In this document: piece by piece, positions 1 through 64,000 of the stretch
Layout of the letters: the number at the start of each line of letters is the position of its first letter
Position numbering within the stretch: position 1 is the first letter of the stretch
Sequence record: OP870147.1
Length of the DNA stretch: 64,000 nucleotides
Strand: one strand, 5' to 3'
Origin: Escherichia phage vB_Eco_F31
Translations under genes and position numbers: made by a program
The notes under the pieces: model-generated
Database searches by the model: none
Seen by the model: only the letters and a program-made list of their open reading frames with translations
What the model was told of the DNA's origin: nothing

Positions 1-1
1 G

Positions 2-331
2 CTGAGTAATGACATTCAGAACATTCAAACTGATGTTGGGACTAATTCCACAGGAATTAAGGGTTCTGTAAACACATTAAATACTCTTATAAATGGCACC
101 AACCCAAATGGTTCGACTGTTGAAGAACGCGGTATATTGCCTACAGTTAAAAGTCATGATACGACAATTAATGGTTTAACTTCTAGAATTGCTACTCTTG
201 AAACTGATTTGGCCGCTGCAGAAGCTGAAATCCAAACTCTTAAGGACGCTGGATATATTGAAGATGCTCCTTCAGACGGTAAATTCTATGTTCGCAAAGA
301 TGGTGCATGGGTTGAACTTCCTACAGCTTAA
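2..331 (+). CDS. wac: fibritin (whisker/neck fibre), C-terminal part; 5' end outside window
   Basis: Frame open from window edge to stop at 329-331; coiled-coil-like sequence ending in foldon-like motif GYIEDAPSDGKFYVRKDGAWVEL (cf. T4 fibritin foldon); lies just upstream of gene 13 as in T4. Confidence 0.8.
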   Translation: MSNDIQNIQTDVGTNSTGIKGSVNTLNTLINGTNPNGSTVEERGILPTVKSHDTTINGLTSRIATLETDLAAAEAEIQTLKDAGYIEDAPSDGKFYVRKDGAWVELPTA

Positions 332-337
332 TGAAAA

Positions 338-351
338 GGGCCTTCGGGCCC
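338..351 (+). terminator. GC hairpin GGGCC-UUCG-GGCCC after wac (terminator or RNA-stability stem-loop; no U-tract)
   Basis: Perfect 5-bp stem with UUCG tetraloop 7 nt after wac stop. Confidence 0.35.
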
Positions 352-363
352 TAAAGGATTTAT

Positions 364-1290
364 ATGTCAGGTTATAATGCACAAAACCCTAAAGAATTAA
401 AGGATGTAATATTACGTCGTTTAGGCGCTCCTATTGTAAATGTTGAATTAACTACAGACCAAATTTATGATTGTATTTCACGAGCGTTAGAACTTTATGG
501 CGAATACCATTTCGACGGGTTGAATAAAGGTTTCCATGTATTTTTTGTTGATGACGAAGAAAAATATCGTCACGGCGTATTTGATATGCGTGGTTCTAAC
601 GTATTTGCTGTAACAAGAATTATAAGAACAAATGTTGGCTCTATTACTTCAATGGATGGTAATGCAACTTATCCATGGTTCACTGATTTCCTTTTAGGAA
701 TGGCAGGTGTTTCAGGTGGTATGGGTAGTAATTGTGGTAAATTCTACGGTCCGAACGCTTTTGGCGCTGACCTCGGGTATTATTCTCAATTAGTATCTTA
801 TATGGGTATGCTTCAAGATATGATTGCTCCTCTTCCGGATTTTTGGTTTAATTCTGCAAACGAGCAATTAAAAGTAATGGGTAACTTTAGACAGAAAGAT
901 GTCATTATCGTTGAATCGTACGTTCGCTCTTATATCGAGACCCATAAGATGGTAGGAAATACAGTAGGGTACGGTCAGGTTGGTCCTCGTGATTCATGGT
1001 CTATTTCTGAACGTTATGATAATCCAGACCATAATTTGGTCGGACGACGAGTTGGTGAAGATCCTGCAACTAAACAAGGCGCATATAACAACCGCTGGGT
1101 TAAAGATTACGCAACTGCATTAGCTAAAGAGCTTAATGGACAAATTCTTGCTAAACATCAAGGTATGATGTTACCGGGTGGCGTCACTGTTGATGGTGTT
1201 CGATTAATTGAAGAAGCTCGTTTAGAGAAAGAAGCTTTACGAGAAGAGTTATATTTACTAGACCCTCCTGCAGGTATTTTGGTAGGTTAA
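364..1290 (+). CDS. 13: neck protein gp13
   Basis: 308 aa ORF, ATG at 364 preceded by AGGA; position between wac and 14 and size match T4 gene 13. Confidence 0.8.
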
Positions 1291-1291
1291 T

Positions 1292-2056
1292 ATGGCAACT
1301 TATGATAAAAATCTTTTCGCCAAGCTAGAAAATCGTGGTGGGTATTCTCAGACAAATGAGACTGAAATCCTCAATCCATTTGTCAATTTTAATAATTATG
1401 AGAATAGTCAGACATTAGCCGATGTTCTAGTGGCAGAAAGCATACAGATGCGCGGTATTGAATGTTTTTATGTTCCACGTGAATATGTTGCCGTGGACCT
1501 TATCTTTGGTGAGGACCTTAAAAATAAATTTACTAAAGCATGGAAATTTGCTGCATATCTGAACTCTTTTGAAGGTTATGAAGGAGCGAAATCGTTCTTC
1601 AGCAACTTCGGAATGCAAGTTCAAGACGAAGTTACATTATCTATTAACCCAGGTCTTTTCAAACACCAGGTCAACAATCAGGAGCCTAAGGAAGGTGATT
1701 TAATATACTTCCCAATGGACAACAGTTTGTTTGAGATTAACTGGGTTGAACCATATGACCCATTCTATCAAGTAGGTAAAAATGCGATTCGTAAAATTAC
1801 TGCAGGCAAGTTTATTTACTCTGGCGAAGAAATCAATCCGGTGCTTCAGAAAAATGAAGGTATCAATATACCTGAATTTAGTGACTTGGAACTTAACCCT
1901 GTTAGAAATCTTGACGGTATCCATGACATTAATATCGATGAATATTCTGAAGTTGAGCAAATCAATTCAGAGGCAAGTGAATACGTTGAACCGTACGTAG
2001 TAGTTAACAACCGTGGTAGACAAAATTCACCATTTGACGATGGGTTTATGAATTAA
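1292..2056 (+). CDS. 14: neck protein gp14
   Basis: 254 aa ORF starting 2 nt after gene 13 stop; synteny and size match T4 gene 14. Confidence 0.8.
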
Positions 2057-2105
2057 TAAATAGATAAGATAAAGCAAACACCGGTCGAAAGGCCGGTTAG
2101 GAGAA

Positions 2106-2930
2106 ATGATGTTTGGCTATTTTTACAACTCGTCGTTCAGGCGATATATCACAATGATGGGCGATTTGTTTTCAAATATCCAAGTTAACCGTCAATTGTC
2201 TACAGGCAATAAATTAATTAGAGTTCCTATTACGTATGCATCTAAAGAGCACTTTATGATGAAACTTAATAAATGGACCTCTATAAACTCACAAGAAGAT
2301 GTGGCTAAAGTCGAAACTATTCTACCACGTATAAATCTCCAAATGGTAGATTTCGTTTATAACCCAACGTTTAAAACTAATATATTGAATAACTCTCTTT
2401 TGAGTAAATCGACTAAGGATATTGTAGACCAATACAACCCATCACCAATTAAAATGATTTTTGAACTGAGCATCTTTACTCGTTATGAAGATGATATGTT
2501 CCAAATCGTTGAGCAAATTATTCCATATTTTCAGCCGCATTTTAATACGACTATGATTGAGCAATATGGGCAGGATATTCCATTTGAAAGGGATATTAAA
2601 GTCGTATGGATGGCAGCAGCAATGGATGAACAAATAGACGGTGATAATTTATCTCGTCGACGTTTAGAGTGGTCATTAACATTTGAAGTAAATGGATGGA
2701 TGTATCCTCCGGTAGGCGCAGCTGAAGGCCTTATTAAAACGACTTATCTTGATTTTCATGCTAATGAACGAGACCTTCAAACAGCCGCCAGCGTTTTTGA
2801 ATCAGTTGATACAGAAATTAAACCGAGAGACGTTGAAGCACAAGATTGGAATGGTGAAGTTGAACAAACTTATACTCATGATATTCCAATCCCGACTCCA
2901 CCAACCCCTCCTGGTCCTAGAAAACAATAA
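2106..2930 (+). CDS. 15: tail sheath stabiliser / tail terminator gp15
   Basis: 274 aa ORF; synteny (14-15-16) and size match T4 gene 15. Confidence 0.8.
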   Translation: MMFGYFYNSSFRRYITMMGDLFSNIQVNRQLSTGNKLIRVPITYASKEHFMMKLNKWTSINSQEDVAKVETILPRINLQMVDFVYNPTFKTNILNNSLLSKSTKDIVDQYNPSPIKMIFELSIFTRYEDDMFQIVEQIIPYFQPHFNTTMIEQYGQDIPFERDIKVVWMAAAMDEQIDGDNLSRRRLEWSLTFEVNGWMYPPVGAAEGLIKTTYLDFHANERDLQTAASVFESVDTEIKPRDVEAQDWNGEVEQTYTHDIPIPTPPTPPGPRKQ

Positions 2931-2939
2931 GAGGTAAAT

Positions 2940-5256
<2,317 letters not shown>

Positions 5257-5283
5257 AAATAAAGCAAATTAAGAGGAATTAAA

Positions 5284-7263
5284 ATGGCACTTCTCTCTCC
5301 GGGCGTTGAGCTCAAAGAAACTACCGTACAGAGTACTGTAGTTAATAACTCCACTGGTACTGCTGCCCTGGCTGGAAAATTCCAATGGGGACCTGCATTC
5401 CAGATTAAACAAATCACTGATGAAGTTGCATTAGTTGATATGTTTGGTACTCCTAATACGGATACAGCAGATTATTTCATGTCTGCTATGAACTTCCTTC
5501 AATATGGTAATGACCTTCGTGTTGTACGCGCAGTTGATCGTGATACTGCTAAGAACTCATCTCCTGTAGCAGGCAATATTGAATTCACAATCTCTGCTGC
5601 TGGTAGTAACTATGCGGTTGGTGATAAAATTATCGTTAAGTATTTGACCGAAACTGTTGAAGCAGATGGTTATGTCACTTCAGTTGATGTCGATGGTAAA
5701 ATTCGTAACATTTATATCCCAACCGGTAAAATTATTGCTCGTGCAAAAGAAATTAATGAATATCCGGCATTGGGTTCTAACTGGACCGCCGAAGTTGCCA
5801 GTTCTTCTGGACTTTCTGGCGTTATTACAATTGGTTCTATCGTAACCGATTCGGGTATTCTGTTAACTGAAGTTGAAACTTCTGAAGAAGCTATTACTTC
5901 TCTAACTTTCCAAGAATCTATTAAAAAATATGGTGTCCCAGGCGTAGTTGCTCTTTATCCTGGTGAACTTGGCGACCAGCTCGAAATTGAAATCGTATCT
6001 AAAGCAGACTATGACAAAGGTGCTTCAGCCCAGTTAAAAATTTATCCTGATGGTGGTACTCGTGCATCTACTGCTAAAGCAATCTTTGGGTATGGTCCAC
6101 AAACTGATGACCAATATGCAATTATCGTTCGTCGTAACGATGCTGTAGTCCAGAGTGTAGTTCTTTCTACTAAACGTGGTGAACGCGATATTTATGGTAG
6201 TAATATCTTTATTGATGATTTCTTTGCTAAAGGCGCAAGCAATTATATTTTCGCTACTGCACAAGGTTGGCCAAAAGGTTTCTCTGGCGTAATCAAACTG
6301 GGTGGTGGCTTATCATCTAATGAAACGGTTGACGCTGGTGATTTAATGGAAGCTTGGGATTTGTTTGCTGACCGCGAATCTGTTAATGCGCAGTTGTTTA
6401 TTGCCGGTTCTTGTGCAGGTGAATCTTTAGAAGTTGCTTCTACAGTTCAGAAACATGTTGTAGCAATTGGTGATTCTCGTCAAGATTGCTTGGTTCTTTG
6501 CTCACCGCCACGTGCAACTATAGTCGGTATTCCTGTTAATCGTGCAGTTGATAATCTGGTTGATTGGCGTACTGCATCAGGAACTTACACTGATAATAAC
6601 TTTAATGTAAGTTCTACTTACGCGGCTATTGACGGTAACTATAAATATCAATATGACAAATATAATGATGTGAATCGTTGGGTTCCATTAGCTGCTGATA
6701 TTGCTGGACTTTGTGCTCGTACAGACAATATTTCTCAGCCTTGGATGTCTCCTGCCGGTTATAACCGTGGACAAATTCTTAACGTTATTAAGCTTGCAAT
6801 TGAAACTCGCCAAGCGCAGCGTGATCGTTTGTATCAGGAAGCTATTAACCCTGTCACTGGTACCGGTGGTGATGGGTATGTTCTGTACGGTGATAAAACT
6901 GCCACTTCTGTTCCTTCACCATTTGACCGTATTAACGTTCGTCGTTTGTTCAATATGGTTAAAACGAACATTGGTTCAGCATCTAAATATCGCCTGTTTG
7001 AATTGAACAACGCATTTACCCGTTCTTCTTTCCGTACAGAGACTTCTCAATATCTACAGGGTATTAAAGCTCTTGGTGGTGTATATAACTTTAAAGTTGT
7101 TTGTGATACTACCAATAACACCCCAGCAGTTATCGACCGTAATGAATTTGTAGCTACTTTCTACTTACAACCTGCCCGCTCGATAAATTATATTACATTG
7201 AACTTTGTAGCAACAGCAACTGGTGCCGATTTCGACGAACTAATTGGTGCTGTAGGTGGTTAA
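5284..7263 (+). CDS. 18: tail sheath protein gp18
   Basis: 659 aa, same length as T4 gp18; follows gene 17, precedes gene 19. Confidence 0.95.
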   Translation: MALLSPGVELKETTVQSTVVNNSTGTAALAGKFQWGPAFQIKQITDEVALVDMFGTPNTDTADYFMSAMNFLQYGNDLRVVRAVDRDTAKNSSPVAGNIEFTISAAGSNYAVGDKIIVKYLTETVEADGYVTSVDVDGKIRNIYIPTGKIIARAKEINEYPALGSNWTAEVASSSGLSGVITIGSIVTDSGILLTEVETSEEAITSLTFQESIKKYGVPGVVALYPGELGDQLEIEIVSKADYDKGASAQLKIYPDGGTRASTAKAIFGYGPQTDDQYAIIVRRNDAVVQSVVLSTKRGERDIYGSNIFIDDFFAKGASNYIFATAQGWPKGFSGVIKLGGGLSSNETVDAGDLMEAWDLFADRESVNAQLFIAGSCAGESLEVASTVQKHVVAIGDSRQDCLVLCSPPRATIVGIPVNRAVDNLVDWRTASGTYTDNNFNVSSTYAAIDGNYKYQYDKYNDVNRWVPLAADIAGLCARTDNISQPWMSPAGYNRGQILNVIKLAIETRQAQRDRLYQEAINPVTGTGGDGYVLYGDKTATSVPSPFDRINVRRLFNMVKTNIGSASKYRLFELNNAFTRSSFRTETSQYLQGIKALGGVYNFKVVCDTTNNTPAVIDRNEFVATFYLQPARSINYITLNFVATATGADFDELIGAVGG

Positions 7264-7275
7264 TAAGACGCCTGA

Positions 7276-7295
7276 TGGGCTATTTCGGTAGCCCA
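7276..7295 (+). terminator. hairpin TGGGCTA-uuucgg-TAGCCCA after gene 18
   Basis: 7-bp perfect stem 13 nt after gene 18 stop; abuts late promoter motif. Confidence 0.4.
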
Positions 7296-7303
7296 TATAA
7301 ATA
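7296..7303 (+). promoter_or_regulatory. T4-type late promoter (TATAAATA) upstream of gene 19
   Basis: Exact TATAAATA right after post-gene-18 hairpin, 73 nt upstream of gene 19 ATG. Confidence 0.4.
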
Positions 7304-7375
7304 TACTATATCGTTTAAAAATTAATTCTATGGGCATCCGGTTAATCCTAGGCCCATATTACTACAGAGGCTAAT

Positions 7376-7867
7376 ATGTTTGTAGATGACGTAACTCGTG
7401 CCTTCGAATCTGGTGATTTCGCTCGCCCTAACCTGTTCGAAGTAGAAATCTCTTATCTTGGGCAAAACTTTAGCTTCCAGTGTCGTGCTACGGCTCTTCC
7501 TGCTGCGATCGTTGAAAAGGTTCCTGTTTCTTATATGAACCGTAAAATTAACGTGGCTGGTGATCGTACATTCGATGATTGGACTATTACAGTAATGAAC
7601 GATGATGCTCATAGCATTCGTCAGAAATTTGTTGATTGGCAAGGTATTGCAGCAGGACAAGGTAATGAAATTACCGGTGGTAAACCTGCTGAATATAAAA
7701 AGTCTGCTATCGTTCGTCAATTTGCTCGTGATGCTAAAACGATCACTAAAGAAGTTGAAATTGTCGGCTTGTGGCCTACTAACGTTGGCGAAGTATCTCT
7801 TGACTGGGACAGCAATAACGAGATTGAAACGTTCGAAGTAACTCTTGCTCTTGATTGGTGGGAATAA
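7376..7867 (+). CDS. 19: tail tube protein gp19
   Basis: 163 aa, same length as T4 gp19; AGAGG RBS before ATG at 7376. Confidence 0.9.
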   Translation: MFVDDVTRAFESGDFARPNLFEVEISYLGQNFSFQCRATALPAAIVEKVPVSYMNRKINVAGDRTFDDWTITVMNDDAHSIRQKFVDWQGIAAGQGNEITGGKPAEYKKSAIVRQFARDAKTITKEVEIVGLWPTNVGEVSLDWDSNNEIETFEVTLALDWWE

Positions 7868-7870
7868 TCT

Positions 7871-7892
7871 GGTTGGGGAGAAATCCCCAACC
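7871..7892 (+). terminator. hairpin GGTTGGGGA-GAAA-TCCCCAACC after gene 19
   Basis: 9-bp perfect stem with GNRA tetraloop 4 nt after gene 19 stop. Confidence 0.45.
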
Positions 7893-7915
7893 TCCCGTGA
7901 TGACGGAGAAGTCCA

Positions 7916-7923
7916 TATAAATA
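7916..7923 (+). promoter_or_regulatory. T4-type late promoter (TATAAATA) for gene 20
   Basis: Exact TATAAATA 29 nt upstream of gene 20 ATG. Confidence 0.5.
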
Positions 7924-7951
7924 TAACTATAATTCCCATTCGGAGAATACA

Positions 7952-9523
7952 ATGAAATTTAATATCTTAAGTTTGTTTGCTCCATGGGCAAAAATGGACG
8001 AACGTGATTACAAAGACCAAGAAAAAGAAAATTTAGAATCTATCACCACACCAAAATTAGACGATGGTGCTAAAGAATACGAAGTATCTGAAAATGAAGC
8101 ACAGCAAACATATAATGCTATGTTTCAGAGAATGTTCGGTAGTCAAGAACCAGGGCTCAAATCAACCCGTGAATTAATCGATACGTATCGAAATTTGATG
8201 ACGAACTATGAAGTGGATAATGCAGTCTCTGAAATAGTTTCTGATGCTATCGTATATGAAGATGATACAGAAGTCGTTTCTATAAATTTAGACAACACAA
8301 AATTTAGTCCAAATATAAAATCAATGATGTTGGATGAATTTAACGAAGTGTTGAATCATTTATCTTTCCAACGTAAAGGTTCAGACCATTTTAGACGTTG
8401 GTATGTAGATTCTCGAATTTTCTTCCATAAAATTATTGACCCTAAACGCCCTAAAGAAGGTATTAAAGAGCTTCGTCGTTTAGACCCACGTCAAGTTCAA
8501 TATGTCCGTGAAGTTATTACAACCACTGAAGCCGGTGTTAAAATAGTCAAGGGTTATAAAGAATATTTCATTTATGACACATCACACGAATCTTATGCTT
8601 GTGATGGCCGCATATATGAAGCTGGCACAAAAATAAAAATCCCTAAAGCCGCGATTGTTTATGCCCATTCTGGTTTAGTTGATTGTTGTGGTAAAAATAT
8701 CATCGGTTATTTGCATCGGGCTATTAAGCCAGCGAACCAATTAAAACTTCTTGAAGATGCCGTCGTAATTTATCGCATTACTCGTGCTCCCGATCGTCGT
8801 GTATGGTACGTTGATACAGGTAATATGCCTTCAAGAAAAGCAGCAGAACATATGCAGCATGTTATGAATACGATGAAAAACCGTATTGCATATGATGCTA
8901 CTACAGGCAAGATTAAAAACCAGCAGCATATTATGTCGATGACCGAAGATTATTGGTTACAACGACGTGATGGTAAAGCAGTAACAGAAGTTGACACATT
9001 ACCAGGTGCAGATAATACTGGAAATATGGAAGATGTACGTTGGTTCCGTAATGCGCTTTATATGGCTTTACGTATTCCTATTACCCGTATTCCAAGTGAC
9101 CAAGGTGGTATACAGTTTGATGCTGGTACTTCTATTACACGAGATGAATTGTCGTTTGGTAAATTTATTCGTGAGCTGCAACATAAATTTGAAGAGATAT
9201 TCCTAGACCCGCTTAAAACTAATTTAATTCTTAAAGGAATTATTACAGAAGATGAGTGGAATGATGAAATAAATAATATTAAGATAAAATTTCATCGGGA
9301 TAGTTATTTCTCGGAATTAAAGGATGCTGAGATTCTGGAGCGTCGCATTAATATGCTTCAGATGGCCGAACCATTTATTGGTAAATATATTTCTCACAGA
9401 ACAGCTATGAAAGATATTCTTCAGATGTCTGATGAGGAAATTGAACAAGAGGCTAAGCAAATTGAAGAAGAGTCGAAAGAGGCTCGTTTCCAAGACCCCG
9501 ACCAAGAACAAGAGGATTTTTAA
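7952..9523 (+). CDS. 20: portal vertex protein gp20
   Basis: 523 aa; synteny 19-20-67-68-21 and size match T4 gp20. Confidence 0.9.
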
Positions 9524-9759
9524 TGGACGATTTAATTCAAGCTATTAAATCAAACGACCTCGTTGCTACTCGAAAGTTTTTTGAAAGTGCAATGGCAGAA
9601 AAAGCGGTTCGTTTGATTGAAGCACGCAAAGCAGAAATCGCTTCTCAATTTTTGATTGAAGGCGAAGAACCTGAAGAAGAAAAGAAAGCTAAAGCTTCGG
9701 AAGACGACGCTGATGAAGGCGATGACGACGAAGACGAAGATGATGAGGACGATGAATAA
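9523..9759 (+). CDS. 67: prohead core protein gp67
   Basis: 78 aa with strongly acidic D/E-rich C-terminus; position between 20 and 68 as in T4. Confidence 0.7.
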
Positions 9760-10184
9760 TGTATCTTATCCCTGAATCTTATGAATTGGTACTCGAAAAT
9801 GTCGAAGCACTTATTCCTGAAGCACAGGGCCGAATCGATGCATTGTCTTCTGCTCTCGATATTGACGATATAAATACTATTATCGAGAACATGCTTGAAA
9901 CTGAAACGGATTTAGCTGTTGCAATGGCTTCCATTATTAATGAAGAACAGTTAAATGAGTTTATCGTTAAACATGTTTCTTCTCGTGGTGAAGTCACCCG
10001 CACTAAAGACCGTAAAACTCGTGAACGTAACGCGTTCCAAACCACTGGTCTTTCTAAAGCAAAACGTAGACAAATCGCTCGTAAGGTCGTTAAAGCTAAA
10101 AAAGCTAACCCTTCAGGCCAAGTTAAAGGCTTGCGTAAGCGTAAAAAAGCTCTTAAACGTCGTAAAGCATTAGGATTAAGCTAA
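9759..10184 (+). CDS. 68: prohead core protein gp68
   Basis: 141 aa, basic C-terminus; position between 67 and 21 as in T4. Confidence 0.7.
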
Positions 10185-10825
10185 TGAATAAACCCGAGTT
10201 ACTTATTGAAACTTGGGGTCAACCCGGTGAGATTATTGATGGCGTTCCAATGTTGGAATCTCATGATGGAAAAGATTCTGGCTTAAAACCAGGGCTTTAT
10301 ATAGAAGGTATTTTTCTTCAGGCAGAGGTTGTTAACCGAAATAAACGTTTATATCCTAAACGCGTTTTGGAAAAAGCAGTAAGTGACTATATTAAAGAAC
10401 AAGTCGCAACCAAACAAGCCCTTGGAGAATTAAACCATCCACCTCGTGCAAATGTTGACCCTATGCAAGCCGCTATCATTATTGAAGATATGTGGTGGAA
10501 AGGAAACGATGTATATGGACGTGCTAGAATTATTGAAGGCGACCATGGTCCCGGCGATAAATTAGCTGCTAATATACGAGCTGGTTGGATTCCAGGTGTT
10601 TCCTCTCGTGGTCTTGGTTCTTTAACCGACACCAATAAAGGGTACCGTATCGTGAACGAAGGATTTAAATTAACCGTCGGCGTAGATGCCGTATGGGGAC
10701 CTTCTGCTCCAGATGCTTGGGTTACTCCTAAACAAATATCAGAATCAGAAAATTCGGTGGAAACCACCAAAAACAGTGCTGATGAAGCATTTAAAGCTCT
10801 CGCAGAGAGTTTAAAAGCATTATAA
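10184..10825 (+). CDS. 21: prohead core scaffold protease gp21
   Basis: 213 aa; synteny and size match T4 gp21. Confidence 0.85.
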   Translation: MNKPELLIETWGQPGEIIDGVPMLESHDGKDSGLKPGLYIEGIFLQAEVVNRNKRLYPKRVLEKAVSDYIKEQVATKQALGELNHPPRANVDPMQAAIIIEDMWWKGNDVYGRARIIEGDHGPGDKLAANIRAGWIPGVSSRGLGSLTDTNKGYRIVNEGFKLTVGVDAVWGPSAPDAWVTPKQISESENSVETTKNSADEAFKALAESLKAL

Positions 10826-10828
10826 ATA
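10821..10828 (+). promoter_or_regulatory. T4-type late promoter (TATAAATA) for gene 22
   Basis: Exact TATAAATA 31 nt upstream of gene 22 ATG, overlapping gene 21 stop. Confidence 0.5.
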
Positions 10829-10858
10829 ATAATGTAATCTAAACCACAGGACACTAAA

Positions 10859-11671
10859 ATGATCAAAGAACAACTTTTGAAAGAAGCTCAGAACATCGAG
10901 ACTTCAGTTGCTCTTAATAGTGTTTTCGAATCAGTAGAACTGTCTCCGGACGTTAAAGCTAATTTCAGCACTGTATTCGAAGCCACCGTTAAGCAGGAAG
11001 CAGTCAAACTGGCTGAATCTCATATCAAAGCCATCGCCGAAAAGGCCGAAGAAGAAGTTGAAAAGGCCAAAGAAGATGCTGAAGAGAAAGCTGATAAAAA
11101 ATTGGCTGAACAAGCTTCTAAATTCCTAGACCATCTTGCAAAAGAATGGCTCGCAGAAAACCAAATCGCAGTTGATAAAGGCATTAAAGCTGATTTGTTC
11201 GAATCCATGCTTGGTGGTCTGAAAGAACTGTTTGTTGAACATAACGTTGTTGTTCCAGAAGAATCTGTAGATGTTGTAGCAGAAATGGAAGAAGAGCTGG
11301 CCGAACATAAAGAAGAAACCGCTCGTTTGTTCGAAGAAGTTACCAAACGTGATGCATATATCAATTACGTTCAGCGTGAAACCGCTATTAATGAAAGCGT
11401 AAAAGACCTGACTGAATCTCAGAAAGAAAAAGTTATTGGCCTGGTTGAAGGTATGGATTATTCTGACGCATTTGGTACTAAGTTAACTGCTATTGTAGAA
11501 ATGGTTAAAGGTTCTACTAAAGAAGAAGCCGCTATTACCGAAAGTATAAATACAGTTGACAATGACGCTGCCGGTCTTAATTTTGTTGCCGAAGCAGTTG
11601 ACACTACCACAACTCAGGTAGAACAGAATTCTAATGTAAGTTTATATGCGAAAGTCGCATCTCGTTTCTAA
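10859..11671 (+). CDS. 22: prohead scaffolding core protein gp22
   Basis: 270 aa, E/K-rich helical protein; directly upstream of major capsid gene as in T4. Confidence 0.85.
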   Translation: MIKEQLLKEAQNIETSVALNSVFESVELSPDVKANFSTVFEATVKQEAVKLAESHIKAIAEKAEEEVEKAKEDAEEKADKKLAEQASKFLDHLAKEWLAENQIAVDKGIKADLFESMLGGLKELFVEHNVVVPEESVDVVAEMEEELAEHKEETARLFEEVTKRDAYINYVQRETAINESVKDLTESQKEKVIGLVEGMDYSDAFGTKLTAIVEMVKGSTKEEAAITESINTVDNDAAGLNFVAEAVDTTTTQVEQNSNVSLYAKVASRF

Positions 11672-11688
11672 TTTAAAGGTTAACACAA

Positions 11689-13257
11689 ATGACTACTATC
11701 AAAACTAAAGCTCAGCTCGTAGACAAATGGAAAGAACTGCTGGAAGGTGAAGGCCTGCCGGAAATCGCTAATAGCAAGCAGGCTATTATCGCTAAAATCT
11801 TCGAAAACCAGGAAAAAGATTTCGAAGTATCCCCTGAATATAAAGACGAGAAAATCGCTCAGGCATTTGGTTCTTTCTTGACCGAAGCTGAAATTGGTGG
11901 TGACCATGGTTATAATGCTCAGAACATCGCAGCAGGTCAAACCTCTGGTGCAGTAACCCAAATTGGGCCGGCAGTTATGGGTATGGTTCGTCGTGCTATT
12001 CCTAATCTGATCGCTTTTGATATTTGTGGTGTTCAGCCTATGAACAGCCCTACCGGTCAGGTATTTGCTCTCCGTGCAGTATATGGTAAAGACCCTATCG
12101 CTGCTGGCGCTAAAGAAGCTTTCCATCCGATGTATGCCCCAGACGCGATGTTCTCTGGTCAGGGTGCTGCTAAGAAATTCCCAGCTCTGGCTGCTGACAC
12201 TACTACTGTTGTAGGTGATATCTATACTCACTTCTTCCAAGAAACTGGTACTGTATATCTGCAAGCTTCTGCTGTCGTAACACTTGATTCTAGTGCAACT
12301 GATGCAGCTAAATTAGATGCAGAAGTTAAGAAACAAATGGAAGCTGGTGCACTGGTAGAAATCGCTGAAGGTATGGCTACTTCTATCGCTGAACTCCAGG
12401 AAGGTTTCAACGGTTCTACCGATAACCCATGGAATGAAATGGGCTTCCGTATCGATAAACAAGTTATCGAAGCTAAATCTCGCCAGCTGAAAGCTGCTTA
12501 CTCTATCGAATTAGCACAAGACCTCCGTGCAGTACACGGTATGGATGCTGATGCTGAACTGAGCGGTATTCTGGCTACAGAAATTATGCTAGAAATCAAC
12601 CGTGAAGTTGTTGATTGGATTAACTACTCAGCACAGGTTGGTAAATCCGGTATGACCCTGACTCCGGGTTCTAAAGCTGGTGTATTTGACTTCCAGGACC
12701 CGATTGATATCCGTGGTGCTCGTTGGGCCGGTGAAAGCTTTAAATCTCTGTTGTTCCAGATTGATAAAGAAGCAGTTGAAATTGCTCGTCAAACCGGTCG
12801 TGGTGAAGGTAACTTCATTATCGCTTCCCGTAACGTAGTTAACGTACTGGCTTCAGTTGATACTGGTATTTCTTACGCTGCACAGGGTCTGGCTTCTGGT
12901 TTTAATACCGACACTACTAAGTCTGTATTTGCCGGTGTACTTGGTGGTAAATACCGCGTATACATCGACCAGTATGCTAAACAGGATTACTTCACCGTTG
13001 GTTACAAAGGCGCTAACGAAATGGATGCAGGTATTTACTATGCTCCTTACGTTGCACTTACCCCGCTGCGTGGTTCCGATCCTAAGAACTTCCAGCCGGT
13101 AATGGGCTTTAAAACTCGTTACGGTATCGGTGTTAACCCGTTTGCTGAAAGTTCCCTGCAGGCTCCAGGTGCTCGCATCCAGTCCGGTATGCCATCTATC
13201 CTGAACAGCCTTGGTAAGAACGCTTACTTCCGCCGTGTATATGTAAAAGGCATCTAA
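11689..13257 (+). CDS. 23: major capsid protein gp23
   Basis: 522 aa; sequence very close to T4 gp23 as recalled (MTTIKTK...EGEGLPEIANSKQAIIAKIFENQEKDF ... GKNAYFRRVYVKGI). Confidence 0.97.
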   Translation: MTTIKTKAQLVDKWKELLEGEGLPEIANSKQAIIAKIFENQEKDFEVSPEYKDEKIAQAFGSFLTEAEIGGDHGYNAQNIAAGQTSGAVTQIGPAVMGMVRRAIPNLIAFDICGVQPMNSPTGQVFALRAVYGKDPIAAGAKEAFHPMYAPDAMFSGQGAAKKFPALAADTTTVVGDIYTHFFQETGTVYLQASAVVTLDSSATDAAKLDAEVKKQMEAGALVEIAEGMATSIAELQEGFNGSTDNPWNEMGFRIDKQVIEAKSRQLKAAYSIELAQDLRAVHGMDADAELSGILATEIMLEINREVVDWINYSAQVGKSGMTLTPGSKAGVFDFQDPIDIRGARWAGESFKSLLFQIDKEAVEIARQTGRGEGNFIIASRNVVNVLASVDTGISYAAQGLASGFNTDTTKSVFAGVLGGKYRVYIDQYAKQDYFTVGYKGANEMDAGIYYAPYVALTPLRGSDPKNFQPVMGFKTRYGIGVNPFAESSLQAPGARIQSGMPSILNSLGKNAYFRRVYVKGI

Positions 13258-13281
13258 TCTTAATTGATTAAATCTTATTTT

Positions 13282-13305
13282 GGGAGACTTCGGTCTCCCA
13301 TTTTT
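13282..13305 (+). terminator. rho-independent terminator GGGAGAC-UUCG-GUCUCCC + U-tract after gene 23
   Basis: 7-bp GC-rich stem, UUCG loop, followed by ATTTTT. Confidence 0.6.
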
Positions 13306-13309
13306 GGTT

Positions 13310-13579
13310 TTATTTCTGTGCAATTTCGATGTAAGTTTTCAAAATATTTTGCCAATTAGGCATACCTTCTTGGACATATGCTGGAGAACCGTCTTTGTTT
13401 TTGAATGATGCAAGTTTATCAGTGGCCCAATAACCTTTAGCTCGAGCTTCAGAATCAACTTTCATCCATACTTTGTTGAAGGCATTACCATTAACTTTTG
13501 CACCATATTTTTCTACTAACTTAACTGCTTCAGCTTCCAGAACTTTTAAAGTATCTCTTAAGAAACGTGCTTTAGTCAT
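13310..13579 (-). CDS. hypothetical protein (89 aa) at the locus where T4 carries segD
   Basis: ATG at 13579 preceded by AGGAG and an early-promoter-like motif; no GIY-YIG/HNH motifs seen. Confidence 0.6.
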   Translation of the reverse strand: MTKARFLRDTLKVLEAEAVKLVEKYGAKVNGNAFNKVWMKVDSEARAKGYWATDKLASFKNKDGSPAYVQEGMPNWQNILKTYIEIAQK

Positions 13580-13609
13580 TTTGTTTACTCCTCTGTAGTT
13601 GATAAGTCT

Positions 13610-13639
13610 ATAGTATCACATACCAAATACGTTGTAAAC
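13610..13639 (-). promoter_or_regulatory. early-promoter-like motif GTTTAC-N18-TACTAT
   Basis: Minus strand GTTTAC ... TGATACTATAGAC, then AGGAG and ATG of the 89-aa ORF. Confidence 0.45.
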
Positions 13640-13645
13640 AATCTT

Positions 13646-13653
13646 TATAAATA
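13646..13653 (+). promoter_or_regulatory. T4-type late promoter (TATAAATA) for gene 24
   Basis: Exact TATAAATA 28 nt upstream of gene 24 ATG. Confidence 0.5.
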
Positions 13654-13680
13654 ATCTATATCACATAAGGAAAAAATGCA

Positions 13681-14964
13681 ATGAGTAAAATCCAAAAATT
13701 ATTGCGTGAATCTACAACGTCTACTAGCAACTCAATTGGTCGCCCAAATCTCGTTGCTTTGACTCGCGCTACGACTAAATTAATATATTCTGACATTGTA
13801 GCAACACAAAGAACTAATCAACCTGTTGCTGCTTTTTATGGTATCAAATATCTTAACCCAGACAACGAATTCACATTTAAAACCGGTGCTACTTATGCTG
13901 GCGAAGTTGGATATGTAGACCGAGAAAAAATTACTGAACTCACAGAAGAATCAAAAGTCACACTAAATAAAGGTGATTTTTTCAAATATAATAATATCGT
14001 CTATAAAGTGTTAGAAGATACACCATTTGCAGATATTCAAGAAAGTGATCTAGAATTAGCTCTTCAGATTGCAGTCGTTCATTTAAAGGTACGGTTATTT
14101 TCAGATGCAGCGGTAACAAGCAAATTTGAAAGCTCTGATAGCGAAATTTCTGATGCAAGATTCCAGATTAATAAATGGCAAACTTCAGTCAAATCTCGCA
14201 AACTTAAAACTGGTCTCACGGTTGAATTAGCGCAAGATTTGGAAGCGAATGGATTTGATGCCCCTAACTTCTTAGAGGATTTGCTTGCTACTGAAATGGC
14301 TGATGAAATTAATAAAGATATTCTTCAGTCTTTAATTACTGTATCGAAACGTTATAAAGTTACTGGAATTACTGACACCGGATTTATTGACTTGAGCTAT
14401 GCATCCGCTCCAGAAGCAGGTCGTTCATTATATCGAATGGTGTGTGAAATGGTATCACACATTCAAAAAGAGACAACTTATACTGCAACGTTTTGTGTAG
14501 CCTCAGCTCGTGCAGCTGCTATTCTTGCTGCTTCTGGTTGGTTAAAACATAAGCCAGAAGATGACAAGTATCTTTCACAAAATGCTTATGGATTCTTGGC
14601 AAATGGATTACCTCTTTACTGCGATACCAACAGCCCGTTAGATTATGTTATTGTGGGTGTTGTAGAAAATCTCGGCGAAAAAGAAATTGTAGGGTCCATC
14701 TTTTATGCTCCATACACTGAAGGAGTAGATTTAGATGACCCAGAACATGTCGGTGCTTTTAAAGTTGTAGTTGATCCAGAAAGCTTGCAACCGTCTATCG
14801 GATTATTGGTTAGATATGCCTTATCAGCAAATCCTTACACAGTAGCAAAAGATGAAAAAGAAGCGAGAATAATTGATGGCGGGGACATGGATAAAATGGC
14901 AGGACGTTCAGACTTGTCTGTTTTACTCGGTGTTAAGCTACCAAAAATTATCATTGATGAATAA
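13681..14964 (+). CDS. 24: capsid vertex protein gp24
   Basis: 427 aa, same length as T4 gp24; TATAAATA 28 nt upstream. Confidence 0.9.
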   Translation: MSKIQKLLRESTTSTSNSIGRPNLVALTRATTKLIYSDIVATQRTNQPVAAFYGIKYLNPDNEFTFKTGATYAGEVGYVDREKITELTEESKVTLNKGDFFKYNNIVYKVLEDTPFADIQESDLELALQIAVVHLKVRLFSDAAVTSKFESSDSEISDARFQINKWQTSVKSRKLKTGLTVELAQDLEANGFDAPNFLEDLLATEMADEINKDILQSLITVSKRYKVTGITDTGFIDLSYASAPEAGRSLYRMVCEMVSHIQKETTYTATFCVASARAAAILAASGWLKHKPEDDKYLSQNAYGFLANGLPLYCDTNSPLDYVIVGVVENLGEKEIVGSIFYAPYTEGVDLDDPEHVGAFKVVVDPESLQPSIGLLVRYALSANPYTVAKDEKEARIIDGGDMDKMAGRSDLSVLLGVKLPKIIIDE

Positions 14965-14973
14965 AAAAAAAAA

Positions 14974-14989
14974 GGGACCGTAAGGTCCC
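14974..14989. terminator. bidirectional terminator GGGACC-GUAA-GGUCCC flanked by A11 and T5
   Basis: Hairpin between convergent genes 24 (+) and rnlB (-); poly-A upstream and poly-T downstream. Confidence 0.6.
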
Positions 14990-14996
14990 TTTTTCG

Positions 14997-15995
14997 TTAT
15001 GATACTAATTCAATCCATGCAGGACGCAGAACATCTTGCACCATTCGGACTAATTCTTTCTTAACAAGATTCGGATTATCAGATGATGTTAATACAATAC
15101 CTTCACGAGAAGTTTCTTCCAGAATATCTTGAACAGTCAATCCCATCACTTTGCCAAAATCTTTTGGCGTTACAGTCCCAATCTTAGAAATCACATTATT
15201 AACACGATTTAATGTAACATAACAAGCTAGAACATCAAGTAAGTTTTTGTCAATTTCGGTTAATGGAACCTGAGTTTTAATAGGCTTATCAGACTTTTTC
15301 TTTTCACTGAATTTAGAGTTCTTGCACTTAATAGCTACACGAGTACCGTTTGGCAGCCATTTAGGGAAACAGGGCTTCAGAACATAACCTTCCGCAGTAT
15401 TATTACCAATAACATTAGCATCAAATACGCAATTATTTGCTTCGACAAGGTCTTCTGACGCAGTAGCATTATAAGCGGCTAAGACAGAATCAAGGTCGTT
15501 TGGAATCATGATAAGAGCATCAAATGTGCCACGACCAAGCATTGGTGCCATTTTAAAACCGAATTCATTACAGAAATCTTGCATTTCATAATCGGTCAAA
15601 TACGTATTATCACCACTTTCTGTATTGATAAGGATATCGAACACATAAAAATCTTTTTCACCGTAGTCAACACCTTTCTGGATTCCACCACCGGCGAATT
15701 CACCGAATACTTGATATGATACGGCTCGAGCTGTGTACATGAATTCCTGAACGGCTTTAATAGCTTTATCATACTTCTTGAGTACGATTTCATAACCATA
15801 AAAATCTTCTGCTGGAAGAATAGGGCCTGTGCGCTTGGCGCATGTGACGTTGTCACGTTCAATTATTAACGAGAAGTTAGTCCCATGGATTTTCTCACGT
15901 GCTACCCAAACACCAGTAGTCAAACCATTAGTGTAGAGTTTTTCAATAAACTTAGAGTTGTAGTGGTTTTCAAGACTGCTGTATTTCTTAAACAT
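14997..15995 (-). CDS. rnlB: RNA ligase 2
   Basis: 332 aa; N-terminus [21 protein letters not shown] and nucleotidyltransferase motif KIHGTN match T4 Rnl2 as recalled. Confidence 0.9.
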
Positions 15996-16083
15996 AAATC
16001 ACCATTATAAATAATATCAAAATAATTAGCAGAGACTCTGTCTCCGACCAGATGTTTAATTTGAATGGATAGAACCTAGATTC

Positions 16084-16109
16084 ATTATACCATCAAAAAA
16101 TGTAAAGCA
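16084..16109 (-). promoter_or_regulatory. middle-promoter-like motif (MotA box TGCTTTA, 13 nt, TATAAT) upstream of rnlB
   Basis: Minus strand aatatGCTTTAcattttttgatggTATAATg. Confidence 0.4.
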
Positions 16110-16111
16110 TA

Positions 16112-16363
16112 TTAGAACTTGATTTCTATCCAATGACCATCACGCTGGTCGTGATTAATTTTATACTGAAAGCCATTATCACGTAACCACTGCCCGACTT
16201 GCTCAGTGATAGTTAAATCATTCTTTGACGGGTAGTACGTGAATTGTGTCTGGCCTTTATCAGCGGCTTTCTCTGCCATCACAGAGAAGTTAGTAATAAA
16301 ATCACTCAACAAATTAGCTTTAGTGGCCAGAGCCCTTTCTCTTAATTCCTGTGCAAAACTCAT
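16112..16363 (-). CDS. hypothetical protein (83 aa)
   Basis: ATG at 16363 overlaps stop of upstream ORF (ATGA); position between hoc and rnlB. Confidence 0.55.
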   Translation of the reverse strand: MSFAQELRERALATKANLLSDFITNFSVMAEKAADKGQTQFTYYPSKNDLTITEQVGQWLRDNGFQYKINHDQRDGHWIEIKF

Positions 16364-16554
16364 TTCTTCACCTTTTTGTTAATCAAACGTTTACGGTATA
16401 CAACTTTTTCTTTTGCTTTAAACTTTGACCGAGCTGTCTCGGCTTTAGTCCATAGTAATCCAACTTCTTTAGGTTGTAAACCGATTTTTTGAGCAATTTC
16501 TACGAATGAAAATCCCGCCTCATGTAATGTATAAACTTCAACTTCAGCTCTCAT
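16360..16554 (-). CDS. hypothetical small protein with helix-turn-helix-like segment and basic tail (64 aa from ATG at 16554)
   Basis: Track start at 16560 is TTG; ATG 6 nt in; segment GFSFVEIAQKIGLQPKEVG resembles an HTH; lysine-rich C-terminus. Confidence 0.5.
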   Translation of the reverse strand: MRAEVEVYTLHEAGFSFVEIAQKIGLQPKEVGLLWTKAETARSKFKAKEKVVYRKRLINKKVKK

Positions 16555-16635
16555 AATCAATCCCGTATTATTTGGTTTGTGCCATTATATACATCAATCT
16601 CAAGATGTGTTTTGTATGCTTTAAAAACGAAGAAA

Positions 16636-16649
16636 GGGGCCGAAGCCCC
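16636..16649 (-). terminator. terminator hairpin GGGGC-UUCG-GCCCC (minus strand) after hoc
   Basis: GC stem with UUCG loop 7 nt after hoc stop, followed on minus strand by U-rich tract. Confidence 0.5.
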
Positions 16650-16655
16650 TTACGA

Positions 16656-18074
16656 TTATGGATATGTATAGATGATACCAGTTTCCAAAGCAGTTTTATG
16701 GATGATGTATCCATTACGTGATTCTTGAACATCAACTTCTGGATAATCTTTCATCATCTTCTGAAGAGTGTAACGATGCAGGTAGTATTTACTATCTGGA
16801 TCTTCAGTTTTCCAATCTTTACCTTCTTCAGTCATTTTTTGGATTTCATCCATAACCCACCATCCGCACCAGATGTAAGCTGAAGTACGATGTGGAAGAG
16901 GATGAACATAAGGTAATTCACCTTCTGGTTCTGGAGCAACTTTATCGGTTACCTGAACTTGACCTTCTGCTGTAATAGTTTTGCTATCGTAATCAGTTGC
17001 AGTAATAGTTGCAGTAACTTCAATAGTTTGACTTCCAATAGATGAGGTATCAACGGTATATACATTAGTTGACCCTTCTACAGGAGAAGAATCTTTCTTC
17101 CATGAATACTCAATTTGCGCTTCTTCTGGAGCATCAGTGACATTAGCGGTAAATGTAGCCGAAGCATCTTGCTGAACGTTAATAGAAGGAGGAGTCAATG
17201 TAACCCGTGGATTCATTGTCTTCTTATTAACCGTTAATGATACTTCATTCGAAGTAACTTCCTTTGCATCATAATCTGTCGCGGTTACTTGGGCTACACA
17301 CTTAATTCTTTTTACTCCACTTGTAGTCGGAGTATAGCTAAATGTAGAGTTAGTTTCTCCACCAACCTGTGAATCATCTACATACCACTGATACGTAGCA
17401 GACGCTCCAACCGGTTGAGAAGCTAAGGCAGCAGTAAATTGAACTGGGGTTCCAATTACTCCGGCTGAAGGACTATTGGGAGTTACTGCCAACGTAGTTG
17501 TCTGTGTCTTTTTATTAACAGTCAGTGACACTTCATTAGAAGTAACGCTTAGTGCGTCATAATCTGTTGCGGTTACTTGGGCTACACATTTAATTTTTTT
17601 AACTCCGCTTGTGGTAGGAGTGTAATTGAATGTAGCAGAAGTTGCTTCGCCAACAGGAGAATCATCTACATACCATTGATAAGTAGCGTTTGCGCCTGAT
17701 GGCTGCGAAGCTAAAGCGGCGGTAAATTCAATAGCTGTTCCTATTACTCCAGCGTCAGGGCTATTAGGAGTTACAGCTAAGGTAGTCGTTTGTGTCTTGT
17801 TTTGAACTGTGATAGTTGTAGTAGCTTCTGCTGTTTCAGCTTCAGCGTCTGGAACTGTATTTGTTGCAACTACTTTAATAGTCTTTTGACCGGCAGGTCC
17901 TTTTAGTACATAACTAAAAGTTGCTTCAGCTCCATCTTGTGGAACATCATCCACAGACCAAGCATATGTAATAGGTCCATCTCCAGTTTGACCACTGGGT
18001 GTAGCAGTAAACTGCTTAGTCTCATCTATAACTCCAGTAGGTGTTTTAGGAGTTATATCAACTGTAAAAGCCAT
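16656..18074 (-). CDS. hoc: highly immunogenic outer capsid protein Hoc, with four Ig-like domains
   Basis: 472 aa; position upstream of inh as in T4; repeated about 97-aa Ig-like units with conserved YxW...C...Y(D) pattern; two units nearly identical. Confidence 0.85.
   Translation of the reverse strand: MAFTVDITPKTPTGVIDETKQFTATPSGQTGDGPITYAWSVDDVPQDGAEATFSYVLKGPAGQKTIKVVATNTVPDAEAETAEATTTITVQNKTQTTTLAVTPNSPDAGVIGTAIEFTAALASQPSGANATYQWYVDDSPVGEATSATFNYTPTTSGVKKIKCVAQVTATDYDALSVTSNEVSLTVNKKTQTTTLAVTPNSPSAGVIGTPVQFTAALASQPVGASATYQWYVDDSQVGGETNSTFSYTPTTSGVKRIKCVAQVTATDYDAKEVTSNEVSLTVNKKTMNPRVTLTPPSINVQQDASATFTANVTDAPEEAQIEYSWKKDSSPVEGSTNVYTVDTSSIGSQTIEVTATITATDYDSKTITAEGQVQVTDKVAPEPEGELPYVHPLPHRTSAYIWCGWWVMDEIQKMTEEGKDWKTEDPDSKYYLHRYTLQKMMKDYPEVDVQESRNGYIIHKTALETGIIYTYP
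17220..17801 (-). repeat. tandem duplication (2 x ~291 bp) inside hoc encoding two near-identical Ig-like domains
   Basis: Protein units KTQTTTLAVTPNSP.AGVIGT...ATYQWYVDDS.VG...SGVK.IKCVAQVTATDYDA..VTSNEVSLTVNKK repeated back to back; nucleotide copies clearly similar on reading. Confidence 0.8.
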
Positions 18075-18083
18075 AACTTATCC

Positions 18084-18752
18084 TTATTTTAATGTTATGA
18101 AAGAAGAATTACGAGTTTCACGAATTAGAACTGATCCATCGCGATTAATATAATAAATTAAGCTAAATAATGTTTGGTGAGCAGAAGCATGCACAAAACT
18201 AGTTGGGCGAGATTTCCAATCTGGGGTTTCGGCTATCCATTGATAAATCCACCAAGGAACAGTAACATATCCTGGGCCTTTGCCTAATTTAATGAGTGTA
18301 GGACTAAAATTTTCAGGCAGAACAAATTTTACTTCTTTATTTACCTCTGGTTCAGGCTCTTTTTCGGATTCAACAATCTGAGTAATTGCTTCTTCGAATT
18401 TATCATGGTCGAATTCTTTTTCTTGTTCGACAACTTCTAATACTTCAACTTGTTCTGTTGGAGAATCAAACAACAGAATAGCTTCTTCTTTAACTTCTTC
18501 GTTGGTGAAATTAACACCGTCCACATCATCTGCGGCAGTAATTAAATCGGTGATAGATAATCCATCAGTTTCAGGTAATGGTTCATCAGCCAGTGCGTTA
18601 AGAGCTTCTTCGATATCAATAACAATATTATCGAATGATTTTGTTTTCTTAACACTAATGCCAAATTGTTCCGCATATTCAAACAGTTTAGCTTTGGCTT
18701 CCTTTTTATCAGAAAGAGCACGTAACTCTTCAATATAGTCTTTATCGATCAT
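18084..18752 (-). CDS. inh: inhibitor of prohead protease Inh
   Basis: 222 aa; position between hoc and uvsW and size match T4 inh. Confidence 0.7.
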   Translation of the reverse strand: MIDKDYIEELRALSDKKEAKAKLFEYAEQFGISVKKTKSFDNIVIDIEEALNALADEPLPETDGLSITDLITAADDVDGVNFTNEEVKEEAILLFDSPTEQVEVLEVVEQEKEFDHDKFEEAITQIVESEKEPEPEVNKEVKFVLPENFSPTLIKLGKGPGYVTVPWWIYQWIAETPDWKSRPTSFVHASAHQTLFSLIYYINRDGSVLIRETRNSSFITLK

Positions 18753-18765
18753 GATATTTCCTCAT

Positions 18766-18773
18766 TATAAATA
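18766..18773 (+). promoter_or_regulatory. T4-type late promoter (TATAAATA) for uvsW
   Basis: Exact TATAAATA 30 nt upstream of uvsW ATG. Confidence 0.5.
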
Positions 18774-18802
18774 TAACTATATTTATTACATGGTAATTTG
18801 AC

Positions 18803-20317
18803 ATGACTGACATTAAAGTACATTTTTATGATTTTAGTCACGTGCGCATTGAATGCGACGAAAGTACGTTTTACGAACTTCGTGACTTTTTTAGCTTTGA
18901 AGCTGACGGGTATAAATTTAACCCAAAATATCGCTATGGGCAATGGGATGGTAGAATTCGACTTTTAGATTACAATCGTTTGTTACCATATGGACTTGTA
19001 GGACAAATAAAAAAGTTCTGTAACAATATGAGTTATTCTGTATGGATTGACCCTAAAATCTTTGAGACTGAAGACCTTACCAGGGAAGATTTTGACGCAT
19101 GGCTTTCTAAACAAGAAATTTATTCTGGCAACGCCAAAATTGAACCACATTGGTATCAAAAAGATGCAGTATATGAAGGACTAGTTAATCGTCGTCGAAT
19201 TTTAAACCTTCCGACATCAGCAGGTAAATCACTAATCCAAGCACTTTTAGCTCGGTATTATCTAGAGAACTATGAAGGTAAAATTCTCATTATCGTCCCT
19301 ACAACAGCATTGACAACCCAGATGGCTAATGATTTTGTTGATTATCGCTTGTTTAGTCATTCGATGATTAAGAAAATTGGCGGTGGTGCTGATAAAGCGG
19401 ACAAATCTAAAAACGACGCTCCAATTATTGTTGGCACATGGCAAACGGTAGTTAAGCAGCCTAAAGAATGGTTCTCTCAGTTCGGTATGATGATGAACGA
19501 TGAATGCCACTTAGCAACAGGCAAAAGTATTTCTTCAATCATCTCAGGATTAAATAATTGTATGTTTAAATTCGGTTTATCCGGCTCATTAAGAGACGGA
19601 AAAGCCAATGTAATGCAGTACGTAGGAATGTTCGGTGAAATCTTCCGTCCTGTTAGCACGTCTAAATTAATGGAAGATGGACAAGTAACTGAGCTTAAGA
19701 TTAATAGTATTTTCCTTCGTTATCCGGACGAATTCGCCACCAAATTAAAAGGTAAAACATACCAAGAAGAAGTTAAAATTATTACCGGACTAAAACGTCG
19801 TACAAAGTGGATTGCTCAACTTTCGGTCAAATTGGCTAAGAAAGACGAGAACGCCTTTGTAATGTTTAAACATGTTACACACGGTAAAGAAATATTTGAA
19901 GCTATTAAAGAGCTTGGATACGAAAAAGTTTATTACGTATCAGGTGAAGTTGATACTGAAACACGTAACGCGCTTAAAGTCATGGCAGAAAATGGTAAAG
20001 GCATTATTATTGTCGCATCATATGGAGTATTCTCTACTGGTATTTCAGTCAAGAATCTTCATCATGTTATTTTTGCCCATGGTGTTAAATCAAAAATTAT
20101 CGTACTTCAAACCGTAGGTCGCGTGCTTCGTAAGCATGGTTCTAAAGCTGTTGCTACAGTTTGGGATCTCATCGACGATGCAGGTGTAAAACCTAAATCA
20201 TTAAATACTAAAAAGAAGTATACTCATCTTAATTACTTGTTAAAACACGGTATTGATCGTATCCAACGTTACGCTGATGAGAAATTTAACTATGTAATGA
20301 AAACAATTAATTTATAA
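18803..20317 (+). CDS. uvsW: UvsW helicase (SF2, RNA-DNA/branch helicase)
   Basis: 504 aa; helicase motifs (Walker A-like PTSAGKS, DEAD-box-like MMMNDECH); size and position as T4 UvsW. Confidence 0.9.
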   Translation: MTDIKVHFYDFSHVRIECDESTFYELRDFFSFEADGYKFNPKYRYGQWDGRIRLLDYNRLLPYGLVGQIKKFCNNMSYSVWIDPKIFETEDLTREDFDAWLSKQEIYSGNAKIEPHWYQKDAVYEGLVNRRRILNLPTSAGKSLIQALLARYYLENYEGKILIIVPTTALTTQMANDFVDYRLFSHSMIKKIGGGADKADKSKNDAPIIVGTWQTVVKQPKEWFSQFGMMMNDECHLATGKSISSIISGLNNCMFKFGLSGSLRDGKANVMQYVGMFGEIFRPVSTSKLMEDGQVTELKINSIFLRYPDEFATKLKGKTYQEEVKIITGLKRRTKWIAQLSVKLAKKDENAFVMFKHVTHGKEIFEAIKELGYEKVYYVSGEVDTETRNALKVMAENGKGIIIVASYGVFSTGISVKNLHHVIFAHGVKSKIIVLQTVGRVLRKHGSKAVATVWDLIDDAGVKPKSLNTKKKYTHLNYLLKHGIDRIQRYADEKFNYVMKTINL

Positions 20318-20342
20318 GGGCTTCGGCCCTTAGGAGATAAAA

Positions 20343-20573
20343 ATGGTACTTGAATTTAAACAATTTTTATACGAAGCATCTATTGACGAATTCATGGGTA
20401 AAATTGCTAGTTGTCATACCCTAGAAGGGCTTGAAGAATTGGAAGCTTATTATAAGAAACGTATAAAAGAAACGGAATTAAAAGATACAGATGATATTTC
20501 TGTCAGGGATGCCTTAGCAGGTAAGCGTGCCGAACTTGAAGGCGATGATGAGGATGTGGAAGAAGACTTCTAA
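20343..20573 (+). CDS. uvsW.1: UvsW.1-like small acidic protein
   Basis: 76 aa immediately downstream of uvsW with AGGAG RBS. Confidence 0.6.
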   Translation: MVLEFKQFLYEASIDEFMGKIASCHTLEGLEELEAYYKKRIKETELKDTDDISVRDALAGKRAELEGDDEDVEEDF

Positions 20574-20574
20574 T

Positions 20575-20610
20575 TAAAAAAAGGCCCGACCTTTTTGGAA
20601 GGGCCAAAAA
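20575..20610. terminator. hairpin-forming A/T-flanked GC element between convergent uvsW.1 and the 55-aa ORF
   Basis: aaaaaaaGGCCCgacctttttggaaGGGCCaaaaa; can pair GGCCC/GGGCC or AAAAAGG/CCTTTTT. Confidence 0.4.
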
Positions 20611-20631
20611 CCATAGGCAAAAAAGGTAACA

Positions 20632-20799
20632 CTATAGTAAAAGTTGGGTTTCGTTCAATTGCTCTTCTGAACTTTCTGAAACCGGCAATTGTTGGACATA
20701 GTTATAACAAGGACCAGGATGTGCTGGGCCTTTGTCTGTTTCAACAACCAATGTAGAATCGATTGGAGTTTTACAGACAACACAAATCTTATCTGACAT
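20632..20799 (-). CDS. small Cys-containing hypothetical protein (55 aa), below the track's 60-aa cutoff
   Basis: Hand-translated: MSDKICVVCKTPIDSTLVVETDKGPAHPGPCYNYVQQLPVSESSEEQLNETQLLL; AGGAGG 7 nt upstream of ATG at 20799; CxxC...H...C pattern. Confidence 0.5.
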   Translation of the reverse strand: MSDKICVVCKTPIDSTLVVETDKGPAHPGPCYNYVQQLPVSESSEEQLNETQLLL

Positions 20800-20831
20800 G
20801 ATTGCCTCCTAAGTTGAAATTACATATCTAT

Positions 20832-21056
20832 TTATACAACTCTCATATGCATATCAATGCCCATATCTTTAGAATAAAAATATTCATCAAGATATCCGGC
20901 AAATTTTCCTTTAATATAAAGGACGTCTTCACCACACGGGTGGTCTGCCAGGATACGAATATCCTGACGACGTAGACGATACTTTTCCATTAAGAATTTA
21001 ATTTCAGTTTCAAATTCTTCGTCATTATTAAAGGCATCTTCAATTGAATAACGCAT
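20832..21056 (-). CDS. hypothetical protein (74 aa), downstream of uvsY
   Basis: ATG at 21056 overlaps uvsY stop; same strand operon position as T4 uvsY.-1. Confidence 0.5.
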   Translation of the reverse strand: MRYSIEDAFNNDEEFETEIKFLMEKYRLRRQDIRILADHPCGEDVLYIKGKFAGYLDEYFYSKDMGIDMHMRVV

Positions 21057-21469
21057 TATTGCCCCGCTTCAAATTCTCGCATATCCTGGATATGTTTAAG
21101 TGCAAAACTACGAGACTTAACTGCGTCAAGTGCACCACTACAGAACTCAAGTAAAATTCCCCAGTATTGTAAAGTAGTCTCTATTTTAAGCACATCTTTA
21201 TCTGCAGCCAGGACAGTTTTCATTTCAGATTTCTCGTATCGGTCCATACTGAATTCATCACCGTCACCTCGTCCCGAGTAGTAGTCTAATCTTGCTTTTA
21301 GAGCAGTTTTCTTCTGAGTCTCTATACGCAACATTTCTTTACGAATAAATGAGTGCTTACGTAGCCATTTGCTGTATAACTTAACATTATTCGCCGTCTC
21401 ATATTGCAACTTTGTCATATCAATAGCTAAGTCTGCGTCTAACTCTTCCTGTAAATCTTCCAGCTTCAT
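21056..21469 (-). CDS. uvsY: recombination mediator UvsY
   Basis: 137 aa, same length as T4 UvsY; MotA-box middle promoter motif upstream. Confidence 0.85.
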   Translation of the reverse strand: MKLEDLQEELDADLAIDMTKLQYETANNVKLYSKWLRKHSFIRKEMLRIETQKKTALKARLDYYSGRGDGDEFSMDRYEKSEMKTVLAADKDVLKIETTLQYWGILLEFCSGALDAVKSRSFALKHIQDMREFEAGQ

Positions 21470-21523
21470 AATATTCTCTCTTTAACTAATAATCTCCCGG
21501 CTGTATCGGAAGGACCTAAAACC

Positions 21524-21548
21524 ATTATACATAGGTTGCCTTGAAGCA
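21524..21548 (-). promoter_or_regulatory. middle-promoter-like motif (MotA box TGCTTCA, 12 nt, TATAAT) upstream of uvsY
   Basis: Minus strand gtaaTGCTTCAaggcaacctatgTATAATgg directly after gene 25 stop. Confidence 0.45.
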
Positions 21549-21947
21549 TTACACTCTATTGCTTGACGCTAACTGAAGTTTAATTTGTTCAATATCGTCA
21601 GGGTTGTCTACGACCGAAAATCTAATCTCTACTATAACCGTATAGTCATCATATACTGGCGTTACACTTACAGAAAGTTTGTCGATGCGTGGCTCATAGT
21701 TACGAACAGCTGCCTGGATATTACGCTCAATCGTATCGGCTGTAAGTGGTGTCATGTTCTCGAAAAGTTCATCGACCAAATCACATCCAAATTCAGGGTC
21801 GAAGGGGCGTGAGCCTTTTCTAGTTGTCACTATGCCAAGAAGACTATTTTTAATAGAACGAAGTCCTACAGAACGAGCAACGTCCTTGTTCCAATCCATA
21901 CGCATTTCTGGGTCGATATCTGAATAAAGTTTATTGATATTAGACAT
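21549..21947 (-). CDS. 25: baseplate wedge protein gp25
   Basis: 132 aa, same length as T4 gp25; directly downstream of gene 26 (ATG overlaps its stop). Confidence 0.85.
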   Translation of the reverse strand: MSNINKLYSDIDPEMRMDWNKDVARSVGLRSIKNSLLGIVTTRKGSRPFDPEFGCDLVDELFENMTPLTADTIERNIQAAVRNYEPRIDKLSVSVTPVYDDYTVIVEIRFSVVDNPDDIEQIKLQLASSNRV

Positions 21948-22573
21948 TATAGTAACTCAAAGAATTCTTTGAGGCCTCGTATTGTGTGAACGTGTGACGC
22001 CCCACATTTGGGACATTTAATAGGGGTTGCTAGATAAATTGATGGTGATACTAAAAGATTTTTAATATTGATCATGTCATCTTCCGTTATAAGGCCATAA
22101 AGGTCGTTTATTTCTGCTTCAGTTAAATCTTCAACAGGGATGGACTCTCCATTGACAAAAACGGCCTCAATACATGAAGCAATCATTAATGCGATATTTT
22201 TATCGTCAAATAATTTAGGTTGACGGAACTTAATTTTAATACCGCTGAACGAATACCAGGGATCGGCCTGTTCATCTAATTGAGTGTGCAATAAATTCAT
22301 ATAGACTTGAAATGAATGCCCACAGGAACAATTCCAGGTGTGTTCTTGATTCACTTCACCTAATGAATGGGCCCACAGATTTACCAACAATAGCTCGGCT
22401 TCTTGTTTAGTCAAGTTTTTAGCGTTAGAGCAATTAGTGATAATATTGTTCACTGCTGATTCAATAGTACCGGTAGCCCGTGCACCTATGAGTCCTAAAT
22501 ATTCTTTTAAAGTAAAGGCTCTACAATTCACTTCTTTATCGCCTAAACGTACGGTAAACGTATATTTGTACAT
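21947..22573 (-). CDS. 26: baseplate hub protein gp26
   Basis: 208 aa, same as T4 gp26; divergent from gene 51. Confidence 0.8.
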   Translation of the reverse strand: MYKYTFTVRLGDKEVNCRAFTLKEYLGLIGARATGTIESAVNNIITNCSNAKNLTKQEAELLLVNLWAHSLGEVNQEHTWNCSCGHSFQVYMNLLHTQLDEQADPWYSFSGIKIKFRQPKLFDDKNIALMIASCIEAVFVNGESIPVEDLTEAEINDLYGLITEDDMINIKNLLVSPSIYLATPIKCPKCGASHVHTIRGLKEFFELL

Positions 22574-22591
22574 GTTAACTCCTTTATTGTG

Positions 22592-22599
22592 TATTTATA
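22592..22599 (-). promoter_or_regulatory. T4-type late promoter (TATAAATA on minus strand) for gene 26
   Basis: Reverse-complement TATAAATA 19 nt upstream of gene 26 ATG, overlapping the plus-strand late promoter. Confidence 0.45.
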
Positions 22600-22603
22600 A
22601 ATA
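22596..22603 (+). promoter_or_regulatory. T4-type late promoter (TATAAATA) for gene 51
   Basis: Exact TATAAATA 18 nt upstream of gene 51 ATG; part of palindrome TATTTATAAATA. Confidence 0.5.
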
Positions 22604-22620
22604 ATAGAAAAGGAGTAATT

Positions 22621-23373
22621 ATGGCTAATATAATTCGTTGTAAATTACCGGATGGTGTTCATCGTTTTAAGCCGTTCACTGTGGCGGATTATAGAGACTT
22701 TTTACTAGTTAGAAATGATATCGAACATCGTTCGCCGCAAGAACAAAAAGAAATAATTGCCGATCTGATTGATGATTATTTTGGCGAGTACCCTAAAACA
22801 TGGCAACCATTTATATTCCTGCAAGTTTTTGCAGGCTCTATAGGCAAAACAAAAGTTCCCGTTATTTTCACTTGCCCTAAATGCTCTAAAGAAAAAACTG
22901 CACCATTTGAGATATATCAAAAAGAACTAGTCGAACCTGAACTTGATGTTGCTGGTATAAAAATACGTTTTTCTTTCCCTGAAAAGTTTTATGACAACAA
23001 GGCATTAATGATAAGTGAAAACATAAAAGAAATATATTATAATGACAAATGGTACCCATGGAATGATTTGACTGAAGAGAACCAAATCCAAGTAATAGAA
23101 GCAATAGACATTGACTCGCTCGAGAAGGTTATTGCTTCTATGAACCCTATTAATTTGACCCTTAGATTAGGTTGTTGTGAACGTCATGTTAAAACATATA
23201 CTGATATCTTAGAGGTTTTTAAATTGTTAGTTAACCCTGATGAGATTTTTACATTCTATCAGATAAACCATTCACTGGTAAAGAGTCAATACACATTGGA
23301 TTCTATTATGCAAATGATTCCTGTTGAACGTGGTATTGCTTTAACATTAGTAGAAAAGGACCATAAAAAATGA
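22621..23373 (+). CDS. 51: baseplate hub assembly catalyst gp51
   Basis: 250 aa; synteny 26<->51-27-28-29 as in T4. Confidence 0.8.
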
Positions 23374-24542
23374 AAGTATTCCAACGTCCAGGATATCCTA
23401 ACTTAAGCGTTAAATTATACCAAGATTATTCGGCTTGGCAAGAAAATAGATACGTTGAACTCGCTGCAACAATAACAACTTTAACCATGCGAGATTCGCT
23501 ATATGGAAGAAATGAAGGGATTCTTCAATTTTATGACACTAAAAACATCCACACTAAAATGGACGGTAGACAGATAGTTCAAATCTCTGTTTCAAATTCA
23601 AACACACCTCTCCAAGTTAGAACTCGAATTTATGGATGTAGACATTATTCTGTGTCTGTGGACTCAAAAGGTGACAATATTATTGCAATTGAGCTTGGAA
23701 CAATACATTCTATAGAGAACCTTAAATTTGGGCGACCATTCTTCCCGGACGCAGGCGAATCTATACGTGAAATGTTAGGTGTCATATACAAAGACCGTGC
23801 GTTAATTACTCCGCCAATAAACACTATTAATGCTTATGTTCCTGATATCCCTTGGACAAGCACATTTGATGATTATTTGGCATATGTCAGAGAATTAGGA
23901 CTTGCTACAGCGAGTGATAAGTTCGTATTCGTATGGCAAGATATTTTAGGCGTAAACATGATTGACTACGATACTCTTATTGGTCAGGAAGGCATTAAGA
24001 TGATTGTAGGTGAGCCAAATACTGTAGGTCAGTATATTCAAGAGCTTGAGTATCCATTAGTATGGGATTTCACCTGGATGACTAAAGCCAACCAATTTAC
24101 AAGAGACCCTATTAAAAACGCCACGATATTCGCTCATTCATTTTTAGATACATCTATTCCGGTTATTGTTACAGGCGATGGTGATAATGCTATTGTTGTG
24201 TCAAGATCAGGTGGATATTCCGAAATGACCTATCGTAATGGATTTGAAGAAGCAAGTCGTCTTCAGACAATGGCTCAATATGACGGATATGCTAAATGCA
24301 CTACTACAGGTAATTTTAACATAACGCCTGCTACTAAAATTATATTTGTTGACCAAAAGAACCAATTCAAATCCGAATTTTACGTGGATGAAGTTATTCA
24401 TGAGTTATCAAATAACAACTCACAAACTCATCTGTACATGTTTACCAACTCAATGGTGTTAGAACCTGTTAACCCAGTTAAGGTTAAAAATGAACTTAAA
24501 TCTGATTCTACCTCTAAAGAAAATAATTCTACCACAGTCTAA
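23370..24542 (+). CDS. 27: baseplate hub protein gp27
   Basis: 390 aa; size and position match T4 gp27. Confidence 0.85.
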
Positions 24543-25023
24543 TAAAAAGGTAATGATTCCTAAATTAGGGCTTAAACATTATAATCTTTTAAAGGACGTT
24601 AAAGGTCCTGATGAAAACATGAAAATCTTAGCTGATTCTATTTGTAAAAATATGAGTCCCGCAGATTTTGATTTTGCATGTCTACATATATTGGAATTTA
24701 ATAACAAACTTAAGTCTGAAGTTGAAAAAGACGGATTCACATATAAACTAGATGACGTCTATGTATGCCAACGAACAGAATTCCAATTCCAAGGCAATAC
24801 TTTTTATTTTAGACCTCCAGGCAAATTTGAACAATTCGCTACAATCAGTGAAATGCTATCAAATTGCTTAATAAAAGTTAATGACGAAGAGAAAGAAATT
24901 TCTTTCCTTGAGATGCCTGCTTTTGTAATCAAATGGGCAGAAGACCTTTCGACAACTATTGCTATTCCAGGCCCTAATGGTCCTATTAAGGGTATAGCAG
25001 AAATTATTGGATTGCTTGAATGA
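24490..25023 (+). CDS. 28: baseplate hub distal subunit gp28
   Basis: 177 aa, N-terminus [12 protein letters not shown] as T4 gp28; overlaps the end of gene 27 by 53 nt. Confidence 0.8.
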
Positions 25024-26792
25024 AACCTGAAGAAATGAAATCCATGCGTAGAAATAAGGTCATTGCCGATAATAAACCACAAAAAGTAGCTGCAACAGCA
25101 GCTACCGATTCATTAGAAGCATTGAATGACATTTCATCAAAACTAGACGATGTCCAAGCCGCGTCTGAACTCACATCACAAAGTGTAGAAGATAAAGGCA
25201 ATGGAATTATTGAATCAATTGGAGACTTAAAGAATTCGACAGATAATACTGCTGAAGGCACAGAGCTTATCGCAGAAGTTATTGAAAAACAAACTGAAGT
25301 CACTAAAAGTATAAACGAAGTTTCTAGTGCAATAAGCTCTAAGTTAGACCGATTAGCTACATTATTAGAGCAAAAATTACAAACATCTACCGCTATTCAA
25401 AATACAGGAGGCACCTCTCTTGAAGTAATTGAGAACGCGATACCTGTTAAAGTGGTTGAGAACGAAACTTCTGATGAGTTGTTTAAAGCATTACCTACAC
25501 CTGAAAAGATTGATAATAAGCCAGACGAAGATTTCTTCCCAGTCCCGGTTCAAGAAAGTGCTAATTCTACTTCCGATTCTAAAGGCGGAATTAGCTTTAA
25601 ATTGAGCGATAAAATTGCAATGCTCACCAAAACAGTTCAAACCGGGTTTAATAAATCAATATCCATTTCAGACAGAATTGCTGGAATGCTTTTCAAATAC
25701 ACTATAACGGCTGCTATTGAAGCAGCAAAAATGGCCGCACTTATTCTTGGTATTGTTATCGGTATTGATTTATTGATAGTCCATTTCAAATATTGGACAG
25801 ACAAGTTCACTTCTGCCTGGGATTTATTTGATGAAAACTTTACTAAATTCTCCGATGAAGCTAAAGAGTGGGGTAAATTCTTAAGTGATATATTCACTTC
25901 TATTGACTCGATAAAACAAATGTGGGAAGCTGGAGACTGGGGTGGTTTAACCGTTGCTATTGTCAAAGGTGTAGGAACAGCATTAATGAACTTAGGTGAA
26001 CTAATTCAATTAGGAATGGCTAAACTCTCCGCGTCTATATTGCGTGCTATAGGTTTTGGTGATACCGCGGACGAAATAGAAGGACGTGCTTTGGAAGGAT
26101 TCCAAGAAACTACTGGGAACAAATTAAAGAAAGAAGACCAAGAGAAAGTCGCTAAATATCAAATGAAGCGTGACGATGGGGAATTAGGAACCGTTTCTAA
26201 AGGTCTTGATATGTTACAACGCGGCAAAACATTCGTTACTAACTGGGTTCGTGGTAATGACAATAAAGAAGAGTTTAGTACAAGTGATGAGCGCGCTGCG
26301 GAATCAGCAAAATTAAAAGAGTTACCTGAAGAGGAGCGTAAAGAGGCGTACATAAAAGCTAATGAAACTCGTGCGGCAATAGTTAGATTTGAGGATTATA
26401 TCGATAAAATCGATATGACTAATCCAGAAAATGCTAAAAACGTCGAGAAGTCTTATGCTGATTTAAGTAAACTTATTAAAGACCCTGAACTTAATAAAAC
26501 TCCTGTTGTTAAAAAGGAAATAGATGCTAGATTTGAAAAGCTAAATAATAAAATGGCTGAAGCCAAAAAGGCTCAGACAACAGTTAAGCCTGAATCTTCG
26601 ACTAAATCTCCGGAAGCAAAACAAGTTCAGTCAATAGAGAAAGGACGTGCTTCTGAATCTAAACAACAGCAACCGGTAGCGGCGATTAGTAACACAAATA
26701 ATGTCGTCAAAAAGAATACCGTAGTCCAGAATATGACCCCTGTAACAAGTACAACGGCTCCTGGAATTTTCCATGCCACCGGTGTTAATTAA
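25020..26792 (+). CDS. 29: baseplate hub / tail length determinant gp29
   Basis: 590 aa, same length as T4 gp29. Confidence 0.85.
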   Translation: MKPEEMKSMRRNKVIADNKPQKVAATAATDSLEALNDISSKLDDVQAASELTSQSVEDKGNGIIESIGDLKNSTDNTAEGTELIAEVIEKQTEVTKSINEVSSAISSKLDRLATLLEQKLQTSTAIQNTGGTSLEVIENAIPVKVVENETSDELFKALPTPEKIDNKPDEDFFPVPVQESANSTSDSKGGISFKLSDKIAMLTKTVQTGFNKSISISDRIAGMLFKYTITAAIEAAKMAALILGIVIGIDLLIVHFKYWTDKFTSAWDLFDENFTKFSDEAKEWGKFLSDIFTSIDSIKQMWEAGDWGGLTVAIVKGVGTALMNLGELIQLGMAKLSASILRAIGFGDTADEIEGRALEGFQETTGNKLKKEDQEKVAKYQMKRDDGELGTVSKGLDMLQRGKTFVTNWVRGNDNKEEFSTSDERAAESAKLKELPEEERKEAYIKANETRAAIVRFEDYIDKIDMTNPENAKNVEKSYADLSKLIKDPELNKTPVVKKEIDARFEKLNNKMAEAKKAQTTVKPESSTKSPEAKQVQSIEKGRASESKQQQPVAAISNTNNVVKKNTVVQNMTPVTSTTAPGIFHATGVN

Positions 26793-26800
26793 GGATTATT

Positions 26801-27910
26801 ATGATTAGTGTAAAAGAAATAGTAGTAGATGCAAAGGATTTAAATAAAGCAATCCCAGTATCAGAAAGTGCTGGGCAAAGCACTAAAACCGAAACAACTA
26901 CTAAAACTTATGTTGCTCAATTTCCTACAGGAAGAGCAGCCGGAAATGACTCCACAGGAGACTTCCAGGTAACAGACCTTTATAAGAATGGATTATTATT
27001 TACCGCGTACAATATGTCTGCACGCGATTCAGGATCCCTCAGGAATTTACGTCCGGCATACGCTGGTACTTCATCTAATGGTATCATATCAGATTTAACT
27101 GATAACGTGAAAGATGCAGTGACTAAATTCTCAAACGGATTGCTTCCTGCCGGAGCTAATAAGTCTACTATAAATAAAACTCCTGTTGCTAATATACTTT
27201 TGCCACGTTCCAAATCTGACGTTGATACAACTTCACATCGTTTTAATGATATCGGTGATAGCCTTATTACTAAAGGTGGAGGTACTGCTACAGGTGTTTT
27301 AAGTAACATTGCTTCTACTGCAGTTTTTGGTGCATTAGATTCTATTACTCAAGGGCTTATGGCTGATAATAACGAACAGATTTATACGACTTCTCGTAGT
27401 ATGTATGGCGGTGCTGAGAACCGTACTAAAGTCTTTACATGGGATTTAACTCCGCGTTCAACTGAAGACCTTATGGCTATTATAAACATTTACCAGTATT
27501 TTAACTATTTCTCATATGGTGAGACTGGTAAATCACAGTACGCCCAAGAGATTAAAAGTTATTTAGACGAATGGTACCGTTCAACGTTTATTGAGCCTAT
27601 GACACCAGACGATGCAGTAAAAAATAAGACATTGTTTGAAAAGATTACTGCGTCATTAACAAATGTATTAGTTGTAAGCAACCCTACAATTTGGATGGTT
27701 AAAAACTTTGGTTATACGTCTAAATTTGATGGATTAACTGACGTATTTGGTCCATGCCAAATACAAAGCGTACGTTTTGATAAAACTCCAAATGGACAAT
27801 TTAATGGTCTTGCTGTTGCTCCTAACTTACCATCAACATTTACGTTAGAGATAACAATGCGAGAAATTATTACATTAAACCGTTCTTCACTTTATGCGGG
27901 GACTTTCTAA
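26801..27910 (+). CDS. 48: baseplate tail tube cap gp48
   Basis: 369 aa; position between 29 and 54 as in T4. Confidence 0.85.
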   Translation: MISVKEIVVDAKDLNKAIPVSESAGQSTKTETTTKTYVAQFPTGRAAGNDSTGDFQVTDLYKNGLLFTAYNMSARDSGSLRNLRPAYAGTSSNGIISDLTDNVKDAVTKFSNGLLPAGANKSTINKTPVANILLPRSKSDVDTTSHRFNDIGDSLITKGGGTATGVLSNIASTAVFGALDSITQGLMADNNEQIYTTSRSMYGGAENRTKVFTWDLTPRSTEDLMAIINIYQYFNYFSYGETGKSQYAQEIKSYLDEWYRSTFIEPMTPDDAVKNKTLFEKITASLTNVLVVSNPTIWMVKNFGYTSKFDGLTDVFGPCQIQSVRFDKTPNGQFNGLAVAPNLPSTFTLEITMREIITLNRSSLYAGTF

Positions 27911-28872
27911 TGTACTCTTTAGAAGAATTTAATAACCAAGCTATAAATGCGGATTTCCAACGAAACAATATGTTTAGTTGTGTATTTGCTACTACCCCAT
28001 CGACCAAATCATCTTCACTAATTTCGTCAATTGGTAGTTTTGCTTATAATAACTTAGGGTTGGATTCAGATTGGCTAGGATTGTCTCAAGGTGATATCAA
28101 TCAGGGCGTAACAACCCTGATTACAGCAGGAACACAGAAATTAATTCGAAAATCGGGTGCAAGTAAATATCTGATTGGAGCAATGAGTCAACGTACGGTA
28201 CAAAGCTTGTTAGGTGAGTTCACAGTAGGAACTTATCTGATAGACTTCTTCAATATGGCATATAATAATACAGGTTTAATGATTTATTCTGTAAAAATGC
28301 CTGAGAACCGATTATCTTATGAAACGGATTTCAACTATAACTCCCCGAACATCCGAATTACCGGTCGTGAAATGGACCCGTTAGTAATAAGCTTTAGAAT
28401 GGATTCCGAAGCATCTAACTTTAGAGCAATGCAAGACTGGGTAAACTCAGTCCAAGACCCTGTAACAGGTCTTCGTGCTTTACCACAAGACGTCGAAGCA
28501 GATATTCAGGTTAATTTACACGCACGAAATGGTTTACCACATACCGCTGTCATGTTCACAGGATGTATTCCTGTTAGTGTCTCTTCTCCTGAGTTAACGT
28601 ATGATGGTGATAATCAGATAACAGTTTTTGATGTAACATTTGCTTATCGCGTTATGCAATCAGGTGCTGTAAATAGACAGGCCGCTTTAGAATGGCTGGA
28701 ATCAGGACTTATTAGTAGTGTTTCAGGAATGTTTGGAAATAATCAGAATGATTCTGGACTAGGAAGTGCAGTATCAAGACTTTCTAGATTAGGTGGGACT
28801 GCTGGTGGTGTGTCTAATATAAACACATTGACAGGTGTGGTGAATTCTGCGTCAAGAGTTTTAGGACTATAA
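27910..28872 (+). CDS. 54: baseplate tail tube initiator gp54
   Basis: 320 aa, same length as T4 gp54. Confidence 0.85.
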   Translation: MYSLEEFNNQAINADFQRNNMFSCVFATTPSTKSSSLISSIGSFAYNNLGLDSDWLGLSQGDINQGVTTLITAGTQKLIRKSGASKYLIGAMSQRTVQSLLGEFTVGTYLIDFFNMAYNNTGLMIYSVKMPENRLSYETDFNYNSPNIRITGREMDPLVISFRMDSEASNFRAMQDWVNSVQDPVTGLRALPQDVEADIQVNLHARNGLPHTAVMFTGCIPVSVSSPELTYDGDNQITVFDVTFAYRVMQSGAVNRQAALEWLESGLISSVSGMFGNNQNDSGLGSAVSRLSRLGGTAGGVSNINTLTGVVNSASRVLGL

Positions 28873-28878
28873 GAAAAA

Positions 28879-28895
28879 GGGAGACGTTGTCTCCC
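28879..28895. terminator. bidirectional terminator GGGAGAC-guu-GUCUCCC between gene 54 and the 97-aa ORF
   Basis: 7-bp stem flanked by AAAAA upstream and TTT downstream. Confidence 0.55.
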
Positions 28896-28904
28896 TTTAG
28901 GGGT

Positions 28905-29198
28905 TTATTTACGGAATGAAAGGAATGCTGGTGCTCGGAATGGAGTATCATCTTTAGAGTATTTAACTAATACGACCATTGGTACCTCTGTTTCTAAATG
29001 ACCTGTCACCACACCGATAAAAATTTGATCAGTGTGCTCAGGGTCACGAAAGTTTTTAAGAGGTTCCATAGCAATATGGAATGCACCTGGGAATACTCGA
29101 TTCAATTCGTCAATCACAGCTTCGTTAAAAACATCATCCGCTGGGATAGCATCTTCAACTACTAGTTCTTGACCATTAAAGCGAAGCATAGATTTCAT
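28905..29198 (-). CDS. hypothetical protein (97 aa from ATG at 29198), downstream of alt
   Basis: Track start at 29270 is TTG and lies upstream of an early-promoter motif (29228-29257); internal ATG at 29198 has AGGA RBS. Confidence 0.5.
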   Translation of the reverse strand: MKSMLRFNGQELVVEDAIPADDVFNEAVIDELNRVFPGAFHIAMEPLKNFRDPEHTDQIFIGVVTGHLETEVPMVVLVKYSKDDTPFRAPAFLSFRK

Positions 29199-29227
29199 AA
29201 CGTTTTCCTCATGTTGTTGATGGGATG

Positions 29228-29257
29228 ATAGTATCACACATCCATGTGTTTGTAAAC
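29228..29257 (-). promoter_or_regulatory. early-promoter-like motif GTTTAC-N18-TACTAT
   Basis: Minus strand GTTTAC ... TGATACTAT followed by ATCAACAACATGAGGAAA leader; directly after alt stop. Confidence 0.45.
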
Positions 29258-31344
29258 TATCCTTGGACAAACTTAAACGGAACTGATTCTAAATCCATTA
29301 AAGATGCTAACAATTTCAAACCTTTAGGTGCACTAGTTTTTTCTACAAATGAGGAGAACGATACCGGCTCATCCGATTCGATTTCACCCGTCATAGCAAC
29401 CACCTCGCCTGTTTCCATGAGAACATCACCATCGTAAATGACAGCTTCGTCCAACTGGTCCGAGGACATGACTTCAGCTTGAATAAATTTAAGGTTGGAT
29501 TCTAAACCTGCACCAGTGTCAGATGACGCATCTGTAATTTTATTTATCTGCAAGAGAATGCCTCTAGGCAAAATAATTTCTTGCTCATTAGGGTGATTAC
29601 TCAATTGGCCTGGATAAATCACGTTAACTTTATGAGCGCCATCAATAGCCCATCCAACATTAACACGAATTTGTTCTGGCGCATGCATAGCGGTACGTGC
29701 CAGGCTAGGAGAAATAGTAACACCTTCATCATTATTGTCAATGTTAAGCTCTTTTCGAACTTCTTCAGGAGCAAGTCCAAGGGCAACGTTCTCTTTAAAC
29801 CCACCGAAAATAATAGGAGCTAGTGAAGTGGAAACATAGTTTCTGAAGTAGAATACCTTATTTTTAACCATTGCTTCGTAAATAGGCATTCTGATAGACT
29901 GAGCTCTATATAACGTTAGTCCTTCAGGTAAACGGTCTCCATTTAAAAACGCCGAATCAAGACCATCAATAGCGCGTTTAACTTCATCTTCATCTGCAAC
30001 ATCGTAAAAATCTGGTTTATAACGACCTAACAACATATTATTGATATCGGTATACGCAGAAGAGGCATATTCGCGAATAGCTCGTTTTTCAGCAACAGAG
30101 TATTGTTTAGGGTCCCGATTCATTGTTATATTAAAGGTGCCTCTAGCCGATTCTCGTGCATAAGTATACATCACATTAGACAAGAACGCTGATTTACGTT
30201 GTTTCCAAGTTTTTTCAGATACTTCAGCTAAAACATCGTCGGCCAGTTGGAAATTATCACGTCTAAAATCTTCAAACCATTCGTCTTTAATAGAGTCCGC
30301 AATTTCGTTTGCAGCTTCAACAAAAGCAGCTAATGCTTTAACAGATGTTGTTTTTTCAGTTTTAATTTTCTTAGCAAACTTTTCTAAAGTTGGCTTAATA
30401 ACACTACCATAAGAAACTTCATCAGCAAATTTAAAGGATTCATCAATACGATTATAAATCTTATTTTCGATATCAGCAACTAAAGTGCCTTTTGCTGTGG
30501 ACGATGCTTGGGCTAGTACGATTTCATATGCTTCAGGAAGTAATTCGGCCGTAGCTGGGCCACTAACTTCTTTAGCAGAATTTTCGTATTTCTGGAATAA
30601 CTCACCTTCTTGTCGGTCAGCTTCTAAAGATTGACTTGCTGCAATAGCACGACGAGAAATTTTAGTGCGAGCAATAACAGGTTTATCTTTACGTTTTTCT
30701 TCTACCGCGGCAATAGAACCAGCGATAGCCGTTTCTTTGGTGACCTTTTCACCGGTCTTTTTACTCACATAAACTTCGCCAACATCAGAATCTACTTTCG
30801 TATACAACTCTGTGTTAATGTTAGGGATGCCTTTAATATCTTCAATGTTGGCATTTTTACGAACCATCATCACATAGGTGTGTTTACCTGTGAATTGATA
30901 CATTGCCGACAATACTTTAAAACGACCACCGGTTTTAGTAGAAACTAAACGAGCAAGAAGAGTTTGAAGCTGTTGTCCACGTCCTTTCAATTTCTTGGTA
31001 GGGAACCGGAACAGAACTGCATCCATACGAAGAGCTTTAACCTGTTCATATACTGTATTGAAAATGGTGTTGATTGCATCAATAGGAGCAGGACCAAGGC
31101 CATTTTTCAATTCAGCGAGATTACCCTTTTCAGATAGACTCATAATAACAACATGAGCGTATTTGTCGCCAAGTTTAACTTGTTTTACGGCATCGCCTTC
31201 AGAAAGATAAGAGAATAAGCGAACTACGATGTTTGTATCGATATCACCAATTTTCCAGACTTGTGGAACTTTAGCTTTAGGGTTCAAATTGACGACAGGA
31301 AGACTGCCTTCAGATTCAAACACTTCATTTAATTGTTCAGACAT
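29257..31344 (-). CDS. alt: ADP-ribosyltransferase Alt
   Basis: 695 aa; ART motifs Arg (YRAQ), STS (VSTSL) and EQE (NEQEII) in the C-terminal half; position next to gene 30 as in T4. Confidence 0.85.
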   Translation of the reverse strand: MSEQLNEVFESEGSLPVVNLNPKAKVPQVWKIGDIDTNIVVRLFSYLSEGDAVKQVKLGDKYAHVVIMSLSEKGNLAELKNGLGPAPIDAINTIFNTVYEQVKALRMDAVLFRFPTKKLKGRGQQLQTLLARLVSTKTGGRFKVLSAMYQFTGKHTYVMMVRKNANIEDIKGIPNINTELYTKVDSDVGEVYVSKKTGEKVTKETAIAGSIAAVEEKRKDKPVIARTKISRRAIAASQSLEADRQEGELFQKYENSAKEVSGPATAELLPEAYEIVLAQASSTAKGTLVADIENKIYNRIDESFKFADEVSYGSVIKPTLEKFAKKIKTEKTTSVKALAAFVEAANEIADSIKDEWFEDFRRDNFQLADDVLAEVSEKTWKQRKSAFLSNVMYTYARESARGTFNITMNRDPKQYSVAEKRAIREYASSAYTDINNMLLGRYKPDFYDVADEDEVKRAIDGLDSAFLNGDRLPEGLTLYRAQSIRMPIYEAMVKNKVFYFRNYVSTSLAPIIFGGFKENVALGLAPEEVRKELNIDNNDEGVTISPSLARTAMHAPEQIRVNVGWAIDGAHKVNVIYPGQLSNHPNEQEIILPRGILLQINKITDASSDTGAGLESNLKFIQAEVMSSDQLDEAVIYDGDVLMETGEVVAMTGEIESDEPVSFSSFVEKTSAPKGLKLLASLMDLESVPFKFVQG

Positions 31345-31384
31345 AGTGTTTTCCTTTTAGTAATAATTTATATTTATGCCAAAA

Positions 31385-31400
31385 AGAGCCCGAAGGCTCT
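31385..31400 (-). terminator. terminator hairpin AGAGCC-UUCG-GGCUCU (minus strand) between ligase operon and alt
   Basis: 6-bp stem, UUCG loop, U-tract on minus strand. Confidence 0.5.
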
Positions 31401-31588
31401 TAATCCACAATCGGAAGCAAAGTACGATAAACTTCAAAATTAGAGCCTTTTTCGTACTTATCGAAATTGTCCATAAAAATATGATAGGAATCGTTATTAG
31501 GAAAATCTAATATAATCTGAGAGCAAGAGGTGGAAACATCTCCACCATCCTTCTTAGCTACAATAACTGTTTCTAAATAAGCTTTCAT
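31400..31588 (-). CDS. hypothetical protein (62 aa from ATG at 31588)
   Basis: Track start at 31609 is GTG; ATG at 31588 overlaps ligase stop (TAATG). Confidence 0.45.
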   Translation of the reverse strand: MKAYLETVIVAKKDGGDVSTSCSQIILDFPNNDSYHIFMDNFDKYEKGSNFEVYRTLLPIVD

Positions 31589-33081
31589 TATAAACCTGTC
31601 TGGGACCACGGTCCAAATACGTCTTCAAACGAATCCGCTTCTGTTTTATCAAAACGGAACCCTTTAATAATTGGAAGGAAAATACCTACAGTTCCTTCAC
31701 GTCCTTTAGAATGAACCCAACCATTGCATTCACAATCAGCGATACGTCCAATTAATTTACCTTCACGAGCTTCGGCCATTAATCGTTCACGGTCCAAATC
31801 ATGACGCTCATCTAAAGGAATAAGAACCTTTACACCATCAACTGTTTTATGAGTTGTATCTTTAAAACCTGAACCACAATCGGTTGTAATACGACGACAA
31901 CGTGATACGAGTTCGACACCACCTAATTTGTTAGGGTCTTTAGAGTGTTCATAGTATCCTACAACTTCTAAAGCGATATCAATAACTTCTTTAAATTTAA
32001 TTAGGTTCTTAGAGCGTTTGTTTTCCCAATATGAATCACGGTTTTTAAGGATAATACCTTCAAGACCTTGGTCAACATATTTTTTATAAACCACTTTAGC
32101 TTCGTCAAGATTACGAACTAACTGATTTTCAATTGGCTCAATTCGTTTAAAGCCTTCAGCCATATTTTCAAGAGCAGCAAAACGAACATCGTATTTCTGA
32201 CCTTTAATTTTGCCATCAGAATAGACTTCATCTAAAGGAACATAGTCCCAGGCTTGAAGAACCATACCTTCAGCTTCTTTAGGAGAAATAGTCCCTTGAA
32301 GAGATTTATTTGCTAAACCGTTTGAAGTGCTACGGTCCGCAACTTGTACTTCTTCGGATTCTTCATTATCACCAAATAAGAACGACAGGTCATTTCCTGA
32401 GCTCACAGCCTTTTTAATATCAAATGAATGGTAAACTAATTCACCGTCGATTAAAACCCCATTAGGGTGTCTTTCACGAGCTTCTTTAGTCATTTCCATT
32501 AGTTCATCTGCTAATAGAGTAAGACCATGATATTCGTTGCCGGCACGAGAAAAGAATTGAACACCATCATAGCGAACTTCAGCGAAACAACGAGCACCAT
32601 CGGCTTTTAATTGAGCAAATGCAGGCCATTTAATATTTTTAGTAATCAATTTCTCATCATATGCAGATGCTAACATCTGTGGTTGCAATTGAATAAGTCC
32701 AGGCCACACCTTATTCGCGATAGACACTGAAGCACCTACTTCAAGGTCGCGCATCATTACACGACGAAGGACTTCTACATCATCAGGTTTACCGTCAGCG
32801 ATATAACCCATGAGCTCTTTAATTGCAGCATTACCAGTGAGTTTACGAGTGGCTAATGTGAACTCAATAAAATCCAACATGTCATCTAATTCAAGAAGAC
32901 CATACGCTTGAGACCTTTCACCTGGTCCTGGCCATTTCTTAATATAATACTGGATACCACGTGCATATGTTAAACGATACACACGTTCAAGTAATTTGTT
33001 GTCCTTATTTTTCTTAAGGATTTCCTGTTTTGTTTTAGTAGAACCGATCGCAGCTATTTGGTTTAAAATATCTAAAATCAT
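31588..33081 (-). CDS. 30: ATP-dependent DNA ligase gp30
   Basis: 497 aa; adenylation motif region (KADGARCF); size and position as T4 DNA ligase. Confidence 0.9.
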   Translation of the reverse strand: MILDILNQIAAIGSTKTKQEILKKNKDNKLLERVYRLTYARGIQYYIKKWPGPGERSQAYGLLELDDMLDFIEFTLATRKLTGNAAIKELMGYIADGKPDDVEVLRRVMMRDLEVGASVSIANKVWPGLIQLQPQMLASAYDEKLITKNIKWPAFAQLKADGARCFAEVRYDGVQFFSRAGNEYHGLTLLADELMEMTKEARERHPNGVLIDGELVYHSFDIKKAVSSGNDLSFLFGDNEESEEVQVADRSTSNGLANKSLQGTISPKEAEGMVLQAWDYVPLDEVYSDGKIKGQKYDVRFAALENMAEGFKRIEPIENQLVRNLDEAKVVYKKYVDQGLEGIILKNRDSYWENKRSKNLIKFKEVIDIALEVVGYYEHSKDPNKLGGVELVSRCRRITTDCGSGFKDTTHKTVDGVKVLIPLDERHDLDRERLMAEAREGKLIGRIADCECNGWVHSKGREGTVGIFLPIIKGFRFDKTEADSFEDVFGPWSQTGL

Positions 33082-33347
33082 TTGATGTCCTCGATTTTGG
33101 TTACGGTTCTATTATAAGCCACTTCATCTAGAAGCGATTTCAGCGTTTTCTGATAAGTTGTAATCCATTTACCGAGTCCTTCAACATAGTATTCTGAAAT
33201 GTAGATGAACCCTTGTTCAACACACTCTTTAAATATTTCTGTGTCTTTTACTGAACGAAACAATGGCCAGTCTCGAAAGAACATGTTAACGTGACCGTAG
33301 TCACGTGTGGTATTTTTGCCATCTGTAATATCATGAACTACAAACAT
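33078..33347 (-). CDS. hypothetical protein (89 aa), position of T4 30.1
   Basis: ORF overlapping ligase start by 4 nt; positional assignment only. Confidence 0.5.
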   Translation of the reverse strand: MFVVHDITDGKNTTRDYGHVNMFFRDWPLFRSVKDTEIFKECVEQGFIYISEYYVEGLGKWITTYQKTLKSLLDEVAYNRTVTKIEDIK

Positions 33348-33356
33348 AATTAACCC

Positions 33357-34181
33357 TTAACAATTTATAGACCAAGTCCATTTAGACGAATCTAAAGGAA
33401 AGTTTTGAATCGTCCACCACGGCTGCATATCAGTTGGTCCTGGGGTTCGCCAGGTATATGGAGTACGTGTTGTCGAGGGGCCACCAATTTGATTAGGCCA
33501 TGCACCTGGACTTGTTGCACCAGATTCTTTAAGCAAATCCGCCAATCGTTTTAAAAGGTCTTCACGATCTGAATCTGAATTATTCTTAGGCAGAACCAAA
33601 CGAGATTCAATATCATCCCACGTGTGTACACGTTGTGCAGTACGAGGAATGGCATCACGTTCACCACGAGCCAACCAATAAATCGGTACATTAAGAATTT
33701 CTGCCGCATGGTCACAATGATGAGCTAAATCGTCAACGTAACAAATTACGTTATATTTTGTTTTAGCTAGTTCGAATAATTGTTCCTTTGAAGAATCATG
33801 ACCACACATCATTACTTCAGAGAAAGCGCCTGGGAACAAAGCATTCAAATTAAATTGTCTATTCAATCGAGCATCAATTGAATCACCTAGCGCCGTCACG
33901 GCTACAAAATTATAGTCTTCTTTTAGTTTATTGATAACTCGAAGAGCATCAGAATAAGGCGCTAAGTAACGAATAAAATCAGAGCTATTATATTTTTCTA
34001 TTAATTGTTTACCAAGGTTATCGTCGGTATTGAACAGTTTACCAGGAGAAATAAATTTTTCGTCCTGAATCATTTTTAAAATATGTTCTAATGGAAGGTT
34101 ATATTTTTGGGCAAAATAAGGAAGTCCAGATTGCCAGCTTAAACATACACCATCAATATCAGTCAAAATAGTAGGCTTCAT
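33357..34181 (-). CDS. HAD-superfamily hydrolase-like protein (274 aa), position of T4 30.2
   Basis: N-terminal DIDGV (HAD motif I) and later YVDD (motif IV-like); unusual W/P-rich low-complexity C-terminal ~55 aa. Confidence 0.6.
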   Translation of the reverse strand: MKPTILTDIDGVCLSWQSGLPYFAQKYNLPLEHILKMIQDEKFISPGKLFNTDDNLGKQLIEKYNSSDFIRYLAPYSDALRVINKLKEDYNFVAVTALGDSIDARLNRQFNLNALFPGAFSEVMMCGHDSSKEQLFELAKTKYNVICYVDDLAHHCDHAAEILNVPIYWLARGERDAIPRTAQRVHTWDDIESRLVLPKNNSDSDREDLLKRLADLLKESGATSPGAWPNQIGGPSTTRTPYTWRTPGPTDMQPWWTIQNFPLDSSKWTWSINC

Positions 34182-34645
34182 AAAGAGTCTCTTAATAGGT
34201 TTAACACGTCAATAAATTCATCTTCAGTTAGTATTGTATCATCTTTTGTTAGGTGGCTGGCCATGCTGTGCTTCAAAATTTTTCCTTTAGAGGCTTGTAA
34301 GGCATCACGAAACCCCTTGTTTTGGATCGCGGCTTCAAAATATGCATTTGTGTATAATTCTTTCCACGCTTCGGAGTATCTTGAAAATGGAACTCCTAAC
34401 CAGAAGAGAGTCCCACGGTCCTGAGCTCTTGCGTAAGACCTTCCAGCTTGCTGTGCAGCCAATCCAGACAACCCAAATATACGTCTTTGTTGTTCAACAT
34501 TTTTCACCTTACATCCTTGGAGAAATCCTTCAAGACCTCCGAATTGAATACCATCCATAACAAAAGGCCATTGAGCAAAGTTACTTAATGCACATGACGG
34601 CCACTTGAAATTACTTCTTATTTCTAATTCAGACATCTTTAACAC
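34178..34645 (-). CDS. NADAR / YbiA-like domain protein (155 aa), position of T4 30.3
   Basis: Segments SNFAQWPF..DG and LEGFLQGCK resemble YbiA/NADAR (DUF1768) core motifs as recalled; track start is GTG, alternative ATG at 34636. Confidence 0.55.
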   Translation of the reverse strand: MLKMSELEIRSNFKWPSCALSNFAQWPFVMDGIQFGGLEGFLQGCKVKNVEQQRRIFGLSGLAAQQAGRSYARAQDRGTLFWLGVPFSRYSEAWKELYTNAYFEAAIQNKGFRDALQASKGKILKHSMASHLTKDDTILTEDEFIDVLNLLRDSL

Positions 34646-34847
34646 TTATAATTTCAACATCAGCCCAATGTCCGTATCCAGGTATACGGTCTTCGATAGA
34701 TAAATTTCTGTCATTTTTAGGCATTTTAATTGACGTAACGTATGGTTCTAAACGGTTTTCCGCGTAATATGGAAAAACGTCGGTTACACGATAAGTAACT
34801 TCAATCATTTCCATACCAAACAATTTCTGGATTAATTTATTCAACAT
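34629..34847 (-). CDS. hypothetical protein (72 aa)
   Basis: ATG ORF in operon orientation, overlaps neighbours by a few nt. Confidence 0.45.
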   Translation of the reverse strand: MLNKLIQKLFGMEMIEVTYRVTDVFPYYAENRLEPYVTSIKMPKNDRNLSIEDRIPGYGHWADVEIISVKDV

Positions 34848-35034
34848 GTTTCAACCCTTTAATAGGAGATAACTCTTTACCCATACGTATGTCAGAAGTC
34901 CCATCAACCCATTGAACAGCATACGCTTCATTGATAATTCCAGCGGCAGTTTTAAATTCGTTGAGAACTTTAAAAATCATCCCAGGGATTCCAACACCTT
35001 TTAATTGGACTGTTTGTGCTATTAAAAATTTCAT
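34837..35034 (-). CDS. hypothetical protein (65 aa)
   Basis: ATG ORF in operon orientation. Confidence 0.45.
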   Translation of the reverse strand: MKFLIAQTVQLKGVGIPGMIFKVLNEFKTAAGIINEAYAVQWVDGTSDIRMGKELSPIKGLKHVE

Positions 35035-35088
35035 ATTTTTCCACTTACTAAAGAAATCATTATACTCTAATCCGTCCTTGGATGTACA

Positions 35089-35703
35089 CTACTTAATGAA
35101 ATTAATTTCTACCGGATGAACAACAGGTTGAGCAGTGATATATTGAGTAATTGCTTTCATGACTAGAGCTTCAGAACCAGGATTTTTCTCAACGAATTCA
35201 CGTGCTAGGTTATGAGCTTCGAGTTCACTCAATAAACCGGAACGCTGGCATCCACGGTCTTGAGTACCCTGTTCAGATAAAAGGACTACTACATATTTTT
35301 CATCGTCGTAGGGCTTAGCCAGTTGAGCAAATGTTCCTTTACTTCCAAAAGGAGAGTTATGTCGCCACATCACACCGTGAGGAGTTTCAACCTTCGTATA
35401 TTCGTGCGGTCCATTTTTCTTAGTTTCTTGATGTGGAACTTCATAGACCTTAGGGTTAGGACATTCAATAAAATGCTCATCTAAATCGGTCGAGAATATT
35501 AAAGTAAAACAATTACTGAATTTACCAACACCGGCCTGATAAATTTTACCTTCAGAAGTTCTAATTTCACAAACTGAGCCGGCATCAGTAACTTCTAAAA
35601 CTTCAAAAGGCTCAATAAGGTCATATGAGAACATGTTTTTAAGGCGTGGAGTAATATCCCCATTTTTAAAATTCATTTTATAAAAAGTATTAACTTTAAA
35701 CAT
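35089..35703 (-). CDS. hypothetical protein (204 aa from ATG at 35703)
   Basis: Track start at 35733 lies inside a GC hairpin; second ATG at 35703 has GAGG RBS 7 nt upstream. Confidence 0.55.
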   Translation of the reverse strand: MFKVNTFYKMNFKNGDITPRLKNMFSYDLIEPFEVLEVTDAGSVCEIRTSEGKIYQAGVGKFSNCFTLIFSTDLDEHFIECPNPKVYEVPHQETKKNGPHEYTKVETPHGVMWRHNSPFGSKGTFAQLAKPYDDEKYVVVLLSEQGTQDRGCQRSGLLSELEAHNLAREFVEKNPGSEALVMKAITQYITAQPVVHPVEINFIK

Positions 35704-35715
35704 AATTTCCTCAGT

Positions 35716-35731
35716 GGGAGCCGAAGCTCCC
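35716..35731 (-). terminator. intercistronic hairpin GGGAGC-UUCG-GCUCCC (minus strand), no U-tract
   Basis: 6-bp stem with UUCG loop between stop of 121-aa gene and RBS of 204-aa gene. Confidence 0.35.
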
Positions 35732-35738
35732 AATTAAT

Positions 35739-36104
35739 TTAGATATCAAATTCGTTAAGAACTACATCAAAGATTGCTTCGAGATGTTCAGGTTTAGCTC
35801 GGTTACTCAGGATATGACGAATCCAAGTTTTAACCAGAAGTTTACGATTAACACCATTCCAGCAAGGATGAGTACCTAAATCACGCTGACGGAAATCATC
35901 ATCTAATGCAATTTTAAAATTTGAACCTTCCATCGTGATTGAAACCGTGATACCATTTTCAAATCGCATATAAACGTAATTAGGAGTCATGCACTGTTCG
36001 ATTTCACAAACTGTACCGTTTTCGTGTTTCCATAAGCAAATAACTTCAGAAGAACCAGCAATACCGTTAGAAACATATTTACGTTCGAAGTTGGTGTAGT
36101 TCAT
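35739..36104 (-). CDS. hypothetical protein (121 aa)
   Basis: ATG at 36104 with GGAG RBS and early-promoter motif upstream. Confidence 0.55.
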   Translation of the reverse strand: MNYTNFERKYVSNGIAGSSEVICLWKHENGTVCEIEQCMTPNYVYMRFENGITVSITMEGSNFKIALDDDFRQRDLGTHPCWNGVNRKLLVKTWIRHILSNRAKPEHLEAIFDVVLNEFDI

Positions 36105-36145
36105 TTTATTCTCCAGATGTTTAAGTTGTTTGTTGGTACAGGTCT

Positions 36146-36174
36146 ATAATAACATAACCTGTACCAAAGTAAAC
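36146..36174 (-). promoter_or_regulatory. early-promoter-like motif GTTTAC-N17-TATTAT
   Basis: Minus strand GTTTAC ... TATTATAGACCTGTACCA; -10 bracketed by inverted repeat GGTACAGG/CCTGTACC. Confidence 0.45.
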
Positions 36175-36178
36175 TGGT

Positions 36179-36547
36179 TTATGCAACTTTAATCCAATTG
36201 TCTAAATTTAAAACACCTTTGGCTTTCATTTTTTCTATCAGGTTATCTGCTGTAATGCGTCCATTTTGATACCATGTAACATCTTCAGAGTAACCAGTTT
36301 CTTCGTCAACATATGTTTCTGAACGAATTTTACCGGTAATAATAGTTTTTAATTCGTATGTGTCACCTGTGAAAAAGTTTGCTAACACAATTTTCCAAGA
36401 GAAATCATCAGAAGGACCTTCAGGGGTCATACAACCTACGAACTCAAATTGCTCTTTGTATAACATCCACTGGAATTCTTTAATTTCGATAGCTTTATAA
36501 CCATCGTGGTCTTTACATTTGATGTATGAGTTCAGATTGATTTTCAT
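36179..36547 (-). CDS. hypothetical protein (122 aa)
   Basis: ATG at 36547 with GGAG RBS and early-promoter motif upstream. Confidence 0.55.
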   Translation of the reverse strand: MKINLNSYIKCKDHDGYKAIEIKEFQWMLYKEQFEFVGCMTPEGPSDDFSWKIVLANFFTGDTYELKTIITGKIRSETYVDEETGYSEDVTWYQNGRITADNLIEKMKAKGVLNLDNWIKVA

Positions 36548-36589
36548 TTTGTTCTCCAGGTTGTTTTATTGATTAGATGGTACAAGTCT

Positions 36590-36618
36590 ATAGTAACACA
36601 TCCTACAGGAGAGTAAAC
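36590..36618 (-). promoter_or_regulatory. early-promoter-like motif GTTTAC-N17-TACTAT
   Basis: Minus strand GTTTAC ... TACTATAGACTTGTACCA upstream of the 122-aa gene. Confidence 0.45.
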
Positions 36619-36654
36619 ATCTTTTTAAACTTTTTCTGCCCTAAACGCACAAAA

Positions 36655-36672
36655 GGGAGACCGAAGTCTCCC
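36655..36672 (-). terminator. rho-independent terminator GGGAGAC-UUCG-GUCUCCC + UUUU (minus strand)
   Basis: Same 18-nt hairpin as at 13282, 51876 and 60200; follows stop of the 59-aa ORF. Confidence 0.55.
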
Positions 36673-36677
36673 TAAAA

Positions 36678-36857
36678 TTATGCAACAACCTTTCCAAAAC
36701 GAGAAGCATCATCTCGAAGAACTGCACGTGCTCTGCGCATGATCTTCTCAACTGTTTGATTAATACGAGAGTTCGACCCACGCTTGTATCCAGCGCGTTT
36801 AGAGGTACCATCAACTTTCTTTTCAACTGCTTTCTTTGCTTTAGCTTGTTTTGCCAT
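36678..36857 (-). CDS. small highly basic hypothetical protein (59 aa), below the track's cutoff
   Basis: Hand-translated MAKQAKAKKAVEKKVDGTSKRAGYKRGSNSRINQTVEKIMRRARAVLRDDASRFGKVVA; followed by terminator hairpin 36655-36672. Confidence 0.5.
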   Translation of the reverse strand: MAKQAKAKKAVEKKVDGTSKRAGYKRGSNSRINQTVEKIMRRARAVLRDDASRFGKVVA

Positions 36858-37152
36858 TATAAATTCTCTTTAAATGAAAATGCAGGACTTATTGACATTG
36901 CCTGCGCAAGCCCTCAAGGGGAACATAGGTTTTGGATATTTAACGACAGGATAACCATAAACCCGTCATTATACCAACCACGACTTAGACAGATAACCTT
37001 TTTCTGACGCGTGATAGTACAAAATACATTCAAGAGGTACACCGTAAAACTGCCGGGGCCTTAAAACTATAATGATTCGCAAATCATTAATCAGACAGTT
37101 CGACGGCTCCTCGATTTTCTAGCCGCACTTAAGGTAGCGAATCACCTAAAAC

Positions 37153-37401
37153 TTATTTAAGGGTAATAACAAAATGACGTACTGCTTTACGAGCTGCAGA
37201 AGCCAAAGGCTTAGCATATTTCAGTTCATCTTTTGCTTCCAGTTCAGAGGCCAAAGCTGCCTGTACCGGGTTCAGATGTTTGAAATAATGCAGGATTTCC
37301 AGTGCTTCGGCTTCAACATCAATCGACGCGCCGTAGTTTTCGTGACCGTTATTCCATGCGTTTCGTTGCAGTTCAAGAGCGTGTTGTAATTGTTTAATCA
37401 T
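37153..37401 (-). CDS. rIII: lysis inhibition accessory protein rIII
   Basis: 82 aa, same length as T4 rIII; position adjacent to gene 31. Confidence 0.75.
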   Translation of the reverse strand: MIKQLQHALELQRNAWNNGHENYGASIDVEAEALEILHYFKHLNPVQAALASELEAKDELKYAKPLASAARKAVRHFVITLK

Positions 37402-37525
37402 TTTAAATTCTCAATTCGAGATAATATTTAGTAGCCACGTTCGTCTGAATTTCACCTTCTTTCGACAAGTCTCTCAGTTGTAGGCTACCGCTTAGAAGAG
37501 TGTTCTCTTCATATAGTTATTTATA

Positions 37526-37858
37526 TCACTTATAAAGACACGGAATAGCTTTATAGTGGCATGTTACGAATTTCTGTTTAATTTCTTTAGGTTGTTTAAG
37601 TCCCAAAGCCACAAATGGATGTGGAACATTTCGAATTTGTCCAACTGGTAGTGGAGTCAAATCACCGACTTCAACAAAACCTTCAGGAACATCAGGACCT
37701 ACAGAATGAACTACACATAGTTCAGGAACTTCACCTTGAACACGTTTACCAATCACAAGTCCTGATTCGGTAACTTCTTCATCACCTGCTTGAGCGGGTT
37801 CAGAAACCAGAATGACATATTCACCAACAGCACGAATTGGGAGTTGTACTTCGGACAT
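37526..37858 (-). CDS. 31: co-chaperonin gp31 (GroES analogue)
   Basis: 110 aa; position between rIII and cd as in T4; MotA-box middle promoter motif upstream. Confidence 0.8.
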
Positions 37859-37888
37859 CTTATTTCCTTGTTGTTTGACGATAGATTA

Positions 37889-37913
37889 ATAATACCATAC
37901 TATTCGTAAAGCA
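37889..37913 (-). promoter_or_regulatory. middle-promoter-like motif (MotA box TGCTTTA, 12 nt, TATTAT) upstream of gene 31
   Basis: Minus strand atatGCTTTAcgaatagtatggTATTATtaa, then AAGGA and ATG of gene 31. Confidence 0.4.
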
Positions 37914-37915
37914 TA

Positions 37916-38212
37916 TTACATAAGAAGCAAACGTTCTACCGGAGTACCATCAACCGAAATTACTTTATCAAGGCGGAAAGAACGCCACTGACCTAACTTG
38001 GTATCGAATGCTCGAACTGATTCACGAGGTTCAGAACGAACTTCTGATGCCGGATTGTTATTTTCATATTTGACTTCAAGTTCATCGCGAGAAGCAAACA
38101 TAGTGCGTACCTCACCGTTAGCCTTTTCAAATACAACACAATGAACGCCTACAGACAGAATAGTTTTAATACGTTCACGAAGAACCATAGTTTCTTGTTC
38201 AGTTAAAATCAT
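37916..38212 (-). CDS. hypothetical protein (98 aa from ATG at 38212), position of T4 31.1
   Basis: Track start at 38224 is GTG; internal ATG at 38212. Confidence 0.5.
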   Translation of the reverse strand: MILTEQETMVLRERIKTILSVGVHCVVFEKANGEVRTMFASRDELEVKYENNNPASEVRSEPRESVRAFDTKLGQWRSFRLDKVISVDGTPVERLLLM

Positions 38213-38213
38213 A

Positions 38214-38795
38214 TTATTCACCACAAAAGTTTCGGATTTGTTCCCAATTCAGAGAACGAAGATTATTACGAGAGTACTGAATTACTTCAATACCGGCTTG
38301 TTTTAGAATGTCTGCCCAATTTTCAGGAGATCGGTCGTATAATTCTGCATATACAACCTTTTTAATACCTGACTGTGTAATAGCTTTAGTGCAATCAGGA
38401 CACGGAGAAAGCGTCGTATATAACGTAGCACCTTCAATAGAATTACCTTTACGAGCTGCAAATAAAATTGCATTCAGTTCAGCATGGATTTCATTATTAG
38501 CAGACCATGCACTATGAGCGGCCCGATGTTCTTTAGCCAAAACAAAATTATCCACCCGTCCAAATGCTGTAGTGCCTTCTTTATGCCCAGCAACGATGAC
38601 CGGGCTTGGTTTATTCTTCAACCAACCGTTTTCGGATGCATGTTCGCAACAGTTTGTACCACCTGAAGGAGAGCCATTATAACCTGTAGAAATAATGCGT
38701 CCATCTTTTTCAATGACGGCGCCAACTTTCCATGAACAACATTTTGATTCTTGAGAAATCAGATATGCAATCTGAAGGTATGTGCTAGCTTTCAT
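38214..38795 (-). CDS. cd: dCMP deaminase
   Basis: 193 aa, same length as T4 Cd; zinc-binding deaminase motifs (HAE..., SPCPDC). Confidence 0.9.
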   Translation of the reverse strand: MKASTYLQIAYLISQESKCCSWKVGAVIEKDGRIISTGYNGSPSGGTNCCEHASENGWLKNKPSPVIVAGHKEGTTAFGRVDNFVLAKEHRAAHSAWSANNEIHAELNAILFAARKGNSIEGATLYTTLSPCPDCTKAITQSGIKKVVYAELYDRSPENWADILKQAGIEVIQYSRNNLRSLNWEQIRNFCGE

Positions 38796-39787
38796 TATTG
38801 AACCTTATTAATATAAGTTAACAGCTCTTTAGTTTGTTCCCAACTGATGCACGCATCGGTAACGGAAACGCCATAGGACATATTATCAGAAATTTTTTGA
38901 TTTCCTTCATGTAGGAACGATTCTATCATAATTCCTTTGACCAAATCATTAGCTGCTAAATTTTTACCAATACCAATTTGATTGCTATAATGCCCATCAG
39001 CGTTTGCATGGCTACAGTCAACCATTACATAATGATTCAGACCTACTGCCCTTGCTTTGTTAGAAGCTTCTTGAATATCAGAAGAATGATAGTTCGGGCC
39101 GTTGGTCCCGCCACGCAATACGATATGCGTATTCTGATTACCTTCAGCTTCAACAATGCCTACAGTACCATCGACGTCCATACCCATATACCGATGAGGC
39201 CAGGCGGCACTATACATCGCGTCTGTAGCTACTTTAATAGAACCATTGGTTGCGTTCTTGAAGCCTACGCACATCGGTAGACCTGAAGCAATTTCACGAT
39301 GTGTCTGACTTTCAGTCGTACGGGCACCAATAGCAACCCATGAGAAAATACCAGAAAGATACTTAATCGTGAATGGGTCTAATACTTCAGTTGCTAATGG
39401 AAGTCCCATACGTAGAAGTTTACGACACAATGTTCGTGCAACTATAAGACCGTGGTTCATATCAAAACTTCCGTCAAGATATGGATCATTTACAAGACCT
39501 TTCCAACCTACGGTAGTTCGAGGCTTTTCAAAATAAACGCGCATCACTAACAGAACATTAGGAAGACGAGTTTGAAGTTCAGCCAGACGTTTGCCGTATT
39601 CAACAGCAGCAATAGGGTCATGAATTGAACAAGGACCTACAACAATAAGTTTGCGTGGGTCTTCACCGTTCATAATCGAATTAACTTGTTCGCGATGAGA
39701 AGCCACTTGTGATGCGTAAGCTTCCGACAAAGGAATAATCTCGGCCAGTTCTTTTGGAGAAATAAGTTTTCCGACGACAGGTAACAT
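38795..39787 (-). CDS. 3-deoxy-D-arabino-heptulosonate-7-phosphate (DAHP) synthase, class I (AroG/AroF/AroH family)
   Basis: 330 aa; VGPCSIHD, VYFEKPRTTVGWKGL, GARTTESQ, DCSHAN, ESFLHEGNQ, SVTDACISWE align with E. coli AroG catalytic/metal-binding motifs; AAGGA RBS before ATG at 39787. Confidence 0.9.
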   Translation of the reverse strand: MLPVVGKLISPKELAEIIPLSEAYASQVASHREQVNSIMNGEDPRKLIVVGPCSIHDPIAAVEYGKRLAELQTRLPNVLLVMRVYFEKPRTTVGWKGLVNDPYLDGSFDMNHGLIVARTLCRKLLRMGLPLATEVLDPFTIKYLSGIFSWVAIGARTTESQTHREIASGLPMCVGFKNATNGSIKVATDAMYSAAWPHRYMGMDVDGTVGIVEAEGNQNTHIVLRGGTNGPNYHSSDIQEASNKARAVGLNHYVMVDCSHANADGHYSNQIGIGKNLAANDLVKGIMIESFLHEGNQKISDNMSYGVSVTDACISWEQTKELLTYINKVQ

Positions 39788-39907
39788 AACAATCCTTAGG
39801 AGATATAAACAGATTCTGATTCAACAATACCTTTAACCGGATTAGACAGGCTAAGTTGGTAGTGCTCAGATTTATGACCATTCTCGATAGTAATGAGATA
39901 GCTCTCA

Positions 39908-40144
39908 TTATAGTGTTCCATATACTCGAGTTGCTTCAACTAAACCGTCACTGCCTAATTTAAGGCTAGTAATCTGGTCACCATCTTTAGGATTAACGAT
40001 TATGAGAAAAGAACGTGGAGATTCTTGAATAACTCGTAATGTTGCATCCTGGAAACGTTCAGACACTTTATTGATGAGTGCTTGAGCAAATTCTTTTACT
40101 TTAATCTGAAATTCGTGTACTGTAATTGGATTTTCACTTAGCAT
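39908..40144 (-). CDS. hypothetical protein (78 aa)
   Basis: ATG at 40144 with AGGA RBS and early-promoter motif upstream. Confidence 0.5.
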   Translation of the reverse strand: MLSENPITVHEFQIKVKEFAQALINKVSERFQDATLRVIQESPRSFLIIVNPKDGDQITSLKLGSDGLVEATRVYGTL

Positions 40145-40173
40145 TTCGATTTCCTCATTGTATTGGTAGAGTT

Positions 40174-40203
40174 ATAGTATCACAACTCCACCATGTTGTA
40201 AAC
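40174..40203 (-). promoter_or_regulatory. early-promoter-like motif GTTTAC-N18-TACTAT
   Basis: Minus strand GTTTAC ... TGATACTAT, leader ...CAATGAGGAAATC then ATG of 78-aa gene. Confidence 0.45.
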
Positions 40204-40205
40204 CA

Positions 40206-40481
40206 TTAAATTGCTTTGCATTCAATTTTTTGTGTACCGAAATTGATATCGCATTGGATAACTAAATCACCGTCAAGATCAAATACCACTATGACGTGTG
40301 CAGACCCAGGGAGAAGAGTAATAGCAATAGAATCTACTTGGTCTGGGAGCAAAGCATTGAGTACATGAGTTAGTTGAGCATGAACTCTGAGTTCGGCTGC
40401 ATTATCAAGCACTTCAAACATATTATTAGCAATAATCTGACTGAAGACTACCTTTACAATTTCAGAATATTTAGGGAACAT
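40206..40481 (-). CDS. hypothetical protein (91 aa)
   Basis: ATG ORF in operon orientation in the cd-pseT block. Confidence 0.5.
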   Translation of the reverse strand: MFPKYSEIVKVVFSQIIANNMFEVLDNAAELRVHAQLTHVLNALLPDQVDSIAITLLPGSAHVIVVFDLDGDLVIQCDINFGTQKIECKAI

Positions 40482-40488
40482 AATTACC

Positions 40489-40713
40489 TCAGTGTACAGT
40501 ATTTACTTTAACTCGAACAACAAATCGCTCGGTCGGTTCACCTACAGGAACAAACTCTACATGATATTCACCTTTGTAACGAGTATTCAGGTCATTACGA
40601 ATTCCTGCGAGTTTGTTGATTAATGTAGGACTCATATTAAGTCCCACTAGTTTACGAAGCATTTTGTATGCTTCATCTTCGATTTCATGATGTTTATCGT
40701 ACATAGTTTTCAT
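40489..40713 (-). CDS. hypothetical protein (74 aa)
   Basis: ATG ORF in operon orientation. Confidence 0.5.
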   Translation of the reverse strand: MKTMYDKHHEIEDEAYKMLRKLVGLNMSPTLINKLAGIRNDLNTRYKGEYHVEFVPVGEPTERFVVRVKVNTVH

Positions 40714-40884
40714 TTAACCATTCAATTGCCTGGTCGACGTTATCAAATATACCGCCGTCCAAACGTTCTTCACGCTCATAGTCCAGCACATCAATACCGA
40801 ACTGTCCATTTACTAAAGGCCAGGCTACAAACAAATATTCTTTATGATGTTCGATGGCCTCAATCACTTCATATAATCGTTTCA

Positions 40885-40885
<1 letters not shown>
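40694..40885 (-). CDS. hypothetical protein (63 aa)
   Basis: ATG at 40885 overlaps pseT stop; overlaps next ORF by 20 nt. Confidence 0.45.
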
Positions 40886-41971
<1,086 letters not shown>

Positions 41972-41972
<1 letters not shown>

Positions 41973-42271
41973 TATTTGATTCCTAAGAAAGCTTCAAGAA
42001 TACGAATGTTGAGTTCGCGCCGGTCTTTATTAATTTCAGCAACGTTTTTATTAATTGACGTACTTCTAACGTTTGAAGAAATAAATTTAATCATATGACT
42101 TTTGAGTTGTTGCAAATCCAACCCTTTTTCTTTAGCAGCTTTACGAAGAGCTTTACCTGCTTCATCTAGTGCTTTTGCCGCATCTTTATCATAATTGCCA
42201 AGTGACATTCCGCGGCAGATATCAATATACTCATCAGACCGTTTGATGTAATTCTCTAGTAATGTTTTCAT
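41972..42271 (-). CDS. hypothetical protein (99 aa)
   Basis: ATG at 42271 with AGGA RBS and early-promoter motif (perfect TATAAT) upstream. Confidence 0.5.
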
Positions 42272-42299
42272 TTAGATTTCCTCAATTATCCATAGGAGC

Positions 42300-42329
42300 A
42301 TTATACTCTGCTCCCGAGAGTTTGTAAAC
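42300..42329 (-). promoter_or_regulatory. early-promoter-like motif GTTTAC-N18-TATAAT
   Basis: Minus strand GTTTAC ... TATAAT (perfect -10), then GAGGA and ATG of 99-aa gene. Confidence 0.5.
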
Positions 42330-42553
42330 TATTTTACTAAAGATTCAATATACTCATGAAGAGCTTTAGTCGCTACTGCCCACTTATTCTGATATTCATT
42401 TTTCAGATTAGCACGAGACTGAACTAACAAGCGGTCATTAGTCGGAGGCAAAGATTCTAATCGTTGAATCTGGCGTCCATAAATCATAGCCGCCATTTCA
42501 GATTCATAGATAAGCCCTTTAATGTATTCATGCTGTTCTTTAGTCATTGGCAT
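42329..42553 (-). CDS. hypothetical protein (74 aa)
   Basis: ATG ORF overlapping o-spanin end. Confidence 0.5.
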   Translation of the reverse strand: MPMTKEQHEYIKGLIYESEMAAMIYGRQIQRLESLPPTNDRLLVQSRANLKNEYQNKWAVATKALHEYIESLVK

Positions 42554-42834
42554 TTTTCCTCTTTTAAACCACTACGATAATAACATAACATAGTCTTCTG
42601 GTCATGTATATATCTTTTTACGTCGTTTAACCAGATACGAAATTCTTGAGAGTCTTCAAATGGCATTCCAACCCACGGATTACCATCAATAACCTTTACT
42701 TGCCATTTCTGGTTGTATTCGGAAATAGGCGTAGGCCATGAAGGATGTAAAGTTTCTTTAGGGCTTACTGGCACATCCTGAGTACATCCAACTAGGAGAC
42801 CAATAGATAATACAGCCACAGTTAATTTAATCAT
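42544..42834 (-). CDS. pseT.2: outer-membrane spanin (Rz1-like lipoprotein)
   Basis: 96 aa; signal peptide with lipobox LLVGC; adjacent to an i-spanin-like gene as T4 pseT.2/pseT.3. Confidence 0.65.
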   Translation of the reverse strand: MIKLTVAVLSIGLLVGCTQDVPVSPKETLHPSWPTPISEYNQKWQVKVIDGNPWVGMPFEDSQEFRIWLNDVKRYIHDQKTMLCYYRSGLKEEKCQ

Positions 42835-43187
42835 TCTGAGAGCTTCCTGAGGTCTTCTGCAAAGGAATCGAAGGACCTGTTGATTTGTTTTTCGACCAAT
42901 CCTGGTTTACTTGCCACCACGTTCTTCTTCTTCGAATCCTTACGGAGCTTTTCATTTTCGGCCTTAAGTTGGTCAGCTAAAACACGATTCTTATAAGTCA
43001 TTTCTTCGATTGACTGATATTGAGCTTTGAAGTCGTCTAATACTTTAGCATTGTTTTTAGCAGTCTCTTTAACAGAAGCTAATTCAGTATTCAACGAATC
43101 AACTTTGTTGTTTAAGATAACTATTGTTATAGTAGAAACTAGAGCAAAAGCTGCTACTATAGCATAAATCGGATTTACTTTAAGCAT
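42831..43187 (-). CDS. pseT.3: inner-membrane spanin (Rz-like)
   Basis: 118 aa; N-terminal transmembrane helix (IYAIVAAFALVSTITIVIL) then coiled-coil; between alc and o-spanin. Confidence 0.65.
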   Translation of the reverse strand: MLKVNPIYAIVAAFALVSTITIVILNNKVDSLNTELASVKETAKNNAKVLDDFKAQYQSIEEMTYKNRVLADQLKAENEKLRKDSKKKNVVASKPGLVEKQINRSFDSFAEDLRKLSE

Positions 43188-43675
43188 GTTTTAATAATCT
43201 CAATGATTTCATCTCGGGATAATCCATTGATAAGAACGGTTTTCAAACCATCACACTGGATTTTGTACGATTCAAACAATACACACAACTCTTCTGCTGT
43301 ATGATATGGACTTGAAATTCCGAGGCGGTTGAATTTGTCGGTAAGAGGGTCGCAAATAATGTAGAATTTTATACCTGCGATATGTACGTTTGGTTGACTA
43401 ATATTAACGAAAACATTAGCGTCATATTTAGTCAAATTGTTTTGAAGAAATTCTACCATGGCATTAACTGCTTCTGGCATCGCTTCGCGTTTCTCTTCAG
43501 CGTATCGGGTGGAATACTCTTTTTGTTTTACTTTCTTTTTAAGATTTTTGGCCAGTGTAACACGTAGGTCAGTAAGATAACCAACTGGACGTCCTTTCTT
43601 AAAGACTCGGATTCCGTCAGTTGTGTCTCCAAAAGCGGTTACGACCATATCATTAGTAATCAATTGCATATTCAT
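43175..43675 (-). CDS. alc: Alc (inhibitor of host transcription on dC-DNA)
   Basis: 166 aa (T4 Alc 167 aa); position between rnlA and spanins as in T4. Confidence 0.7.
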   Translation of the reverse strand: MNMQLITNDMVVTAFGDTTDGIRVFKKGRPVGYLTDLRVTLAKNLKKKVKQKEYSTRYAEEKREAMPEAVNAMVEFLQNNLTKYDANVFVNISQPNVHIAGIKFYIICDPLTDKFNRLGISSPYHTAEELCVLFESYKIQCDGLKTVLINGLSRDEIIEIIKTCLK

Positions 43676-43705
43676 AATTTTCTCCTCGTGTTATTGATAA
43701 AAGCC

Positions 43706-43735
43706 ATAGTAACACCTTCCTTGGTGTTTGTAAAC
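43706..43735 (-). promoter_or_regulatory. early-promoter-like motif GTTTAC-N18-TACTAT upstream of alc
   Basis: Minus strand GTTTAC ... TACTAT, then GAGGAG and ATG of alc; directly after rnlA stop. Confidence 0.45.
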
Positions 43736-43737
43736 CA

Positions 43738-44871
<1,134 letters not shown>

Positions 44872-44888
44872 TCAGTTAGTTTTTTTAA

Positions 44889-44918
44889 ATTGTACCACAA
44901 TCCTTGTGGTATGTAAAC
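44889..44918 (-). promoter_or_regulatory. early-promoter-like motif GTTTAC-N18-TACAAT upstream of rnlA
   Basis: Minus strand GTTTAC ... TACAAT; spacer contains inverted repeat CCACAAggaTTGTGG; then GAGGA and ATG. Confidence 0.45.
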
Positions 44919-45328
44919 TACTTTTTCTTATGTTGGATATTCCAAGGCGGGTTGAACTTTTTGATAAAAAGTGGTTCTTCAAGGTCCATTGTTGCGATGG
45001 TCATTGAACCAAGTTCGTTGGTGACTGAAAGGTCAAAACATTGGCGGGCCCAGAATTCAACCTTTTTGCCTTGCATTAAGGCATCCAAAATCATAAGTGA
45101 TTTTCTTGAATCTGAAGTCTGGTCTTTTCGATTTATGGCTGTTCGATAATAGTTAATGCGTTTCTTTAAATTCTTGGTTTTACCAATATACACGAGTTCG
45201 TCATCTATAGCAATAGCATATATGACATTTTTCTTATTAGGGACATCAACTGTTTTAATTGTTGCATCTTCTAATAGCTCCAATTCTGTATATTTAATAA
45301 AGGAATATTCGGCGGCGATATCTTTCAT
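44918..45328 (-). CDS. denA: endonuclease II (GIY-YIG-like)
   Basis: 136 aa, same as T4 DenA; VIYAIAIDDELVYIGKT motif. Confidence 0.85.
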   Translation of the reverse strand: MKDIAAEYSFIKYTELELLEDATIKTVDVPNKKNVIYAIAIDDELVYIGKTKNLKKRINYYRTAINRKDQTSDSRKSLMILDALMQGKKVEFWARQCFDLSVTNELGSMTIATMDLEEPLFIKKFNPPWNIQHKKK

Positions 45329-45336
45329 AATAAAGT

Positions 45337-45350
45337 GGGACCGAAGTCCC
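45337..45350 (-). terminator. hairpin GGGAC-UUCG-GUCCC (minus strand) between nrdB stop and denA start
   Basis: 5-bp stem with UUCG loop 9 nt upstream of denA ATG; no U-tract. Confidence 0.35.
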
Positions 45351-45354
45351 GTCC

Positions 45355-46533
45355 TTAGAAATATTTTTTGTATGAATTGATTACATTTTGGTCTACATCA
45401 TTATCAATTTGTGCGACAAGATAAGAACTGATTTCAACTTCTTGTGGGGCTGCTTGAACCAAATCAGAGTTCAAATACTCACGAATCCATGGAATAGGAT
45501 GACGAGTTGATACGTCTTTAAGAGGACATGGCAGACCACAACTACGCATACGAGACACGGTAAGATAATCCACAAATTCACTTAGGATTTTAACATTTAG
45601 ACCTGGAAGAGCACCATCTTTAAACAAGTGTTCAGCCCATTCTTTTTCTTGAGCGTTAACTTCCATGAAAATATCAACTGCTTCTTGTTCACACTCTTGA
45701 GCAATTTTGACCCATTCATCACCGTCTTCGCCATCTTGTAAAGCACGAATAATATATTGAGTGCCCTTGAGGTGGAGCTGTTCATCACGAGCAATGAACT
45801 TCATAATCTTGGCATTACCTTCCATGATTTCCATATTCTTGTGGAAGTTAAAGGTGCATGCGAAAGATACATAAAAACGAATAGCTTCTAAGGCATTAAT
45901 AACGTGCAAACAGAGGTAAAGAGATTTCATTAGCTCACGCTTCCAATATGTCTCATGCTCAATAGCATCTTCAATAACGTCTTCGTCTGCATTAATTTCT
46001 TTTTGGTATTCGATATCAGCTTTAGCGTTTTCCCAATAACGAGCTTTAACCAGAACATCATCATAATATCGTCCGATAGATTCGGCACGCTTCATAATAG
46101 CTTCATCTAATACAATCTCATCAAACACCTTCGATGGATCTGTATAAAGATTTCGCATAATATGAGTATATGAACGAGAGTGAATAGTTTCACTGAAAGT
46201 CCATGTAGCAACCCATGTATCTAATGAAGGGTCTGAAAGCAATGACATAAGTACCGCAGATGGTGCTCTACCTTGGATAGAATCTAATAATGATTGATAC
46301 TTAAGGTTGTTGGTAAAGATGTCCTGTTGGAACTGTGGAAGCTTATTAAACTGGGCCGAATCCAACATCAAGTTTACTTCCTCGGGACGCCAAAAGAACG
46401 AGAGCTGCTTTTCGATAAGCTCTTCAAAAACTTTATGACGCTGAATATCATACCGTGCGAGGCCAAGACCAGAACCAAAGAACATCGGTTCGTTCAAAAC
46501 ATCGACTTGTTGTGTGTTAAAAACTGTACTCAT
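45355..46533 (-). CDS. nrdB: ribonucleotide reductase small subunit (uninterrupted)
   Basis: Track start 46545 is GTG; ATG at 46533 gives MSTVFNT as T4 NrdB; di-iron/tyrosyl radical protein; no intron-like interruption. Confidence 0.9.
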   Translation of the reverse strand: MSTVFNTQQVDVLNEPMFFGSGLGLARYDIQRHKVFEELIEKQLSFFWRPEEVNLMLDSAQFNKLPQFQQDIFTNNLKYQSLLDSIQGRAPSAVLMSLLSDPSLDTWVATWTFSETIHSRSYTHIMRNLYTDPSKVFDEIVLDEAIMKRAESIGRYYDDVLVKARYWENAKADIEYQKEINADEDVIEDAIEHETYWKRELMKSLYLCLHVINALEAIRFYVSFACTFNFHKNMEIMEGNAKIMKFIARDEQLHLKGTQYIIRALQDGEDGDEWVKIAQECEQEAVDIFMEVNAQEKEWAEHLFKDGALPGLNVKILSEFVDYLTVSRMRSCGLPCPLKDVSTRHPIPWIREYLNSDLVQAAPQEVEISSYLVAQIDNDVDQNVINSYKKYF

Positions 46534-46587
46534 TATATTTCTCACTTAGTTATTAACTCATCCATGAGTAAATTATAATAAAAAGTC

Positions 46588-48843
46588 TTAAAGCTTACAA
46601 GCAGAACAATCTTCTGCTTTAGGTGTTTCTAATTCATAGTCGTCTGTACCAGACCCATCACGAGTGTTATGATAGTAGAGGTTTTTTCCGCCAAAGTACC
46701 AGAAGTAAAGCAGATCGTCAAGCATTACTGACATTGGCACTTTACCTTTCTCAAATACTGCAGGGTCATAGTAAGTATTAGCAGAAGCAGATTGGCACAC
46801 CCATTTCAACATGATAGCAACTTGGGTCAAATAAGGTTTATTACCTTTCTTAGCAAGTTTCCACGCGTAATCGTAAAGACTCATGTTATGTTCGATATTA
46901 GGAACAACCTGTCGGAAGTTGCCTTCTTTAGATTCTTTAATACTTACTGGACCACGTGGTGGCTCAATCCCGTTTGTAGAGTTTGATACTTGACTGCTTG
47001 ACTCACAAGGCATGAGTGCAGACAACGTTGAGTTACGAATTCCATGTTCTTTGAGTTCAGCTCGAAGTTCTTCCCAGTCACAGACGTAGTTCGGGGCTGC
47101 GATTTGGTCAATCTTTTTATTGTACCAGTCGATAGGTAATTCGCCTCTAGACCATTTAGTGTCTGAATAATACTCGCAACATCCTTTTTCTTTGGCGAGT
47201 TTGATTGATGCTTTGATAAGGCCATATTGTAATCTCTCAAACAATTCATGAGTCAAATCGTTAGCGTCTTCATATGAAGCAAAGTTAGAAGCTAACCATG
47301 CAGCATAGTTCGTAACACCAACACCAAGATTACGACGCTTTTTAGCTTTTAAAGCTTCTGGAACCGGATAATCTTGATAGTCTAACAGGTTATCAAGTGC
47401 ACGTACTTGTACTTCAGCAAGTTCATTAATTTTATCTTGGTCTTGCCAATCAAATTTATCTAATACAAAAGCAGATAATGTGCATAAACCAATTTCAGCA
47501 TCAGGACCATTCACATCATTAGTTGGAATAGCGATTTCACAACATAAGTTACTCTGACGAATTGGAGCTTTTTCACGAATAAACGGAGTGTAGTTATTCG
47601 TGTTATCAACAAACTGTGGATAAATTCGAGCAGTACCAGAGCGTTCAGTCATGAACAATTCAAAGAGTTCTAGTGCTTTGATTCTTTTCTTTCTGATTGT
47701 TGGGTCTTTTTCAGCTTTCTCATAAAGCTCACGGAATTTATCTTGATCTTCAAAGAACGAGTAGTATAGTTCGCCTGACATTTCGTGAGGGCTAAATAAA
47801 GTAATATAATCATTTTTACCAAGGCGTTCCATCATAAGGTCATTAATCTGAATTCCGTAGTCCATATGCCGAATACGGTTTTCATCCACGCCTTTGTTAT
47901 TTTTCAGAACTAATAGGTTCTCTACTTCTAAGTGCCACATCGGATAATACGCTGTAGCAGCACCACCACGAATACCACCTTGAGAACAAGATTTTACTGC
48001 AGTTTGGAAATGTTTCCAGAATGGAATAACGCCCGTATGTCGAACTTCACCCATACCGATCTTAGAACCTTCTGCACGAAGCATACCAACGTTGATACCA
48101 ATACCAGCTCGTTTAGAAATATATTCAATAATTGATGCTGAAGTTTTGTTAATAGATTTTAACGAATCACCGGCTTCAATAACTACACAACTAGAGAACT
48201 GGCGAGTTGGAGTACGAGCACCTGCCATAATTGGGGTTGGCAATGAAACTTGATGAGTAGAAACGGCATCATAAAAACGAATAATATGTTTCAAACGGTC
48301 ATGAGTTTCGTCTTGATGCAATGCCATGCCAATAGCCATGATAGCAAACTGTGGAGTTTCATAAATCTTCCCAGTTGTTTTATCTTTAACTAGATATTTT
48401 TCTTTAAGCTGCATAGCACCAGCATAAGTCAGGTCAAAGTCTCGTTCATGTTTAATCTGTGAATCGAGATAAATGATTTCTTCTGCTGAATATTGAGACA
48501 ACATCTCAGGGTCATATTTGCCTTCATTAACACAATAAGAAATATGGTCGATAAAAGCAGGCGGTTCAAACTGCCCATATACATCTTTACGAAGTGCAAA
48601 CATTAGCCCTTTGGCGGCGACATACTGATAATCAGGTTCTTCGACAGAAATCGAGTTAGCTGCAACTTTAATACAAATCTTCTGGATATCTTTGGTGCTC
48701 ATCCCGTCGACAAGATGGGTCTTAATTTCTTCGTACAATTCATATGGGTCGATTTGTGTTCCTTCACATTGCCAGGTCAGAACTTGGATAATTTTCTGTG
48801 CATCAAAATTTTGGGATACGCCACTGCTCTTAGTTACTTGCAT
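46588..48843 (-). CDS. nrdA: ribonucleotide reductase large subunit
   Basis: 751 aa; ATP-cone N-terminus and class I RNR catalytic regions; size as T4 NrdA. Confidence 0.95.
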   Translation of the reverse strand: MQVTKSSGVSQNFDAQKIIQVLTWQCEGTQIDPYELYEEIKTHLVDGMSTKDIQKICIKVAANSISVEEPDYQYVAAKGLMFALRKDVYGQFEPPAFIDHISYCVNEGKYDPEMLSQYSAEEIIYLDSQIKHERDFDLTYAGAMQLKEKYLVKDKTTGKIYETPQFAIMAIGMALHQDETHDRLKHIIRFYDAVSTHQVSLPTPIMAGARTPTRQFSSCVVIEAGDSLKSINKTSASIIEYISKRAGIGINVGMLRAEGSKIGMGEVRHTGVIPFWKHFQTAVKSCSQGGIRGGAATAYYPMWHLEVENLLVLKNNKGVDENRIRHMDYGIQINDLMMERLGKNDYITLFSPHEMSGELYYSFFEDQDKFRELYEKAEKDPTIRKKRIKALELFELFMTERSGTARIYPQFVDNTNNYTPFIREKAPIRQSNLCCEIAIPTNDVNGPDAEIGLCTLSAFVLDKFDWQDQDKINELAEVQVRALDNLLDYQDYPVPEALKAKKRRNLGVGVTNYAAWLASNFASYEDANDLTHELFERLQYGLIKASIKLAKEKGCCEYYSDTKWSRGELPIDWYNKKIDQIAAPNYVCDWEELRAELKEHGIRNSTLSALMPCESSSQVSNSTNGIEPPRGPVSIKESKEGNFRQVVPNIEHNMSLYDYAWKLAKKGNKPYLTQVAIMLKWVCQSASANTYYDPAVFEKGKVPMSVMLDDLLYFWYFGGKNLYYHNTRDGSGTDDYELETPKAEDCSACKL

Positions 48844-49139
48844 ATGTCCTCTATATTAAATTCGTCTTTAAAAAGTTTATTAACCACTAGAGCTATTATA
48901 TCACCATGACAGGCTTTTGGTTTACATGTGCATCCCAGACGCATACCACGTAAAGGTTCTAGATGAGCTTTTGTGATTTCTCCACACTTAATTCTCTTAA
49001 TAAAATCCTTTTTGAAAAGCTCAATAGCTTCTTCTCGGGAAGAGGCATCCTTGCCTACATAATTTCCCCAGAATGTGCCACGATGAATATTAACATCAAA
49101 ATCGGATTTATATTTATTCACAACGCGGCACATTTTCAT
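48834..49139 (-). CDS. small Cys/His-motif protein (101 aa), position of T4 nrdA.1
   Basis: Motif LGCTCKPKACHGD; overlaps nrdA start by 10 nt; ATG overlaps upstream stop. Confidence 0.55.
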   Translation of the reverse strand: MKMCRVVNKYKSDFDVNIHRGTFWGNYVGKDASSREEAIELFKKDFIKRIKCGEITKAHLEPLRGMRLGCTCKPKACHGDIIALVVNKLFKDEFNIEDICK

Positions 49140-49393
49140 TACATGTCCTCTGCAATAATTTCTTCGTATTCTTTAGGAGTCAAGACCGTGATATTAAAAT
49201 AAACCAACGGTTCTTTTTCTATACCGAATCCACCACAGAATTCACGATATTCATAAATTCGTTCATGTGAATAACAAATGAATCGTTCACCTTTAACTGT
49301 GATTTCACTATTTGGTGAAGGGATATCCAGTTCACTTGGATTTTTCATTTCAAAAATTGTGGTGCCATATGAATTAATAAAACGTAAAATCAT
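49139..49393 (-). CDS. hypothetical protein (84 aa), between td and nrdA
   Basis: ATG ORF in operon orientation. Confidence 0.5.
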   Translation of the reverse strand: MILRFINSYGTTIFEMKNPSELDIPSPNSEITVKGERFICYSHERIYEYREFCGGFGIEKEPLVYFNITVLTPKEYEEIIAEDM

Positions 49394-49394
49394 T

Positions 49395-50255
49395 TTATAC
49401 CGCCATTTTAGCTTTGATAGCTGGATGAGATTCGTAATTTTTAAGAACGAAATCAGAATGTGTCATCGTTCCAGTAACCCAGTCCATTTGGATTTTTGTA
49501 GGCCAATTCTCAAAATTACTAGGCCAATTAATTTCAAGAGAACATAACTCTTTAGGTTCACGACGAAGAACTTCTTTGCATTGTTCTACATGATTGCTGT
49601 AGATATGCGTGTTGCCGCCTGAGAACACTAAATCACCTGGGATAAGGTTACACATCTTCGCTACAATATGCGTCAAGGCAGCGTACGAGGCAATGTTGAA
49701 CGGCAGGCCCAAGAAAACATCTACACTGCGTTGATACCATTGTAAATCAAGATGCCCATTACGCACATTAAATTGATAGAACATATGACAAGGAGGAAGA
49801 GCCATTTGGTCAATTTCGGCAGGGTTCCATGCAGAAACTATTTGACGACGATCATTAGGAAGAGCTTTAATACGGTCGATAGTTTTGACCAATTGGTCTA
49901 CACCACCAAAATCACGCCATTGCTTACCATAAATAGGACCAAGTTCGCCGCTATGATATCCAAGGTCTTTTGCCTGATTTTCATAGTTGTCGTCCCAAAT
50001 AGTTTTACCTTGAATAAGACTACCATGAGTACGAATACGCAAATCATTAACATTGGTAGAACCAGACATGAACCACAGTAACTCGGCAATACAAGCTTTC
50101 CATGCTAATTTCTTAGTTGTTACTGCAGGGAATCCTTTAGTCAGATCCCAACGTAATTTAGTTCCGAACAGGGCAATAGTGCCGGTACCTGTACGGTCGT
50201 CTGTTTCGTAGCCATTTTCTAGGATATCATTAATCAGGTATTGGTATTGTTTCAT
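49395..50255 (-). CDS. td: thymidylate synthase (uninterrupted, no intron)
   Basis: 286 aa, same as T4 Td; catalytic PPCH motif; continuous reading frame. Confidence 0.95.
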   Translation of the reverse strand: MKQYQYLINDILENGYETDDRTGTGTIALFGTKLRWDLTKGFPAVTTKKLAWKACIAELLWFMSGSTNVNDLRIRTHGSLIQGKTIWDDNYENQAKDLGYHSGELGPIYGKQWRDFGGVDQLVKTIDRIKALPNDRRQIVSAWNPAEIDQMALPPCHMFYQFNVRNGHLDLQWYQRSVDVFLGLPFNIASYAALTHIVAKMCNLIPGDLVFSGGNTHIYSNHVEQCKEVLRREPKELCSLEINWPSNFENWPTKIQMDWVTGTMTHSDFVLKNYESHPAIKAKMAV

Positions 50256-50839
50256 TTATAAACGCTCTCAGTAATTTCGGTGAGTTCATCGATTCTGTAG
50301 TAATGAGATTCTACCATAGAACGTTGAAGCATAATATCTTGGATGAAATCTTTATCAAGTTGAACGTCTGAATTAACACGACATTTCTTAATGATTTTAG
50401 TCATCACGATTTCATCGGCATAAGGCAGTGCTTGTTTTAATAAAGCGGGGCCACCAATAACAGATACATCAACATGTTCAGTAGAAAGTTTAAACGGTAC
50501 ATCAGTTGCAGGGCTAAACAGGTTAATTTCATCACCTGTTACCAAGGTAATAAATTCAGATTGGGTGATATAGAACCGTGCAAGTTCATCAGTTTTAGTC
50601 CTAGGCAGTTTTCTGGCCATATCAGTGACAACCACATGAGTACGATCTGGGAGTAGACGAGGTAATGATGCAAATGTATTAGCACCCATAACCATTACAG
50701 TGTTTTTAGTGCGAGCAACAAAGTTACTCATATCTTGTTTGATATGCTTCCATGGAAGTCCATCACCTAATCCAAAAGCATATTCCAGTTTATCATCAAC
50801 TGTTTTAGATGGTGCGCATGCGAATACTAATTTAAGCAT
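50252..50839 (-). CDS. frd: dihydrofolate reductase
   Basis: 195 aa from ATG at 50839 (MLKLVFACAPSKTVD, cf. T4 Frd MIKLVF...); the 223-aa track ORF adds a 28-aa N-terminal extension overlapping the upstream gene. Confidence 0.85.
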   Translation of the reverse strand: MLKLVFACAPSKTVDDKLEYAFGLGDGLPWKHIKQDMSNFVARTKNTVMVMGANTFASLPRLLPDRTHVVVTDMARKLPRTKTDELARFYITQSEFITLVTGDEINLFSPATDVPFKLSTEHVDVSVIGGPALLKQALPYADEIVMTKIIKKCRVNSDVQLDKDFIQDIMLQRSMVESHYYRIDELTEITESVYK

Positions 50840-51080
50840 TTTTAAGTCCTTTAATAACTTTTTGGATTTGTGATTTAGAAGAAACCAAATCAGTCTGGAT
50901 TTGACAACCATCGGTTGGGTCAAATATTATAACACAAACGCGAGGTTTTGTTGTGTATCGCCCGGACAAATCAAATGCGTCACCAATGAATTCGGCCAAA
51001 TCCGGATGGTCTAAATTAACTGAAGTATAAACTTCATATCCGACATCAGCGCCTTGAGAGTATTCAACAACAACATTCAT
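50832..51080 (-). CDS. hypothetical protein (82 aa), frd.1 position
   Basis: ATG ORF ending 7 nt from frd start. Confidence 0.5.
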   Translation of the reverse strand: MNVVVEYSQGADVGYEVYTSVNLDHPDLAEFIGDAFDLSGRYTTKPRVCVIIFDPTDGCQIQTDLVSSKSQIQKVIKGLKNA

Positions 51081-51082
51081 AA

Positions 51083-51331
51083 TTATTTCCTCAGATTTTT
51101 CTTAACAACTTTCCAATCAGCTTTAAACGATTCAACATCAGAGTGGTGAATCCAGAATCCTGCACTTTCACCATCTTCGTAGAGTGGACATCCATCACAT
51201 TCTTCGTTCCAACCCATTTCACGTAAAGCTTCTTCAGCTTGTTCAAGGAGTTCAGCGTCTTTACCAACGATGTTGAAGTACCATTTACCTCTAACTTCAG
51301 AATCTTTGATGCTCTGGCGTTGCAATCTCAT
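51083..51331 (-). CDS. hypothetical protein (82 aa from ATG at 51331)
   Basis: Track start 51346 is GTG; ATG at 51331 has AGGAG RBS and early-promoter motif upstream. Confidence 0.5.
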   Translation of the reverse strand: MRLQRQSIKDSEVRGKWYFNIVGKDAELLEQAEEALREMGWNEECDGCPLYEDGESAGFWIHHSDVESFKADWKVVKKNLRK

Positions 51332-51364
51332 TTTATTCTCCTTCACTTTTGATTTGATAGGGCT

Positions 51365-51394
51365 ACTATAACATAACCCTATCTTGTTATAAAC
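51365..51394 (-). promoter_or_regulatory. early-promoter-like motif GTTTAT-N18-TATAGT
   Basis: Minus strand GTTTAT ... TATAGT; -10 bracketed by inverted repeat GATAGGG/CCCTATC (51356-51383). Confidence 0.4.
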
Positions 51395-51786
51395 TACTTT
51401 TTAAAAGTTTTTTGCAAAAGTTCGATGATTTCGTCGACGTTGGTTTCATCTACGACACAATGTATTTTTGTTACACCTAAAGTTATACCTTCGTTAGTAG
51501 GTTGAGGCTTTACTATATCTACCTCAGTAAAGTATTTGAACTCGTCAGGATAAATCTCAAAATAAGTTTCAATTTCACCACCGGCAGAACATACAGTACC
51601 ATCTTCCATAGTTACACTTACTACGTTTGACGTATCGCTATCATAATCAGGTTCCATTCCGTTTACAACAAAACTAGGCCCATGGAGTTCAATCAATTTT
51701 AACATCTTAGCGTTATTGTGTGGTGCTTCTTGAACAAAGTCATCTTTAAATAAAGGGTTAATGATATAAGATTTTCCGATTTCCAT
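51394..51786 (-). CDS. hypothetical protein (130 aa)
   Basis: ATG at 51786 with AGGA RBS and early-promoter motif upstream. Confidence 0.55.
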   Translation of the reverse strand: MEIGKSYIINPLFKDDFVQEAPHNNAKMLKLIELHGPSFVVNGMEPDYDSDTSNVVSVTMEDGTVCSAGGEIETYFEIYPDEFKYFTEVDIVKPQPTNEGITLGVTKIHCVVDETNVDEIIELLQKTFKK

Positions 51787-51815
51787 TTTGATTTCCTCAT
51801 GTTGTTGATAGGTCT

Positions 51816-51844
51816 ATAGTATCATGTTTAAAGGAAAAGTAAAC
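51816..51844 (-). promoter_or_regulatory. early-promoter-like motif GTTTAC-N17-TACTAT
   Basis: Minus strand GTTTAC ... TACTATAGACCTATCAACAACATGAGGAAATC then ATG of the 130-aa gene. Confidence 0.45.
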
Positions 51845-51875
51845 AACTTTTTCGGCAATTTACAGATACTCAAAA

Positions 51876-51893
51876 GGGAGACCGAAGTCTCCC
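51876..51893 (-). terminator. rho-independent terminator GGGAGAC-UUCG-GUCUCCC + U-tract (minus strand) after gene 32
   Basis: Identical 18-nt hairpin 7 nt after gene 32 stop, followed by UUUUG. Confidence 0.55.
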
Positions 51894-51899
51894 AATTTA

Positions 51900-52802
51900 T
51901 TATAGACCAGCTAACAGGTCATCGAGGTCGCCATCATCAGAGGATGAGGTAGAGCTCATGAAGTCATCTTCAGTTTTTGCAGAACTAAAGGCTTCCATGT
52001 CTTTATCAAAATCGTCAAGGTCAGAAGCAACTTTATCTGCAACAGAAGCTGCTGCGGCTGCTGCACCACCAAGAGCGGCAGTACCAAGAACCTTAGCGAA
52101 AGATTCATTTAATTTTTCAAAGGATTTGAACTGGTCTTTAGCCGTCAAAGTAGTAAGGTCTACCATCTGGTCATATAGTTCTTTCTGGAACGCTTCGTCA
52201 TTAATACGAGGAATTTCAGATTGACCCAAGAATTTAGATTCGTCATAGTTGCTAAAACCAGAAACCTGCTTAGCTTTCAGAACGAAGTTGGCACCTTCAA
52301 ACGGACAAGTAACATCAACTGGAGTTTCACCCATTTCGGTATCAACAGCAATCATTGCATTGATTTTGTCCCAAATCTTTTTACCGAAACGATATTTAAA
52401 TACTTTACCTTCGTTATCTGGAGCTTGAGGGTCTTTAACAACCAGAATATTAGCCCAATAAGAAGTTTTACGTTTCAGTTGAGAATATTCATTTTTGTTG
52501 GTATTGTACAGGTCATTTTTACTAATGTACTGACATACAGGACAAGAGTCGTAATCGCCGTGTGTAGAAGAGCAATTTTCAATATACCATTTACCATTTT
52601 TCTTGAAACCGTGGTTAACAAGAATTGCAAATGGTAGTGCATCATCAGTTTTTGCTGGCAAGAAACGAATTACCGCTTGACCATTACCTGATGCATCTAG
52701 CTTCAGCTTCCATTCGCCTTTATCTTCTGAAGAGAAACCTTTGTTACCGTTCAGTTTAGCCATTTGAGCAGCGAGGTCAGCAGTAGATTTACGTTTAAAC
52801 AT
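51900..52802 (-). CDS. 32: single-stranded DNA-binding protein gp32
   Basis: 300 aa; zinc-binding H..C..C..C region ([11 protein letters not shown]), acidic C-terminus; AT-rich leader. Confidence 0.95.
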
Positions 52803-52918
52803 TATATTTACCTTTATTTAGATTATTTAATTTATTTACAGTTGGTTGCTACGACACTTATACCTCGTAGCTGGTATGATTTATTTATAAAGTAATTTTA
52901 ACACACAAGAAATAAAGC

Positions 52919-53572
52919 TTAATACTTACATGATTTGATTGTTTCTATGAACAATTTCTTAGCAGCATTTCCATCGATTTGAAGTATTTTTCGATATGCC
53001 TTTAATTTGGTAGAATAATTTTGCCAGACTAAATTGTCGGTAAGTTCGTCATGCTTATCTATAATATTCAAGAATGAATCTAACAACAAGAAGGTTTCAA
53101 ATGAAATTATATTGCTTTGTAGCAATTTAAATATGTAGCTCGACTGAACTTTATTATTATAATCAAATATCTCTTGAAGCGCACTAACTTCCACTTTCTT
53201 ACTGAAATAGTAGATGTTACGTACGTCTTCAGCAAACGTCTCCTTGGCTTGTTTGAGACGTCCAATATATTCCCTATAGAAAACTAATGCATCAGCGTCT
53301 GATATCTCACCGATCCATGCGTCTTGGTTAGCAACTAAGTTGCTTATGAATATCAAGGTGAGTTCCTTCAATTTATATTTCTCTGCTAGTTTTTCAAAGA
53401 AATATTTATCTCGGCGTTTTTGATACGCATTATCCGAAACACGCATGCACCAGTTATATTTGATTACGTCATACCGACCATTAAAATGTTGTTTGCACAT
53501 CAAGTATAGTTTGTATACCGATTTTCCGTTAATATAACGTTCTCCATCAGGAGGCATGCGTATTTTAATCAT
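52919..53572 (-). CDS. 59: helicase loader gp59
   Basis: 217 aa, same as T4 gp59; position upstream of gene 32. Confidence 0.85.
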   Translation of the reverse strand: MIKIRMPPDGERYINGKSVYKLYLMCKQHFNGRYDVIKYNWCMRVSDNAYQKRRDKYFFEKLAEKYKLKELTLIFISNLVANQDAWIGEISDADALVFYREYIGRLKQAKETFAEDVRNIYYFSKKVEVSALQEIFDYNNKVQSSYIFKLLQSNIISFETFLLLDSFLNIIDKHDELTDNLVWQNYSTKLKAYRKILQIDGNAAKKLFIETIKSCKY

Positions 53573-53907
53573 AATAAGAAATCTAACGTATTAGTTTTTT
53601 CACCACGAGCAACTGATGGGCGAAGCATGTTTTCGTCAATTGCTTCGCTTGTAATTTTTTCAATAATTCCTGTAGGAATAAATTTAGCAAATTGTGTTTC
53701 TGGAATAGAATTTTCTTCCAAGAAAGCAGTTGTTGCTTCTAAATAAGACATACCAAATTGTTCAACCATGGATTCGATAATGAATCCGTTTTCTTGTCGG
53801 TCAAGCAATTTAGCGATATCATCTTTATCGTGTTTTACTGCTAATTCTTGTTCAGATAAACCGGCCTCATCAACCGGTTTAATATCACTTAGTGAAAACT
53901 GTGTCAT
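53569..53907 (-). CDS. 33: late transcription co-activator gp33
   Basis: 112 aa, same as T4 gp33; position between dsbA and 59. Confidence 0.8.
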   Translation of the reverse strand: MTQFSLSDIKPVDEAGLSEQELAVKHDKDDIAKLLDRQENGFIIESMVEQFGMSYLEATTAFLEENSIPETQFAKFIPTGIIEKITSEAIDENMLRPSVARGEKTNTLDFLL

Positions 53908-54154
53908 AAAGCTCGACTACCTCTTCGTTTTCAGCTTCAAATTGGTCACGAGCGTCTTTATGATAAAGAGCTAACAAACGATTAAACATTTTTCCATCGA
54001 CACCAAGCTCTTCTTTAGCACGAGTACGAATGTCTTTAATCAGTTCATTATAACCAGAAATTTTAAGTTTGTTATCGGAAGCTTCCTTGACTAGTTTAGC
54101 CAGTTCTTCACCATGCACATCTTGATTAAATTCAACTGCTTCTTTCTTAGCCAT
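53885..54154 (-). CDS. dsbA: dsDNA-binding protein DsbA
   Basis: 89 aa from ATG at 54154 (MAKKEAVEF...), AGG upstream; track's longer start at 54172 lacks an RBS. Confidence 0.7.
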   Translation of the reverse strand: MAKKEAVEFNQDVHGEELAKLVKEASDNKLKISGYNELIKDIRTRAKEELGVDGKMFNRLLALYHKDARDQFEAENEEVVELYDTVFTK

Positions 54155-54161
54155 GTTTACC

Positions 54162-55079
54162 TCAGAATTCATTAATTACACTTGTTAATTTAGAAAGACC
54201 AGATTTTACAAAGTATGAATAAATCTTGCCTTTAGGTTGTGGTTTATATGAGTTATAATACTCTATAATGGTTGAAGCAATATTATCAGGGATATAATCA
54301 AAATCAATGAGAACCAAATTTTCTTGATACCGTTTATATTCTTCTGCACTTAATAATACTTCAGCTTGAGAACGATCGTTGGCAATTGCTTCAATAATCG
54401 TTGTTTTCATGCTCGGAGTTCGTTCACCATCAACTCTGGTAAACCAGAAGTCACCACGAACTCGAACCGATGCAACGCCGTCTTTACGGTCACCTTTAAG
54501 AATTTTAGTCATGCAATCAATTTCAGCAGAACCGTTCTTAATTTTAACCCATTTTTTCTGTGGTGGCGACCACTGTTTAACGTTAGGATATTTGTGTAAT
54601 TGTGTAAAGTCACCATCTGATGCAACAATACATACTTTATGTCCGGCTAATGACAAATATTTAGTTAATACACCGATATGGTCATCCGCTTCATACTTGT
54701 CAATATCCATTACAACGTATGGCATGTATTTCTTAATCTCATCAACAACTTGATGGAGTGCAGTAAAATATCCTTCCCAATCCCACTTTGAAGCTTCACG
54801 ATCGGTTTTACGATTTTTCTTGTAATAGTAAGCAAAGTCACGACGCCAATAACCCGAAGTAGCATTATCCATACACAATACAAATTTTGTATAGCCTTGC
54901 TTACGGAACATCACTACGTTTTTACGAATTGAATTCAAGATTACATGGCGAACCATCGGAACGGTAATTTTATCGCCGTCTTCAAAGTTGTTTAATGCGG
55001 CTGCCAATGCAATGTTACTAAAGTCAGCAAGTGCAATACCTTCTTTGTAATCTTCATCCAACATCATTTCTAAATCCAT
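54162..55079 (-). CDS. rnh: RNase H (5'-3' exonuclease / flap endonuclease)
   Basis: 305 aa, same as T4 RNase H; early-promoter motif upstream. Confidence 0.85.
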   Translation of the reverse strand: MDLEMMLDEDYKEGIALADFSNIALAAALNNFEDGDKITVPMVRHVILNSIRKNVVMFRKQGYTKFVLCMDNATSGYWRRDFAYYYKKNRKTDREASKWDWEGYFTALHQVVDEIKKYMPYVVMDIDKYEADDHIGVLTKYLSLAGHKVCIVASDGDFTQLHKYPNVKQWSPPQKKWVKIKNGSAEIDCMTKILKGDRKDGVASVRVRGDFWFTRVDGERTPSMKTTIIEAIANDRSQAEVLLSAEEYKRYQENLVLIDFDYIPDNIASTIIEYYNSYKPQPKGKIYSYFVKSGLSKLTSVINEF

Positions 55080-55111
55080 ATGAACCTCTTGTTCAGTTAG
55101 TCAACTTGTCT

Positions 55112-55141
55112 ATAGTAACACACTCATTTGAAAGCGTAAAC
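55112..55141 (-). promoter_or_regulatory. early-promoter-like motif GTTTAC-N18-TACTAT upstream of rnh
   Basis: Minus strand GTTTAC ... TGTTACTATAGAC; back to back with plus-strand late promoter of gene 34. Confidence 0.45.
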
Positions 55142-55144
55142 TGG

Positions 55145-55152
55145 TATAAATA
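55145..55152 (+). promoter_or_regulatory. T4-type late promoter (TATAAATA) for gene 34
   Basis: Exact TATAAATA 31 nt upstream of gene 34 ATG. Confidence 0.5.
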
Positions 55153-55182
55153 AGTATTATTGAAACAATAAAGGAAAAACGA

Positions 55183-58100
55183 ATGGCCGACATCAAACGT
55201 AAGTTCAGAGCCGAAGACGGTCTGGACGCCGGTGGCGACAAGATTGTTAACGTAGCATTAGCCGACCGTACAGTAGGTACTGATGGCGTAAACGTTGACT
55301 TCCTGGTACAAGAAAACACCGTTCAAGTATATGATTCTACGCGTGGATATAACAAAGGATTTGTTGTTCTTTATGACAACCGTTTATATCAAGCAATAAA
55401 TGATATCGTGTCTCCTTCCGGGGCATTTAACCTTTTACAATGGCGTGCAGTTCGTACTGATGCACAATGGATAACTGTCGCTTCTGGGACTTATCAACTT
55501 TCTTCAGGTGAATCTATTTCGGTTAACACTGGTGCCGGCAATGATATGGTTTTCACGTTGCCAAATACGCCGGTTGATGGTGATACTGTTGTTTTGGCTG
55601 ATATTGGTGGAAGAACCGGGACAGTTAAAGTACAGATTAACGCGTCTGTGCAGAGTATTTTAAACTTTAGAGGTGAACAAGTTCGTACAGTTTTAATGAC
55701 GCGCCCACGTTCACAACTATTGTTTGTGTTTAGTAATCGTTTGTGGCAGATGTATATTACCGATTATGGTAAAGAATCAATCACTGTTACACCTGCGTCA
55801 CCATATCAAGCACAAGCAAATGATTTTATCGTTCGTCGTTTTACTAGTGCAGCACCAATCAACATTACACTTCCACGTAATGCTAACAACGGTGATATAA
55901 TCCACCTAGTTGATTTAGATAAATTAAACCCACTGTATCATACAATTGTTAAAACATTTGATGATACAACGTCTATTGGTGAAGTCGGGACTCATATTGC
56001 CGAAGGCAGAAATGACTCTGACGCGTTTTTTGTTTTTGATGCTGCAAGTAGTTTATGGCGTATATGGGAAGGCGACCAGAAATCGCGTCTTCGTATTATC
56101 CGTGCGGATTCAAATATTCGTCCAAATGAAGAAGTTCTTATTTTTGGCACAAATAACGCTACAGCCGGAACTATTAATCTTACGCTGCCCACCGGAATTT
56201 TGAGTGGTGACACTGTTAAAATTTCAATGAACTACATGCGTAAAGGCCAAACAGTAAAAATTAAAGCTGCCGAAGGTGATACAATTGCTTCTTCTGTTGC
56301 ATTGCTTCAGTTCCCTAAACGTTCTGAATATCCACCTGATGCTCAATGGGTCTCTGTTACTGAACTAGAATTCAATGGCACTACTTCATATGTTCCTGTA
56401 TTAGAATTAGCGTATATCGAAGACACTGATTCTGACACTCACTATTGGGTTGTGCAACAGAATGTCCCTACAGTAGAACGTGTTGATGCCGGAACTGATG
56501 CTACACGAGCTCGTTTAGGTGTTATTGCTCTTGCTACTCAAGCGCAAGCAAATGCTGATTTAGAGAATACTCCAGCTAAAGAAGTGGCTATTACTCCTGA
56601 AACGTTGGCAAATCGTACAGCAACTGAAGCTCGACGTGGTATCGCTAAAATTGCTACAACAGCACAAGTTAACCAGAATTCCACTGCAGCATTTGTGGAT
56701 GATACTATTGTTACGCCTAAAAAATTAAATGAGCGTACAGCAACTGAAACTCGTCGTGGTCTTGCTGAAATTGCTACTCAGGCTGAAACTGATGCCGGTC
56801 TTGATGACACAACGATTATTACACCTAAGAAATTGCAGGCACGTCAGGGTTCTGAAACACTATCTGGTATAGTTAAATATGTATCAACTACTTCTGCTAC
56901 ACCTGCCGCGACTCGTGGAGCTGCAGGTACTAACGTTTATAATAAAACCGTAAATAATTTAACTATTTCTCCTAAAGCCCTTGACCAATATAAAGCAACT
57001 TATTCTCAACAAGGTGCAGTAATTTTAGCTGTTGATAGTGAAGTAATTGCCGGCCAATCTCAAGCAGGTTATTCTCACGCTGTAGTAACTCCTGAAACAC
57101 TACATAAGAAAACTTCCACAGATGGACGTATCGGTTTAATTGAAATTGCTACACAAGCAGAAACTAATGCTGGGACTGATTATACACGTGCAGTAACGCC
57201 TAAGACGTTAAATGATAGGAAAGCTACGGAAGGATTATCCGGCATAGCCGAACTTGCTACGCAAGTTGAATTTGATACTGGAACTGATGATACTCGTATC
57301 TCAACTCCACTGAAAATTAAAACTCATTTTGATTCTTCTGACCGTACCAGTGTTAATTCTGATTCCGGACTTATTGAAGAAGGAACCTTGTGGAACCATT
57401 ATACTCTTGATATTTCTAAAGCAAATGAAACACAACGTGGTACACTTCGAGTAGCGACTCAGACAGAATCTAATGCAGGAACTTTAGATGATGTTCTTAT
57501 TACTCCTAAAAAGCTTTTAGGGACTAAGTCAACTGAAACGTCTGAAGGCGTAATTAAGGTTGCTACTCGGGCCGAAACTGTAACAGGAACTTCTGCTAAT
57601 ACTGCTGTATCGCCTAAGAATTTAAAATGGATTGTCCAGAATGAACCAACATGGGCTGCTACTACGGCAATTCGTGGATTCGTTAAAACTTCATCTGGTT
57701 CAATTACATTCGTTGGTGACGATACTCAAGGTAGTACCCAGGATCTGAATCTTTACGAGAAAAATAGTTATGCTATTTCTCCATATGAATTAAACCGTGT
57801 ACTTGCTAACTATTTGCCATTAAAAGCAAAAGCTGCTGACGCAAATTTATTAGATGGCATAGATTCATCTCAGTTCATTCGTAGGGATATTGCACAGACG
57901 GTTAATGGTTCACTAACCTTAACGAAACAAACTAATCTGAGTGCCCCTCTTGTATCATCTAGTACTGCTACATTTGGTGGTTCAGTTTCGGCAAATAGTA
58001 CATTAACTATTTCTAATACTGGAACGGCAACTCGTCTGATTTTTGAGAAAGGACCTCAAACTGGAACTAACCCAGCGCAGACGATGTCTATCAGAGTTTG

Positions 58101-59058
58101 GGGAAATGAATTTGGTGGTGGTTCAGATACAACACGTTCTACTGTATTTGAAGTTGGTGATGAAACGTCTAATCATTTTTATTCTCAACGTAATAAAGAT
58201 GGGAATATAGCGTTTAGCATTAATGGTACTGTGATGCCAATAAACATTAATGCTTCCGGTTTGATGAATGTTAATGGCGTTGCAACATTTGGTCGTTCAG
58301 TTACTGCTAATGGCGAATTCATTAGTAAGTCTGCAAATGCTTTCAGAGCAATTAGTGGTGATTACGGATTCTTTATTCGTAATGACGCTGCTAATACCTA
58401 TTTTATGCTCACTGCATCAGGCGATCAGACCGGCGGATTTAACGGATTACGTCCTTTAGCTATTAATAATGCATCCGGCCAAGTAACGATTGGTGAAGGC
58501 TTAATCATTGCCAAAGGTGCTACTATAAATTCAGGTGGTTTGACTGTTAACTCGAGAATTCGTTCTCAGGGTAATAAAACATCTGATTTATATACCCTTG
58601 CGCCAACATCTGATACTGTAGGATTCTGGTCAATTGATATTAACGATTCAGCCACTTATAACCAGTTCCCAGGTTATTTTAAAATGGTTGAAAAAACTAA
58701 TGAAGTGACTGGGCTTCCATACTTAGAACGTGGCGAAGAAGTTAAATCTCCTGGTACATTGACTCAGTTTGGTAATACACTTGATTCACTTTACCAAGAT
58801 TGGATTACTTATCCAACAACTCCAGAAGCACGTACAACCCGTTGGACACGTACATGGCAGAAAACTAAAAATTCTTGGTCAAGTTTTGTTCAGGTATTTG
58901 ATGGTGGAAACCCTCCTCAACCTTCTGATATTGGTGCTTTACCTTCTGATAATGCAACAATCGGAAACTTGACAATAAGGGATTTCTTAAGGATTGGTAA
59001 TGTCCGCATTATTCCAGACCCTGTGAATAAATCTGTTAAATTCGAGTGGATTGAATAA
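55183..59058 (+). CDS. 34: long tail fibre proximal subunit gp34
   Basis: 1291 aa (T4 gp34 about 1289 aa); repeated T(E/D)xxxG(I/L)AxIATxA motifs; late promoter upstream. Confidence 0.9.
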   Translation: MADIKRKFRAEDGLDAGGDKIVNVALADRTVGTDGVNVDFLVQENTVQVYDSTRGYNKGFVVLYDNRLYQAINDIVSPSGAFNLLQWRAVRTDAQWITVASGTYQLSSGESISVNTGAGNDMVFTLPNTPVDGDTVVLADIGGRTGTVKVQINASVQSILNFRGEQVRTVLMTRPRSQLLFVFSNRLWQMYITDYGKESITVTPASPYQAQANDFIVRRFTSAAPINITLPRNANNGDIIHLVDLDKLNPLYHTIVKTFDDTTSIGEVGTHIAEGRNDSDAFFVFDAASSLWRIWEGDQKSRLRIIRADSNIRPNEEVLIFGTNNATAGTINLTLPTGILSGDTVKISMNYMRKGQTVKIKAAEGDTIASSVALLQFPKRSEYPPDAQWVSVTELEFNGTTSYVPVLELAYIEDTDSDTHYWVVQQNVPTVERVDAGTDATRARLGVIALATQAQANADLENTPAKEVAITPETLANRTATEARRGIAKIATTAQVNQNSTAAFVDDTIVTPKKLNERTATETRRGLAEIATQAETDAGLDDTTIITPKKLQARQGSETLSGIVKYVSTTSATPAATRGAAGTNVYNKTVNNLTISPKALDQYKATYSQQGAVILAVDSEVIAGQSQAGYSHAVVTPETLHKKTSTDGRIGLIEIATQAETNAGTDYTRAVTPKTLNDRKATEGLSGIAELATQVEFDTGTDDTRISTPLKIKTHFDSSDRTSVNSDSGLIEEGTLWNHYTLDISKANETQRGTLRVATQTESNAGTLDDVLITPKKLLGTKSTETSEGVIKVATRAETVTGTSANTAVSPKNLKWIVQNEPTWAATTAIRGFVKTSSGSITFVGDDTQGSTQDLNLYEKNSYAISPYELNRVLANYLPLKAKAADANLLDGIDSSQFIRRDIAQTVNGSLTLTKQTNLSAPLVSSSTATFGGSVSANSTLTISNTGTATRLIFEKGPQTGTNPAQTMSIRVWGNEFGGGSDTTRSTVFEVGDETSNHFYSQRNKDGNIAFSINGTVMPININASGLMNVNGVATFGRSVTANGEFISKSANAFRAISGDYGFFIRNDAANTYFMLTASGDQTGGFNGLRPLAINNASGQVTIGEGLIIAKGATINSGGLTVNSRIRSQGNKTSDLYTLAPTSDTVGFWSIDINDSATYNQFPGYFKMVEKTNEVTGLPYLERGEEVKSPGTLTQFGNTLDSLYQDWITYPTTPEARTTRWTRTWQKTKNSWSSFVQVFDGGNPPQPSDIGALPSDNATIGNLTIRDFLRIGNVRIIPDPVNKSVKFEWIE

Positions 59059-59066
59059 GAGGTATT

Positions 59067-60194
59067 ATGGAAAAATTTATGGCTAAGTTTAGACAAGGAT
59101 ACGTCCAAACGCCATTTTTATCGGAAAGCAATTCAGTACGATTTAAATTAAGCATAGCGGGCTCTTGTCCGCTATCAACATCTCCTACTTATATTAAGTT
59201 CCAAGATAATCCACTTGGTTCCCAGGTTTTTTCTGTTGGATTAAACGTTCGTGTAATAAATCCTACAACAGGTGCAGTAGTTGAATCTAAGTCATATAAT
59301 TTCTCTACTGAAAACGACGCCACGTCAAGTGCATTTGTTACTTTCATGGACACATATGCTTCAAATTTTATATTTGCTCTTGTTACTAACGCTAAAACAA
59401 ACTTTCCACCTGAAGTTCTTGCATGGTTTACTAAAGCTGGGAGTTCTGCTATTCCATTAGCTCAACAAGTTTTAAATATAGTGGACATTTCTTATTCGGC
59501 ATTTTATATTTCTGGTAAGAATGCTATAGCACTAGAACATATTAAGTATAGTAATAAGAAAACTTCAACCGACTATAGTACACCACTTGATGTTGTGTAC
59601 GACACGATCGATGATATTGGCGCTACTGGCTTCCCTAGACGTACGTATGAATCGTCAGACACATTTTTATCTGCTGTTGGAGGTACTAATAATGAAATTA
59701 AAAGGATGCCTACAACATCCATTATTACACCTCTCGCTGGGTATAAATTGAAGCCTGGAGATTTCCTTTATATGAAATTCCAACTAATGGCTGATGTCGA
59801 TTTGTTAGCACAAGGGACGACACGACTTTCTATTCGTTTCTTTAAATCTCCTTCTACTTCACCTATTTCATTTAAGGATATAAACTTTGATGGGGGCGCA
59901 GGTGAATGGAAGATATATGAAGACTACATAGAAATTCCTGCTGGTGCTGACGGGTTCACGATTTATTGTTATCGTACAGCTCCAGTCGGGCAAGGTGGAT
60001 TAAGAAACGTTATATTCACTGAAGTATCATGTAATGGAAGCGTTTCAAAACCTGCCGAGTTTGGTATAAATGGTATTCGTGTAAATTATGTTTCAGAATC
60101 TTTAAGTGCCCCAGACATAATGACATTACCTACTCAATCTTCAACCGATACTGGTAAGGTATTTGGTCAAGAATTTAAAGAAGCGTCAGAATAA
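59067..60194 (+). CDS. 35: long tail fibre hinge protein gp35
   Basis: 375 aa; synteny 34-35-36-37. Confidence 0.85.
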   Translation: MEKFMAKFRQGYVQTPFLSESNSVRFKLSIAGSCPLSTSPTYIKFQDNPLGSQVFSVGLNVRVINPTTGAVVESKSYNFSTENDATSSAFVTFMDTYASNFIFALVTNAKTNFPPEVLAWFTKAGSSAIPLAQQVLNIVDISYSAFYISGKNAIALEHIKYSNKKTSTDYSTPLDVVYDTIDDIGATGFPRRTYESSDTFLSAVGGTNNEIKRMPTTSIITPLAGYKLKPGDFLYMKFQLMADVDLLAQGTTRLSIRFFKSPSTSPISFKDINFDGGAGEWKIYEDYIEIPAGADGFTIYCYRTAPVGQGGLRNVIFTEVSCNGSVSKPAEFGINGIRVNYVSESLSAPDIMTLPTQSSTDTGKVFGQEFKEASE

Positions 60195-60199
60195 ATTTA

Positions 60200-60222
60200 G
60201 GGAGACTTCGGTCTCCCATTTT
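60200..60222 (+). terminator. rho-independent terminator GGGAGAC-UUCG-GUCUCCC + U-tract after gene 35
   Basis: Identical 18-nt hairpin followed by ATTTTT, then late promoter of gene 36. Confidence 0.6.
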
Positions 60223-60224
60223 TG

Positions 60225-60232
60225 TATAAATA
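60225..60232 (+). promoter_or_regulatory. T4-type late promoter (TATAAATA) for gene 36
   Basis: Exact TATAAATA 25 nt upstream of gene 36 ATG, right after terminator hairpin. Confidence 0.5.
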
Positions 60233-60256
60233 TGGTATACATATAAGGAGACAACT

Positions 60257-60922
60257 ATGGCCGATTTAAAAGCTGGTAGTACAACTGGCGGCGCTGTTAT
60301 ATGGCATCAAGGTAATTTCCCTTTAATGCCAGCAGGTGATGACGTCCTGTATAAAACGTTTAAACTCTATTCAGAATATAATAAACCACAAGCTGCTGAT
60401 AATGATTTCGTTTCTAAAGCTAATGGTGGTACTTACGCTTCAAAGGTAACATTTAACAGTGGCGTGCAAATACCATATGCTATAAACAATACAAACCAAA
60501 GCGGTATTTTTCCTGGTAACGGTGATGCAGCTACTTTTGTTACAGCAAATATTGATATTGTTTCATGGTACGGTATTGGTTTTAAATCATCACAAGGAAC
60601 AGCTGGTAGAACTGTAGTAATCAATACACGTAATGGTGATATTAATACAAAAGGCGTTGTATCTGCTTCAGGACAAGTAAGAAGCGATATGACTGCTCCG
60701 GTTGCAGCAAATGATCTCACAAGAAAAGATTATGTTGATGGAAGAATAAATATTGTTACGGATAACGCAAATTCCCGTGTATTGCGTAAAGGCGATACCA
60801 TGACTGGTACTTTAACAGCACCAAACTTTTTCTCACAGAATCCGGCGTCTGAGGCTAATCATGTTCCTCGTTTCGACCAGATTGTAATTAAAGATTCTGT
60901 TCAAGATTTCGGCTATTATTAA
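60257..60922 (+). CDS. 36: long tail fibre distal connector gp36
   Basis: 221 aa, same as T4 gp36; late promoter upstream. Confidence 0.85.
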
Positions 60923-60930
60923 GAGGACTT

Positions 60931-63900
60931 ATGGCTACATTAAAACAGATACAATTTAAAAGAAGCAAAGTAGCAGGAGTTAATCCTACTGCAGCACAAT
61001 TAGCCGAAGGCGAATTAGCGATAAACTTAAAAGATCGAACTCTTTTTACTAAAGATGACCTCGGTAATATTATTAGCCTAGGCTTTGCTAAGGGTGGGGA
61101 TATTAACGGTAATGTAACTCAAACTGGTGATTATTTACAAAACGGCACATATAATCTCAATGGAAATCAGTTTGTTTATGCAGGAAAATACATTGAATTT
61201 TTACCTAAAACCACTGGAAATGGCGCTTGGGCTAACCAACATTCGAATAAAGCCCCTATCTTTACAGATTTAAGTTCAACTACTTCTGTTTCAGAATACC
61301 ATCCACTGATTAAACAACGCTATAAAGATGGAACTTTTTCTGCTGGTACATTAGTAAACGAAGGTAGTTTTAAATTCCATTATATTGATGAAACCGGGAC
61401 TTCAAAATACTGGACTTTTAATCGAAACGGTAATTTTCAAGTTGATTCCGGAAGTTTATTAGTATCTAATGGATATTTAGTTACTCAAAGTAATATTGAA
61501 ACTAAAGCTGGTTCTTTAATTGGTCCTAAAGTTATTACCAAAAATATCAATGTGAGCACTAAATCTTGGGACACTAATATTGATACTGCATATGATTTAG
61601 TTTCATTACCGACTTGGCACTATACTCCAACCGAAACAGATTTGGATACTAATGGTATAAACTACCTTCGTAAATTCCGCGGACACGTTTCTTCTGCTAT
61701 TTTCCATGAAGTTGCTGATGCTCGTTCAGGTAAACCACAGAATATTTCGTATTGGACGGGACGTAATGCTGAAGTTTATCAATGGTCTTATACCACAGAT
61801 GGGCGTATGTCTGTTGCTAATTCGATAGGTATAGGTCTTGCTGATGTTGGTGACCAAGGACGTTATCCATTGGTTTCGTTTGGTAAAGGTATTGCAATTG
61901 GTGACAATGATACTGGTATTAAATGGGTTCGTGACGGGGTTATCGATTTAGTTGCGAATGGTATTTCTGCCGGCACTATTCTTAATAACGGTATTAACAG
62001 TACTAAAAAATTGATGGTTGGTTATAGTCGAGATTCTGGTTCTACTTGGGATTACCCAAATAACAACCAAGCAATGTTTACTGCGCGTACCGATGTTGAT
62101 GGTAATAATAACGGTGACGGTCAGACTCATATTGGTTATAGCAGCAATGCCAAGATGTATCACTATTTCCGTGGTACAGGTCGGATGTCCGTTAGTATGG
62201 GCGATGGACTTCTTGTTGAGCCTGGCATTTTAGATATTAAGACTGGTTCAAATTCGTTAAATTTGCGTGCTGATGGTACCATCGCTTCTGTTCAAACGTT
62301 AAAACTTAATAATGGATTATATTTTAATGGCGATGGAACTAATGCTTCTCTAGTTTTTAAAGCAGCTTCAGGTATTGATGGCACTAAGCAAATCATGTGG
62401 GAAGGCGGTACTCGAGCAGGTCAGAATAAGAGTTATGTAACGGCTAAAGCATGGGGTAATTCATTTAATGCCACTGGTGATAAATCTCGTGAAACTGTAT
62501 TTGAAGTTAGTGACGGGCATGGATACCATTTTTATTCTCAACGTGTAGCTCCTGCGCCTGGTTCTACCGTTGGACCTATTCAATTTCGAGTTAATGGTGG
62601 TTTATTAACTTCAGGTAGTATTGTTACTTCTGGTTCTATTACAACTGAATCTTCTTTAAGTGTTAATAATGGCATGTCAGTAAATGGACAAGCTAAATTC
62701 GGTGGAACAGCCGACGCATTAAGAATTTGGAACGCTGAATACGGCGCTATTTTCCGACGTTCAGAAACAAGTCTGTACATTATTCCGACTCCTAAAGATG
62801 CCGGTGAAAGTGGTGGAATAAGTAATCTTCGCCCGTTTTATATCAATTTAGGCGATGGCCAAGTTTCTATGGACCATGTAGTAGATATCGGCGGTGGTAG
62901 ATTTAAAGTAGATACAACCGGTACTACGGCTGGTCAACGCATAACAGTAAATATGGCATCAGATGCTATTAGAATAAATGCTCCAACACAAAAGTCTTCT
63001 AACTTCATTCAAGGACGTAAAGCAGATGTTCCGAAATGGTATTTAGGTATTGGCGATGGTGGCAACGTCGTTCGTATGCACAGCTACACATATTCACATG
63101 GTATTGCATTAAACTCTGATTCTGTCGATATTACTAAACCATTAAAAGTTGGAAATGCTCAATTCGGTACTGATGGTAACATCACTGGAGGCACTGGTAA
63201 CTTTGCTAACTTGAATACCACAATAAATAACCTTAAGACGGATATTGTCTCGAGTTACCCAATTGGTGCTCCGATTCCTTGGCCTACTGATACACCTCCT
63301 GAAGGTTATGCCATAATGGAAGGTCAAACATTTGATGCTGGCTTGTATCCTAAGTTAGCTGCGGTGTATCCTTCCGGCTCTCTGCCTGATATGCGTGGTC
63401 AAACTATCAAGGGTAAACCATCTGGGCGTGCTGTATTGAGTACAGAAGCAGACGGTGTTAAGTCACATAGCCATAGTGCAAGTGCATCAAGCACAGATTT
63501 GGGTACTAAGACCACGTCAAGTTTTGATTATGGTACTAAGACGACAAGTAGCTTCGACTATGGTACTAAGACCAGCAATACCACTGGTAATCATAACCAT
63601 ACAGTGAGTGGTAATACTGGTTCCGCTGGTGCGCACCAACACGCGCGTTCAGGCCCTCAGATACAAGGCGGCGTACCACAAGGCGGCGTACCCACTAGCA
63701 TATTCTATGATGGATACAATAGTGCGGGACCAAACGGCAACGCTAAAATCACTGGATCCGTGAGCGGTGCTCCTGCATCGTCGAATATGGCCAAAACTTC
63801 TTCAGACGGTGCCCACACCCATAGTTGGTCAGGAACTACTAGCGCTACGGGTAACCATGCTCATACTGTGGGTATCGGTGCCCATACACATACTGTAGGT

Positions 63901-63999
63901 ATTGGTGCCCACTCTCATTCGGTAGCGATTGGTTCCCATGGACATACAATAACTGTAAATGCCACAGGAAATACAGAAAATACTGTTAAAAACGTTGCT
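60931..63999 (+). CDS. 37: long tail fibre distal subunit gp37 (receptor-recognising), 3' end outside window
   Basis: ATG at 60931; N-terminus [13 protein letters not shown] as T4 gp37; frame open to window end (>1023 codons); His-x-His repeats near the end. Confidence 0.9.
63496..63960 (+). repeat. short tandem peptide repeats in gp37 distal region ([10 protein letters not shown] x3; H-x-H-(T/S)-V-(G/A)-I-G-(A/S) x3-4)
   Basis: Seen in translation: [28 protein letters not shown] and [30 protein letters not shown]. Confidence 0.6.
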
Positions 64000-64000
64000 T

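Follow-up and report, generated by a model that had tools for sequence, protein, structure and literature searches.

Promoter-early stem-loops (PeSLs) were defined in the phages RB49 and phi1 as composites of a sigma70-type early promoter, an AT-rich upstream region with the stop codon of the preceding gene, and a Shine-Dalgarno sequence (SD) and start codon on the 3' side (Arbiol et al. 2010, Genome Biol Evol 2:140; PMC2839356). Their stem-loops, which were drawn with G-T pairs, most often lie between the -35 and -10 elements or overlap the -10 (PMC2839356). One G/C-rich stem from RB49/phi1 reduced lacZ expression to a degree similar to that of the rrnB T1 terminator, and in these phages PeSLs recombine with each other and mini-circles form (PMC2839356). 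The family was extended to the phage pairs T4/PST and KVP40/nt-1 (Comeau et al. 2014; PMC4122927), and PeSLs have been proposed to be attenuators as well as recombination patches (PMC2839356; PMC4122927). A related arrangement is found in the translational masks of the T4 genes e, soc, 49 and I-TevI and of Aeh1 mobE, in which a promoter is located inside a hairpin (PMC3014915).

The elements described here occur in a 64,000-nt stretch of Escherichia phage vB_Eco_F31 (record OP870147.1; the window), which is classified as Straboviridae, Tevenvirinae, Mosigvirus (RB69 group). Around the first of them (site 1), a 3-kb piece shares 99.8% identity with Escherichia phage vB_EcoM_WFK, and hundreds of T4-like phages match it. 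The PeSL layout is known already (PMC2839356; PMC4122927); new are the members in the RB69 group, which neither of these papers covered, and the covariation across genera, a line of evidence for selection on base pairing that the original PeSL papers did not provide.

With PeSLs, the three sites analysed share the early sigma70-type promoter, the AT-rich upstream region with a stop codon, a stem-loop in or over the -10, G-T pairs, and SD and start codon 3' of the promoter; they also share the occurrence in many copies in regions of small early genes and the role of a conserved patch at junctions of gene-module exchange. At the sequence level, all features of a PeSL were found at sites 1-3: promoter, position of the stem, stop codon and SD context, repetition and, at site 1, the junction. 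The arms differ: they are of mixed sequence here, whereas those of RB49/phi1 are a G-run and a C-run, and the figure for PST in PMC4122927 puts the stems just upstream of the promoter (AGNA-loop-TCNT) and not around the -10. Terminator activity and mini-circles have been shown for the RB49/phi1 elements only. The T4 masks resemble sites 1-3 in having the promoter within the sequence from which the 5' strand of the helix is transcribed; there, long transcripts form the helix and local ones are made without it (PMC3014915). The two differ in that the helix of the T4 masks covers the SD or the AUG and the internal promoter is late, whereas the promoters here are early and sigma70-type and the helix stops short of the SD. 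Pairing of SD or AUG in the long transcript is not seen at sites 1-3, where the SD is free in the predicted folds; the SD is covered only in relatives (at 30.7 in the Merlin clade, and at alc in T4 and others).

Anatomy of the three promoters

A sequence-only reading of the window had placed inverted repeats at 36135-36165 (site 1), 51356-51383 (site 2) and 44895-44909 (site 3), with the -10 or the spacer of an early promoter embedded in each. All three repeats are present; they are to be read on the minus strand, which also carries the surrounding genes, as judged from synteny with annotated relatives and T4. Site 1 is located between the homologues of 30.8 and 30.7, site 2 between those of frd.2 and frd.1, and site 3 between those of denA and rnlA. 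Each site consists of a T4-type early promoter followed by SD and ATG; the general pattern is sigma70-type, GTTTAC/T-N17-18-TGn-TAnnAT, 5' of the 30.7, frd.1 and rnlA homologues. The individual promoters are GTTTAC-N17-(TGt)TATTAT at site 1, GTTTAT-N18-(TGt)TATAGT at site 2 and GTTTAC-N18-(TGg)TACAAT at site 3, and all were called by an independent consensus scan, each with the TG of an extended -10. The 30.8, frd.2 and denA homologues end, with their stop codons, 0-5 nt short of the -35, and SD and ATG of the downstream genes are found 35-45 nt after the -10. With the seventh nucleotide after the -10 taken as the expected transcription start (+1), the parts are:

36133..36174, minus: site 1, early promoter of the 30.7 homologue with embedded stem-loop, identified from sequence, promoter scans, repeat, fold, covariation and mosaic junction; -35 GTTTAC 36174-36169, TGt 36154-36152, -10 TATTAT 36151-36146, expected +1 near 36139
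36102..36132, minus: 5' UTR of the 30.7 homologue, an A/C-rich leader; SD GGAG 36114-36111, ATG 36104-36102
51356..51394, minus: site 2, early promoter of the frd.1 homologue with embedded stem-loop, identified from sequence, scans, fold and covariation; -35 GTTTAT 51394-51389, -10 TATAGT 51370-51365, expected +1 near 51358; downstream, SD GGAG 51341-51338 and ATG 51331
44889..44918, minus: site 3, early promoter of the rnlA homologue, identified from sequence, scans and repeat; -35 GTTTAC 44918-44913, -10 TACAAT 44894-44889, expected +1 near 44882; ATG 44862

The repeat at site 1 is a perfect one of 11 bp, TTGGTACAGGT (36167-36157) and ACCTGTACCAA (36143-36133), enclosing a 13-nt loop that contains the TGn and the -10. 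Two of the repeats are longer than originally given, that of site 1 (11 and not 8 bp) and that of site 3. At site 2, the arms GATAGGG (51383-51377) and CCCTATC (51362-51356) form 7 bp as DNA and, when G.U is counted, 11 pairs as RNA, the 5' arm then reaching 51373. Site 3 is an 8-bp repeat, TACCACAA gga TTGTGGTA (44911-44893), that is located in the spacer and extends over the first two bases of the -10. The stems of sites 1 and 2 thus bracket the -10 and that of site 3 is placed in the spacer, in keeping with the embedding that had been noticed; site 3 is the weakest of the three cases.

Stem-loops at other early promoters

The window holds 11-13 early promoters, all on the minus (early-gene) strand, and stems were found in seven of them. 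The further carriers beyond sites 1-3 are P29257, with a 5-bp stem in its spacer, and the following:

40164..40203, minus: promoter P40203; stem TGGTGGAGTT (40193-40184) / AACTCTACCA (40173-40164) around the -10 TACTAT (40179-40174); 10 pairs including one G.T; fold -21.1 kcal/mol, z -3.4
42294..42329, minus: promoter P42329; stem GGAGCA (42314-42309) / TGCTCC (42299-42294) around the -10 TATAAT (42305-42300); 6-7 bp; z -2.1
43706..43735, minus: promoter P43735, 5' of the alc homologue; spacer-internal stem of 6 bp, AACACC (43728-43723) aaggaa GGTGTT (43716-43711)

The arms are unrelated from one promoter of the window to the next: TTGGTACAGGT, GATAGGG, TACCACAA, TGGTGGAGTT, GGAGCA and AACACC. 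Perfect repeats of at least 8 bp with loops of 3-22 nt number 38 in the 64-kb window, compared with ~24 expected. Non-coding DNA, 4.9 kb in all, accounts for eleven of them, of which seven have a tetraloop and resemble terminators; the long repeats of this set that do not look like terminators are sites 1 and 3, each inside a promoter. For a perfect repeat of 11 bp, 0.25 occurrences are expected per 64 kb.

The promoter of the 30.8 homologue (36557-36618, minus) contains GACTTGTACCA, a sequence similar to the 3' arm of site 1, without a complementary 5' arm. A remnant of the same GACTTGTACCA type is kept at 30.7 in two relatives (L018 and L019), and in L019 a new TTGGGTGGT has its partner, ACCACCCAA, at a position further downstream. 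Stem arms seem to be lost and then rebuilt at new positions.

The generality of the arrangement was assessed in a set of 55 loci, obtained from one scan with the RnlA protein and taken with 10-kb flanks. RnlA identity in this set ranges from 100% to 31%, and Escherichia phage EcS1, Citrobacter phage Merlin, Pectobacterium phage PM2 and Erwinia phage Cronus are included. Among the 193 unique early promoters of the 55 loci, 29.5% have a perfect stem of at least 8 bp bracketing the -10, as opposed to 1.7% of chimeras. When one promoter was kept per orthologous site (59 sites), stems of this length remained in 19%, compared with 1.2% of chimeric controls (p ~1e-10); the repeats are non-random and tied to promoters. 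Class B stems, in which the 3' arm directly follows the -10 as at sites 1 and 2, reach at least 8 bp in 19.7% versus 1.0% of controls and are found at 13 of the 59 sites. In class A, the partner of the spacer is the downstream leader with its SD; stems of at least 8 bp are seen in 15% versus 1.0%, at 4 of the 59 sites and mainly at alc (including that of T4) and at 30.7 in the Merlin clade. Spacer-internal stems of the site 3 type reach at least 5 bp in 12.4% of promoters versus 4.5% with shuffled spacers, and at least 6 bp in 1.6% versus 0.8%; the 8-bp stem of site 3 is unique in the data set, and stems of 5-6 bp are common among control sequences. Two apparent associations of the stems did not survive the collapse to 59 orthologous sites: avoidance of an upstream terminator went from a raw p of 4e-7 to 0.36, and abutment of the upstream stop codon on the -35 from a raw p of 3e-9 to 0.54.

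Conservation of base pairing among relatives

T4 has counterparts at all three orthologous spacers. At the orthologous 30.7 and frd.1 promoters (T4, EcS1, Merlin, PM2, Cronus and others), a stem around the -10 stays while the sequences of its arms are replaced, with six distinct arm cores at 30.7 and seven at frd.1. The arms at 30.7, each given as 5' arm / 3' arm and with the number of the locus in the comparison set, include:

EcS1 (L037): GCTGATTGAGTGT / ACACTCAATCAGC
PM2 (L035): TTTGTAGGAGAC / GTCTCCTACAAA
L036: ACTGAGGTTA / TAACCTCAGT
L019: TTGGGTGGT / ACCACCCAA
Cronus (L028): AGGGTTAT / ATAACCCT

At frd.1, the arm pairs in relatives are TAAGGCTAT/ATAGCCTTA, GGAGCTAT/ATAGCTCC, GGTGTAAGAT/ATCTTACACC, GTTGATAGGG/CCCTATCAAC and others. 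A single consensus structure for all 25 frd.1 orthologues (RNAalifold) contained no pairs, because the register of the pairing varies by lineage (i+j = 45, 46, 51 or 52). The shifts were dealt with in two ways, by restriction to a same-register frd.1 subset and by chimera tests that are free of register. In the frd.1 subset that has the register of site 2, 94% of cells are paired, compared with 32-51% when the partner columns are slid; six of the 13 pairs changed on both sides, and the observed covariation score was matched by none of 500 shuffles. In the register-free tests, a stem score of at least 7 was reached by 96% of native frd.1 sequences versus 25% of chimeras made from the same set, and by 71% of native 30.7 sequences versus 22% of their chimeras, likewise from the same set. 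The search for compensatory changes in related phages, by which the sequence-only reading was to be judged, thus gave a positive answer: the stems of 30.7 and frd.1 are kept through replacement of their arms, and base pairing is under selection.

Replacement of the arms and shifts of register with retained complementarity point to a base-paired structure and not to a protein half-site. The layout had been likened to an operator for a dimeric repressor; a half-site shared and kept at orthologous promoters was not found. The arms are unrelated within the genome, they are replaced between lineages and their register shifts while complementarity is kept. A shared repressor half-site is ruled out because the arms are variable, the register is shifting and G.T pairs are tolerated.

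G.T pairs are frequent in the stems. A strand test based on G.T versus A.C mismatches gave 16:9 for internal positions, which is not significant, and was not significant for the outer flank and bridged mismatches; at the loop-side flank, which overlaps promoter consensus bases, the ratio was 31:5 versus 154:78 in chimeras (p 0.02). The test is weak and leaves RNA and DNA undivided.

For site 3, a promoter at the same position is found in two clades only, those of T4 and Mosigvirus. The T4-clade spacers retain CCACA..TGTGG, with A-T (window), T.G (T4) or C-G (L005) as the sixth pair. In T4, a MotA-box-like TGCTT upstream of rnlA (L003 13466-13517) replaces the -35 GTTTAC of the window, and the spacer hairpin CCACA..TGTGG and the -10 are retained, which may represent a switch of promoter class around a kept stem; rnlA is absent from the published table of mapped T4 middle promoters. 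Searches against curated RNA families (Rfam) gave no match at the gathering threshold, and site 1 had only chance sub-threshold matches to microRNA precursors.

Start site, RNA folding and termination

Its location in the spacer puts the 5' arm ahead of +1, and transcription is expected to begin within the 3' arm or beyond it; pairing in the 37 class B stems extends to a median of +5 (interquartile range +1 to +6). The loops measure 8-20 nt, with a median of 12. A transcript from the promoter itself cannot form the hairpin, because the 5' arm is upstream of its start site; only read-through RNA can. Self-initiated RNAs are accordingly predicted to be unstructured (dG 0), including the 5' UTR of the 30.7 homologue in its own-promoter transcript (36141-36095), and the suggestion of a 5' hairpin formed at +1 of the promoter's own transcript has to be abandoned. 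Read-through RNA has a predicted fold of -19.8 kcal/mol (z -2.7) at site 1 and -17.4 kcal/mol (z -4.0) at site 2, with only z -1.4 at site 3. The stems of sites 1 and 2 end 14-18 nt before the SD.

Intrinsic termination was considered and rejected: the loops are long, a T-run follows none of the 37 stems, whose tails are 51% A, and sites 1-3 were not called by a terminator scanner that finds UUCG terminators elsewhere in the window. With the intrinsic terminators of T4-like phages (UUCG or GNRA tetraloop and U-run), the embedded stems share the position of a stable hairpin, with a stop codon directly upstream and an early promoter following; they differ in that their loops hold the -10 and their tail is A-rich and never a T-run. 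Because no T-run follows, the stems are not canonical intrinsic terminators, and the absent U-run argues against simple intrinsic termination. No mapping of T4 3' ends or transcription start sites that covers these sites was found in the literature search.

UUCG-tetraloop terminators with a T-run are located at 51876-51893 and 36654-36673 (minus), just 5' of P51844 and P36618, two promoters that lack an embedded stem; phage PST is drawn with the same upstream stem-loop layout in PMC4122927. Perfect G+C-rich repeats of 11 bp and 10 bp with loops of 3-4 nt are found at 14969-14994 and 28876-28898 between convergent genes, at least the former with T/A runs on both flanks; they look like bidirectional terminators.

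Pairing of the spacer with the Shine-Dalgarno sequence

In several relatives, the partner of the spacer is the ribosome-binding region of the downstream gene. At the alc early promoter, the spacer is complementary to the alc leader and SD in 19 of 30 unique promoters, with seven arm cores. The helices are located as follows:

L003 (T4, NC_000866) 12277-12340, minus: alc spacer/SD helix, AAGUCCCUCGUGUUGUGUU / GACAUAACAUGAGGACUU; -26.9 kcal/mol, z -3.6
L037 ~11148-11200 and L010 19258-19320: alc spacer/SD helix in other relatives

Judged by its predicted pairing, the alc helix is a putative translational mask like those of gene e and I-TevI, except that its promoter is an early one; no description of an alc early-promoter mask was found in the literature search. 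In the Merlin clade, the spacer at the orthologous 30.7 site pairs with the GGAG of the downstream gene, and in many frd.1 orthologues the stem ends only ~5 nt before the GGAG. Spacer-SD pairing at orthologous sites corresponds to the arrangement documented in T4 for the genes e, soc, 49 and I-TevI (PMC3014915). With operator and own-transcript hairpin set aside, the structure has to reside in nucleic acid that covers the promoter from end to end. Transcripts arriving from upstream promoters are its most probable carrier, given that spacer-SD pairing is found in some lineages at these very orthologous sites.

Mosaic junctions

The 42-nt element of site 1 is 95-98% identical among six phages, in which the upstream 300 nt are ~45% identical, with unrelated upstream genes, and the leaders ~64%. 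The locus L031 is a recombinant with its junction at the site 1 element: it combines an upstream gene of the window type with a leader and gene of the L041 type. Similarity breakpoints are ~2-fold enriched at the elements (p 0.009), a figure confounded by gene boundaries because alignments tend to end at any of them. The usable evidence for recombination is the L031 mosaic rather than the breakpoint enrichment.

Proposed role and alternative explanations

The sites are composites of the PeSL type, each probably serving as an inter-cistronic boundary on read-through RNA and as a homology patch for module exchange. The positions left free by the strong promoter, in the spacer and between the -10 and about +5, double as the two arms of the stem-loop. 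RNA from the own promoter would start at the 3' edge of the stem and thus present an open leader with its SD, whereas read-through RNA from upstream promoters would fold the stem-loop a few nucleotides after the stop codon of the upstream gene. There, the stem-loop could mark an inter-cistronic boundary in place of a separate terminator hairpin, either by attenuating or pausing incoming transcription or by shielding the upstream message at its 3' end. Where the 3' arm reaches over the downstream SD, as it does in some relatives, translation from read-through RNA would be masked. As a conserved cassette of 40 nt, the element may in addition provide a homology patch for the exchange of neighbouring gene modules. 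The data show the anatomy, the selection for pairing, the position relative to +1, the missing T-run and the mosaic junction at site 1; from them we infer action as RNA and the nature of the downstream effect.

A different consequence of the same RNA structure would be a translational gate, in which the stem, even at sites 1 and 2, would chiefly lower downstream translation on read-through RNA through a stable helix in or near the ribosome landing zone; the gene would then be translated mainly from own-promoter RNA and fall silent once early promoters are shut off. The class A stems at the orthologous 30.7 and alc sites (15% of promoters versus 1% of chimeras), the frd.1 orthologue stems that come close to the GGAG and the precedent of the T4 masks (PMC3014915) speak for such a gate; for the window it is rather unlikely, since its stems end well 5' of an SD that is unpaired in the predicted folds and class A occurs at few of the orthologous sites. 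Alternatively, the structure could matter in DNA: extruded as a cruciform or folded into a single-strand hairpin, it would mark a recombination site for the shuffling of modules, or it could ease melting of the -10. Covariation alone cannot separate RNA from DNA pairing, the G.T versus A.C test being weak, and PeSL recombination with mini-circles in RB49/phi1 (PMC2839356), the mosaic junction at site 1 and the breakpoint enrichment all fit a DNA-level function. Loops of 8-20 nt, however, make cruciform extrusion very unfavourable, homologous recombination needs the conserved patch only and no repeat, class A pairing with the SD makes sense only for RNA, and the breakpoint enrichment carries the confounding by gene boundaries, which together render a DNA-level structure decidedly improbable.

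Shut-off of a subset of early promoters by a dimeric repressor would find its operator where repressors typically bind, with a dyad overlapping the -10 and +1, and the shut-off of T4 early promoters is still unexplained (PMC2988021); yet the promoters of the window have no half-site in common, and the replaced arms, shifting registers and tolerated G.T pairs at orthologous promoters make an operator extremely unlikely, and the analysis gave no support to promoter-specific shut-off. Equally slim are the prospects of chance or of a neutral by-product, such as quasi-palindrome template-switch mutations in an unconstrained spacer. Stems of 5-6 bp are common in controls and spacer-internal stems of at least 6 bp are scarcely enriched (1.6% versus 0.8%), and this account could apply to site 3 and the short stems, but the expectation for a repeat of 11 bp is 0.25 per 64 kb, the excess (19% versus 1.2%) was obtained at independent sites, and the stem has outlasted full replacement of its arms in several genera; covariation refutes chance for sites 1 and 2.

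Implications

In a more far-reaching reading, the embedded stems could form a general switch of T4-like phages that reports which promoter made an RNA: the spacer would encode the anti-leader or anti-SD strand, and each early cistron would reach full expression from its own promoter only and be damped on read-through RNA. We regard this extension as doubtful. Were it true, the shut-off of early promoters would entail a fast collapse in the synthesis of the whole early protein set, which would bear on the unexplained rapid shut-off of early expression (PMC2988021).

Dyad symmetry over a phage -10 need not mean an operator; here it is a second code in the free positions of the promoter. The elements are also natural junctions for the exchange of gene modules, which is useful in annotating and engineering therapeutic T4-like phages.

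Reading frames at the frd.2-frd.1 boundary

In T4, an unannotated open reading frame of ~22 hydrophobic codons (MFAPYIMAAVMLVCLYLLIKAC) follows the promoter and a GGAG between frd.2 and frd.1 (L003 ~22007-22075, minus). The reading frame MFAPYIMAAVMLVCLYLLIKAC is absent from the window, where the promoter abuts frd.1. The mechanically assigned start of the frd.1 homologue in the window is a GTG (51346); its true start is the ATG at 51331, because GGAG-N7-ATG is found at 51341-51329.

Follow-up and report, generated by a model that had tools for sequence, protein, structure and literature searches.

Does a very short, highly basic reading frame behind a long intercistronic region of a T-even phage encode a protein, and if so what might that protein do? 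The frame lies in a 64,000-nucleotide stretch of Escherichia phage vB_Eco_F31 (OP870147.1; ‘the window’ refers to this whole stretch), which is a T-even phage of the Mosigvirus type. It was absent from the original gene track because, at 59 amino acids, it fell one residue short of the 60-aa cutoff. The first-pass annotation had reported a K/R-rich 59-aa protein below that cutoff, and the ORF listing returns the same peptide on the minus strand, with an ATG start at 36857 and the end of the frame at 36678: MAKQAKAKKAVEKKVDGTSKRAGYKRGSNSRINQTVEKIMRRARAVLRDDASRFGKVVA. The protein (6.56 kDa; 10 Lys, 8 Arg, 3 Asp and 2 Glu; pI 11.35) has a net charge of +13, with all of its segments positive. A TAA is found in frame at 36872..36870, four codons 5′ of the ATG, so that the ATG at 36857 is the sole possible start in the window; a MAK or MSK start is kept in 39 of 40 IMG/VR loci. 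The length of the ORF alone is within chance, given that 5.5 kb contain 52 ORFs with 30 aa or more, and its significance therefore rests on conservation.

36678..36857, minus strand: coding sequence assigned to the gp30.9 ortholog, stop included (ORF listing; identity to QBQ76967.1 and T4 gp30.9; PHROG 1427; dN/dS)

The locus (1.1 kb) shares 99.9% nucleotide identity with Escherichia phage vB_EcoM_WFL6982, a Mosigvirus, whose record annotates the same CDS, QBQ76967.1, with a protein that is 100% identical. BLASTP against T4 gp30.9 (NP_049823.1) gives 54 identical residues of 56 (96%; E 2e-35), and residues 1–57 match PHROG 1427 (E 2.4e-31), which carries the label ‘unknown function’. The gene order 31–rIII–30.9–30.8–30.7 is common to the window and T4, and the ORF occupies the position of the gp30.9 family: downstream of 31, upstream of 30.x and with an intrinsic terminator after it. 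The ORF is almost certainly the Mosigvirus ortholog of T4 30.9 and a genuine coding gene. It is not a new gene, T4 30.9 having been annotated for decades; a gene long present in reference genomes had slipped below the 60-aa cutoff. UniProt P17310 holds an older 97-aa model, the ‘11.1 kDa protein in Gp30-rIII intergenic region’, whose upstream start is unconserved, and some GenBank records retain for the 30.9 ORF the obsolete name ‘putative 11.1 kDa protein’ from this model. Several others (e.g. OR352946.1, OL964745.1, MT630408.1 and LR597660.1) name the 58–59-aa ORF ‘1,4-alpha-glucan (glycogen) branching enzyme, GH-13-type’, which is evidently a propagated annotation error.

By tblastn, 30.9 is present in 1006 of 50,697 phage records. 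A divergent Aeromonas-type branch, there also annotated 30.9, accounts for 81 further records, mostly of Aeromonas phages, and relatives extend to Aeromonas and Pseudomonas T4-like phages. Conservation in related genomes had been proposed at first pass as a check on the gene, and it comes out in favour: no stop interrupts the frame in any of the 40 IMG/VR loci despite amino-acid divergence of up to about 60%, dN/dS is below 1 and relatives annotate the CDS. Between the window and 28 scorable divergent orthologs dN/dS is 0.15–0.75 at dS 0.3–1.2, with 24 of the 28 loci at 0.15–0.5. Variable alignment columns at codon positions 1, 2 and 3 number 35, 30 and 51 of 54, the third position varying most, and the indels in the alignment are all multiples of three. 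An overlapping 61-aa ORF in an alternative frame is not conserved across related loci. The open frame, the third-position variation and a dN/dS below 1 therefore indicate purifying selection at the protein level.

It could be argued that the ORF is untranslated, and that its conservation reflects an RNA or DNA element in which the frame is open by chance. The time-resolved T4 proteome of PMC9697503 (Table S2) lists gp30.9 as ‘NA’ (not detected), the Shine–Dalgarno sequence is weak in the window phage, and ORFs of similar size are common by chance. The proteomic result is uninformative, since the longest tryptic peptide of the T4 protein, INQTVEK, is only 7 aa long. Against an untranslated ORF stand the frame kept intact at such divergence, the concentration of substitutions at third positions with dN/dS well below 1, the indel pattern, and a start codon and purine-rich ribosome-binding site that are both conserved. 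It is extremely unlikely that the ORF is untranslated, and translation would begin at the conserved AUG at 36857.

The elements that surround the gene, and from which its expression may be reconstructed, are as follows.

37518..37525, minus strand: T4 late-promoter consensus TATAAATA upstream of rIII (motif scan)
37449..37421, minus strand: sigma-70-like TTCAGA-17-TATTAT before rIII (motif scan)
37153..37401, minus strand: rIII, 82 aa, the upstream cistron (PHROG 1457, E 7.6e-43)
36865..36872, minus strand: in-frame TAA (36872..36870) and SD-like AAGAGA (GAG at 36868..36866), read from the sequence, with an A/U-rich spacer
36649..36673, minus strand: intrinsic terminator with an 8-bp G+C-rich stem, a UUCG loop and a U-tract (fold z = -3.0)
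36590..36618, minus strand: T4-early-type promoter before 30.8, with GTTTAC (36618..36613), 17 nt and TACTAT (36595..36590)

The 30.9 start codon had been described as lacking a clear Shine–Dalgarno sequence. The sequence is indeed weak in the window, but a purine-rich AAGAGA is present 8 nt from the AUG, where most other lineages carry GGAAGA or AGGAA; AAGAGA is the putative ribosome-binding site of 30.9. At the other end of the gene, a hairpin begins 5 nt past the stop codon (36680..36678) and reads AGGGAGAC-UUCG-GUCUCCCU, then UUUUGU. Its fold (61 nt) has an energy of -20 kcal/mol, equalled by 1 of 200 shuffles. At least four versions of the stem are found among lineages (GGGAGAC, GGGACTC(C), GGGAACC and GGGGCTCC), and the position of the hairpin and U-tract is kept across lineages, Aeromonas phages included, with compensatory changes in the stem. 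The terminator hairpin noted at first pass is thus upheld by its fold, by its conserved position and by the WFL6982 record, in which the same hairpin is annotated as an ARNOLD terminator; a simple terminator scan missed it because the T-count threshold was not reached. The hairpin GGGAGAC-TTCG-GTCTCCC with its T-tract is also a repeat (family D11) found at no fewer than three sites in the window: 13277–13306 and 60195–60224 on the plus strand, and 36655–36673 on the minus strand.

Following the terminator, GTTTAC is found in most related loci. The early promoter at 36618..36590 starts a separate unit that runs from 30.8 to 30. Terminator and promoter together separate 30.9 from 30.8, so that 30.9 ends the 31–rIII–30.9 unit; the earlier placement of the ORF at the end of the 30.x operon has to be abandoned, as this minus-strand gene lies upstream of 30.8 and is split off from it. 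Early-promoter cassettes of the form GTTTACA...GATACTAT recur in the window at 13610, 29228, 40174 and 43706 (families D4–D6). Directly past the 30.9 terminator and the early promoter there is a sharp mosaic boundary: gene 30.8 (36179–36547, minus strand; 122 aa vs 110 aa in T4) has 38.5% amino-acid identity to T4 30.8, whereas its neighbours 30.7, 30.9 and rIII have 91–93% (30.9 by BLASTP 96%).

The order rIII–leader–30.9 is found in the window and in 19 of 20 mapped related lineages. Further upstream of rIII lies gene 31, which encodes a GroES-like co-chaperonin and is preceded by a MotA-box-like element at 37915 (motif scan). T4 rIII reportedly has promoters of all three classes, early, middle and late (PMC9409239). 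No convincing terminator was seen in the rIII–30.9 interval, and we therefore infer that the rIII promoters feed 30.9, which would be the last cistron of the gene 31–rIII transcription unit. In Aeromonas phages 25 and CC2 and in a Pseudomonas phage, 30.9 with its immediate terminator is found downstream of gene 31; these phages are without rIII and the long leader, and the 31–30.9 spacer is 47–90 nt. Elsewhere on the minus strand of the window, a 330-aa ORF (38795–39787) adjoins the dCMP deaminase gene; in Mosigvirus AV110 the corresponding ORF carries the annotation DAHP (2-keto-3-deoxy-D-arabino-heptulosonate-7-phosphate) synthase, an auxiliary metabolic gene.

Between rIII and 30.9 lies the leader, in which three hairpins can be placed.

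36858..37152, minus strand: intercistronic leader of 295 nt, from the rIII stop to the 30.9 AUG (conserved modules)
37123..37140, minus strand: module A1 hairpin, just past the rIII stop, UCGC / GCGG around a conserved UACCUUAAGU loop
36943..36969, minus strand: module C hairpin, AUGACGGG / CCUGUCGU around a conserved GGUUAUC loop
36882..36905, minus strand: stem-loop GCAGG...CCUGC, about 25 nt upstream of the ribosome-binding site (folding of 20 lineages)

The leader is 93% identical to that of T4 over the shared 244 nt, compared with 85–91% nucleotide identity for rIII, 30.9 and 30.7, and is 51 nt longer by an inserted module. The 51-nt insertion includes TGgTATAAT (36976..36968), an extended -10-like element. 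Across 20 lineages the leader varies in length from 146 to 395 nt, and its modules recur in differing order among divergent phages. It had been called a long structured leader at first pass, a description that holds for its parts: taken whole, the 295 nt are no stabler than shuffled sequence (z = -0.68), but single hairpins have covariation support. In module C (20 lineages), 85.6% of cells are paired vs 29–53% in slid controls, with 3 compensatory pairs. This hairpin may form an H-type pseudoknot by pairing of GGUU in its loop with AACC downstream at 36931..36928 (region 36928–36969, minus strand). The loop-to-downstream pairing comprises 4–6 bp in the window and T4 vs 7–12 bp in several lineages, and the long pairings differ in sequence, for example UUAGUAGUU/AACUACUAA and UCAAGGUU/AAUCUUGG. 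Support for module A1 is modest, with 5 pairs, 2 of them compensatory, given by RNAalifold for 9 lineages. Most of the 20 folded lineages have a stem-loop of unrelated sequence shortly before the ribosome-binding site (examples are GGGAGC/GCUCCC and GAACUGG/CCAGUUC), which may be functional.

Searches of Rfam with the window leader and related leaders gave no match, even at E values up to 10, and ARAGORN found nothing in the leader sequences. The modules were also considered as dispersed repeats, an idea that was rejected: the window holds no other copies, and module B is single-copy in each genome. The modular structured rIII–30.9 RNA appears to be undescribed. Conserved beyond the neighbouring genes, covarying and absent from Rfam, the leader is the part of the locus most worth a separate look.

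An RNA module of about 150 nt is found in the rIII–30.9 region of many T-even-type phages and is absent from the window and T4. Among the related loci it lies at L040:1162-1311 and is also present in L009, L011, L013, L014, L016, L018, L020-L023, L028, L035, L037, L039-L041 and L043. It folds into seven helices; compensatory changes mark 22 of the 45 pairs, and the proportion of paired cells is 96.5%, vs 29–41% in slid controls. One copy per genome is found in 404 phage records, with identity of at least 93% across genera; the module is mostly unannotated, has no Rfam family and no tRNA call, and is a candidate for an undescribed phage RNA.

What the protein does has been approached in T4 through its expression and its phenotype. 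The T4 30.9 transcript belongs to the ‘early’ class (PMC9697503 Table S2), and knock-down of T4 30.9 with dCas13d (CRISPRi-ART) gave a score of 0.04 (p 0.26, ‘Not Fit’; PMC11879866 supplement). Since this knock-down carried no fitness cost, T4 can do without 30.9 in laboratory E. coli. A toxicity screen of Mosigvirus AV110 gave six growth-inhibitory early proteins, which exclude the 30.9 homolog (43rd CDS); the paper is silent on whether this homolog was screened. No functional study of 30.9 was found in a literature search, nor any Ribo-seq data for T4. Driukas and Nivinskas (Biologija, 2003) reportedly studied how rIII and 30.9 are expressed in vivo. gp30.9 is a small T4 early protein, with conservation that reaches from T-even coliphages to the T4-like phages of Aeromonas and Pseudomonas, and such broad conservation, set beside dispensability in the laboratory, suggests a host-takeover or condition-specific role.

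The gp30.9 family shares a core motif, [ST][KG]R-x-G-[YF]-K-R-x-[ST]-[NG]-x-R-[IV]-[ND], followed by a helix; the window version is SKRAGYKRGSNSRIN (residues 19–33). Four residues never vary among 22 divergent members (R21, K25, R26 and R31), and four more hardly do (G23, Y24, S28 and N29). The family N-terminus is Lys/Ala-rich, FG-x-P-K/R is often found at the end, and distant members carry extra histone-H1-like AKKA/KPKA tails. AF2, run with 30 sequences, gave a mean pLDDT of 66, with a confident helix only at residues 30–54 and an N-terminal half of low confidence. This helix is amphipathic, with a single hydrophobic stripe and a hydrophobic moment of 0.59.

Neither the protein nor the 22 family members had a significant match in Pfam or NCBIfam. 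A PDB sequence search, and Foldseek with the low-confidence AF2 model against the PDB and BFVD, gave no meaningful match; the fold searches carry little weight because AF2 was confident only in the C-terminal helix. The first-pass annotation had suggested a histone-like protein, for which these searches offer no backing: there was no match to an HU, IHF or H-NS domain model in Pfam or NCBIfam, and none to a PDB sequence or fold. An exhaustive profile search of 1.84 billion representatives returned only 19 clusters, made up of small basic family members apart from fragments and one repetitive spurious match, and no cellular homologs. Four apparent resemblances were set aside. A helix match to SlmA (E 0.13) and a match to MreB-like_C (E 0.14) are noise, and hhalign gave probabilities of 0.06% for ribosomal bL34 (RxHGFRxR) and 0.25% for ribosomal bS20, in each case with the E. 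coli sequence.

Taken as a whole, the explanation that we favour—a 30.9 ortholog, a coding gene, and a polyanion-binding accessory protein as its product—is likely. The functional part of it is put forward tentatively: gp30.9 may be a small early protein with an accessory role whose partner is a polyanion, RNA or the ribosome being somewhat likelier than DNA. Before binding, the protein would be disordered or helical. It would then engage this partner via the invariant R-x-G-Y-K-R-x-S-N-x-R motif and the N-terminal tail rich in Lys and Ala, while the amphipathic C-terminal helix (residues 30–54) could provide a second contact or mediate self-association. Judged from sequence features, namely the +13 charge, the disordered Lys/Ala-rich N-terminus and the RxGYKRxSNxR motif, nucleic-acid binding is plausible.

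High positive charge fits the binding of an acidic protein equally well, and an acidic protein partner is the main rival to polyanion binding. In this case the basic motif and the amphipathic helix would dock onto an acidic host or phage protein, such as a ribosomal protein (for example S1), GroEL/gp31 or RNA polymerase, rather than onto nucleic acid. RxGYKRxSNxR followed by FG-x-P-K/R is a precise pattern and not generic charge, and the single hydrophobic stripe of the C-terminal helix points the same way. The genomic company of 30.9, which is always with gene 31 across Straboviridae and with rIII in Tevenvirinae, has also been weighed here, and the rIII product is reported to bind ribosomal protein S1 (PMC9409239); this linkage may, however, reflect shared transcription alone. 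Lys/Ala-rich tails, present also in distant members, are typical of nucleic-acid binders, and a purely protein-directed role is considered doubtful. A narrower proposal is that gp30.9 binds hairpins of its own rIII–30.9 leader RNA and so exerts autogenous translational control or control of processing. It would account for a small, very basic protein encoded directly behind an unusually long leader (146–395 nt) that is more conserved than the adjoining genes and has conserved loops and covarying stems. Yet Aeromonas phages 25 and CC2 and the Pseudomonas phage have only the 47–90-nt spacer, without modules, module content and order vary by lineage, and the largest module is missing from the window and T4. 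As the modules are absent from the Aeromonas and Pseudomonas relatives, the leader is not an obligatory partner and its link to gp30.9 is speculative; we regard such autoregulation as improbable.

The idea that gp30.9 is a virion-internal, DNA-associated protein, packaged and injected with the genome, had also been raised at first pass and is now disfavoured. It draws on small size and high positive charge only. To our knowledge, gp30.9 is not among the described T4 virion components. The N-terminus, MAKQAKAKKAVEKKV (MAKQAKAKK...), is without an (L/I)xE site, AVE and TVE being the sole contexts of Glu, and the locus is an early/middle accessory region and not a structural module. The T4 transcript, moreover, is early, not late (PMC9697503). 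Because of the early transcript, and because the protein has neither a capsid-targeting sequence nor a cleavage signal, a virion-internal role is very improbable. Polyanion binding is retained as the preferred reading of gp30.9. Identifying what the invariant RxGYKRxSNxR motif binds would close one gap in the T4 gene catalogue; no paradigm change would follow.

Several known systems offer points of comparison. T4 gp32 (with its leader pseudoknot), RegA and the ribosomal-protein operators are cases of autogenously regulated RNA-binding proteins with structured leaders. The 30.9 locus resembles them in having a basic protein behind a conserved leader with covarying hairpins, and possibly an H-type pseudoknot; it differs in that binding of gp30.9 to the leader is only proposed, and in the absence of the leader from Aeromonas and Pseudomonas relatives. 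The T4 internal proteins IPI, IPII and IPIII are, like gp30.9, small and basic. IPI–III and Alt carry an N-terminal capsid-targeting sequence that is cut at (L/I)xE by the prohead protease, whereas gp30.9 has no such signal and its T4 transcript is early. MotB, a small basic T4 early protein that co-purifies with H-NS (PMC7827196), differs from gp30.9 in that no similarity of sequence or fold was detected; gp30.9 is also much smaller than non-specific DNA binders of the MotB type, and its binding is only predicted. Both proteins are early, dispensable in the laboratory and strongly basic, and they are alike in their presumed accessory role in host takeover. T4 gp30.9 itself (NP_049823.1 / UniProt P17310) is 58 aa long vs 59 aa here, with V-GD in place of VDGT and a C-terminal tripeptide QKA in place of VVA; neighbours, terminator position and conserved start are the same in both phages.

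Follow-up and report, generated by a model that had tools for sequence, protein, structure and literature searches.

A phage can counter ToxIN-type defence with its own copy of the RNA antitoxin. According to a 2017 paper, phiTE was the only phage known to practise type III antitoxin RNA mimicry (PMC5449768). The pseudo-ToxI RNA of this Pectobacterium phage is expressed during infection and suppresses the toxin ToxN once it has been expanded (PMC3475682). ToxIN still aborts wild-type phiTE, which carries 1.5 units, and in one test by over-expression a lone pseudo-ToxI repeat failed; phiTE escape mutants have either expanded the element to 4.5–5.5 units or captured toxI (PMC3475682). In E. coli, toxIN blocks wild-type T4, which, as we describe below, itself carries a ToxI-type unit, and T4-like phages counter E. 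coli toxIN with the protein inhibitor TifA (bioRxiv 10.1101/2022.04.14.488369). The papers on T4 and E. coli toxIN make no mention of a ToxI-like sequence, of rIII or of 30.9. As of a 2010 review, T4 had no functionally characterised riboswitch or trans-acting regulatory RNA (PMC3014915).

The locus described here belongs to the T4-like Escherichia phage vB_Eco_F31 (OP870147.1). The window, by which we mean the whole 64,000-nucleotide stretch that was analysed, is 99.9% identical to Escherichia phage vB_EcoM_G53, of the genus Mosigvirus. Its minus strand carries, in order, gp31, rIII, a gap, 30.9, a terminator-like hairpin, 30.8 and 30.7. The gap separates the lysis-inhibition gene rIII (ORF at 37153-37401, minus strand) from the 59-aa gene 30.9 (36678-36857, minus strand). 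An initial annotation had singled it out as 295 bp long, and we reproduced its coordinates (36858-37152) from the ORF positions. This length is unusual because stretches uncovered by ORFs of 55 aa or longer have a median of 56 bp, a value consistent with the earlier statement that most gaps are under 60 bp. An apparent 1-kb ORF-free stretch at 60.9-62 kb is a tail-fibre gene running past the window end. T4 has the equivalent arrangement, with a gap of 244 bp. At the downstream edge of the gap, the sequence shows a 30.9 translation initiation region (AAGAG ... ATG, 36855..36870, minus strand) that is conserved in T4. The hairpin that follows 30.9 (GGGAGAC-TTCG-GTCTCCC-TTTT, 36651..36672, minus strand) is annotated as a terminator in G53 and is the likely 3' end of transcripts covering the gap; no terminator-like sites were found within the gap itself. 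A literature search of incomplete coverage found no description of the rIII-30.9 locus and, on T4 transcript maps of the interval, yielded only a citation to a 2003 paper on rIII/30.9 expression.

We propose, with somewhat better than even confidence, that the gap is a co-transcribed array of non-coding structured RNAs headed by a type III antitoxin mimic. The array probably helps the phage to evade ToxIN-type defence. We call its parts M1 to M6 in the order in which the minus strand is read.

M1 is a single 36-nt pseudo-ToxI unit (AGGTGATTCGCTACCTTAAGTGCGGCTAGAAAATCG, 37112..37147, minus strand) that starts 6 nt past the rIII stop codon. In a blastn comparison of the gap with 5,426 complete E. 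coli genomes, matches were confined to the first ~40 nt of the gap and came from 76 places, 72 of them on plasmids. The plasmid matches are individually short (E about 2e-3 to 7e-3). Both of the two that we inspected, out of the 72, lie in tandem 36-nt arrays, each immediately preceding, on the same strand, a toxin gene of the ToxN/AbiQ family; judged from this context, the plasmid sequence matched by M1 is a toxI antitoxin array. M1 is identical to the toxI unit of pMB9_2 at 31 of 36 positions, and its first 25 nt are identical both to the annotated pseudo-ToxI ncRNA of phage phiTE and to the repeat core of pU90-1. The match lies on the coding, transcribed strand of rIII and 30.9. M1 is a homologue of toxI and pseudo-ToxI in the sense orientation. 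The initial annotation had missed this ToxI-type antitoxin unit in the first 36 nt after rIII. Even a genuine toxI array from an E. coli plasmid goes unrecognised by Rfam 15, so that the silence of Rfam is uninformative about M1.

The unit is solitary. The gap contains no direct repeat of M1 and the 64 kb hold no second copy. An AGGAG at the start of M2 is the sole likeness to the start of a second ToxI unit. ToxN processes its RNA at the motif AA^AU. M1 has AAAAU, which resembles a ToxN cleavage site, at its 3' end; the nearest 5' AAAU is 10 nt upstream of M1, inside the last rIII codons, and is 10 nt farther upstream than in a true toxI array. At the level of sequence, two internal M1 segments keep their pairing across variants by compensatory change: pMB9_2 and a Klebsiella phage have TGC/GCA, the window, phiTE and TG1 have CGC/GCG, and T4 and STML-198 have CAC/GTG.

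Units of the M1 type are found in other phages, where the variants show 24-30/36 identity; the T4 version is more diverged (24/36). Altogether, 95 phage records from several families have such a unit, and the carriers include Kuravirus, Salmonella phage 7-11, ~110-kb Klebsiella phages, and Erwinia and Serratia phages. Among the 45 M1-type matches listed, that of phiTE is the only annotated unit. Could M1 be an inert recombination scar left by a plasmid toxI array, with the rest of the gap conserved for unrelated reasons? phiTE can recombine with toxIN plasmids (PMC3475682), a lone copy of M1 and its absence from several close relatives are what a scar would look like, and T4, with an M1 of its own, remains ToxIN-sensitive. 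However, M1 holds the same position across phages of distant genera (Escherichia, Klebsiella, Yersinia, Edwardsiella and Salmonella phages), its variants differ by compensatory and not random changes, and units of its type recur in those 95 records from several families. We regard a scar as unlikely.

If the gap is instead an array headed by an antitoxin mimic, as we prefer, it would be read within the rIII-30.9 message and processed into units, of which M1 would be a phage copy of the 36-nt ToxIN RNA antitoxin from enterobacterial plasmids. Infection halts host transcription, upon which host ToxI would decay; phage-made M1 would then bind the ToxN endoribonuclease and help to hold it inactive. 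At a minimum, M1 could be the seed from which amplification or recombination builds a stronger mimic, a route that experiments have shown for phiTE. Several points count against the mimic. The window has a single unit only, and a lone ToxI unit may be weak or inactive, given the abortion of 1.5-unit phiTE and the failure of a single repeat in one test. T4, despite its own diverged unit, is sensitive to an E. coli toxIN, and the 5' AAAU of M1 is displaced relative to a true array.

M2, which adjoins M1 (37027..37116, minus strand), is an irregular hairpin of 90 nt; its internal loops are conserved, and it scores 117 bits with our covariance model R1. The loops GGAGCC..CGAA, CUGAUUA, UAUAGUUUUA and GGUGUACC are nearly invariant, and the stems covary. 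In an alignment of 15 distinct sequences, standard pairs fill 98.6% of cells, and both partners change in 12 of the 23 pairs; none of 500 shuffles reached such values. Sliding the partner by 1–3 columns as a control lowers pairing to 26–65% of cells. One stem position is a U-G wobble in 9 of the 15 sequences, which fits an M2 RNA on the rIII-sense strand. The apical stem-loop (helix 3, 37071..37088, minus strand) has 8 pairs, 4 of them compensatory, and is paired in 100% of cells. This is the 7-bp hairpin with tetraloop that had been noted before. The hairpin, AATGATT-TGCG-AATCATT at 37071-37088, is present as claimed but is only the tip of the 90-nt hairpin, which is common to three other phage groups.

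Those groups, identified with R1, are Kuravirus, Vequintavirinae and the phi92-like Justusliebigvirus; the window itself has one R1 match. In Kuravirus of the SU10, XT32 and 172-1 type, M2 is a clean ~100-nt insertion relative to phiEco32, placed between the upstream CDS and an intrinsic terminator that is followed by terL. In the Vequintavirinae LTH01 and A73 it is immediately followed by two tRNA genes and a homologue of T4 rnaD, and in the phi92-like Justusliebigviruses it lies within the tRNA cluster. A diverged basal M2 in phage phiTE scores 40 bits; it lies about 1.3 kb from the pseudo-ToxI of that phage, with tRNA-Cys 14 nt downstream of it. When viral, metagenome and bacterial collections were searched with sequence patterns, no further clade turned up. 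The scan of bacterial genomes gave 120 loci; among the 100 of them screened with R1 the best score was 18 bits, and those 100 are taken as chance matches.

Two other readings of M2 motifs were rejected. A RegB site at the M2 GGAG misfits the strong-site consensus GG*AGRAYARAA and would be partly base-paired. A hammerhead-like reading of GUC...CUGAUUA fails for lack of a three-way junction and because another base stands in place of the catalytic G.

Between M2 and M4 is a variable slot that is empty in T4. In this phage it holds M3a, a lineage-specific insert of ~51 nt defined by alignment (36975..37025, minus strand); in many relatives it holds about 135-150 nt of unrelated sequence, M3b. M3b is a structured cassette with 14 covarying pairs and occurs in 408 phage records, including LZ9, VR26, ZQ3 and many Klebsiella, Enterobacter, Citrobacter, Edwardsiella and Aeromonas phages. 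M2, and M3b in the relatives, are well-supported structured RNA motifs that have a mobile distribution and no Rfam family.

M4 (36924..36974, minus strand) is a smaller hairpin in which GACGGG (36962-36967) pairs with CCTGTC (36945-36950). Its loop contains GGTTATCC (GGUUAUCC as the loop of the RNA module), and GTTAAATATCCAAAACC follows the stem. The 6-bp stem is paired in 95.7% of cells, with changes on both sides in 4 of 6 pairs, and no shuffle out of 500 reaches its covariation score. The sequence is also suggestive of a pseudoknot between GGTT (36953-36956) in the loop and AACC (36928-36931), 20 nt farther downstream. The corresponding positions read GGTAG...CTAC(T) in PM2 and PS49, and TGGTT...AACCA in a Klebsiella phage. 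This second stem of 4-6 bp is in most sequences no better than in shuffles, where pairings of this length arise often, and we therefore treat the pseudoknot as no more than a candidate.

The junction of M3a and M4 forms an extended -10-like motif, TGgTATAAT (TGGTATAAT), at 36968-36976 on the minus strand, where the initial annotation had placed it. It brings in another alternative: the gap might be mainly a PeSL-like promoter cassette, a stem-loop followed by an early sigma-70 promoter driving 30.9. Known cassettes pair a stem-loop with an early promoter and shuffle via mini-circles (PMC4122927); a circularly permuted copy in phi92 fits such a route, and the motif is a perfect extended -10 with an A-run upstream. 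Yet the TG of the motif derives from the M3a insert, and TATAAT is a point variant of the hexamer that forms the conserved 5' flank of M4. The perfect hexamer is limited to the clade of the window; most relatives have TATGAT or TATGTT at this place and T4 has AATGAT. Moreover, the -35 region TTATCT/GTTATC matches the consensus at 3 of 6 positions (read by eye against TTTACW-N17-TAYWAT of PMC4122927), neither of two promoter scans listed the site, and transcription from it is predicted to start within the 5' strand of the M4 stem. PeSLs are multi-copy, whereas the 64 kb contain no second copy of any module, and a promoter leaves the covarying stems unexplained. The promoter reading is thus weak, and it is quite improbable that the gap is mainly such a cassette. 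TGgTATAAT may be a young, clade-specific promoter, but one that does not explain the region. By eye, the T4 version of the gap has no convincing MotA middle or late promoter.

Two small hairpins complete the array. M5, CCC(C)TTGAGGG (36911..36921, minus strand), occurs in nearly all Tevenvirinae versions at varying positions in the array. Its covariation is uninformative because the stem is invariant. M6, GCAGG(14 nt)CCTGC (36882..36905, minus strand), lies just upstream of the 30.9 ribosome-binding site. In Salmonella phage STML-198 it reads GAACTGG(14)CCAGTTC, with pairing kept by two double-sided changes. These hairpins (M5 at 36911-36921; M6 arms at 36901-36905 / 36882-36886) account for the further GC inverted repeats that had been reported in the gap.

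The description of the gap as free of ORFs needs qualification. Two short ORFs are present on the coding strand, one of 37 aa with a TTG start (36969-37082, minus strand), which is an annotated CDS in the 99.9%-identical G53, and one of 42 aa with a GTG start (36914-37042, minus strand). Neither behaves like a coding sequence. In T4, 51-52 nt are missing from within them, relatives differ by 1-nt indels, the start codons are unconserved in LTH01 or XT32, no PHROG family exists for either ORF, and substitutions track base-pairing and not codon structure. That the gap encodes small proteins, despite the existence of both frames and the CDS in G53, is very improbable indeed. The 37-aa CDS annotation of G53 probably needs removing, and so, taken as a group, probably do the "hypothetical protein" annotations under the gap in some relatives.

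Taken as a whole, the gap resembles no catalogued RNA. The initial annotation had proposed an Rfam scan, covariation analysis across related phages and comparison with the T4 rIII-30.9 interval. Run here, the first gave no family match, the second showed covarying M2 and M4 stems, and the third placed M2 and M4-M6 at 98% identity. The covariance models of Rfam release 15 gave no match inside the gap at E up to 10, and none in the gaps of six related loci at E up to 1. ARAGORN found no tRNA or tmRNA genes in the window or in the gaps of relatives, and a tRNA or tmRNA identity was rejected since it detected no cloverleaf. The folding energy of the whole gap is unremarkable against shuffled sequence (z = -0.37); on either strand the gap folds no better than shuffles. 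Its significance therefore comes from conservation and covariation, not from folding energy.

That conservation is strong. The gap is matched by blastn in 775 phage records. M2 is 97.8% identical to T4, M4 98.0%, and M5-M6 with the 30.9 initiation region 98.4%. The corresponding values for the genes are 85.5% for rIII, 92.1% for 30.9, 88.9% for gp31, 87.4% for 30.7 and 69.5% for 30.8, so that non-coding M2 and M4-M6 are closer to T4 than any flanking gene is. Two of the suggestions first made for this gap can be judged on these data. A structured RNA is borne out by the covariation of M2 and M4 and by modules that match T4 at 98% where the flanking genes reach 85-92%. The idea of a leftover from a deleted gene is not supported, because the modules are more conserved than their neighbours and recur in unrelated phages.

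The array is also modular. The order is M1-M2-M4-M5-M6 in T4, M4-M1-M3b-M5 in PEi26, M5-M3b-M4 in PS49, M5-M4-M1 in TG1 and hp-M4-hp in PM2, where hp is an unrelated hairpin. BLAST gives one site per record, and the modules have spread horizontally between phage groups. The variation in order among Tevenvirinae genera suggests independently working units and not one integrated fold.

This bears on the third alternative, in which the whole gap would be a cis-acting 5' leader of 30.9 whose modules control translation or stability downstream. By analogy with the leader pseudoknot of T4 gene 32, the small basic 30.9 protein, rich in lysine and arginine and without known function, might perhaps regulate itself in this way. 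Tevenvirinae arrays always end at the 30.9 ribosome-binding site, and a hairpin always precedes that site. The phi92-like phages kept the element, the ribosome-binding site and the ATG, joined to another ORF; there the 30.9 initiation region is fused in frame to the 3' end of rIII. A leader, however, sits poorly with the shuffled module order, with the homology of M1 to a trans-acting antitoxin, and with Mosigviruses that lack M1 and M2 and still keep 30.9. M2 also stands alone at sites with no translated gene directly downstream (tRNAs in A73, LTH01 and phiTE; a terminator in Kuravirus). A leader function for the whole gap is accordingly doubtful. It is most likely that M2, M4, M5 and M6, which travel with or near pseudo-ToxI in other phages, are separate RNA units, acting perhaps as protein-binding sites or as elements of processing or stability, and not an integrated leader.

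A bolder extension of our proposal, to which we give little weight for now, would make the rIII-30.9 gap an RNA anti-defence island in which M2, M4 and M3b are decoys or antitoxin mimics as well. Their targets may be different RNA-binding abortive-infection toxins (other type III toxins, or tRNA- or RNA-targeting nucleases), and the cassettes may be exchanged among unrelated coliphages, often into tRNA clusters. What links M2, M4 and M3b to defence is their association with pseudo-ToxI (adjacent in T4-like phages, within the same tRNA region in phiTE), their patchy horizontal distribution and an M4 architecture that resembles TenpI. Sequence comparison does not support mimicry beyond M1, because M2, M4, M3b, M5 and M6 (several variants each of M2, M4 and M3b) have no match in the 5,426 E. 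coli genomes at E up to 10; M4 has no match to plasmids either.

Why does this matter? The locus offers concrete conserved RNA candidates in a gap common to T4. The unannotated M1-type units in T4-like and other phages suggest that the mimicry strategy, or the raw material for it, is widespread, and M1 opens simple tests with model phages and E. coli toxIN plasmids. A mobile distribution like that of M2 and M3b is often seen in anti-defence elements. On our proposal, the array would be a known kind of phage counter-defence in a new form, joined to RNA motifs that have no current family.

How, then, does the array compare with systems already described? The nearest is the pseudo-ToxI of phiTE (PMC3475682). 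Like M1, it is a phage-borne 36-nt ToxI copy in an intergenic region, with no toxN nearby, and runs in the direction of transcription; moreover, the tRNA region that holds it also has an M2-like helix. The two differ in several ways. phiTE has 1.5 units and the window phage one; phiTE belongs to the Vequintavirinae and has its unit among tRNA genes, whereas the window unit lies between rIII and 30.9; and M1, unlike the phiTE unit, is directly joined to other conserved RNA modules. Proof of function in phiTE is confined to escape mutants carrying 4.5-5.5 units. The plasmid ToxI arrays of pMB9_2 and pU90-1 have the same internal complementary segments and A-rich 3' end as M1. They consist of 4-5.5 tandem units followed by a terminator and toxN, whereas M1 is solitary, with no terminator and no adjoining toxin gene.

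The other modules recall further systems. The rnaC and rnaD of T4 (species 1 and 2) are, like the gap modules, phage-encoded structured RNAs, and an rnaD homologue sits in the same Vequintavirinae tRNA cluster as M2; yet they lie elsewhere in T4 and have no significant similarity to the gap. A relationship to them was rejected, since only chance 7-8-mers match. PeSL cassettes (PMC2839356, PMC4122927) are intergenic and modular like the gap, and both show insertions, deletions and module shuffling, possibly via mini-circles. PeSLs are short, multi-copy, loosely conserved regulatory motifs, whereas the gap modules occur once, hardly vary and combine covarying stems with conserved loops. Finally, the TenpI antitoxin RNAs (PMC12283969) share with M4 one stem and an A-rich stretch, and possibly also a second stem that would make an H-type pseudoknot; M4 differs from them in having no tandem repeat, no E. 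coli sequence match and a weakly supported second stem.

The RNA module array of the rIII–30.9 gap is also found outside the relatives of T4. The phi92-like phages, which are not relatives of T4, carry the whole element at ~99% identity to the T4 type, inside a tRNA cluster (phi92, locus L006 1488-1840, in local coordinates as for all loci below; also muut, L023, and PD06, L025). This copy is circularly permuted: the element runs into the 30.9 ATG, from which the reading frame continues into the final ~41 codons of rIII, giving a fusion ORF that carries the annotation 'rIII'. The copy is bounded on both sides by a 13-nt direct repeat (TTTATTGGAGATT) overlapping the tRNA-Gln 5' end. The arrangement looks like the integration of a mini-circle.

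M2, the 90-nt covarying hairpin (window 37027-37116), has settings of its own. In the Vequintavirinae phages LTH01 and A73 it shares a cluster with a clear homologue of T4 rnaD, the species 2 stable RNA, located directly after tRNA-Met (L024 ~1545-1640 and L176 ~1785-1880). Among Kuravirus phages, those of the SU10, XT32 and 172-1 type carry M2 (L178 707-800), and phiEco32, NJ01 and Paul are without it (comparison site, L177 ~690-705). Immediately downstream of the inserted M2 come an intrinsic terminator (AAGGGACTTTCCCTTTTCTATTTTT) and the terL ribosome-binding site. Since M2 has a 3' strand (ACCCTT) similar to the terminator's 3' arm (TCCCTT), an attenuator-like alternative pairing is conceivable.

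In the window, the 5' strand of M2 (AACTGTCTGATTAAT, 37086-37100) and a segment of the 30.9 coding sequence (ATTAATCAAACAGTT, 36750-36764) show 93% complementarity across 15 nt, and a related direct repeat was likewise found. The complementarity could be long-range pairing or chance. A 37-aa coding sequence annotated in phage G53 (G53_00216; window 36969-37082, L001 1869-1982) lies inside M2 and the 51-nt insert M3a (36975-37025), and the call is very probably spurious; BLAST output also names a 'hypothetical protein' under the gap for some relatives. Elsewhere in the window, an ORF-coverage script reported a 1-kb stretch without an ORF within 60923-64000. A non-coding feature there was rejected: the stretch belongs to the distal long tail fibre gene, which the window end truncates.

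In 408 phage records spanning many Tevenvirinae genera, the slot between the modules holds M3b, an alternative cassette of ~135 nt that is absent from the window (L003 ~577-731, L007 ~1000-1135, L196-L198). Identity is 91–100% in most of these records, and M3b is single-copy per genome in all but one. Five sequences folded with RNAalifold gave 44 pairs, 14 with compensatory changes. M3b had no match in Rfam or in E. coli genomes.

Whole-module deletions separate close relatives: some lack both M2 and M1, the 36-nt pseudo-ToxI unit (37112-37147), and others lack M1 only (L044, L011 and L028, of the Mosigvirus ESh15 type, and L027, L013, L014 and L017). Natural M1 or M1-plus-M2 knock-outs are therefore on hand for comparative plating on toxIN hosts. 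In Pectobacterium phage phiTE, the annotated pseudo-ToxI (L201 1574-1625) continues directly into sequence similar to a tRNA 3' end (GGTTCGAACCCGTCCAGTTCCACCA), and because the two abut, the antitoxin mimic of phiTE may be fused to a tRNA fragment.

Follow-up and report, generated by a model that had tools for sequence, protein, structure and literature searches.

The product of positions 38795 to 39787 of the window (the whole 64,000-nt stretch of DNA analyzed, from a T4-like phage of the Mosigvirus group) is a type I-alpha DAHP synthase, the enzyme at the entry to aromatic amino acid synthesis. It is of AroF-like lineage and a member of a clade restricted to T4-like (Straboviridae) phages of Enterobacterales. 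Its catalytic site is intact and its effector pocket is altered; we read it as a competent enzyme with a dismantled effector site, which most likely condenses PEP and erythrose-4-phosphate (E4P) regardless of Tyr, Phe, and Trp. The gene and its neighbors are arranged as follows.

38214 to 38795, minus strand: cd (dCMP deaminase), the downstream neighbor, its ATG overlapping the DAHP synthase stop codon (open reading frame, profile match)
38795 to 39787, minus strand: DAHP synthase coding sequence, 330 amino acids, type I-alpha, AroF-like lineage (open reading frame; Pfam, NCBIfam, PHROG, and PDB matches; AF2 model)
39908 to 40144, minus strand: resident RB69-type cd.2 (DUF7320), the upstream neighbor (open reading frame, profile match)
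40885 to 41784: pseT, on the far side of the DAHP synthase gene from cd

The open reading frame starts with ATG, its ends match 38795 and 39787 exactly on the minus strand, and its translation contains all six of the motifs GPCSIHD, EKPRTTVGWKGL, GARTTESQ, DCSHAN, ESFLHEGNQ, and TDACISWE. An earlier note on this DNA had called it a class I DAHP synthase, which is borne out by these motifs, by a significant match to the Pfam family that it had named, DAHP_synth_1 (PF00793; E=5.2e-75, 252 bits against a cutoff of 25.5), by the NCBIfam aroFGH equivalog TIGR00034 (427.7 bits; cutoff, 173.2) and NF009395 (455 bits; cutoff, 343), and by the Escherichia coli AroF structure 6agm (E=5e-105). The phrog_5045 profile covers residues 1 to 330 (E=3.2e-182). 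An AF2 model (pLDDT 93.5) predicts the (beta/alpha)8 barrel with the beta6a/beta6b insertion that characterizes the family (strands at residues 198 to 203 and 209 to 214), and a Foldseek search with this model matched the AroG and NmeDAH7PS structures 1gg1, 1kfl, and 4hso at a TM of 0.95 to 0.96 and an rmsd of 1.5 A. The score against the aroFGH equivalog, the Cys that binds metal, and KPRT all fit DAHP synthase and rule out a KDO8P synthase or another PF00793 subfamily.

Full-length identity to E. coli AroF (PDB 6AGM), AroG, and AroH is 51%, 47%, and 44%, respectively. The phage enzyme shares with them the (beta/alpha)8 fold with its beta6a/6b hairpin, identical metal ligands, and identical PEP/E4P-binding residues, and it carries the AroF-type Gly at the specificity position. 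The retention of all four metal ligands and KPRT, which the earlier note had also read from the sequence, was confirmed by alignment with AroG, in which C53, H260, E289, and D311 align with C61, H268, E302, and D326. The corresponding codons, placed by alignment and verified, are listed below.

39629 to 39631, minus strand: Cys53 codon, metal ligand (AroG C61)
39515 to 39526, minus strand: K88-P-R-T91, substrate-binding motif (AroG K97-T100)
39008 to 39010, minus strand: H260 codon, metal ligand
38921 to 38923, minus strand: E289 codon, metal ligand
38855 to 38857, minus strand: D311 codon, metal ligand

The PEP/E4P-binding residues are R83, K88-P-R-T91, R156, K177, and R225, equivalent to AroG Arg92, Lys97-Pro-Arg-Thr100, Arg165, Lys186, and Arg234. 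All 12 catalytic and substrate residues are invariant across 123 aligned sequences, which comprise 25 phage-clade clusters spanning 56 to 100% identity (25/25) and the 98 nearest cellular relatives (98/98). This conservation argues for catalytic competence, and the protein would then be a metal-dependent enzyme active on PEP and E4P.

The feedback-regulated isozymes have an N-terminal segment and a canonical Gln151/Ser180/Pro150/Phe209 pocket, and the phage enzyme has neither. Its N terminus is shorter than those of AroH, AroG, and AroF by 7, 8, and 9 residues, respectively, a smaller deficit than the 10 to 15 residues relative to AroG estimated earlier, and the residues equivalent to AroG 1 to 8 and AroF 1 to 9 are missing; the C terminus is also shorter, and there are deletions relative to AroG at E86 and at 289 to 293. 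Before the column of AroG P19, the phage clade has 8 to 12 residues and the nearest cellular relatives have 16 to 53, with no overlap, and the N-terminal motif [DN][DN][LIV]x[IV] was not found in the phage clade in the alignment with those relatives. Two signals read from the sequence bear on the start site.

39793 to 39797, minus strand: Shine-Dalgarno sequence AAGGA, 5 nt upstream of the ATG
39821 to 39823, minus strand: in-frame upstream TGA

The short N terminus is genuine because the upstream in-frame TGA precludes a longer form; there is no ATG, GTG, or TTG between this TGA and the ATG at 39787, and together with the well-placed Shine-Dalgarno sequence this rules out a mis-called open reading frame. 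In the N-terminal region of the cellular enzymes, we take AroF Asn8 and Ile11 and AroG Asp6 and Asp7 to be positions with a role; a literature search for AroF N8K turned up nothing. In AroG and AroF, the N-terminal segment completes the inhibitor cavity of the neighboring subunit (PMC10349828).

The cavity itself is altered at four positions, again placed by alignment with codons verified.

39362 to 39367, minus strand: Ile141-Lys142 codons, in place of the effector-pocket residues Pro150-Gln151 of AroG
39275 to 39277, minus strand: Pro171 codon, in place of the effector-contacting Ser180 of AroG (AroF Ser181)
39188 to 39190, minus strand: Tyr200 codon, in place of the pocket residue Phe209 of AroG

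At the AroG Q151 position, 24 of the 25 phage clusters have K and 1 has R, whereas all 98 cellular relatives have Q; the position of S180 is P in 25/25 phage clusters (S in 97/98 relatives), that of P150 is I in 24/25 (P in 91/98), and that of F209 is Y in 25/25 (F in 97/98). Gln151 and Ser180 of AroG hold the inhibitor backbone and Pro150 and Phe209 line the pocket (PMC9529685; for Pro150-Gln151 also PMC10349828). Single substitutions at P150, S180, or F209 already confer feedback resistance on AroG, and the resistant enzymes used in metabolic engineering include AroG P150L, S180F, F209A/S, and Gln151 variants, with AroF equivalents (PMC9529685). The phage enzyme differs naturally from wild-type AroG and AroF at sites where mutations abolish inhibition; unlike the laboratory enzymes, it combines four substitutions with the N-terminal loss, a set that evolution has fixed clade-wide. 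The feedback insensitivity that the earlier note had derived from the N terminus is thus made more plausible by four substitutions at known feedback-resistance sites, and the altered pocket probably leaves the enzyme permanently switched on. The isozyme-specific NCBIfam models for AroG (363 bits; cutoff, 568) and AroH (386 bits; cutoff, 463) score below their cutoffs; the profile-search output for this protein contained no AroF-specific model.

When type I-alpha enzymes are sampled more broadly, the pocket positions vary widely, so substitution alone is no proof of lost regulation. An exhaustive search of representatives also ruled out invariance of Gln151 and Ser180 across cellular enzymes as a whole; the claim is confined to the nearest AroF-like relatives. 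Among 101 diverse representatives of the family, every enzyme with a genuinely short N terminus has a noncanonical pocket (Fisher p=0.003). Such enzymes, drawn from metagenomes and genomes (for example, P0155, P0186, P0202, and P0241), resemble the phage protein in having intact catalytic residues, an N terminus of at most 12 residues, and a noncanonical pocket, but they are only 40 to 49% identical to it and none has the Ile-Lys/Pro/Tyr combination.

The phage protein might instead be an ordinary Tyr-sensitive AroF-type enzyme that tolerates the shortened N terminus and the pocket changes while keeping feedback inhibition. AroF is its closest solved relative, and the allosteric-network residues D137 (AroG D146), P138 (AroF P148), and L170 are kept, as are the canonical V212 and G202, the Gly that specifies Tyr over Phe sensitivity; the regulatory beta6a/6b hairpin is also seen in the model. 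The kept residues and hairpin imply that a pocket still exists. Nonetheless, we consider retained inhibition improbable: three elements that engage the inhibitor backbone (the N-terminal segment, Gln changed to Lys, and Ser changed to Pro) have been lost or changed together where one substitution would suffice for AroG, and N-terminal loss coincides with a noncanonical pocket across the whole family.

The new pocket residues show strict conservation and no sign of decay, so the pocket may still bind something. The Ile-Lys, Pro, and Tyr set might have been repurposed for another effector, giving the phage its own control over flux; examples would be an anionic intermediate of the pathway (chorismate or prephenate) or a metabolite derived from nucleotides or from the phage. 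The residues are fixed in 24 or 25 of the 25 clusters despite their divergence, the removal of acidic N-terminal residues and the gain of Lys would change the charge of the pocket, and the model retains, with high confidence, the cavity-forming hairpin and helices. The fixation is explained equally well by structural constraint at the dimer interface, however, and loss of regulation is the simpler reading of the same data, which leaves a new effector only a slender chance.

The presence of the gene is not in itself new, contrary to what the earlier note had implied. It has its own PHROG family (phrog_5045) and is annotated as a DAHP synthase in PHROGs, in RefSeq, and in most of 212 phage records; the GenBank and RefSeq "phospho-2-dehydro-3-deoxyheptonate aldolase" of Mosigvirus, Kanagawavirus, Marfavirus, Bragavirus, and related phages is the same gene in the same cd-adjacent position. 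The protein is 100% identical to those of O157 typing phages 3 and 6, phiC120, LF82 phages, and others. A 2020 preprint counts it among the auxiliary metabolic genes (AMGs) of Mosigvirus, with its function given as unknown (bioRxiv 10.1101/2020.01.19.911818), and another paper mentions it in a Kanagawavirus (PMC11845039). These passing mentions were all that the searchable literature yielded, with no enzyme assay or infection phenotype for the phage enzyme, and neither source mentions the regulatory-site signature or the transfer scar described below. The gene is a known and ordinary one whose presence is a routine annotation that adds little as stated; its apparent regulatory twist is of moderate interest.

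In T4, cd.1 occupies this slot and there is no DAHP synthase, in agreement with the earlier placement of the gene in the cd-pseT block as one not found in T4. The synteny is conserved elsewhere, with the gene adjoining cd in Mosigvirus, Marfavirus, Bragavirus, Kanagawavirus, and one uncultured T4-like contig. The window is collinear with Mosigvirus Shf125875, at 94 to 98% identity over most of its length and 75 to 85% in the tail-fiber region. Three features on either side of the gene record its arrival.

39796 to 39900, minus strand: remnant of the 3' half of a donor-type cd.2 (YLITIENGHKSEHYQLSLSNPVKGIVESESVYIS*), within the 120-nt "spacer" 39788 to 39907 (translation compared with Kanagawavirus and Marfavirus cd.2 proteins)
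39899 to 39911, minus strand: left copy of a 13-nt direct repeat, ATAATGAGAGCTA, comprising the cd.2 stop and a duplicated cd start (sequence)
38786 to 38798, minus strand: right copy of the 13-nt direct repeat, ATAATGAAAGCTA, comprising the DAHP synthase stop overlapping the true cd start (sequence)

The remnant matches positions 43 to 76 of the 78 in Pfam DUF7320 (E=1e-6) and 41 to 76 of the 77 in phrog_1504. This scar and the flanking repeat show that Mosigvirus received its DAHP synthase from another T4-like lineage. The gene also forms an island of low diversity, being at least 99% identical in 118 of 139 records, versus 7 of approximately 150 for the adjacent cd. It is present in approximately 93% of Mosigvirus-like records and missing from RB69 and approximately 10 other Mosigvirus records. 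Recent capture from an E. coli host was ruled out, as the best cellular relatives are only 52 to 55% identical and the GC3 is phage-like (0.30 versus a phage background of 0.28). Between genera, dN/dS is 0.15 to 0.21, showing purifying selection; within Mosigvirus there are at most 10 differences per pair, too few to inform. The gene is dispensable, as its absence from RB69 and T4 shows, and its sloppy arrival left a scar; both would suit a passenger, neutral or in decay, that recombination had brought into a hyperplastic region. This explanation is effectively refuted by conservation: none of the 139 full-length Mosigvirus copies has a frameshift or stop, no catalytic residue changes even at 56% identity, dN/dS is approximately 0.15 to 0.2, codon composition is ameliorated, and approximately 93% of Mosigvirus-like records have the gene.

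One candidate expression signal was found by a consensus scan and inspection of the sequence.

40174 to 40202, minus strand: early-promoter-like site TTTACA-17-TACTAT, between cd.3 and cd.2

The T4 early promoter Pe133295 is annotated in the same slot, and this site is the probable source of a cd.2-DAHP synthase-cd transcript. Late-promoter control was rejected, there being no TATAAATA on the minus strand from 37518 to 52882. A tRNA scan of the window found none.

The gene lies in the prereplicative leftward gene block and is probably cotranscribed with cd.2 and cd from this early-promoter-like site. With host transcription off during infection, the host aro genes could not be derepressed; a phage enzyme lacking the N-terminal 7 to 9 residues and carrying Lys, Pro, Ile, and Tyr in its pocket would continue to form DAHP at any level of Tyr, Phe, or Trp and so would sustain the supply of carbon to the shikimate pathway. 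An argument from aromatic demand is weak because the aromatic content of the phage proteins (9.6% F+Y+W) is only modestly high.

The benefit of an active enzyme might lie outside the aromatic amino acids, in other chorismate products (pABA/folate for td, frd, and dCMP hydroxymethylase, or quinones) or in a drain on PEP and E4P that rewires host central metabolism. DAHP synthase is the control point for entry to all chorismate products, and cd, nrdAB, td, and frd accompany the gene in the nucleotide-metabolism arm. However, dTMP and hm-dCMP synthesis recycle the folate cofactor rather than consuming it, the 64,000-nt window showed no further gene of the shikimate or folate branches, and where a gene sits within the hyperplastic regions of T4-like phages says little about what it does; we regard such a benefit, too, as improbable. 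A link between DAHP ("arabino") and the arabinosyl-hmC DNA modification that RB69-like phages presumably carry was ruled out, since RB69 lacks the gene.

The evidence that the enzyme confers an advantage comes from the recombination scar and the low-diversity island. A more far-reaching interpretation, which we offer as speculative and rather unlikely, is that the T4-like phage enzymes are a naturally deregulated or re-regulated clade in which the pocket was rebuilt (Ile-Lys, Pro, Tyr, and no N-terminal lid) and then frozen, either locked on or answering to a phage-chosen ligand other than an amino acid, and that recent transfer between genera and near-clonal spread through approximately 93% of sequenced Mosigvirus reflect a strong selective benefit of forcing the shikimate flux of the infected host. 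If feedback insensitivity holds, the clade would be a natural experiment in dismantling an allosteric site without harm to catalysis, and a naturally feedback-resistant type I-alpha DAHP synthase found clade-wide would offer a ready-made part for the metabolic engineering of aromatic compounds. Confirmation would also provide direct evidence of a gain to lytic coliphages when they override the step that commits the host to the shikimate pathway.

The DAHP synthase described in the earlier note is a real feature, and its interpretation there was in essence correct. The ORF listing contained an exact match to the proposed reading frame, which lies between cd and pseT as had been read:

38795..39787, minus strand: DAHP synthase ORF (DAHPS), ATG start, 330 aa
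38214-38795, minus strand: cd, its ATG overlapped by the DAHPS stop
40885-41784: pseT, upstream of DAHPS

All of the motifs originally quoted were found in the translation, which matched Pfam DAHP_synth_1 (E=5.2e-75) and scored 427.7 bits against the NCBIfam aroFGH equivalog TIGR00034 (cutoff, 173) and 455 bits against the subfamily NF009395 (cutoff, 343); it scored under both the AroG- and the AroH-specific NCBIfam cutoffs. The E. coli AroF structure 6AGM was also matched (E=5e-105), and an AlphaFold model (51-sequence alignment; pLDDT 93.5, pTM 0.92) gave a predicted fold with TM scores of 0.95-0.96 when superposed on structures of AroG and of Neisseria DAH7PS. DAHPS was aligned with K-12 AroG, AroF, and AroH (from NC_000913) and 119 database relatives. 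The four metal ligands (C53, H260, E289, and D311) and the KPRT motif (K88-P-R-T91) are kept, as claimed, and together with the remaining substrate-binding residues (R83, R156, K177, and R225) they are invariant in 25/25 clusters of the T4-like phage clade and in the 98/98 nearest cellular relatives. Comparisons across phage genera gave a dN/dS of 0.15-0.21 (dS close to saturation), and GC3 is 0.30 versus a phage background of 0.28. The gene is thus long-standing in phages and subject to purifying selection for enzyme function.

The N-terminus was said to be 10 to 15 residues short. Leu2 of DAHPS aligned with AroG Ile10, AroF Ile11, and AroH Thr9, and the enzyme is therefore shorter by 8, 9, and 7 residues, respectively. 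Two features show that the short form is genuine:

39823-39821, minus strand: in-frame upstream TGA, with no start codon after it and before the DAHPS ATG
5 nt before the DAHPS ATG, minus strand: Shine-Dalgarno AAGGA

Only 8 to 12 residues precede the conserved Pro (AroG P19) in 25/25 phage clusters versus 16 to 53 in the 98 nearest cellular relatives; the motif [DN][DN][LIV]x[IV] is carried by those relatives but absent from the phage enzymes. AroG Asp6/Asp7 and AroF Asn8/Ile11 are N-terminal residues with specific roles.

The effector pocket adds an argument that the earlier note did not make. The inhibitor main chain is bound by Gln151/Gln152 and Ser180/Ser181, and P150L, S180F, and F209A/S are feedback-resistant substitutions (PMC9529685). 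The corresponding positions (AroG numbering) are occupied as follows:

Pro150: Ile in 24/25 phage clusters; Pro in 91/98 nearest cellular relatives
Gln151: Lys in 24 and Arg in 1 of 25; Gln in 98/98
Ser180: Pro in 25/25; Ser in 97/98
Phe209: Tyr in 25/25; Phe in 97/98

This signature falls exactly at the break in identity that separates the phage clade (55.8% or more) from cellular enzymes (53.3% or less). In a wider sample, the best 150 representatives when 1.84 billion proteins were searched exhaustively, position 151 was Gln in 86/152 and position 180 was Ser in 99/152. The effector pocket thus differs greatly across the family, and substitution by itself is no proof of deregulation. The full Ile-Lys/Pro/Tyr set occurred in none of these best 150. 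Two top-scoring representatives, P0121 (799 aa) and P0123 (730 aa), carry two DAHP-synthase-like stretches per polypeptide, tandem or fused. A noncanonical pocket was found in all 15 genuine short-N-terminus enzymes of the same sample versus 40/81 long ones (Fisher p=0.003, with two contig-end fragments counted against the hypothesis), so that the N-terminal lid and the pocket behave as one unit, retained or lost jointly. Caution is warranted because DAHPS keeps D137, P138, L170, the Tyr-type Gly202, and the beta6a/6b hairpin. These would suit an enzyme that remains Tyr-sensitive; given the lost lid and altered pocket, we consider that unlikely. Feedback insensitivity is better supported than the earlier note could know and is still predicted.

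The gene itself is already known, annotated and named in databases and literature; the undescribed part is a modest regulatory-site and evolutionary twist. DAHPS matches phrog_5045 ("phospho-2-dehydro-3-deoxyheptonate aldolase," category AMG; E=3e-182), near-identical DNA occurs in 145 phage records and a protein relative in 212, mostly annotated as DAHP synthase, aroF, or AroG. A 2020 preprint (bioRxiv 10.1101/2020.01.19.911818) counts it among Mosigvirus AMGs, with its function given as unknown, and a 2025 paper reports one such gene in a Klebsiella Kanagawavirus (PMC11845039). Our literature search for biochemical or genetic study of phage DAHPS found none.

The distribution and history that follow are new as far as our searches show. 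The clade is phage only, with every close relative on ~170-kb or T4-like contigs, and the order pseT-small ORFs-DAHPS-cd-31.1-31-rIII recurs in Marfavirus, Bragavirus, Kanagawavirus, and an uncultured phage. Proteus phage PM2 (Bragavirus; L007, 1606-2322 and 3957-4516) has a homing endonuclease separating pseT from the small ORFs, and two additional small ORFs stand between DAHPS and cd, an arrangement that shows the region's plasticity. The window is a Mosigvirus segment (Straboviridae, Tevenvirinae) running from wac/gp13 through the long-tail-fiber genes, collinear with Shigella phage Shf125875. T4 lacks the gene and has cd.1 in this slot; in RB69 cd directly abuts cd.2. RB69 homology ends at 38798 and restarts at 39893, and the following features mark the junctions:

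39911-39899: flanking repeat ATAATGAGAGCTA of the 1.1-kb block, duplicated cd start
38798-38786: flanking repeat ATAATGAAAGCTA of the same block, at the true cd start
39796-39939, minus strand: 47-aa ORF with its own PHROG (phrog_15876), annotated as hypothetical in certain relatives, JK45 and PNJ-6 among them

The 120-nt "spacer" translates as YLITIENGHKSEHYQLSLSNPVKGIVESESVYIS*, which corresponds to the C-terminal half of cd.2 of the Kanagawavirus/Marfavirus type rather than the resident RB69 type, as partial matches to DUF7320 (positions 43-76/78) and phrog_1504 confirm. The 47-aa ORF is what remains of the 3' part of a second cd.2, of donor type, after the recombination event that imported DAHPS. 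Breakpoints, repeats, and remnant together show that DAHPS is a secondary acquisition in Mosigvirus: the block (donor cd.2 3' half plus DAHPS) came from another T4-like lineage, with one crossover by homology and the other by microhomology (AGCTA).

The gene is present in about 93% of Mosigvirus-like records, and its block is a low-diversity island (38795-39907; flanks, 38214-38794 and 39908-40885). Identity of 99% or more is reached by DAHPS in 118/139 Mosigvirus records, by the abutting cd in 7/~150, and by the cd.2-cd.4 flank upstream in 0/150; relative to Shf125875, identity is 99.8% for DAHPS, 100% for the spacer, 92.9% for cd, and 96.6% for cd.2. The pattern fits recent gene-specific spread by recombination, short of a formal sweep test, and suggests a fitness benefit of DAHPS.

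Elsewhere, a 214-aa ORF (35089-35733, minus strand; phrog_17531, no Pfam match) fills a ~860-bp segment versus ~295 bp in Shf125875 (gp30.4-30.6 area) and is another variable cassette of the same early arm. At ~53569, the gp59/gp55 homolog junction, the gene for the SegH homing endonuclease that Shf125875 has between gp59 and gp55 (record 148299-148971) is missing from the window. Regions 50258-51098, 53569-57978, and 58729-61115 diverge from that phage; megablast gave no alignment for the frd (dihydrofolate reductase) region, gp34-gp36 are 75-85% identical versus 94-98% elsewhere, and rIII (37153-37401) only 87.6%. The frd, tail-fiber, and rIII divergence is typical mosaicism. No tRNA genes were found in the window. 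The T4 late-promoter core TATAAATA occurs there 18 times versus 7.1 expected (18 reached in 0/100 shuffles), clustered upstream of structural genes, mostly on the plus strand at 5249-27176.

None of these late cores lies near DAHPS, and the slot of T4 early promoter Pe133295 holds a candidate:

40202-40174, minus strand: early-promoter-like site TTTACA-17-TACTAT

Expression early in infection is therefore probable. A benefit from other chorismate products or from substrate drain we judge about as unlikely as retained Tyr sensitivity; the clade-wide pocket set might reflect repurposing for a new ligand, slightly less likely again. A neutral passenger is very improbable given the low dN/dS. We regard as fairly likely the whole chain of an active DAHPS with a disabled aromatic-amino-acid feedback site and probable early expression. 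T-even phages block host transcription, and so an infected host would be unable to relieve the repression of its aro genes, as expected from established T4 biology. A catalytically active phage enzyme that aromatic amino acids no longer shut off would sustain the flow of PEP and E4P into the shikimate pathway.

Follow-up and report, generated by a model that had tools for sequence, protein, structure and literature searches.

Promoter-early stem-loop (PeSL) regulatory cassettes have been described in T4-type phages (Arbiol et al., 2010, PMC2839356; Comeau et al., 2014, PMC4122927). The early promoter consensus of the PST/T4 type is TTTACW-N17-TAYWAT (PMC4122927), and that of T4 has been given as GTTTAC-N14-gtggTAttaT (Miller et al., 2003, as quoted in GenBank record OL960576).

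Here we describe a locus with a predicted early promoter and an overlapping hairpin in Escherichia phage vB_Eco_F31 (OP870147.1); the whole stretch of 64,000 nucleotides analyzed is referred to as the window. The window belongs to Mosigvirus (RB69 group), being 100% identical to Escherichia phage vB_EQ1 and 99% identical to APCEc01, both of them Mosigviruses. The locus as a whole, including a gene loss in T4 and a coupled operon, is probably a normal variable slot of the RB69 type, and would represent the standard Mosigvirus form of the slot between pseT.2 (o-spanin) and the RNA-repair kinase gene pseT. The arrangement itself is not new: the RB69 record has contained it from the deposition of that genome on, and it recurs in about 150 Mosigvirus genomes.

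Gene Content and Gene Identity

The features of the locus are listed in Table 1. Both the 99-aa and the 74-aa ORF reported in a preliminary description of this region are present on the minus strand, and the labels given there to the spanin pair agree with the PHROG matches of the two proteins. The translation of the o-spanin gene carries the lipobox LLVGC and is 68% identical to T4 PseT.2. PseT of the window shares 74-80% identity with PseT of T4 and PP01 (tblastn), and the pseT orthologue carries the polynucleotide kinase annotation in APCEc01 and RB69. An Rfam scan of positions 41500-43000 gave no match.

Table 1. Features of the pseT.3-pseT region in the window.
Feature	Coordinates	Strand	Description
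pseT	40885..41784	-	polynucleotide 5'-kinase/3'-phosphatase, 299 aa, GTG start; last of a tightly coupled unit
63-aa ORF	41781..41972	-	RB69ORF230c family, phrog_8683; predicted helical hairpin; not pseT.1
99-aa ORF	41972..42271	-	RB69ORF231c / RB32ORF217c family, phrog_2364; basic, predicted four-helix
Shine-Dalgarno GAGGA	42279..42283	-	7 nt ahead of the 99-aa ATG
Stem-loop	42294..42315	-	GGGAGCA-GAGTATAA-TGCTCCT, 7 bp; -10 hexamer within the loop and closing pair
Early-type sigma-70 promoter (predicted)	42300..42329	-	-35 GTTTAC 42329-42324, 18-nt spacer, -10 TATAAT 42305-42300
pseT.1 orthologue	42329..42553	-	74-aa ORF, phrog_2347; probable true start 42547 (72 aa)
o-spanin, pseT.2 orthologue	42544..42834	-	phrog_812 Rz-like spanin, E 1e-44; edge of the variable slot
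i-spanin, pseT.3 orthologue	42831..43187	-	phrog_739 Rz-like spanin, E 7e-35

The name pseT.1, which had been given to the pseT-proximal 63-aa ORF, belongs to the 74-aa ORF. The latter is 82% identical to T4 PseT.1 (NP_049835) over 68 residues (E 2e-42), matches phrog_2347 (E 8e-38) and was found in 815 phage records; its orthologue is named pseT.1 in the RB69 and PP01 records. Moreover, in T4, PP01, RB69 and the window pseT.1 lies directly downstream of the o-spanin gene pseT.2 and overlaps it. The true start is likely the third codon, as annotated in APCEc01, where the ATG forms an ATGA overlap with the o-spanin stop. The 63-aa ORF gave no BLASTP alignment with T4 PseT.1 at E up to 100, and the PHROGs of the two differ (8683 vs. 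2347).

T4 possesses pseT, pseT.1 and pseT.2, with nothing separating pseT from pseT.1. Since the 74-aa ORF is pseT.1 and the two genes are adjacent in T4, what T4 lacks is the 63-aa and the 99-aa ORF, both located between pseT and pseT.1 and not beside the spanins. Thus the earlier count of two extra small genes relative to T4, one of them preceded by an early-type promoter, stands, the real second gene being the 63-aa ORF. The synteny check proposed in the preliminary description gave a mixed answer: T4 has neither the 63-aa nor the 99-aa gene, most close relatives carry the 99-aa gene, and all Mosigviruses examined carry all three small genes.

In RB69 (NC_004928, 136125-136891), RB69ORF230c, RB69ORF231c and pseT.1 follow in identical order with an identical intergenic promoter sequence, and the same layout and promoter were found in about 148 further records at an identity of at least 95%. 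The RB69 record differs in giving RB69ORF231c an internal start and 78 aa, although the complete 99-aa ORF and its Shine-Dalgarno sequence are intact there.

Distribution of the 99-aa and 63-aa Families

The 99-aa protein matches phrog_2364 over residues 1-99 (E 8e-48). It shares approximately 94-95% identity with the full-length RB69 ORF (5-6 differences in 99 residues; 96% by Foldseek over the 78 residues annotated as RB69ORF231c) and 63% with PP01_228. Its homologues adjoin pseT in 708 phage records from Mosigvirus, Tequatrovirus, Dhakavirus, Gaprivervirus and Tegunavirus, and in 20/20 carrier loci the gene is directly upstream of pseT or parted from it only by the 63-aa gene. Carriers include T6, RB32, RB10, RB68 and PST; in a spread Tequatrovirus sample, 36 of the 39 records spanning the T4 junction have the gene, while Kanagawavirus, like T4, has pseT without it. 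The Tequatrovirus homologues, known as the RB32ORF217c family (T6, RB32, RB14, RB51, PP01_228, PST), are 63-67% identical to the 99-aa protein and are likewise encoded directly upstream of pseT. They differ from it in length (100-106 aa), with an insertion of 1-7 residues in the loop between helices 1 and 2; the start of the gene overlaps the pseT.1 stop, so that a separate promoter cassette is missing, and the gene is not followed by the 63-aa gene.

The dN/dS values of the 99-aa gene were 0.06-0.19, and the comparisons between genera reached saturated synonymous sites (dS 1.8-3.3). Judging from this distribution, the 99-aa gene is an old neighbor of pseT across Tevenvirinae and not a local insertion, and the preliminary description of it as an accessory insertion peculiar to this phage did not survive the comparison. 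A profile search against 1.84 billion representatives recovered only about five clusters for the 99-aa family and no convincing outside family; on these matches, the family is seemingly restricted to T-even phages. Three long proteins that matched the profile through several short stretches (E 6e-5 to 7e-4) were taken as low-complexity helical and rejected.

The 63-aa protein matches phrog_8683 over residues 1-63 (E 4e-42) and is identical to RB69ORF230c at 62 of 63 residues. It was found in 240 phage records, 148 of them at an identity of at least 95% (Mosigvirus); the remaining homologues, with 50-70% identity, come from Klebsiella, Enterobacter and Serratia phages and occupy other or similar positions. 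The gene has dN/dS of 0.03-0.07. To judge by these records, it is a genuine Mosigvirus addition at the slot, and is probably a small mobile gene kept there by the Mosigvirus lineage.

Gene Turnover in the Slot

T4 shares with the window the flanking genes pseT.1, pseT.2, pseT.3, alc, rnlA and pseT in unchanged order, but the 99-aa gene, the 63-aa gene and the intergenic promoter are lacking, and pseT.1 abuts pseT. In the spread sample, this direct junction was found only in T4 (two records) and one other record. T6 reads ...AATAAATGAAAAC...(ORF)...TAAATGATGAAAAAG, and T4 reads ...AATAAATGAAAAAG. The 7-nt repeat ATGAAAA begins both the 99-aa ORF and pseT, and the T4 junction looks like an ATG-to-ATG deletion across it: T4 would have lost exactly the 99-aa ORF by recombination between the two copies. 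A comparable ATG-to-ATG difference (TATGA) was observed for a 160-aa gene between WG01 and IME281. The modules of the slot thus appear to be gained and lost precisely from start codon to start codon via microhomologies of 5-7 nt. T4 being the exception at the pseT.1/pseT junction, expectations based on T4 are misleading here.

Predicted Promoter and Overlapping Hairpin

The 57-bp gap between the 99-aa and 74-aa ORFs holds an exact GTTTAC-N18-TATAAT, as had been noted previously, located 28 nt upstream of the 99-aa ATG. The first base of the -35 hexamer is the G of the pseT.1 stop codon TAG. Within the 5 kb scanned it scored highest as a sigma-70 match (11/12 to TTGACA-17-TATAAT), and it is the sole exact occurrence of GTTTAC-N18-TATAAT in 64 kb, 0.02 being expected by chance. 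MH243438 and OL960576 already list the site as a promoter. It is identical in RB69 and near-identical in Dhakavirus, and in Gaprivervirus the -35 hexamer is GTATAC; the Shine-Dalgarno sequence GAGGAAA is invariant across 7/7 aligned loci.

The overlapping hairpin has a predicted RNA folding energy of -10.6 kcal/mol, and its 74-nt context has a z-score of -2.0 against shuffles. The only substitution in the hairpin among Mosigviruses, G to A at the base of the stem, changes a G.U pair to A-U. OL960576 labels these bases both as a rho-independent terminator and as a promoter; the hairpin has no U-tract, and the terminator scan of the window made no call there.

Between Mosigvirus and Dhakavirus, 41 of the 43 nucleotides of the promoter/hairpin core are identical, compared with about 50% of the 60 nt upstream and 65-67% of the 99-aa coding DNA. 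Among six Mosigviruses, the 57 bp contain one substitution, whereas dS in the flanking genes is 0.07-0.23. By these alignments, the promoter with the overlapping hairpin is the best-conserved DNA of the slot across three genera. The site is predicted to be a T4-type early sigma-70 promoter, and its conservation above the synonymous rate gives this indirect support.

The homology of the cassette between genera begins at the TAG/-35 and stops at the ATG. On the upstream side it is flanked by pseT.1 in Mosigvirus, but by an unrelated 35-aa ORF in Dhakavirus and Gaprivervirus; its downstream neighbor is either the 99-aa gene or the 160-aa gene. The spacer sequence of the cassette is present as a single copy in the window, and 8 other loci likewise showed one copy per genome. 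A dispersed mobile cassette was considered and dropped, as there are no further copies in the window and only the orthologous site was found in IMG/VR genomes.

The hairpin-over-promoter architecture recurs in the window, although the cassette sequence does not. Unusually stable hairpins cover the spacer and -10 of 10 early-type promoters of the window, with a mean minimum free energy (MFE) of -8.1 kcal/mol vs. -3.3 kcal/mol for shuffles; only the MFE comparison was used, since counting the promoters with the -10 enclosed by at least 5 pairs failed to separate them from shuffles.

Proposed Operon Structure and Possible Functions

Along the direction of transcription, the proposed order is pseT.1, the 57-bp cassette (promoter, overlapping hairpin and ribosome-binding site), the 99-aa gene, the 63-aa gene and pseT. 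The stop of the 99-aa gene overlaps the ATG of the 63-aa gene by 1 nt (TAATG), and the stop of the latter overlaps the GTG start of pseT by 4 nt (GTGA). Given these overlaps, one early transcript with coupled translation is expected, and the promoter would then serve pseT as much as the 99-aa gene. The predicted promoter stands between pseT.1 and the spanins on one side and the 99-aa and 63-aa genes on the other, so that the earlier placement with the lysis genes is not upheld. From the gene order and overlaps, the 99-aa gene, the 63-aa gene and pseT should form a translationally coupled operon headed by this promoter, and we infer their co-transcription.

The 99-aa protein is basic (pI 9.55, 20 K+R) and hydrophilic (GRAVY -0.54), and its AF2 model (pLDDT 81.6) contains four helices and no beta elements, in agreement with the lysine-rich, helical character ascribed to it before. 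The 63-aa protein is also hydrophilic (GRAVY -0.41), with helices predicted at residues 2-27 and 33-50 (AF2, pLDDT 81). No transmembrane segment or signal peptide is visible in either translation, and their only PHROG matches are to families of unknown function, none of them related to lysis. Searches of Pfam, NCBIfam and PADLOC with the three small proteins gave nothing or sub-threshold matches (TnsD, E 0.0014; COMMD8_HN; DUF7438; L22). The best match of the 99-aa profile among PDB sequences was 2jn6 (IS3 HTH, E 0.067), followed by Z-alpha (E 0.23), neither being significant. Paralogues of the 63-aa or 99-aa protein were absent from the window and from 65 kb of T4. A literature search for pseT.1, RB69ORF230c/231c and their PHROG identifiers found no papers, and an accessory-gene screen (PMC12373910) does not mention the locus.

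According to the models, both proteins are small, soluble and all-helical and lack catalytic motifs; the dN/dS values show purifying selection on both, and no homologue or fold match gave a clue to their role. Tentatively, both could be early binders of a host or phage macromolecule, acting as dispensable accessory or host-interaction factors, though this falls somewhat short of being probable. The target of the 99-aa protein may be tied to the pseT/rnlA RNA-repair pathway. The locus matters little beyond correct annotation; as a conserved neighbor of pseT, the 99-aa family could reasonably be included in screens for accessory or anti-defence genes.

Alternative Explanations

A recent accessory insertion between pseT.1 and the spanins, made up of the 99-aa and 74-aa ORFs with a promoter of their own and perhaps influencing lysis, is very improbable, and is refuted as to the gene assignment. 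Both ORFs and the promoter match are real, T4 has no 99-aa gene, and the genes lie less than 300 bp from the spanin genes. However, the 74-aa ORF is pseT.1 itself, found at the equivalent place in T4, many phages conserve the 99-aa gene next to pseT, and the promoter sets this gene apart from the spanins and links it with pseT. Against a role in lysis, the 63- and 99-aa proteins have no transmembrane segment, signal peptide or lipobox, unlike the known lysis and lysis-inhibition proteins of T4. The selection and conservation data effectively refute another reading, almost certainly wrong, in which the 63-aa and 99-aa ORFs are chance frames and the promoter match is a coincidence. The short proteins without characterized homologues and the AT-rich DNA would fit it, but dN/dS is 0.03-0.19 over many pairs, including those with saturated dS, and the ORFs are conserved at full length in hundreds of genomes. 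Moreover, each has a Shine-Dalgarno sequence and coupled starts, both AF2 models are confident and compact, and the promoter match, with a chance expectation of 0.02, has changed more slowly than synonymous sites. A homing endonuclease, possibly degenerate, would explain why close relatives differ by the exact presence or absence of the 99-aa gene; the orthologue is labeled 'putative homing endonuclease' in GenBank records MZ501047 and MZ501098 (BASEL phages Bas47 AlbertHofmann and PaulHMueller). We rejected this label on the grounds of fold and domain content, and consider such an origin extremely unlikely: the predicted four-helix fold without beta elements is incompatible with GIY-YIG, HNH and LAGLIDADG cores, no GIY-YIG, HNH, LAGLIDADG or PD-(D/E)xK match was found in Pfam or NCBIfam at E up to 1, and 99 aa are too few for an endonuclease and a DNA-binding domain. 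The one fixed locus and the purifying selection across genera are also unlike free-standing homing genes.

Another reading assigns the 99-aa protein, alone or together with the 63-aa protein, an accessory part in the pseT/rnlA module of RNA repair and counter-defence. It might help by binding RNA or tRNA, or it might inhibit a variant anticodon nuclease missing from the usual hosts of T4. Adjacency to pseT has been kept in five genera despite dS of 1.8-3.3 and the turnover of neighbors, the stop of the 99-aa gene and the start of pseT overlap wherever the 63-aa gene is absent, the protein is basic, and its faint matches (2jn6, Z-alpha and TnsD in Pfam, cited above) are HTH-like. However, none of these matches reaches threshold, pseT occurs without the 99-aa gene in T4 and Kanagawavirus, no PADLOC or anti-defence signal was found, and the adjacency could reflect a shared operon position alone. 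We regard such an accessory role as unlikely.

Comparison with Known Promoters and Cassettes

Like T4 early promoters, the site has the -35 GTTTAC, 18 nt to a perfect TATAAT, and A-rich bases just upstream. It differs from the rnlA and alc promoters of the window in having no TG/gtgg extended -10.

The cassette resembles the PeSL promoter and stem-loop, a terminator role being putative. Its TTTACA-N17-TATAAT fits the PST/T4-type consensus and is followed by GAGGA and ATG; as in PeSL, an intergenic promoter, a stem-loop, a Shine-Dalgarno sequence and a start codon are combined within a hyperplastic region, at break-points where related phages attach different genes. In PeSL the stem-loop lies ahead of the -35, whereas here it spans the spacer and -10 and has no U-tract; a further difference is that the AT-rich upstream part falls within the pseT.1 coding sequence. 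Two separate proposals, unlikely in our estimate, would treat the promoter with its -10 in the hairpin loop as a distinct compact PeSL form found throughout RB69-group early regions, and the 99-aa protein as an unrecognized component or protector of PNK/Rnl1 RNA-repair counter-defence lost by laboratory T4. In the loci found, this particular cassette is confined to the slot with one copy per genome, and it would thus behave as a conserved orthologous promoter more than as a dispersed mobile repeat.

Gene Order and Gene Identity

All genes of the pseT-rnlA region in the window are encoded on the minus strand and are listed below in their order of transcription. The 773-bp stretch that spans the 63-aa through the 74-aa ORF matches Escherichia phage vB_EQ1 at 100% identity, APCEc01 at 99%, and about 143 more records at 95-99%, all from RB69-group phages (genus Mosigvirus). 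RB69 itself has the same genes in the same order (RB69ORF230c, 63 aa; RB69ORF231c; pseT.1), with identical intergenic sequence. The RB69 annotation (NC_004928) gives RB69ORF231c an internal ATG start and 78 aa, which leaves a 120-bp "gap"; with the full 99-aa ORF, its SD and its promoter all intact in RB69, this RefSeq start is probably an error. Public records already contain the arrangement, which is the kind of variation typical of hyperplastic regions when T4 is compared with RB69-group phages.

Features of the pseT-rnlA region and of the loci compared with it
Feature	Sequence	Coordinates	Strand
rnlA	window	43738-44862	-
alc	window	43175-43675	-
i-spanin	window	42831-43187	-
o-spanin	window	42544-42834	-
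74-aa ORF	window	42329-42553	-
57-bp gap	window	between 74-aa and 99-aa ORFs	
Predicted promoter	window	42329..42300	
Hairpin	window	42315..42294	
99-aa ORF	window	41972-42271	-
63-aa ORF	window	41781-41972	-
pseT polynucleotide kinase	window	40885-41784	-
330-aa ORF	window	38795-39787	-
Early-type promoters with hairpins, seven of ten	window	40202..40174, 36173..36146, 42328..42300, 29256..29228, 13638..13610, 44917..44889, 43734..43706	-
RB69ORF231c	RB69 locus (L019)	5317-5616	
35-aa ORF	WG01 locus (L010)	851-958	
Start-to-start site, ATGAAAA, 99-aa gene	T4 (L004) vs T6 (L021)	3900-3915 vs 449-751	
Start-to-start site, TATGA, 160-aa gene	WG01 (L010) vs IME281 (L012)	1022-1504 vs about 1492	
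99-aa orthologue	Bas47 AlbertHofmann (L022, MZ501047)	1502-1801	

The preliminary description located the 99-aa and 74-aa ORFs and the promoter correctly, and two small genes are indeed extra relative to T4; its labels, however, were off by one gene. The 63-aa ORF, which it took for pseT.1, does not align with PseT.1 and belongs to a different PHROG, and the 74-aa ORF, which it counted as extra, is 82% identical to T4 PseT.1 (E 2e-42). The order in T4 is pseT, pseT.1, pseT.2, pseT.3, alc, rnlA, with no gene in the pseT-pseT.1 interval; therefore, the ORFs lacking in T4 are those of 63 and 99 aa, and they lie not beside the spanin genes, as had been proposed, but on the kinase side, separating pseT from pseT.1. 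The original observation is thus confirmed in part, and its interpretation supported in part. The mechanical pseT.1 ORF starts at 42553 (MPMTKEQ...), while other records annotate the third codon, 42547; a product of 72 aa is likelier than one of 74, because the latter start gives an ATGA overlap with the o-spanin stop.

For the 330-aa ORF, the APCEc01 annotation is phospho-2-dehydro-3-deoxyheptonate aldolase (DAHP synthase), which catalyzes the first step of aromatic amino-acid synthesis. No DAHP synthase gene was found in the pseT-cd interval of T4, and RB69-group phages appear to carry the ORF as an auxiliary metabolic gene.

Distribution of the 99-aa and 63-aa Genes

The contents of the slot between the o-spanin gene and pseT vary by lineage, all modules belonging to PHROGs of "unknown function". 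The slot holds pseT.1 only in T4; pseT.1 and the 99-aa gene in most Tequatrovirus; pseT.1, the promoter, the 99-aa gene and the 63-aa gene in Mosigvirus; a 35-aa hydrophobic ORF, the promoter, in some cases a 160-aa gene, and the 99-aa gene in Dhakavirus; the 35-aa ORF, a promoter variant, the 160-aa gene and the 99-aa gene in Gaprivervirus; a 32-aa ORF, a GC hairpin, the 160-aa gene and the 63-aa gene in Kanagawavirus; and a 159-aa gene, a 73-aa gene and the 99-aa gene in Tegunavirus. The 35-aa ORF (phrog_23289; WG01, IME281, and loci L011 and L023-L029) directly follows the o-spanin gene, replacing pseT.1, and its TAG stop overlaps the -35 element of the conserved promoter just as the pseT.1 stop does in Mosigvirus; its product could be a small membrane peptide beside the spanins.

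The 99-aa protein has matches in 708 phage records (tblastn). In every locus extracted, from Tequatrovirus (PP01, T6, IMG/VR genomes), Dhakavirus (WG01, IME281), Gaprivervirus (VR26), Tegunavirus (TG1) and Mosigvirus, its gene is the upstream neighbor of pseT, with the 63-aa gene between them in Mosigvirus. A 301-bp probe across the T4 pseT.1/pseT junction was fully covered in 39 sampled records, 36 of which, including T6, RB32, RB10, RB68 and PST, carry an insertion of 300-320 bp; the direct junction was found in the remaining three (two T4 records and one other). The 99-aa gene is accordingly an old gene and not the accessory insertion that had been suggested. The T6 junction reads ...AATAAATGAAAAC[99-aa-type ORF]TAAATGATGAAAAAG... 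and that of T4 ...AATAAATGAAAAAG..., and the 7-nt repeat ATGAAAA begins both the 99-aa-type ORF and pseT. Recombination between these repeats would be expected to yield the T4 junction, and we infer that the ORF was deleted in the T4 lineage, the direction being taken from parsimony and the repeat rather than from a rooted tree. The 160-aa gene, present in WG01 and absent from IME281, likewise differs from start codon to start codon, at TATGA, as in T4 versus T6. Whole slot ORFs are present or absent exactly in this way, across 5-7-nt repeats of start-codon contexts. In the BASEL phages AlbertHofmann and PaulHMueller (MZ501098) the 99-aa orthologue is labeled "putative homing endonuclease", which fold and domain evidence do not support.

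At an identity of at least 95%, the 63-aa gene occurs in Mosigvirus records only (148/240). Relatives at 50-70% identity were found in Kanagawavirus, there too just upstream of pseT, in Klebsiella Jiaodavirus near motA, and in Serratia jumbo phages. This gene is the real Mosigvirus addition and behaves as a small mobile gene. At 98% identity, the 83-aa protein P0029 from a 56-kb metagenome contig matches residues 1-57 of the 99-aa protein and about 70% of the 63-aa one; it appears to derive from an in-frame deletion fusing the two genes in one natural variant.

Promoter, Hairpin, and Probable Operon Structure

Two small, translationally coupled ORFs under selection, and pseT after them, are preceded by an early-type promoter whose geometry fits the consensus exactly and whose conservation exceeds the neutral rate. 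In the 57-bp gap, GTTTAC-N18-TATAAT precedes GAGGA, after which comes the ATG of the 99-aa ORF. The sigma-70 match of this promoter (11/12) is the best within the 5 kb around it, and it is the sole exact match to the pattern within 64 kb, where 0.02 would be expected by chance; GenBank MH243438 and OL960576 already annotate it. The cassette TAG-TTTAC-AAACTCTyrGGAGCAGAG-TATAAT-GCTCCTAyGGAT...TTGAGGAAAT...ATG is nearly identical in Mosig-, Dhaka- and Gaprivervirus, with different genes before and behind it. Its initial 43 nt, from the stop codon to GGAT inclusive, are identical at 41 positions between the window and WG01 or IME281, compared with about 50% identity in the 60 nt upstream, 65-67% in the 99-aa coding DNA, and 72-80% in pseT and the o-spanin gene. 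Among six Mosigviruses the gap has one substitution, against a synonymous divergence of 0.07-0.23 in the flanking genes; therefore, the cassette is more constrained than its surroundings.

A 7-bp hairpin, GGGAGCA-GAGTATAA-TGCTCCT (-10.6 kcal/mol), encloses the -10 hexamer, which lies in the loop and the closing pair; the lone Mosigvirus substitution turns the basal G.U pair of the hairpin into A-U. Its 74-nt context stands out only modestly from shuffles (z -2.0). As a transcript from the promoter would contain the 3' arm only, the hairpin could form only in read-through RNA from the alc/rnlA promoters, or in DNA. One GenBank record gives it as a rho-independent terminator; it has no U-tract and was not called as a terminator in our scan. 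Ten minus-strand early-type promoters of the window (TTTACW-N16-18-TAYWAT) carry unusually stable hairpins across the spacer and -10 element (mean MFE -8.1 kcal/mol vs. -3.3 +/- 0.65 for shuffles and -4.25 for random windows). In the strongest three (-12 to -18 kcal/mol), the two stem arms flank the -10 hexamer, which is in the loop end or partly paired there.

Neighboring stop and start codons overlap: the 99-aa stop with the 63-aa ATG (TAATG), the 63-aa stop with the pseT GTG (GTGA) and, in loci without the 63-aa gene, the 99-aa stop with the pseT ATG (ATGATG). Given these overlaps, the most likely target of the promoter is a 99aa-63aa-pseT unit and what follows it, rather than an accessory gene on its own. 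Host RNA polymerase would initiate there immediately after infection and yield a single message for both small proteins and PNK; read-through from early promoters farther upstream may be dampened by the hairpin.

Predicted Products and Possible Functions

With dN/dS of 0.06-0.19 for the 99-aa gene (saturated-dS comparisons included) and 0.03-0.07 for the 63-aa gene, both ORFs are real genes. The 99-aa protein, described earlier as lysine-rich and helical, is indeed basic (pI 9.55) and has four helices in the AF2 model (pLDDT 81.6). The poorly defined loop between helices 1 and 2 (residues about 20-27) is the site of almost all Mosigvirus substitutions and of a Tequatrovirus insertion of 1-7 residues. 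For the near-neutral 63-aa protein, the model is a hairpin of helices (pLDDT 81).

Neither gene is likely to act in lysis, because both proteins lack membrane or export signals and the promoter stands between these genes and the spanin genes. By analogy with most small early T-even proteins, the two might tentatively be regarded as dispensable proteins that bind macromolecules of the host or of the phage. An RNA-repair or anti-nuclease connection of the 99-aa protein is improbable; it is the most interesting option, because the protein is positively charged and its gene faithful to pseT. As T4 repairs tRNA without the gene, the protein cannot be essential to that pathway.

Comparison with PeSL Cassettes

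"Promoter-early stem-loop" (PeSL) cassettes have been reported at indel break-points in T4-type hyperplastic regions (PMC2839356, PMC4122927). The architecture of the 57-bp gap resembles them: its promoter fits their PST/T4-type consensus TTTACW-N17-TAYWAT, and inter-genus homology breaks at both ends of the cassette. However, the PeSL stem-loop lies upstream of -35, whereas the hairpins on the ten window promoters look like a compact promoter/stem-loop design; moreover, the present cassette occurs once per genome, always at this locus. It is therefore PeSL-like in build and position, yet its single copy and fixed location argue for a conserved orthologous promoter, not a dispersed mobile repeat.
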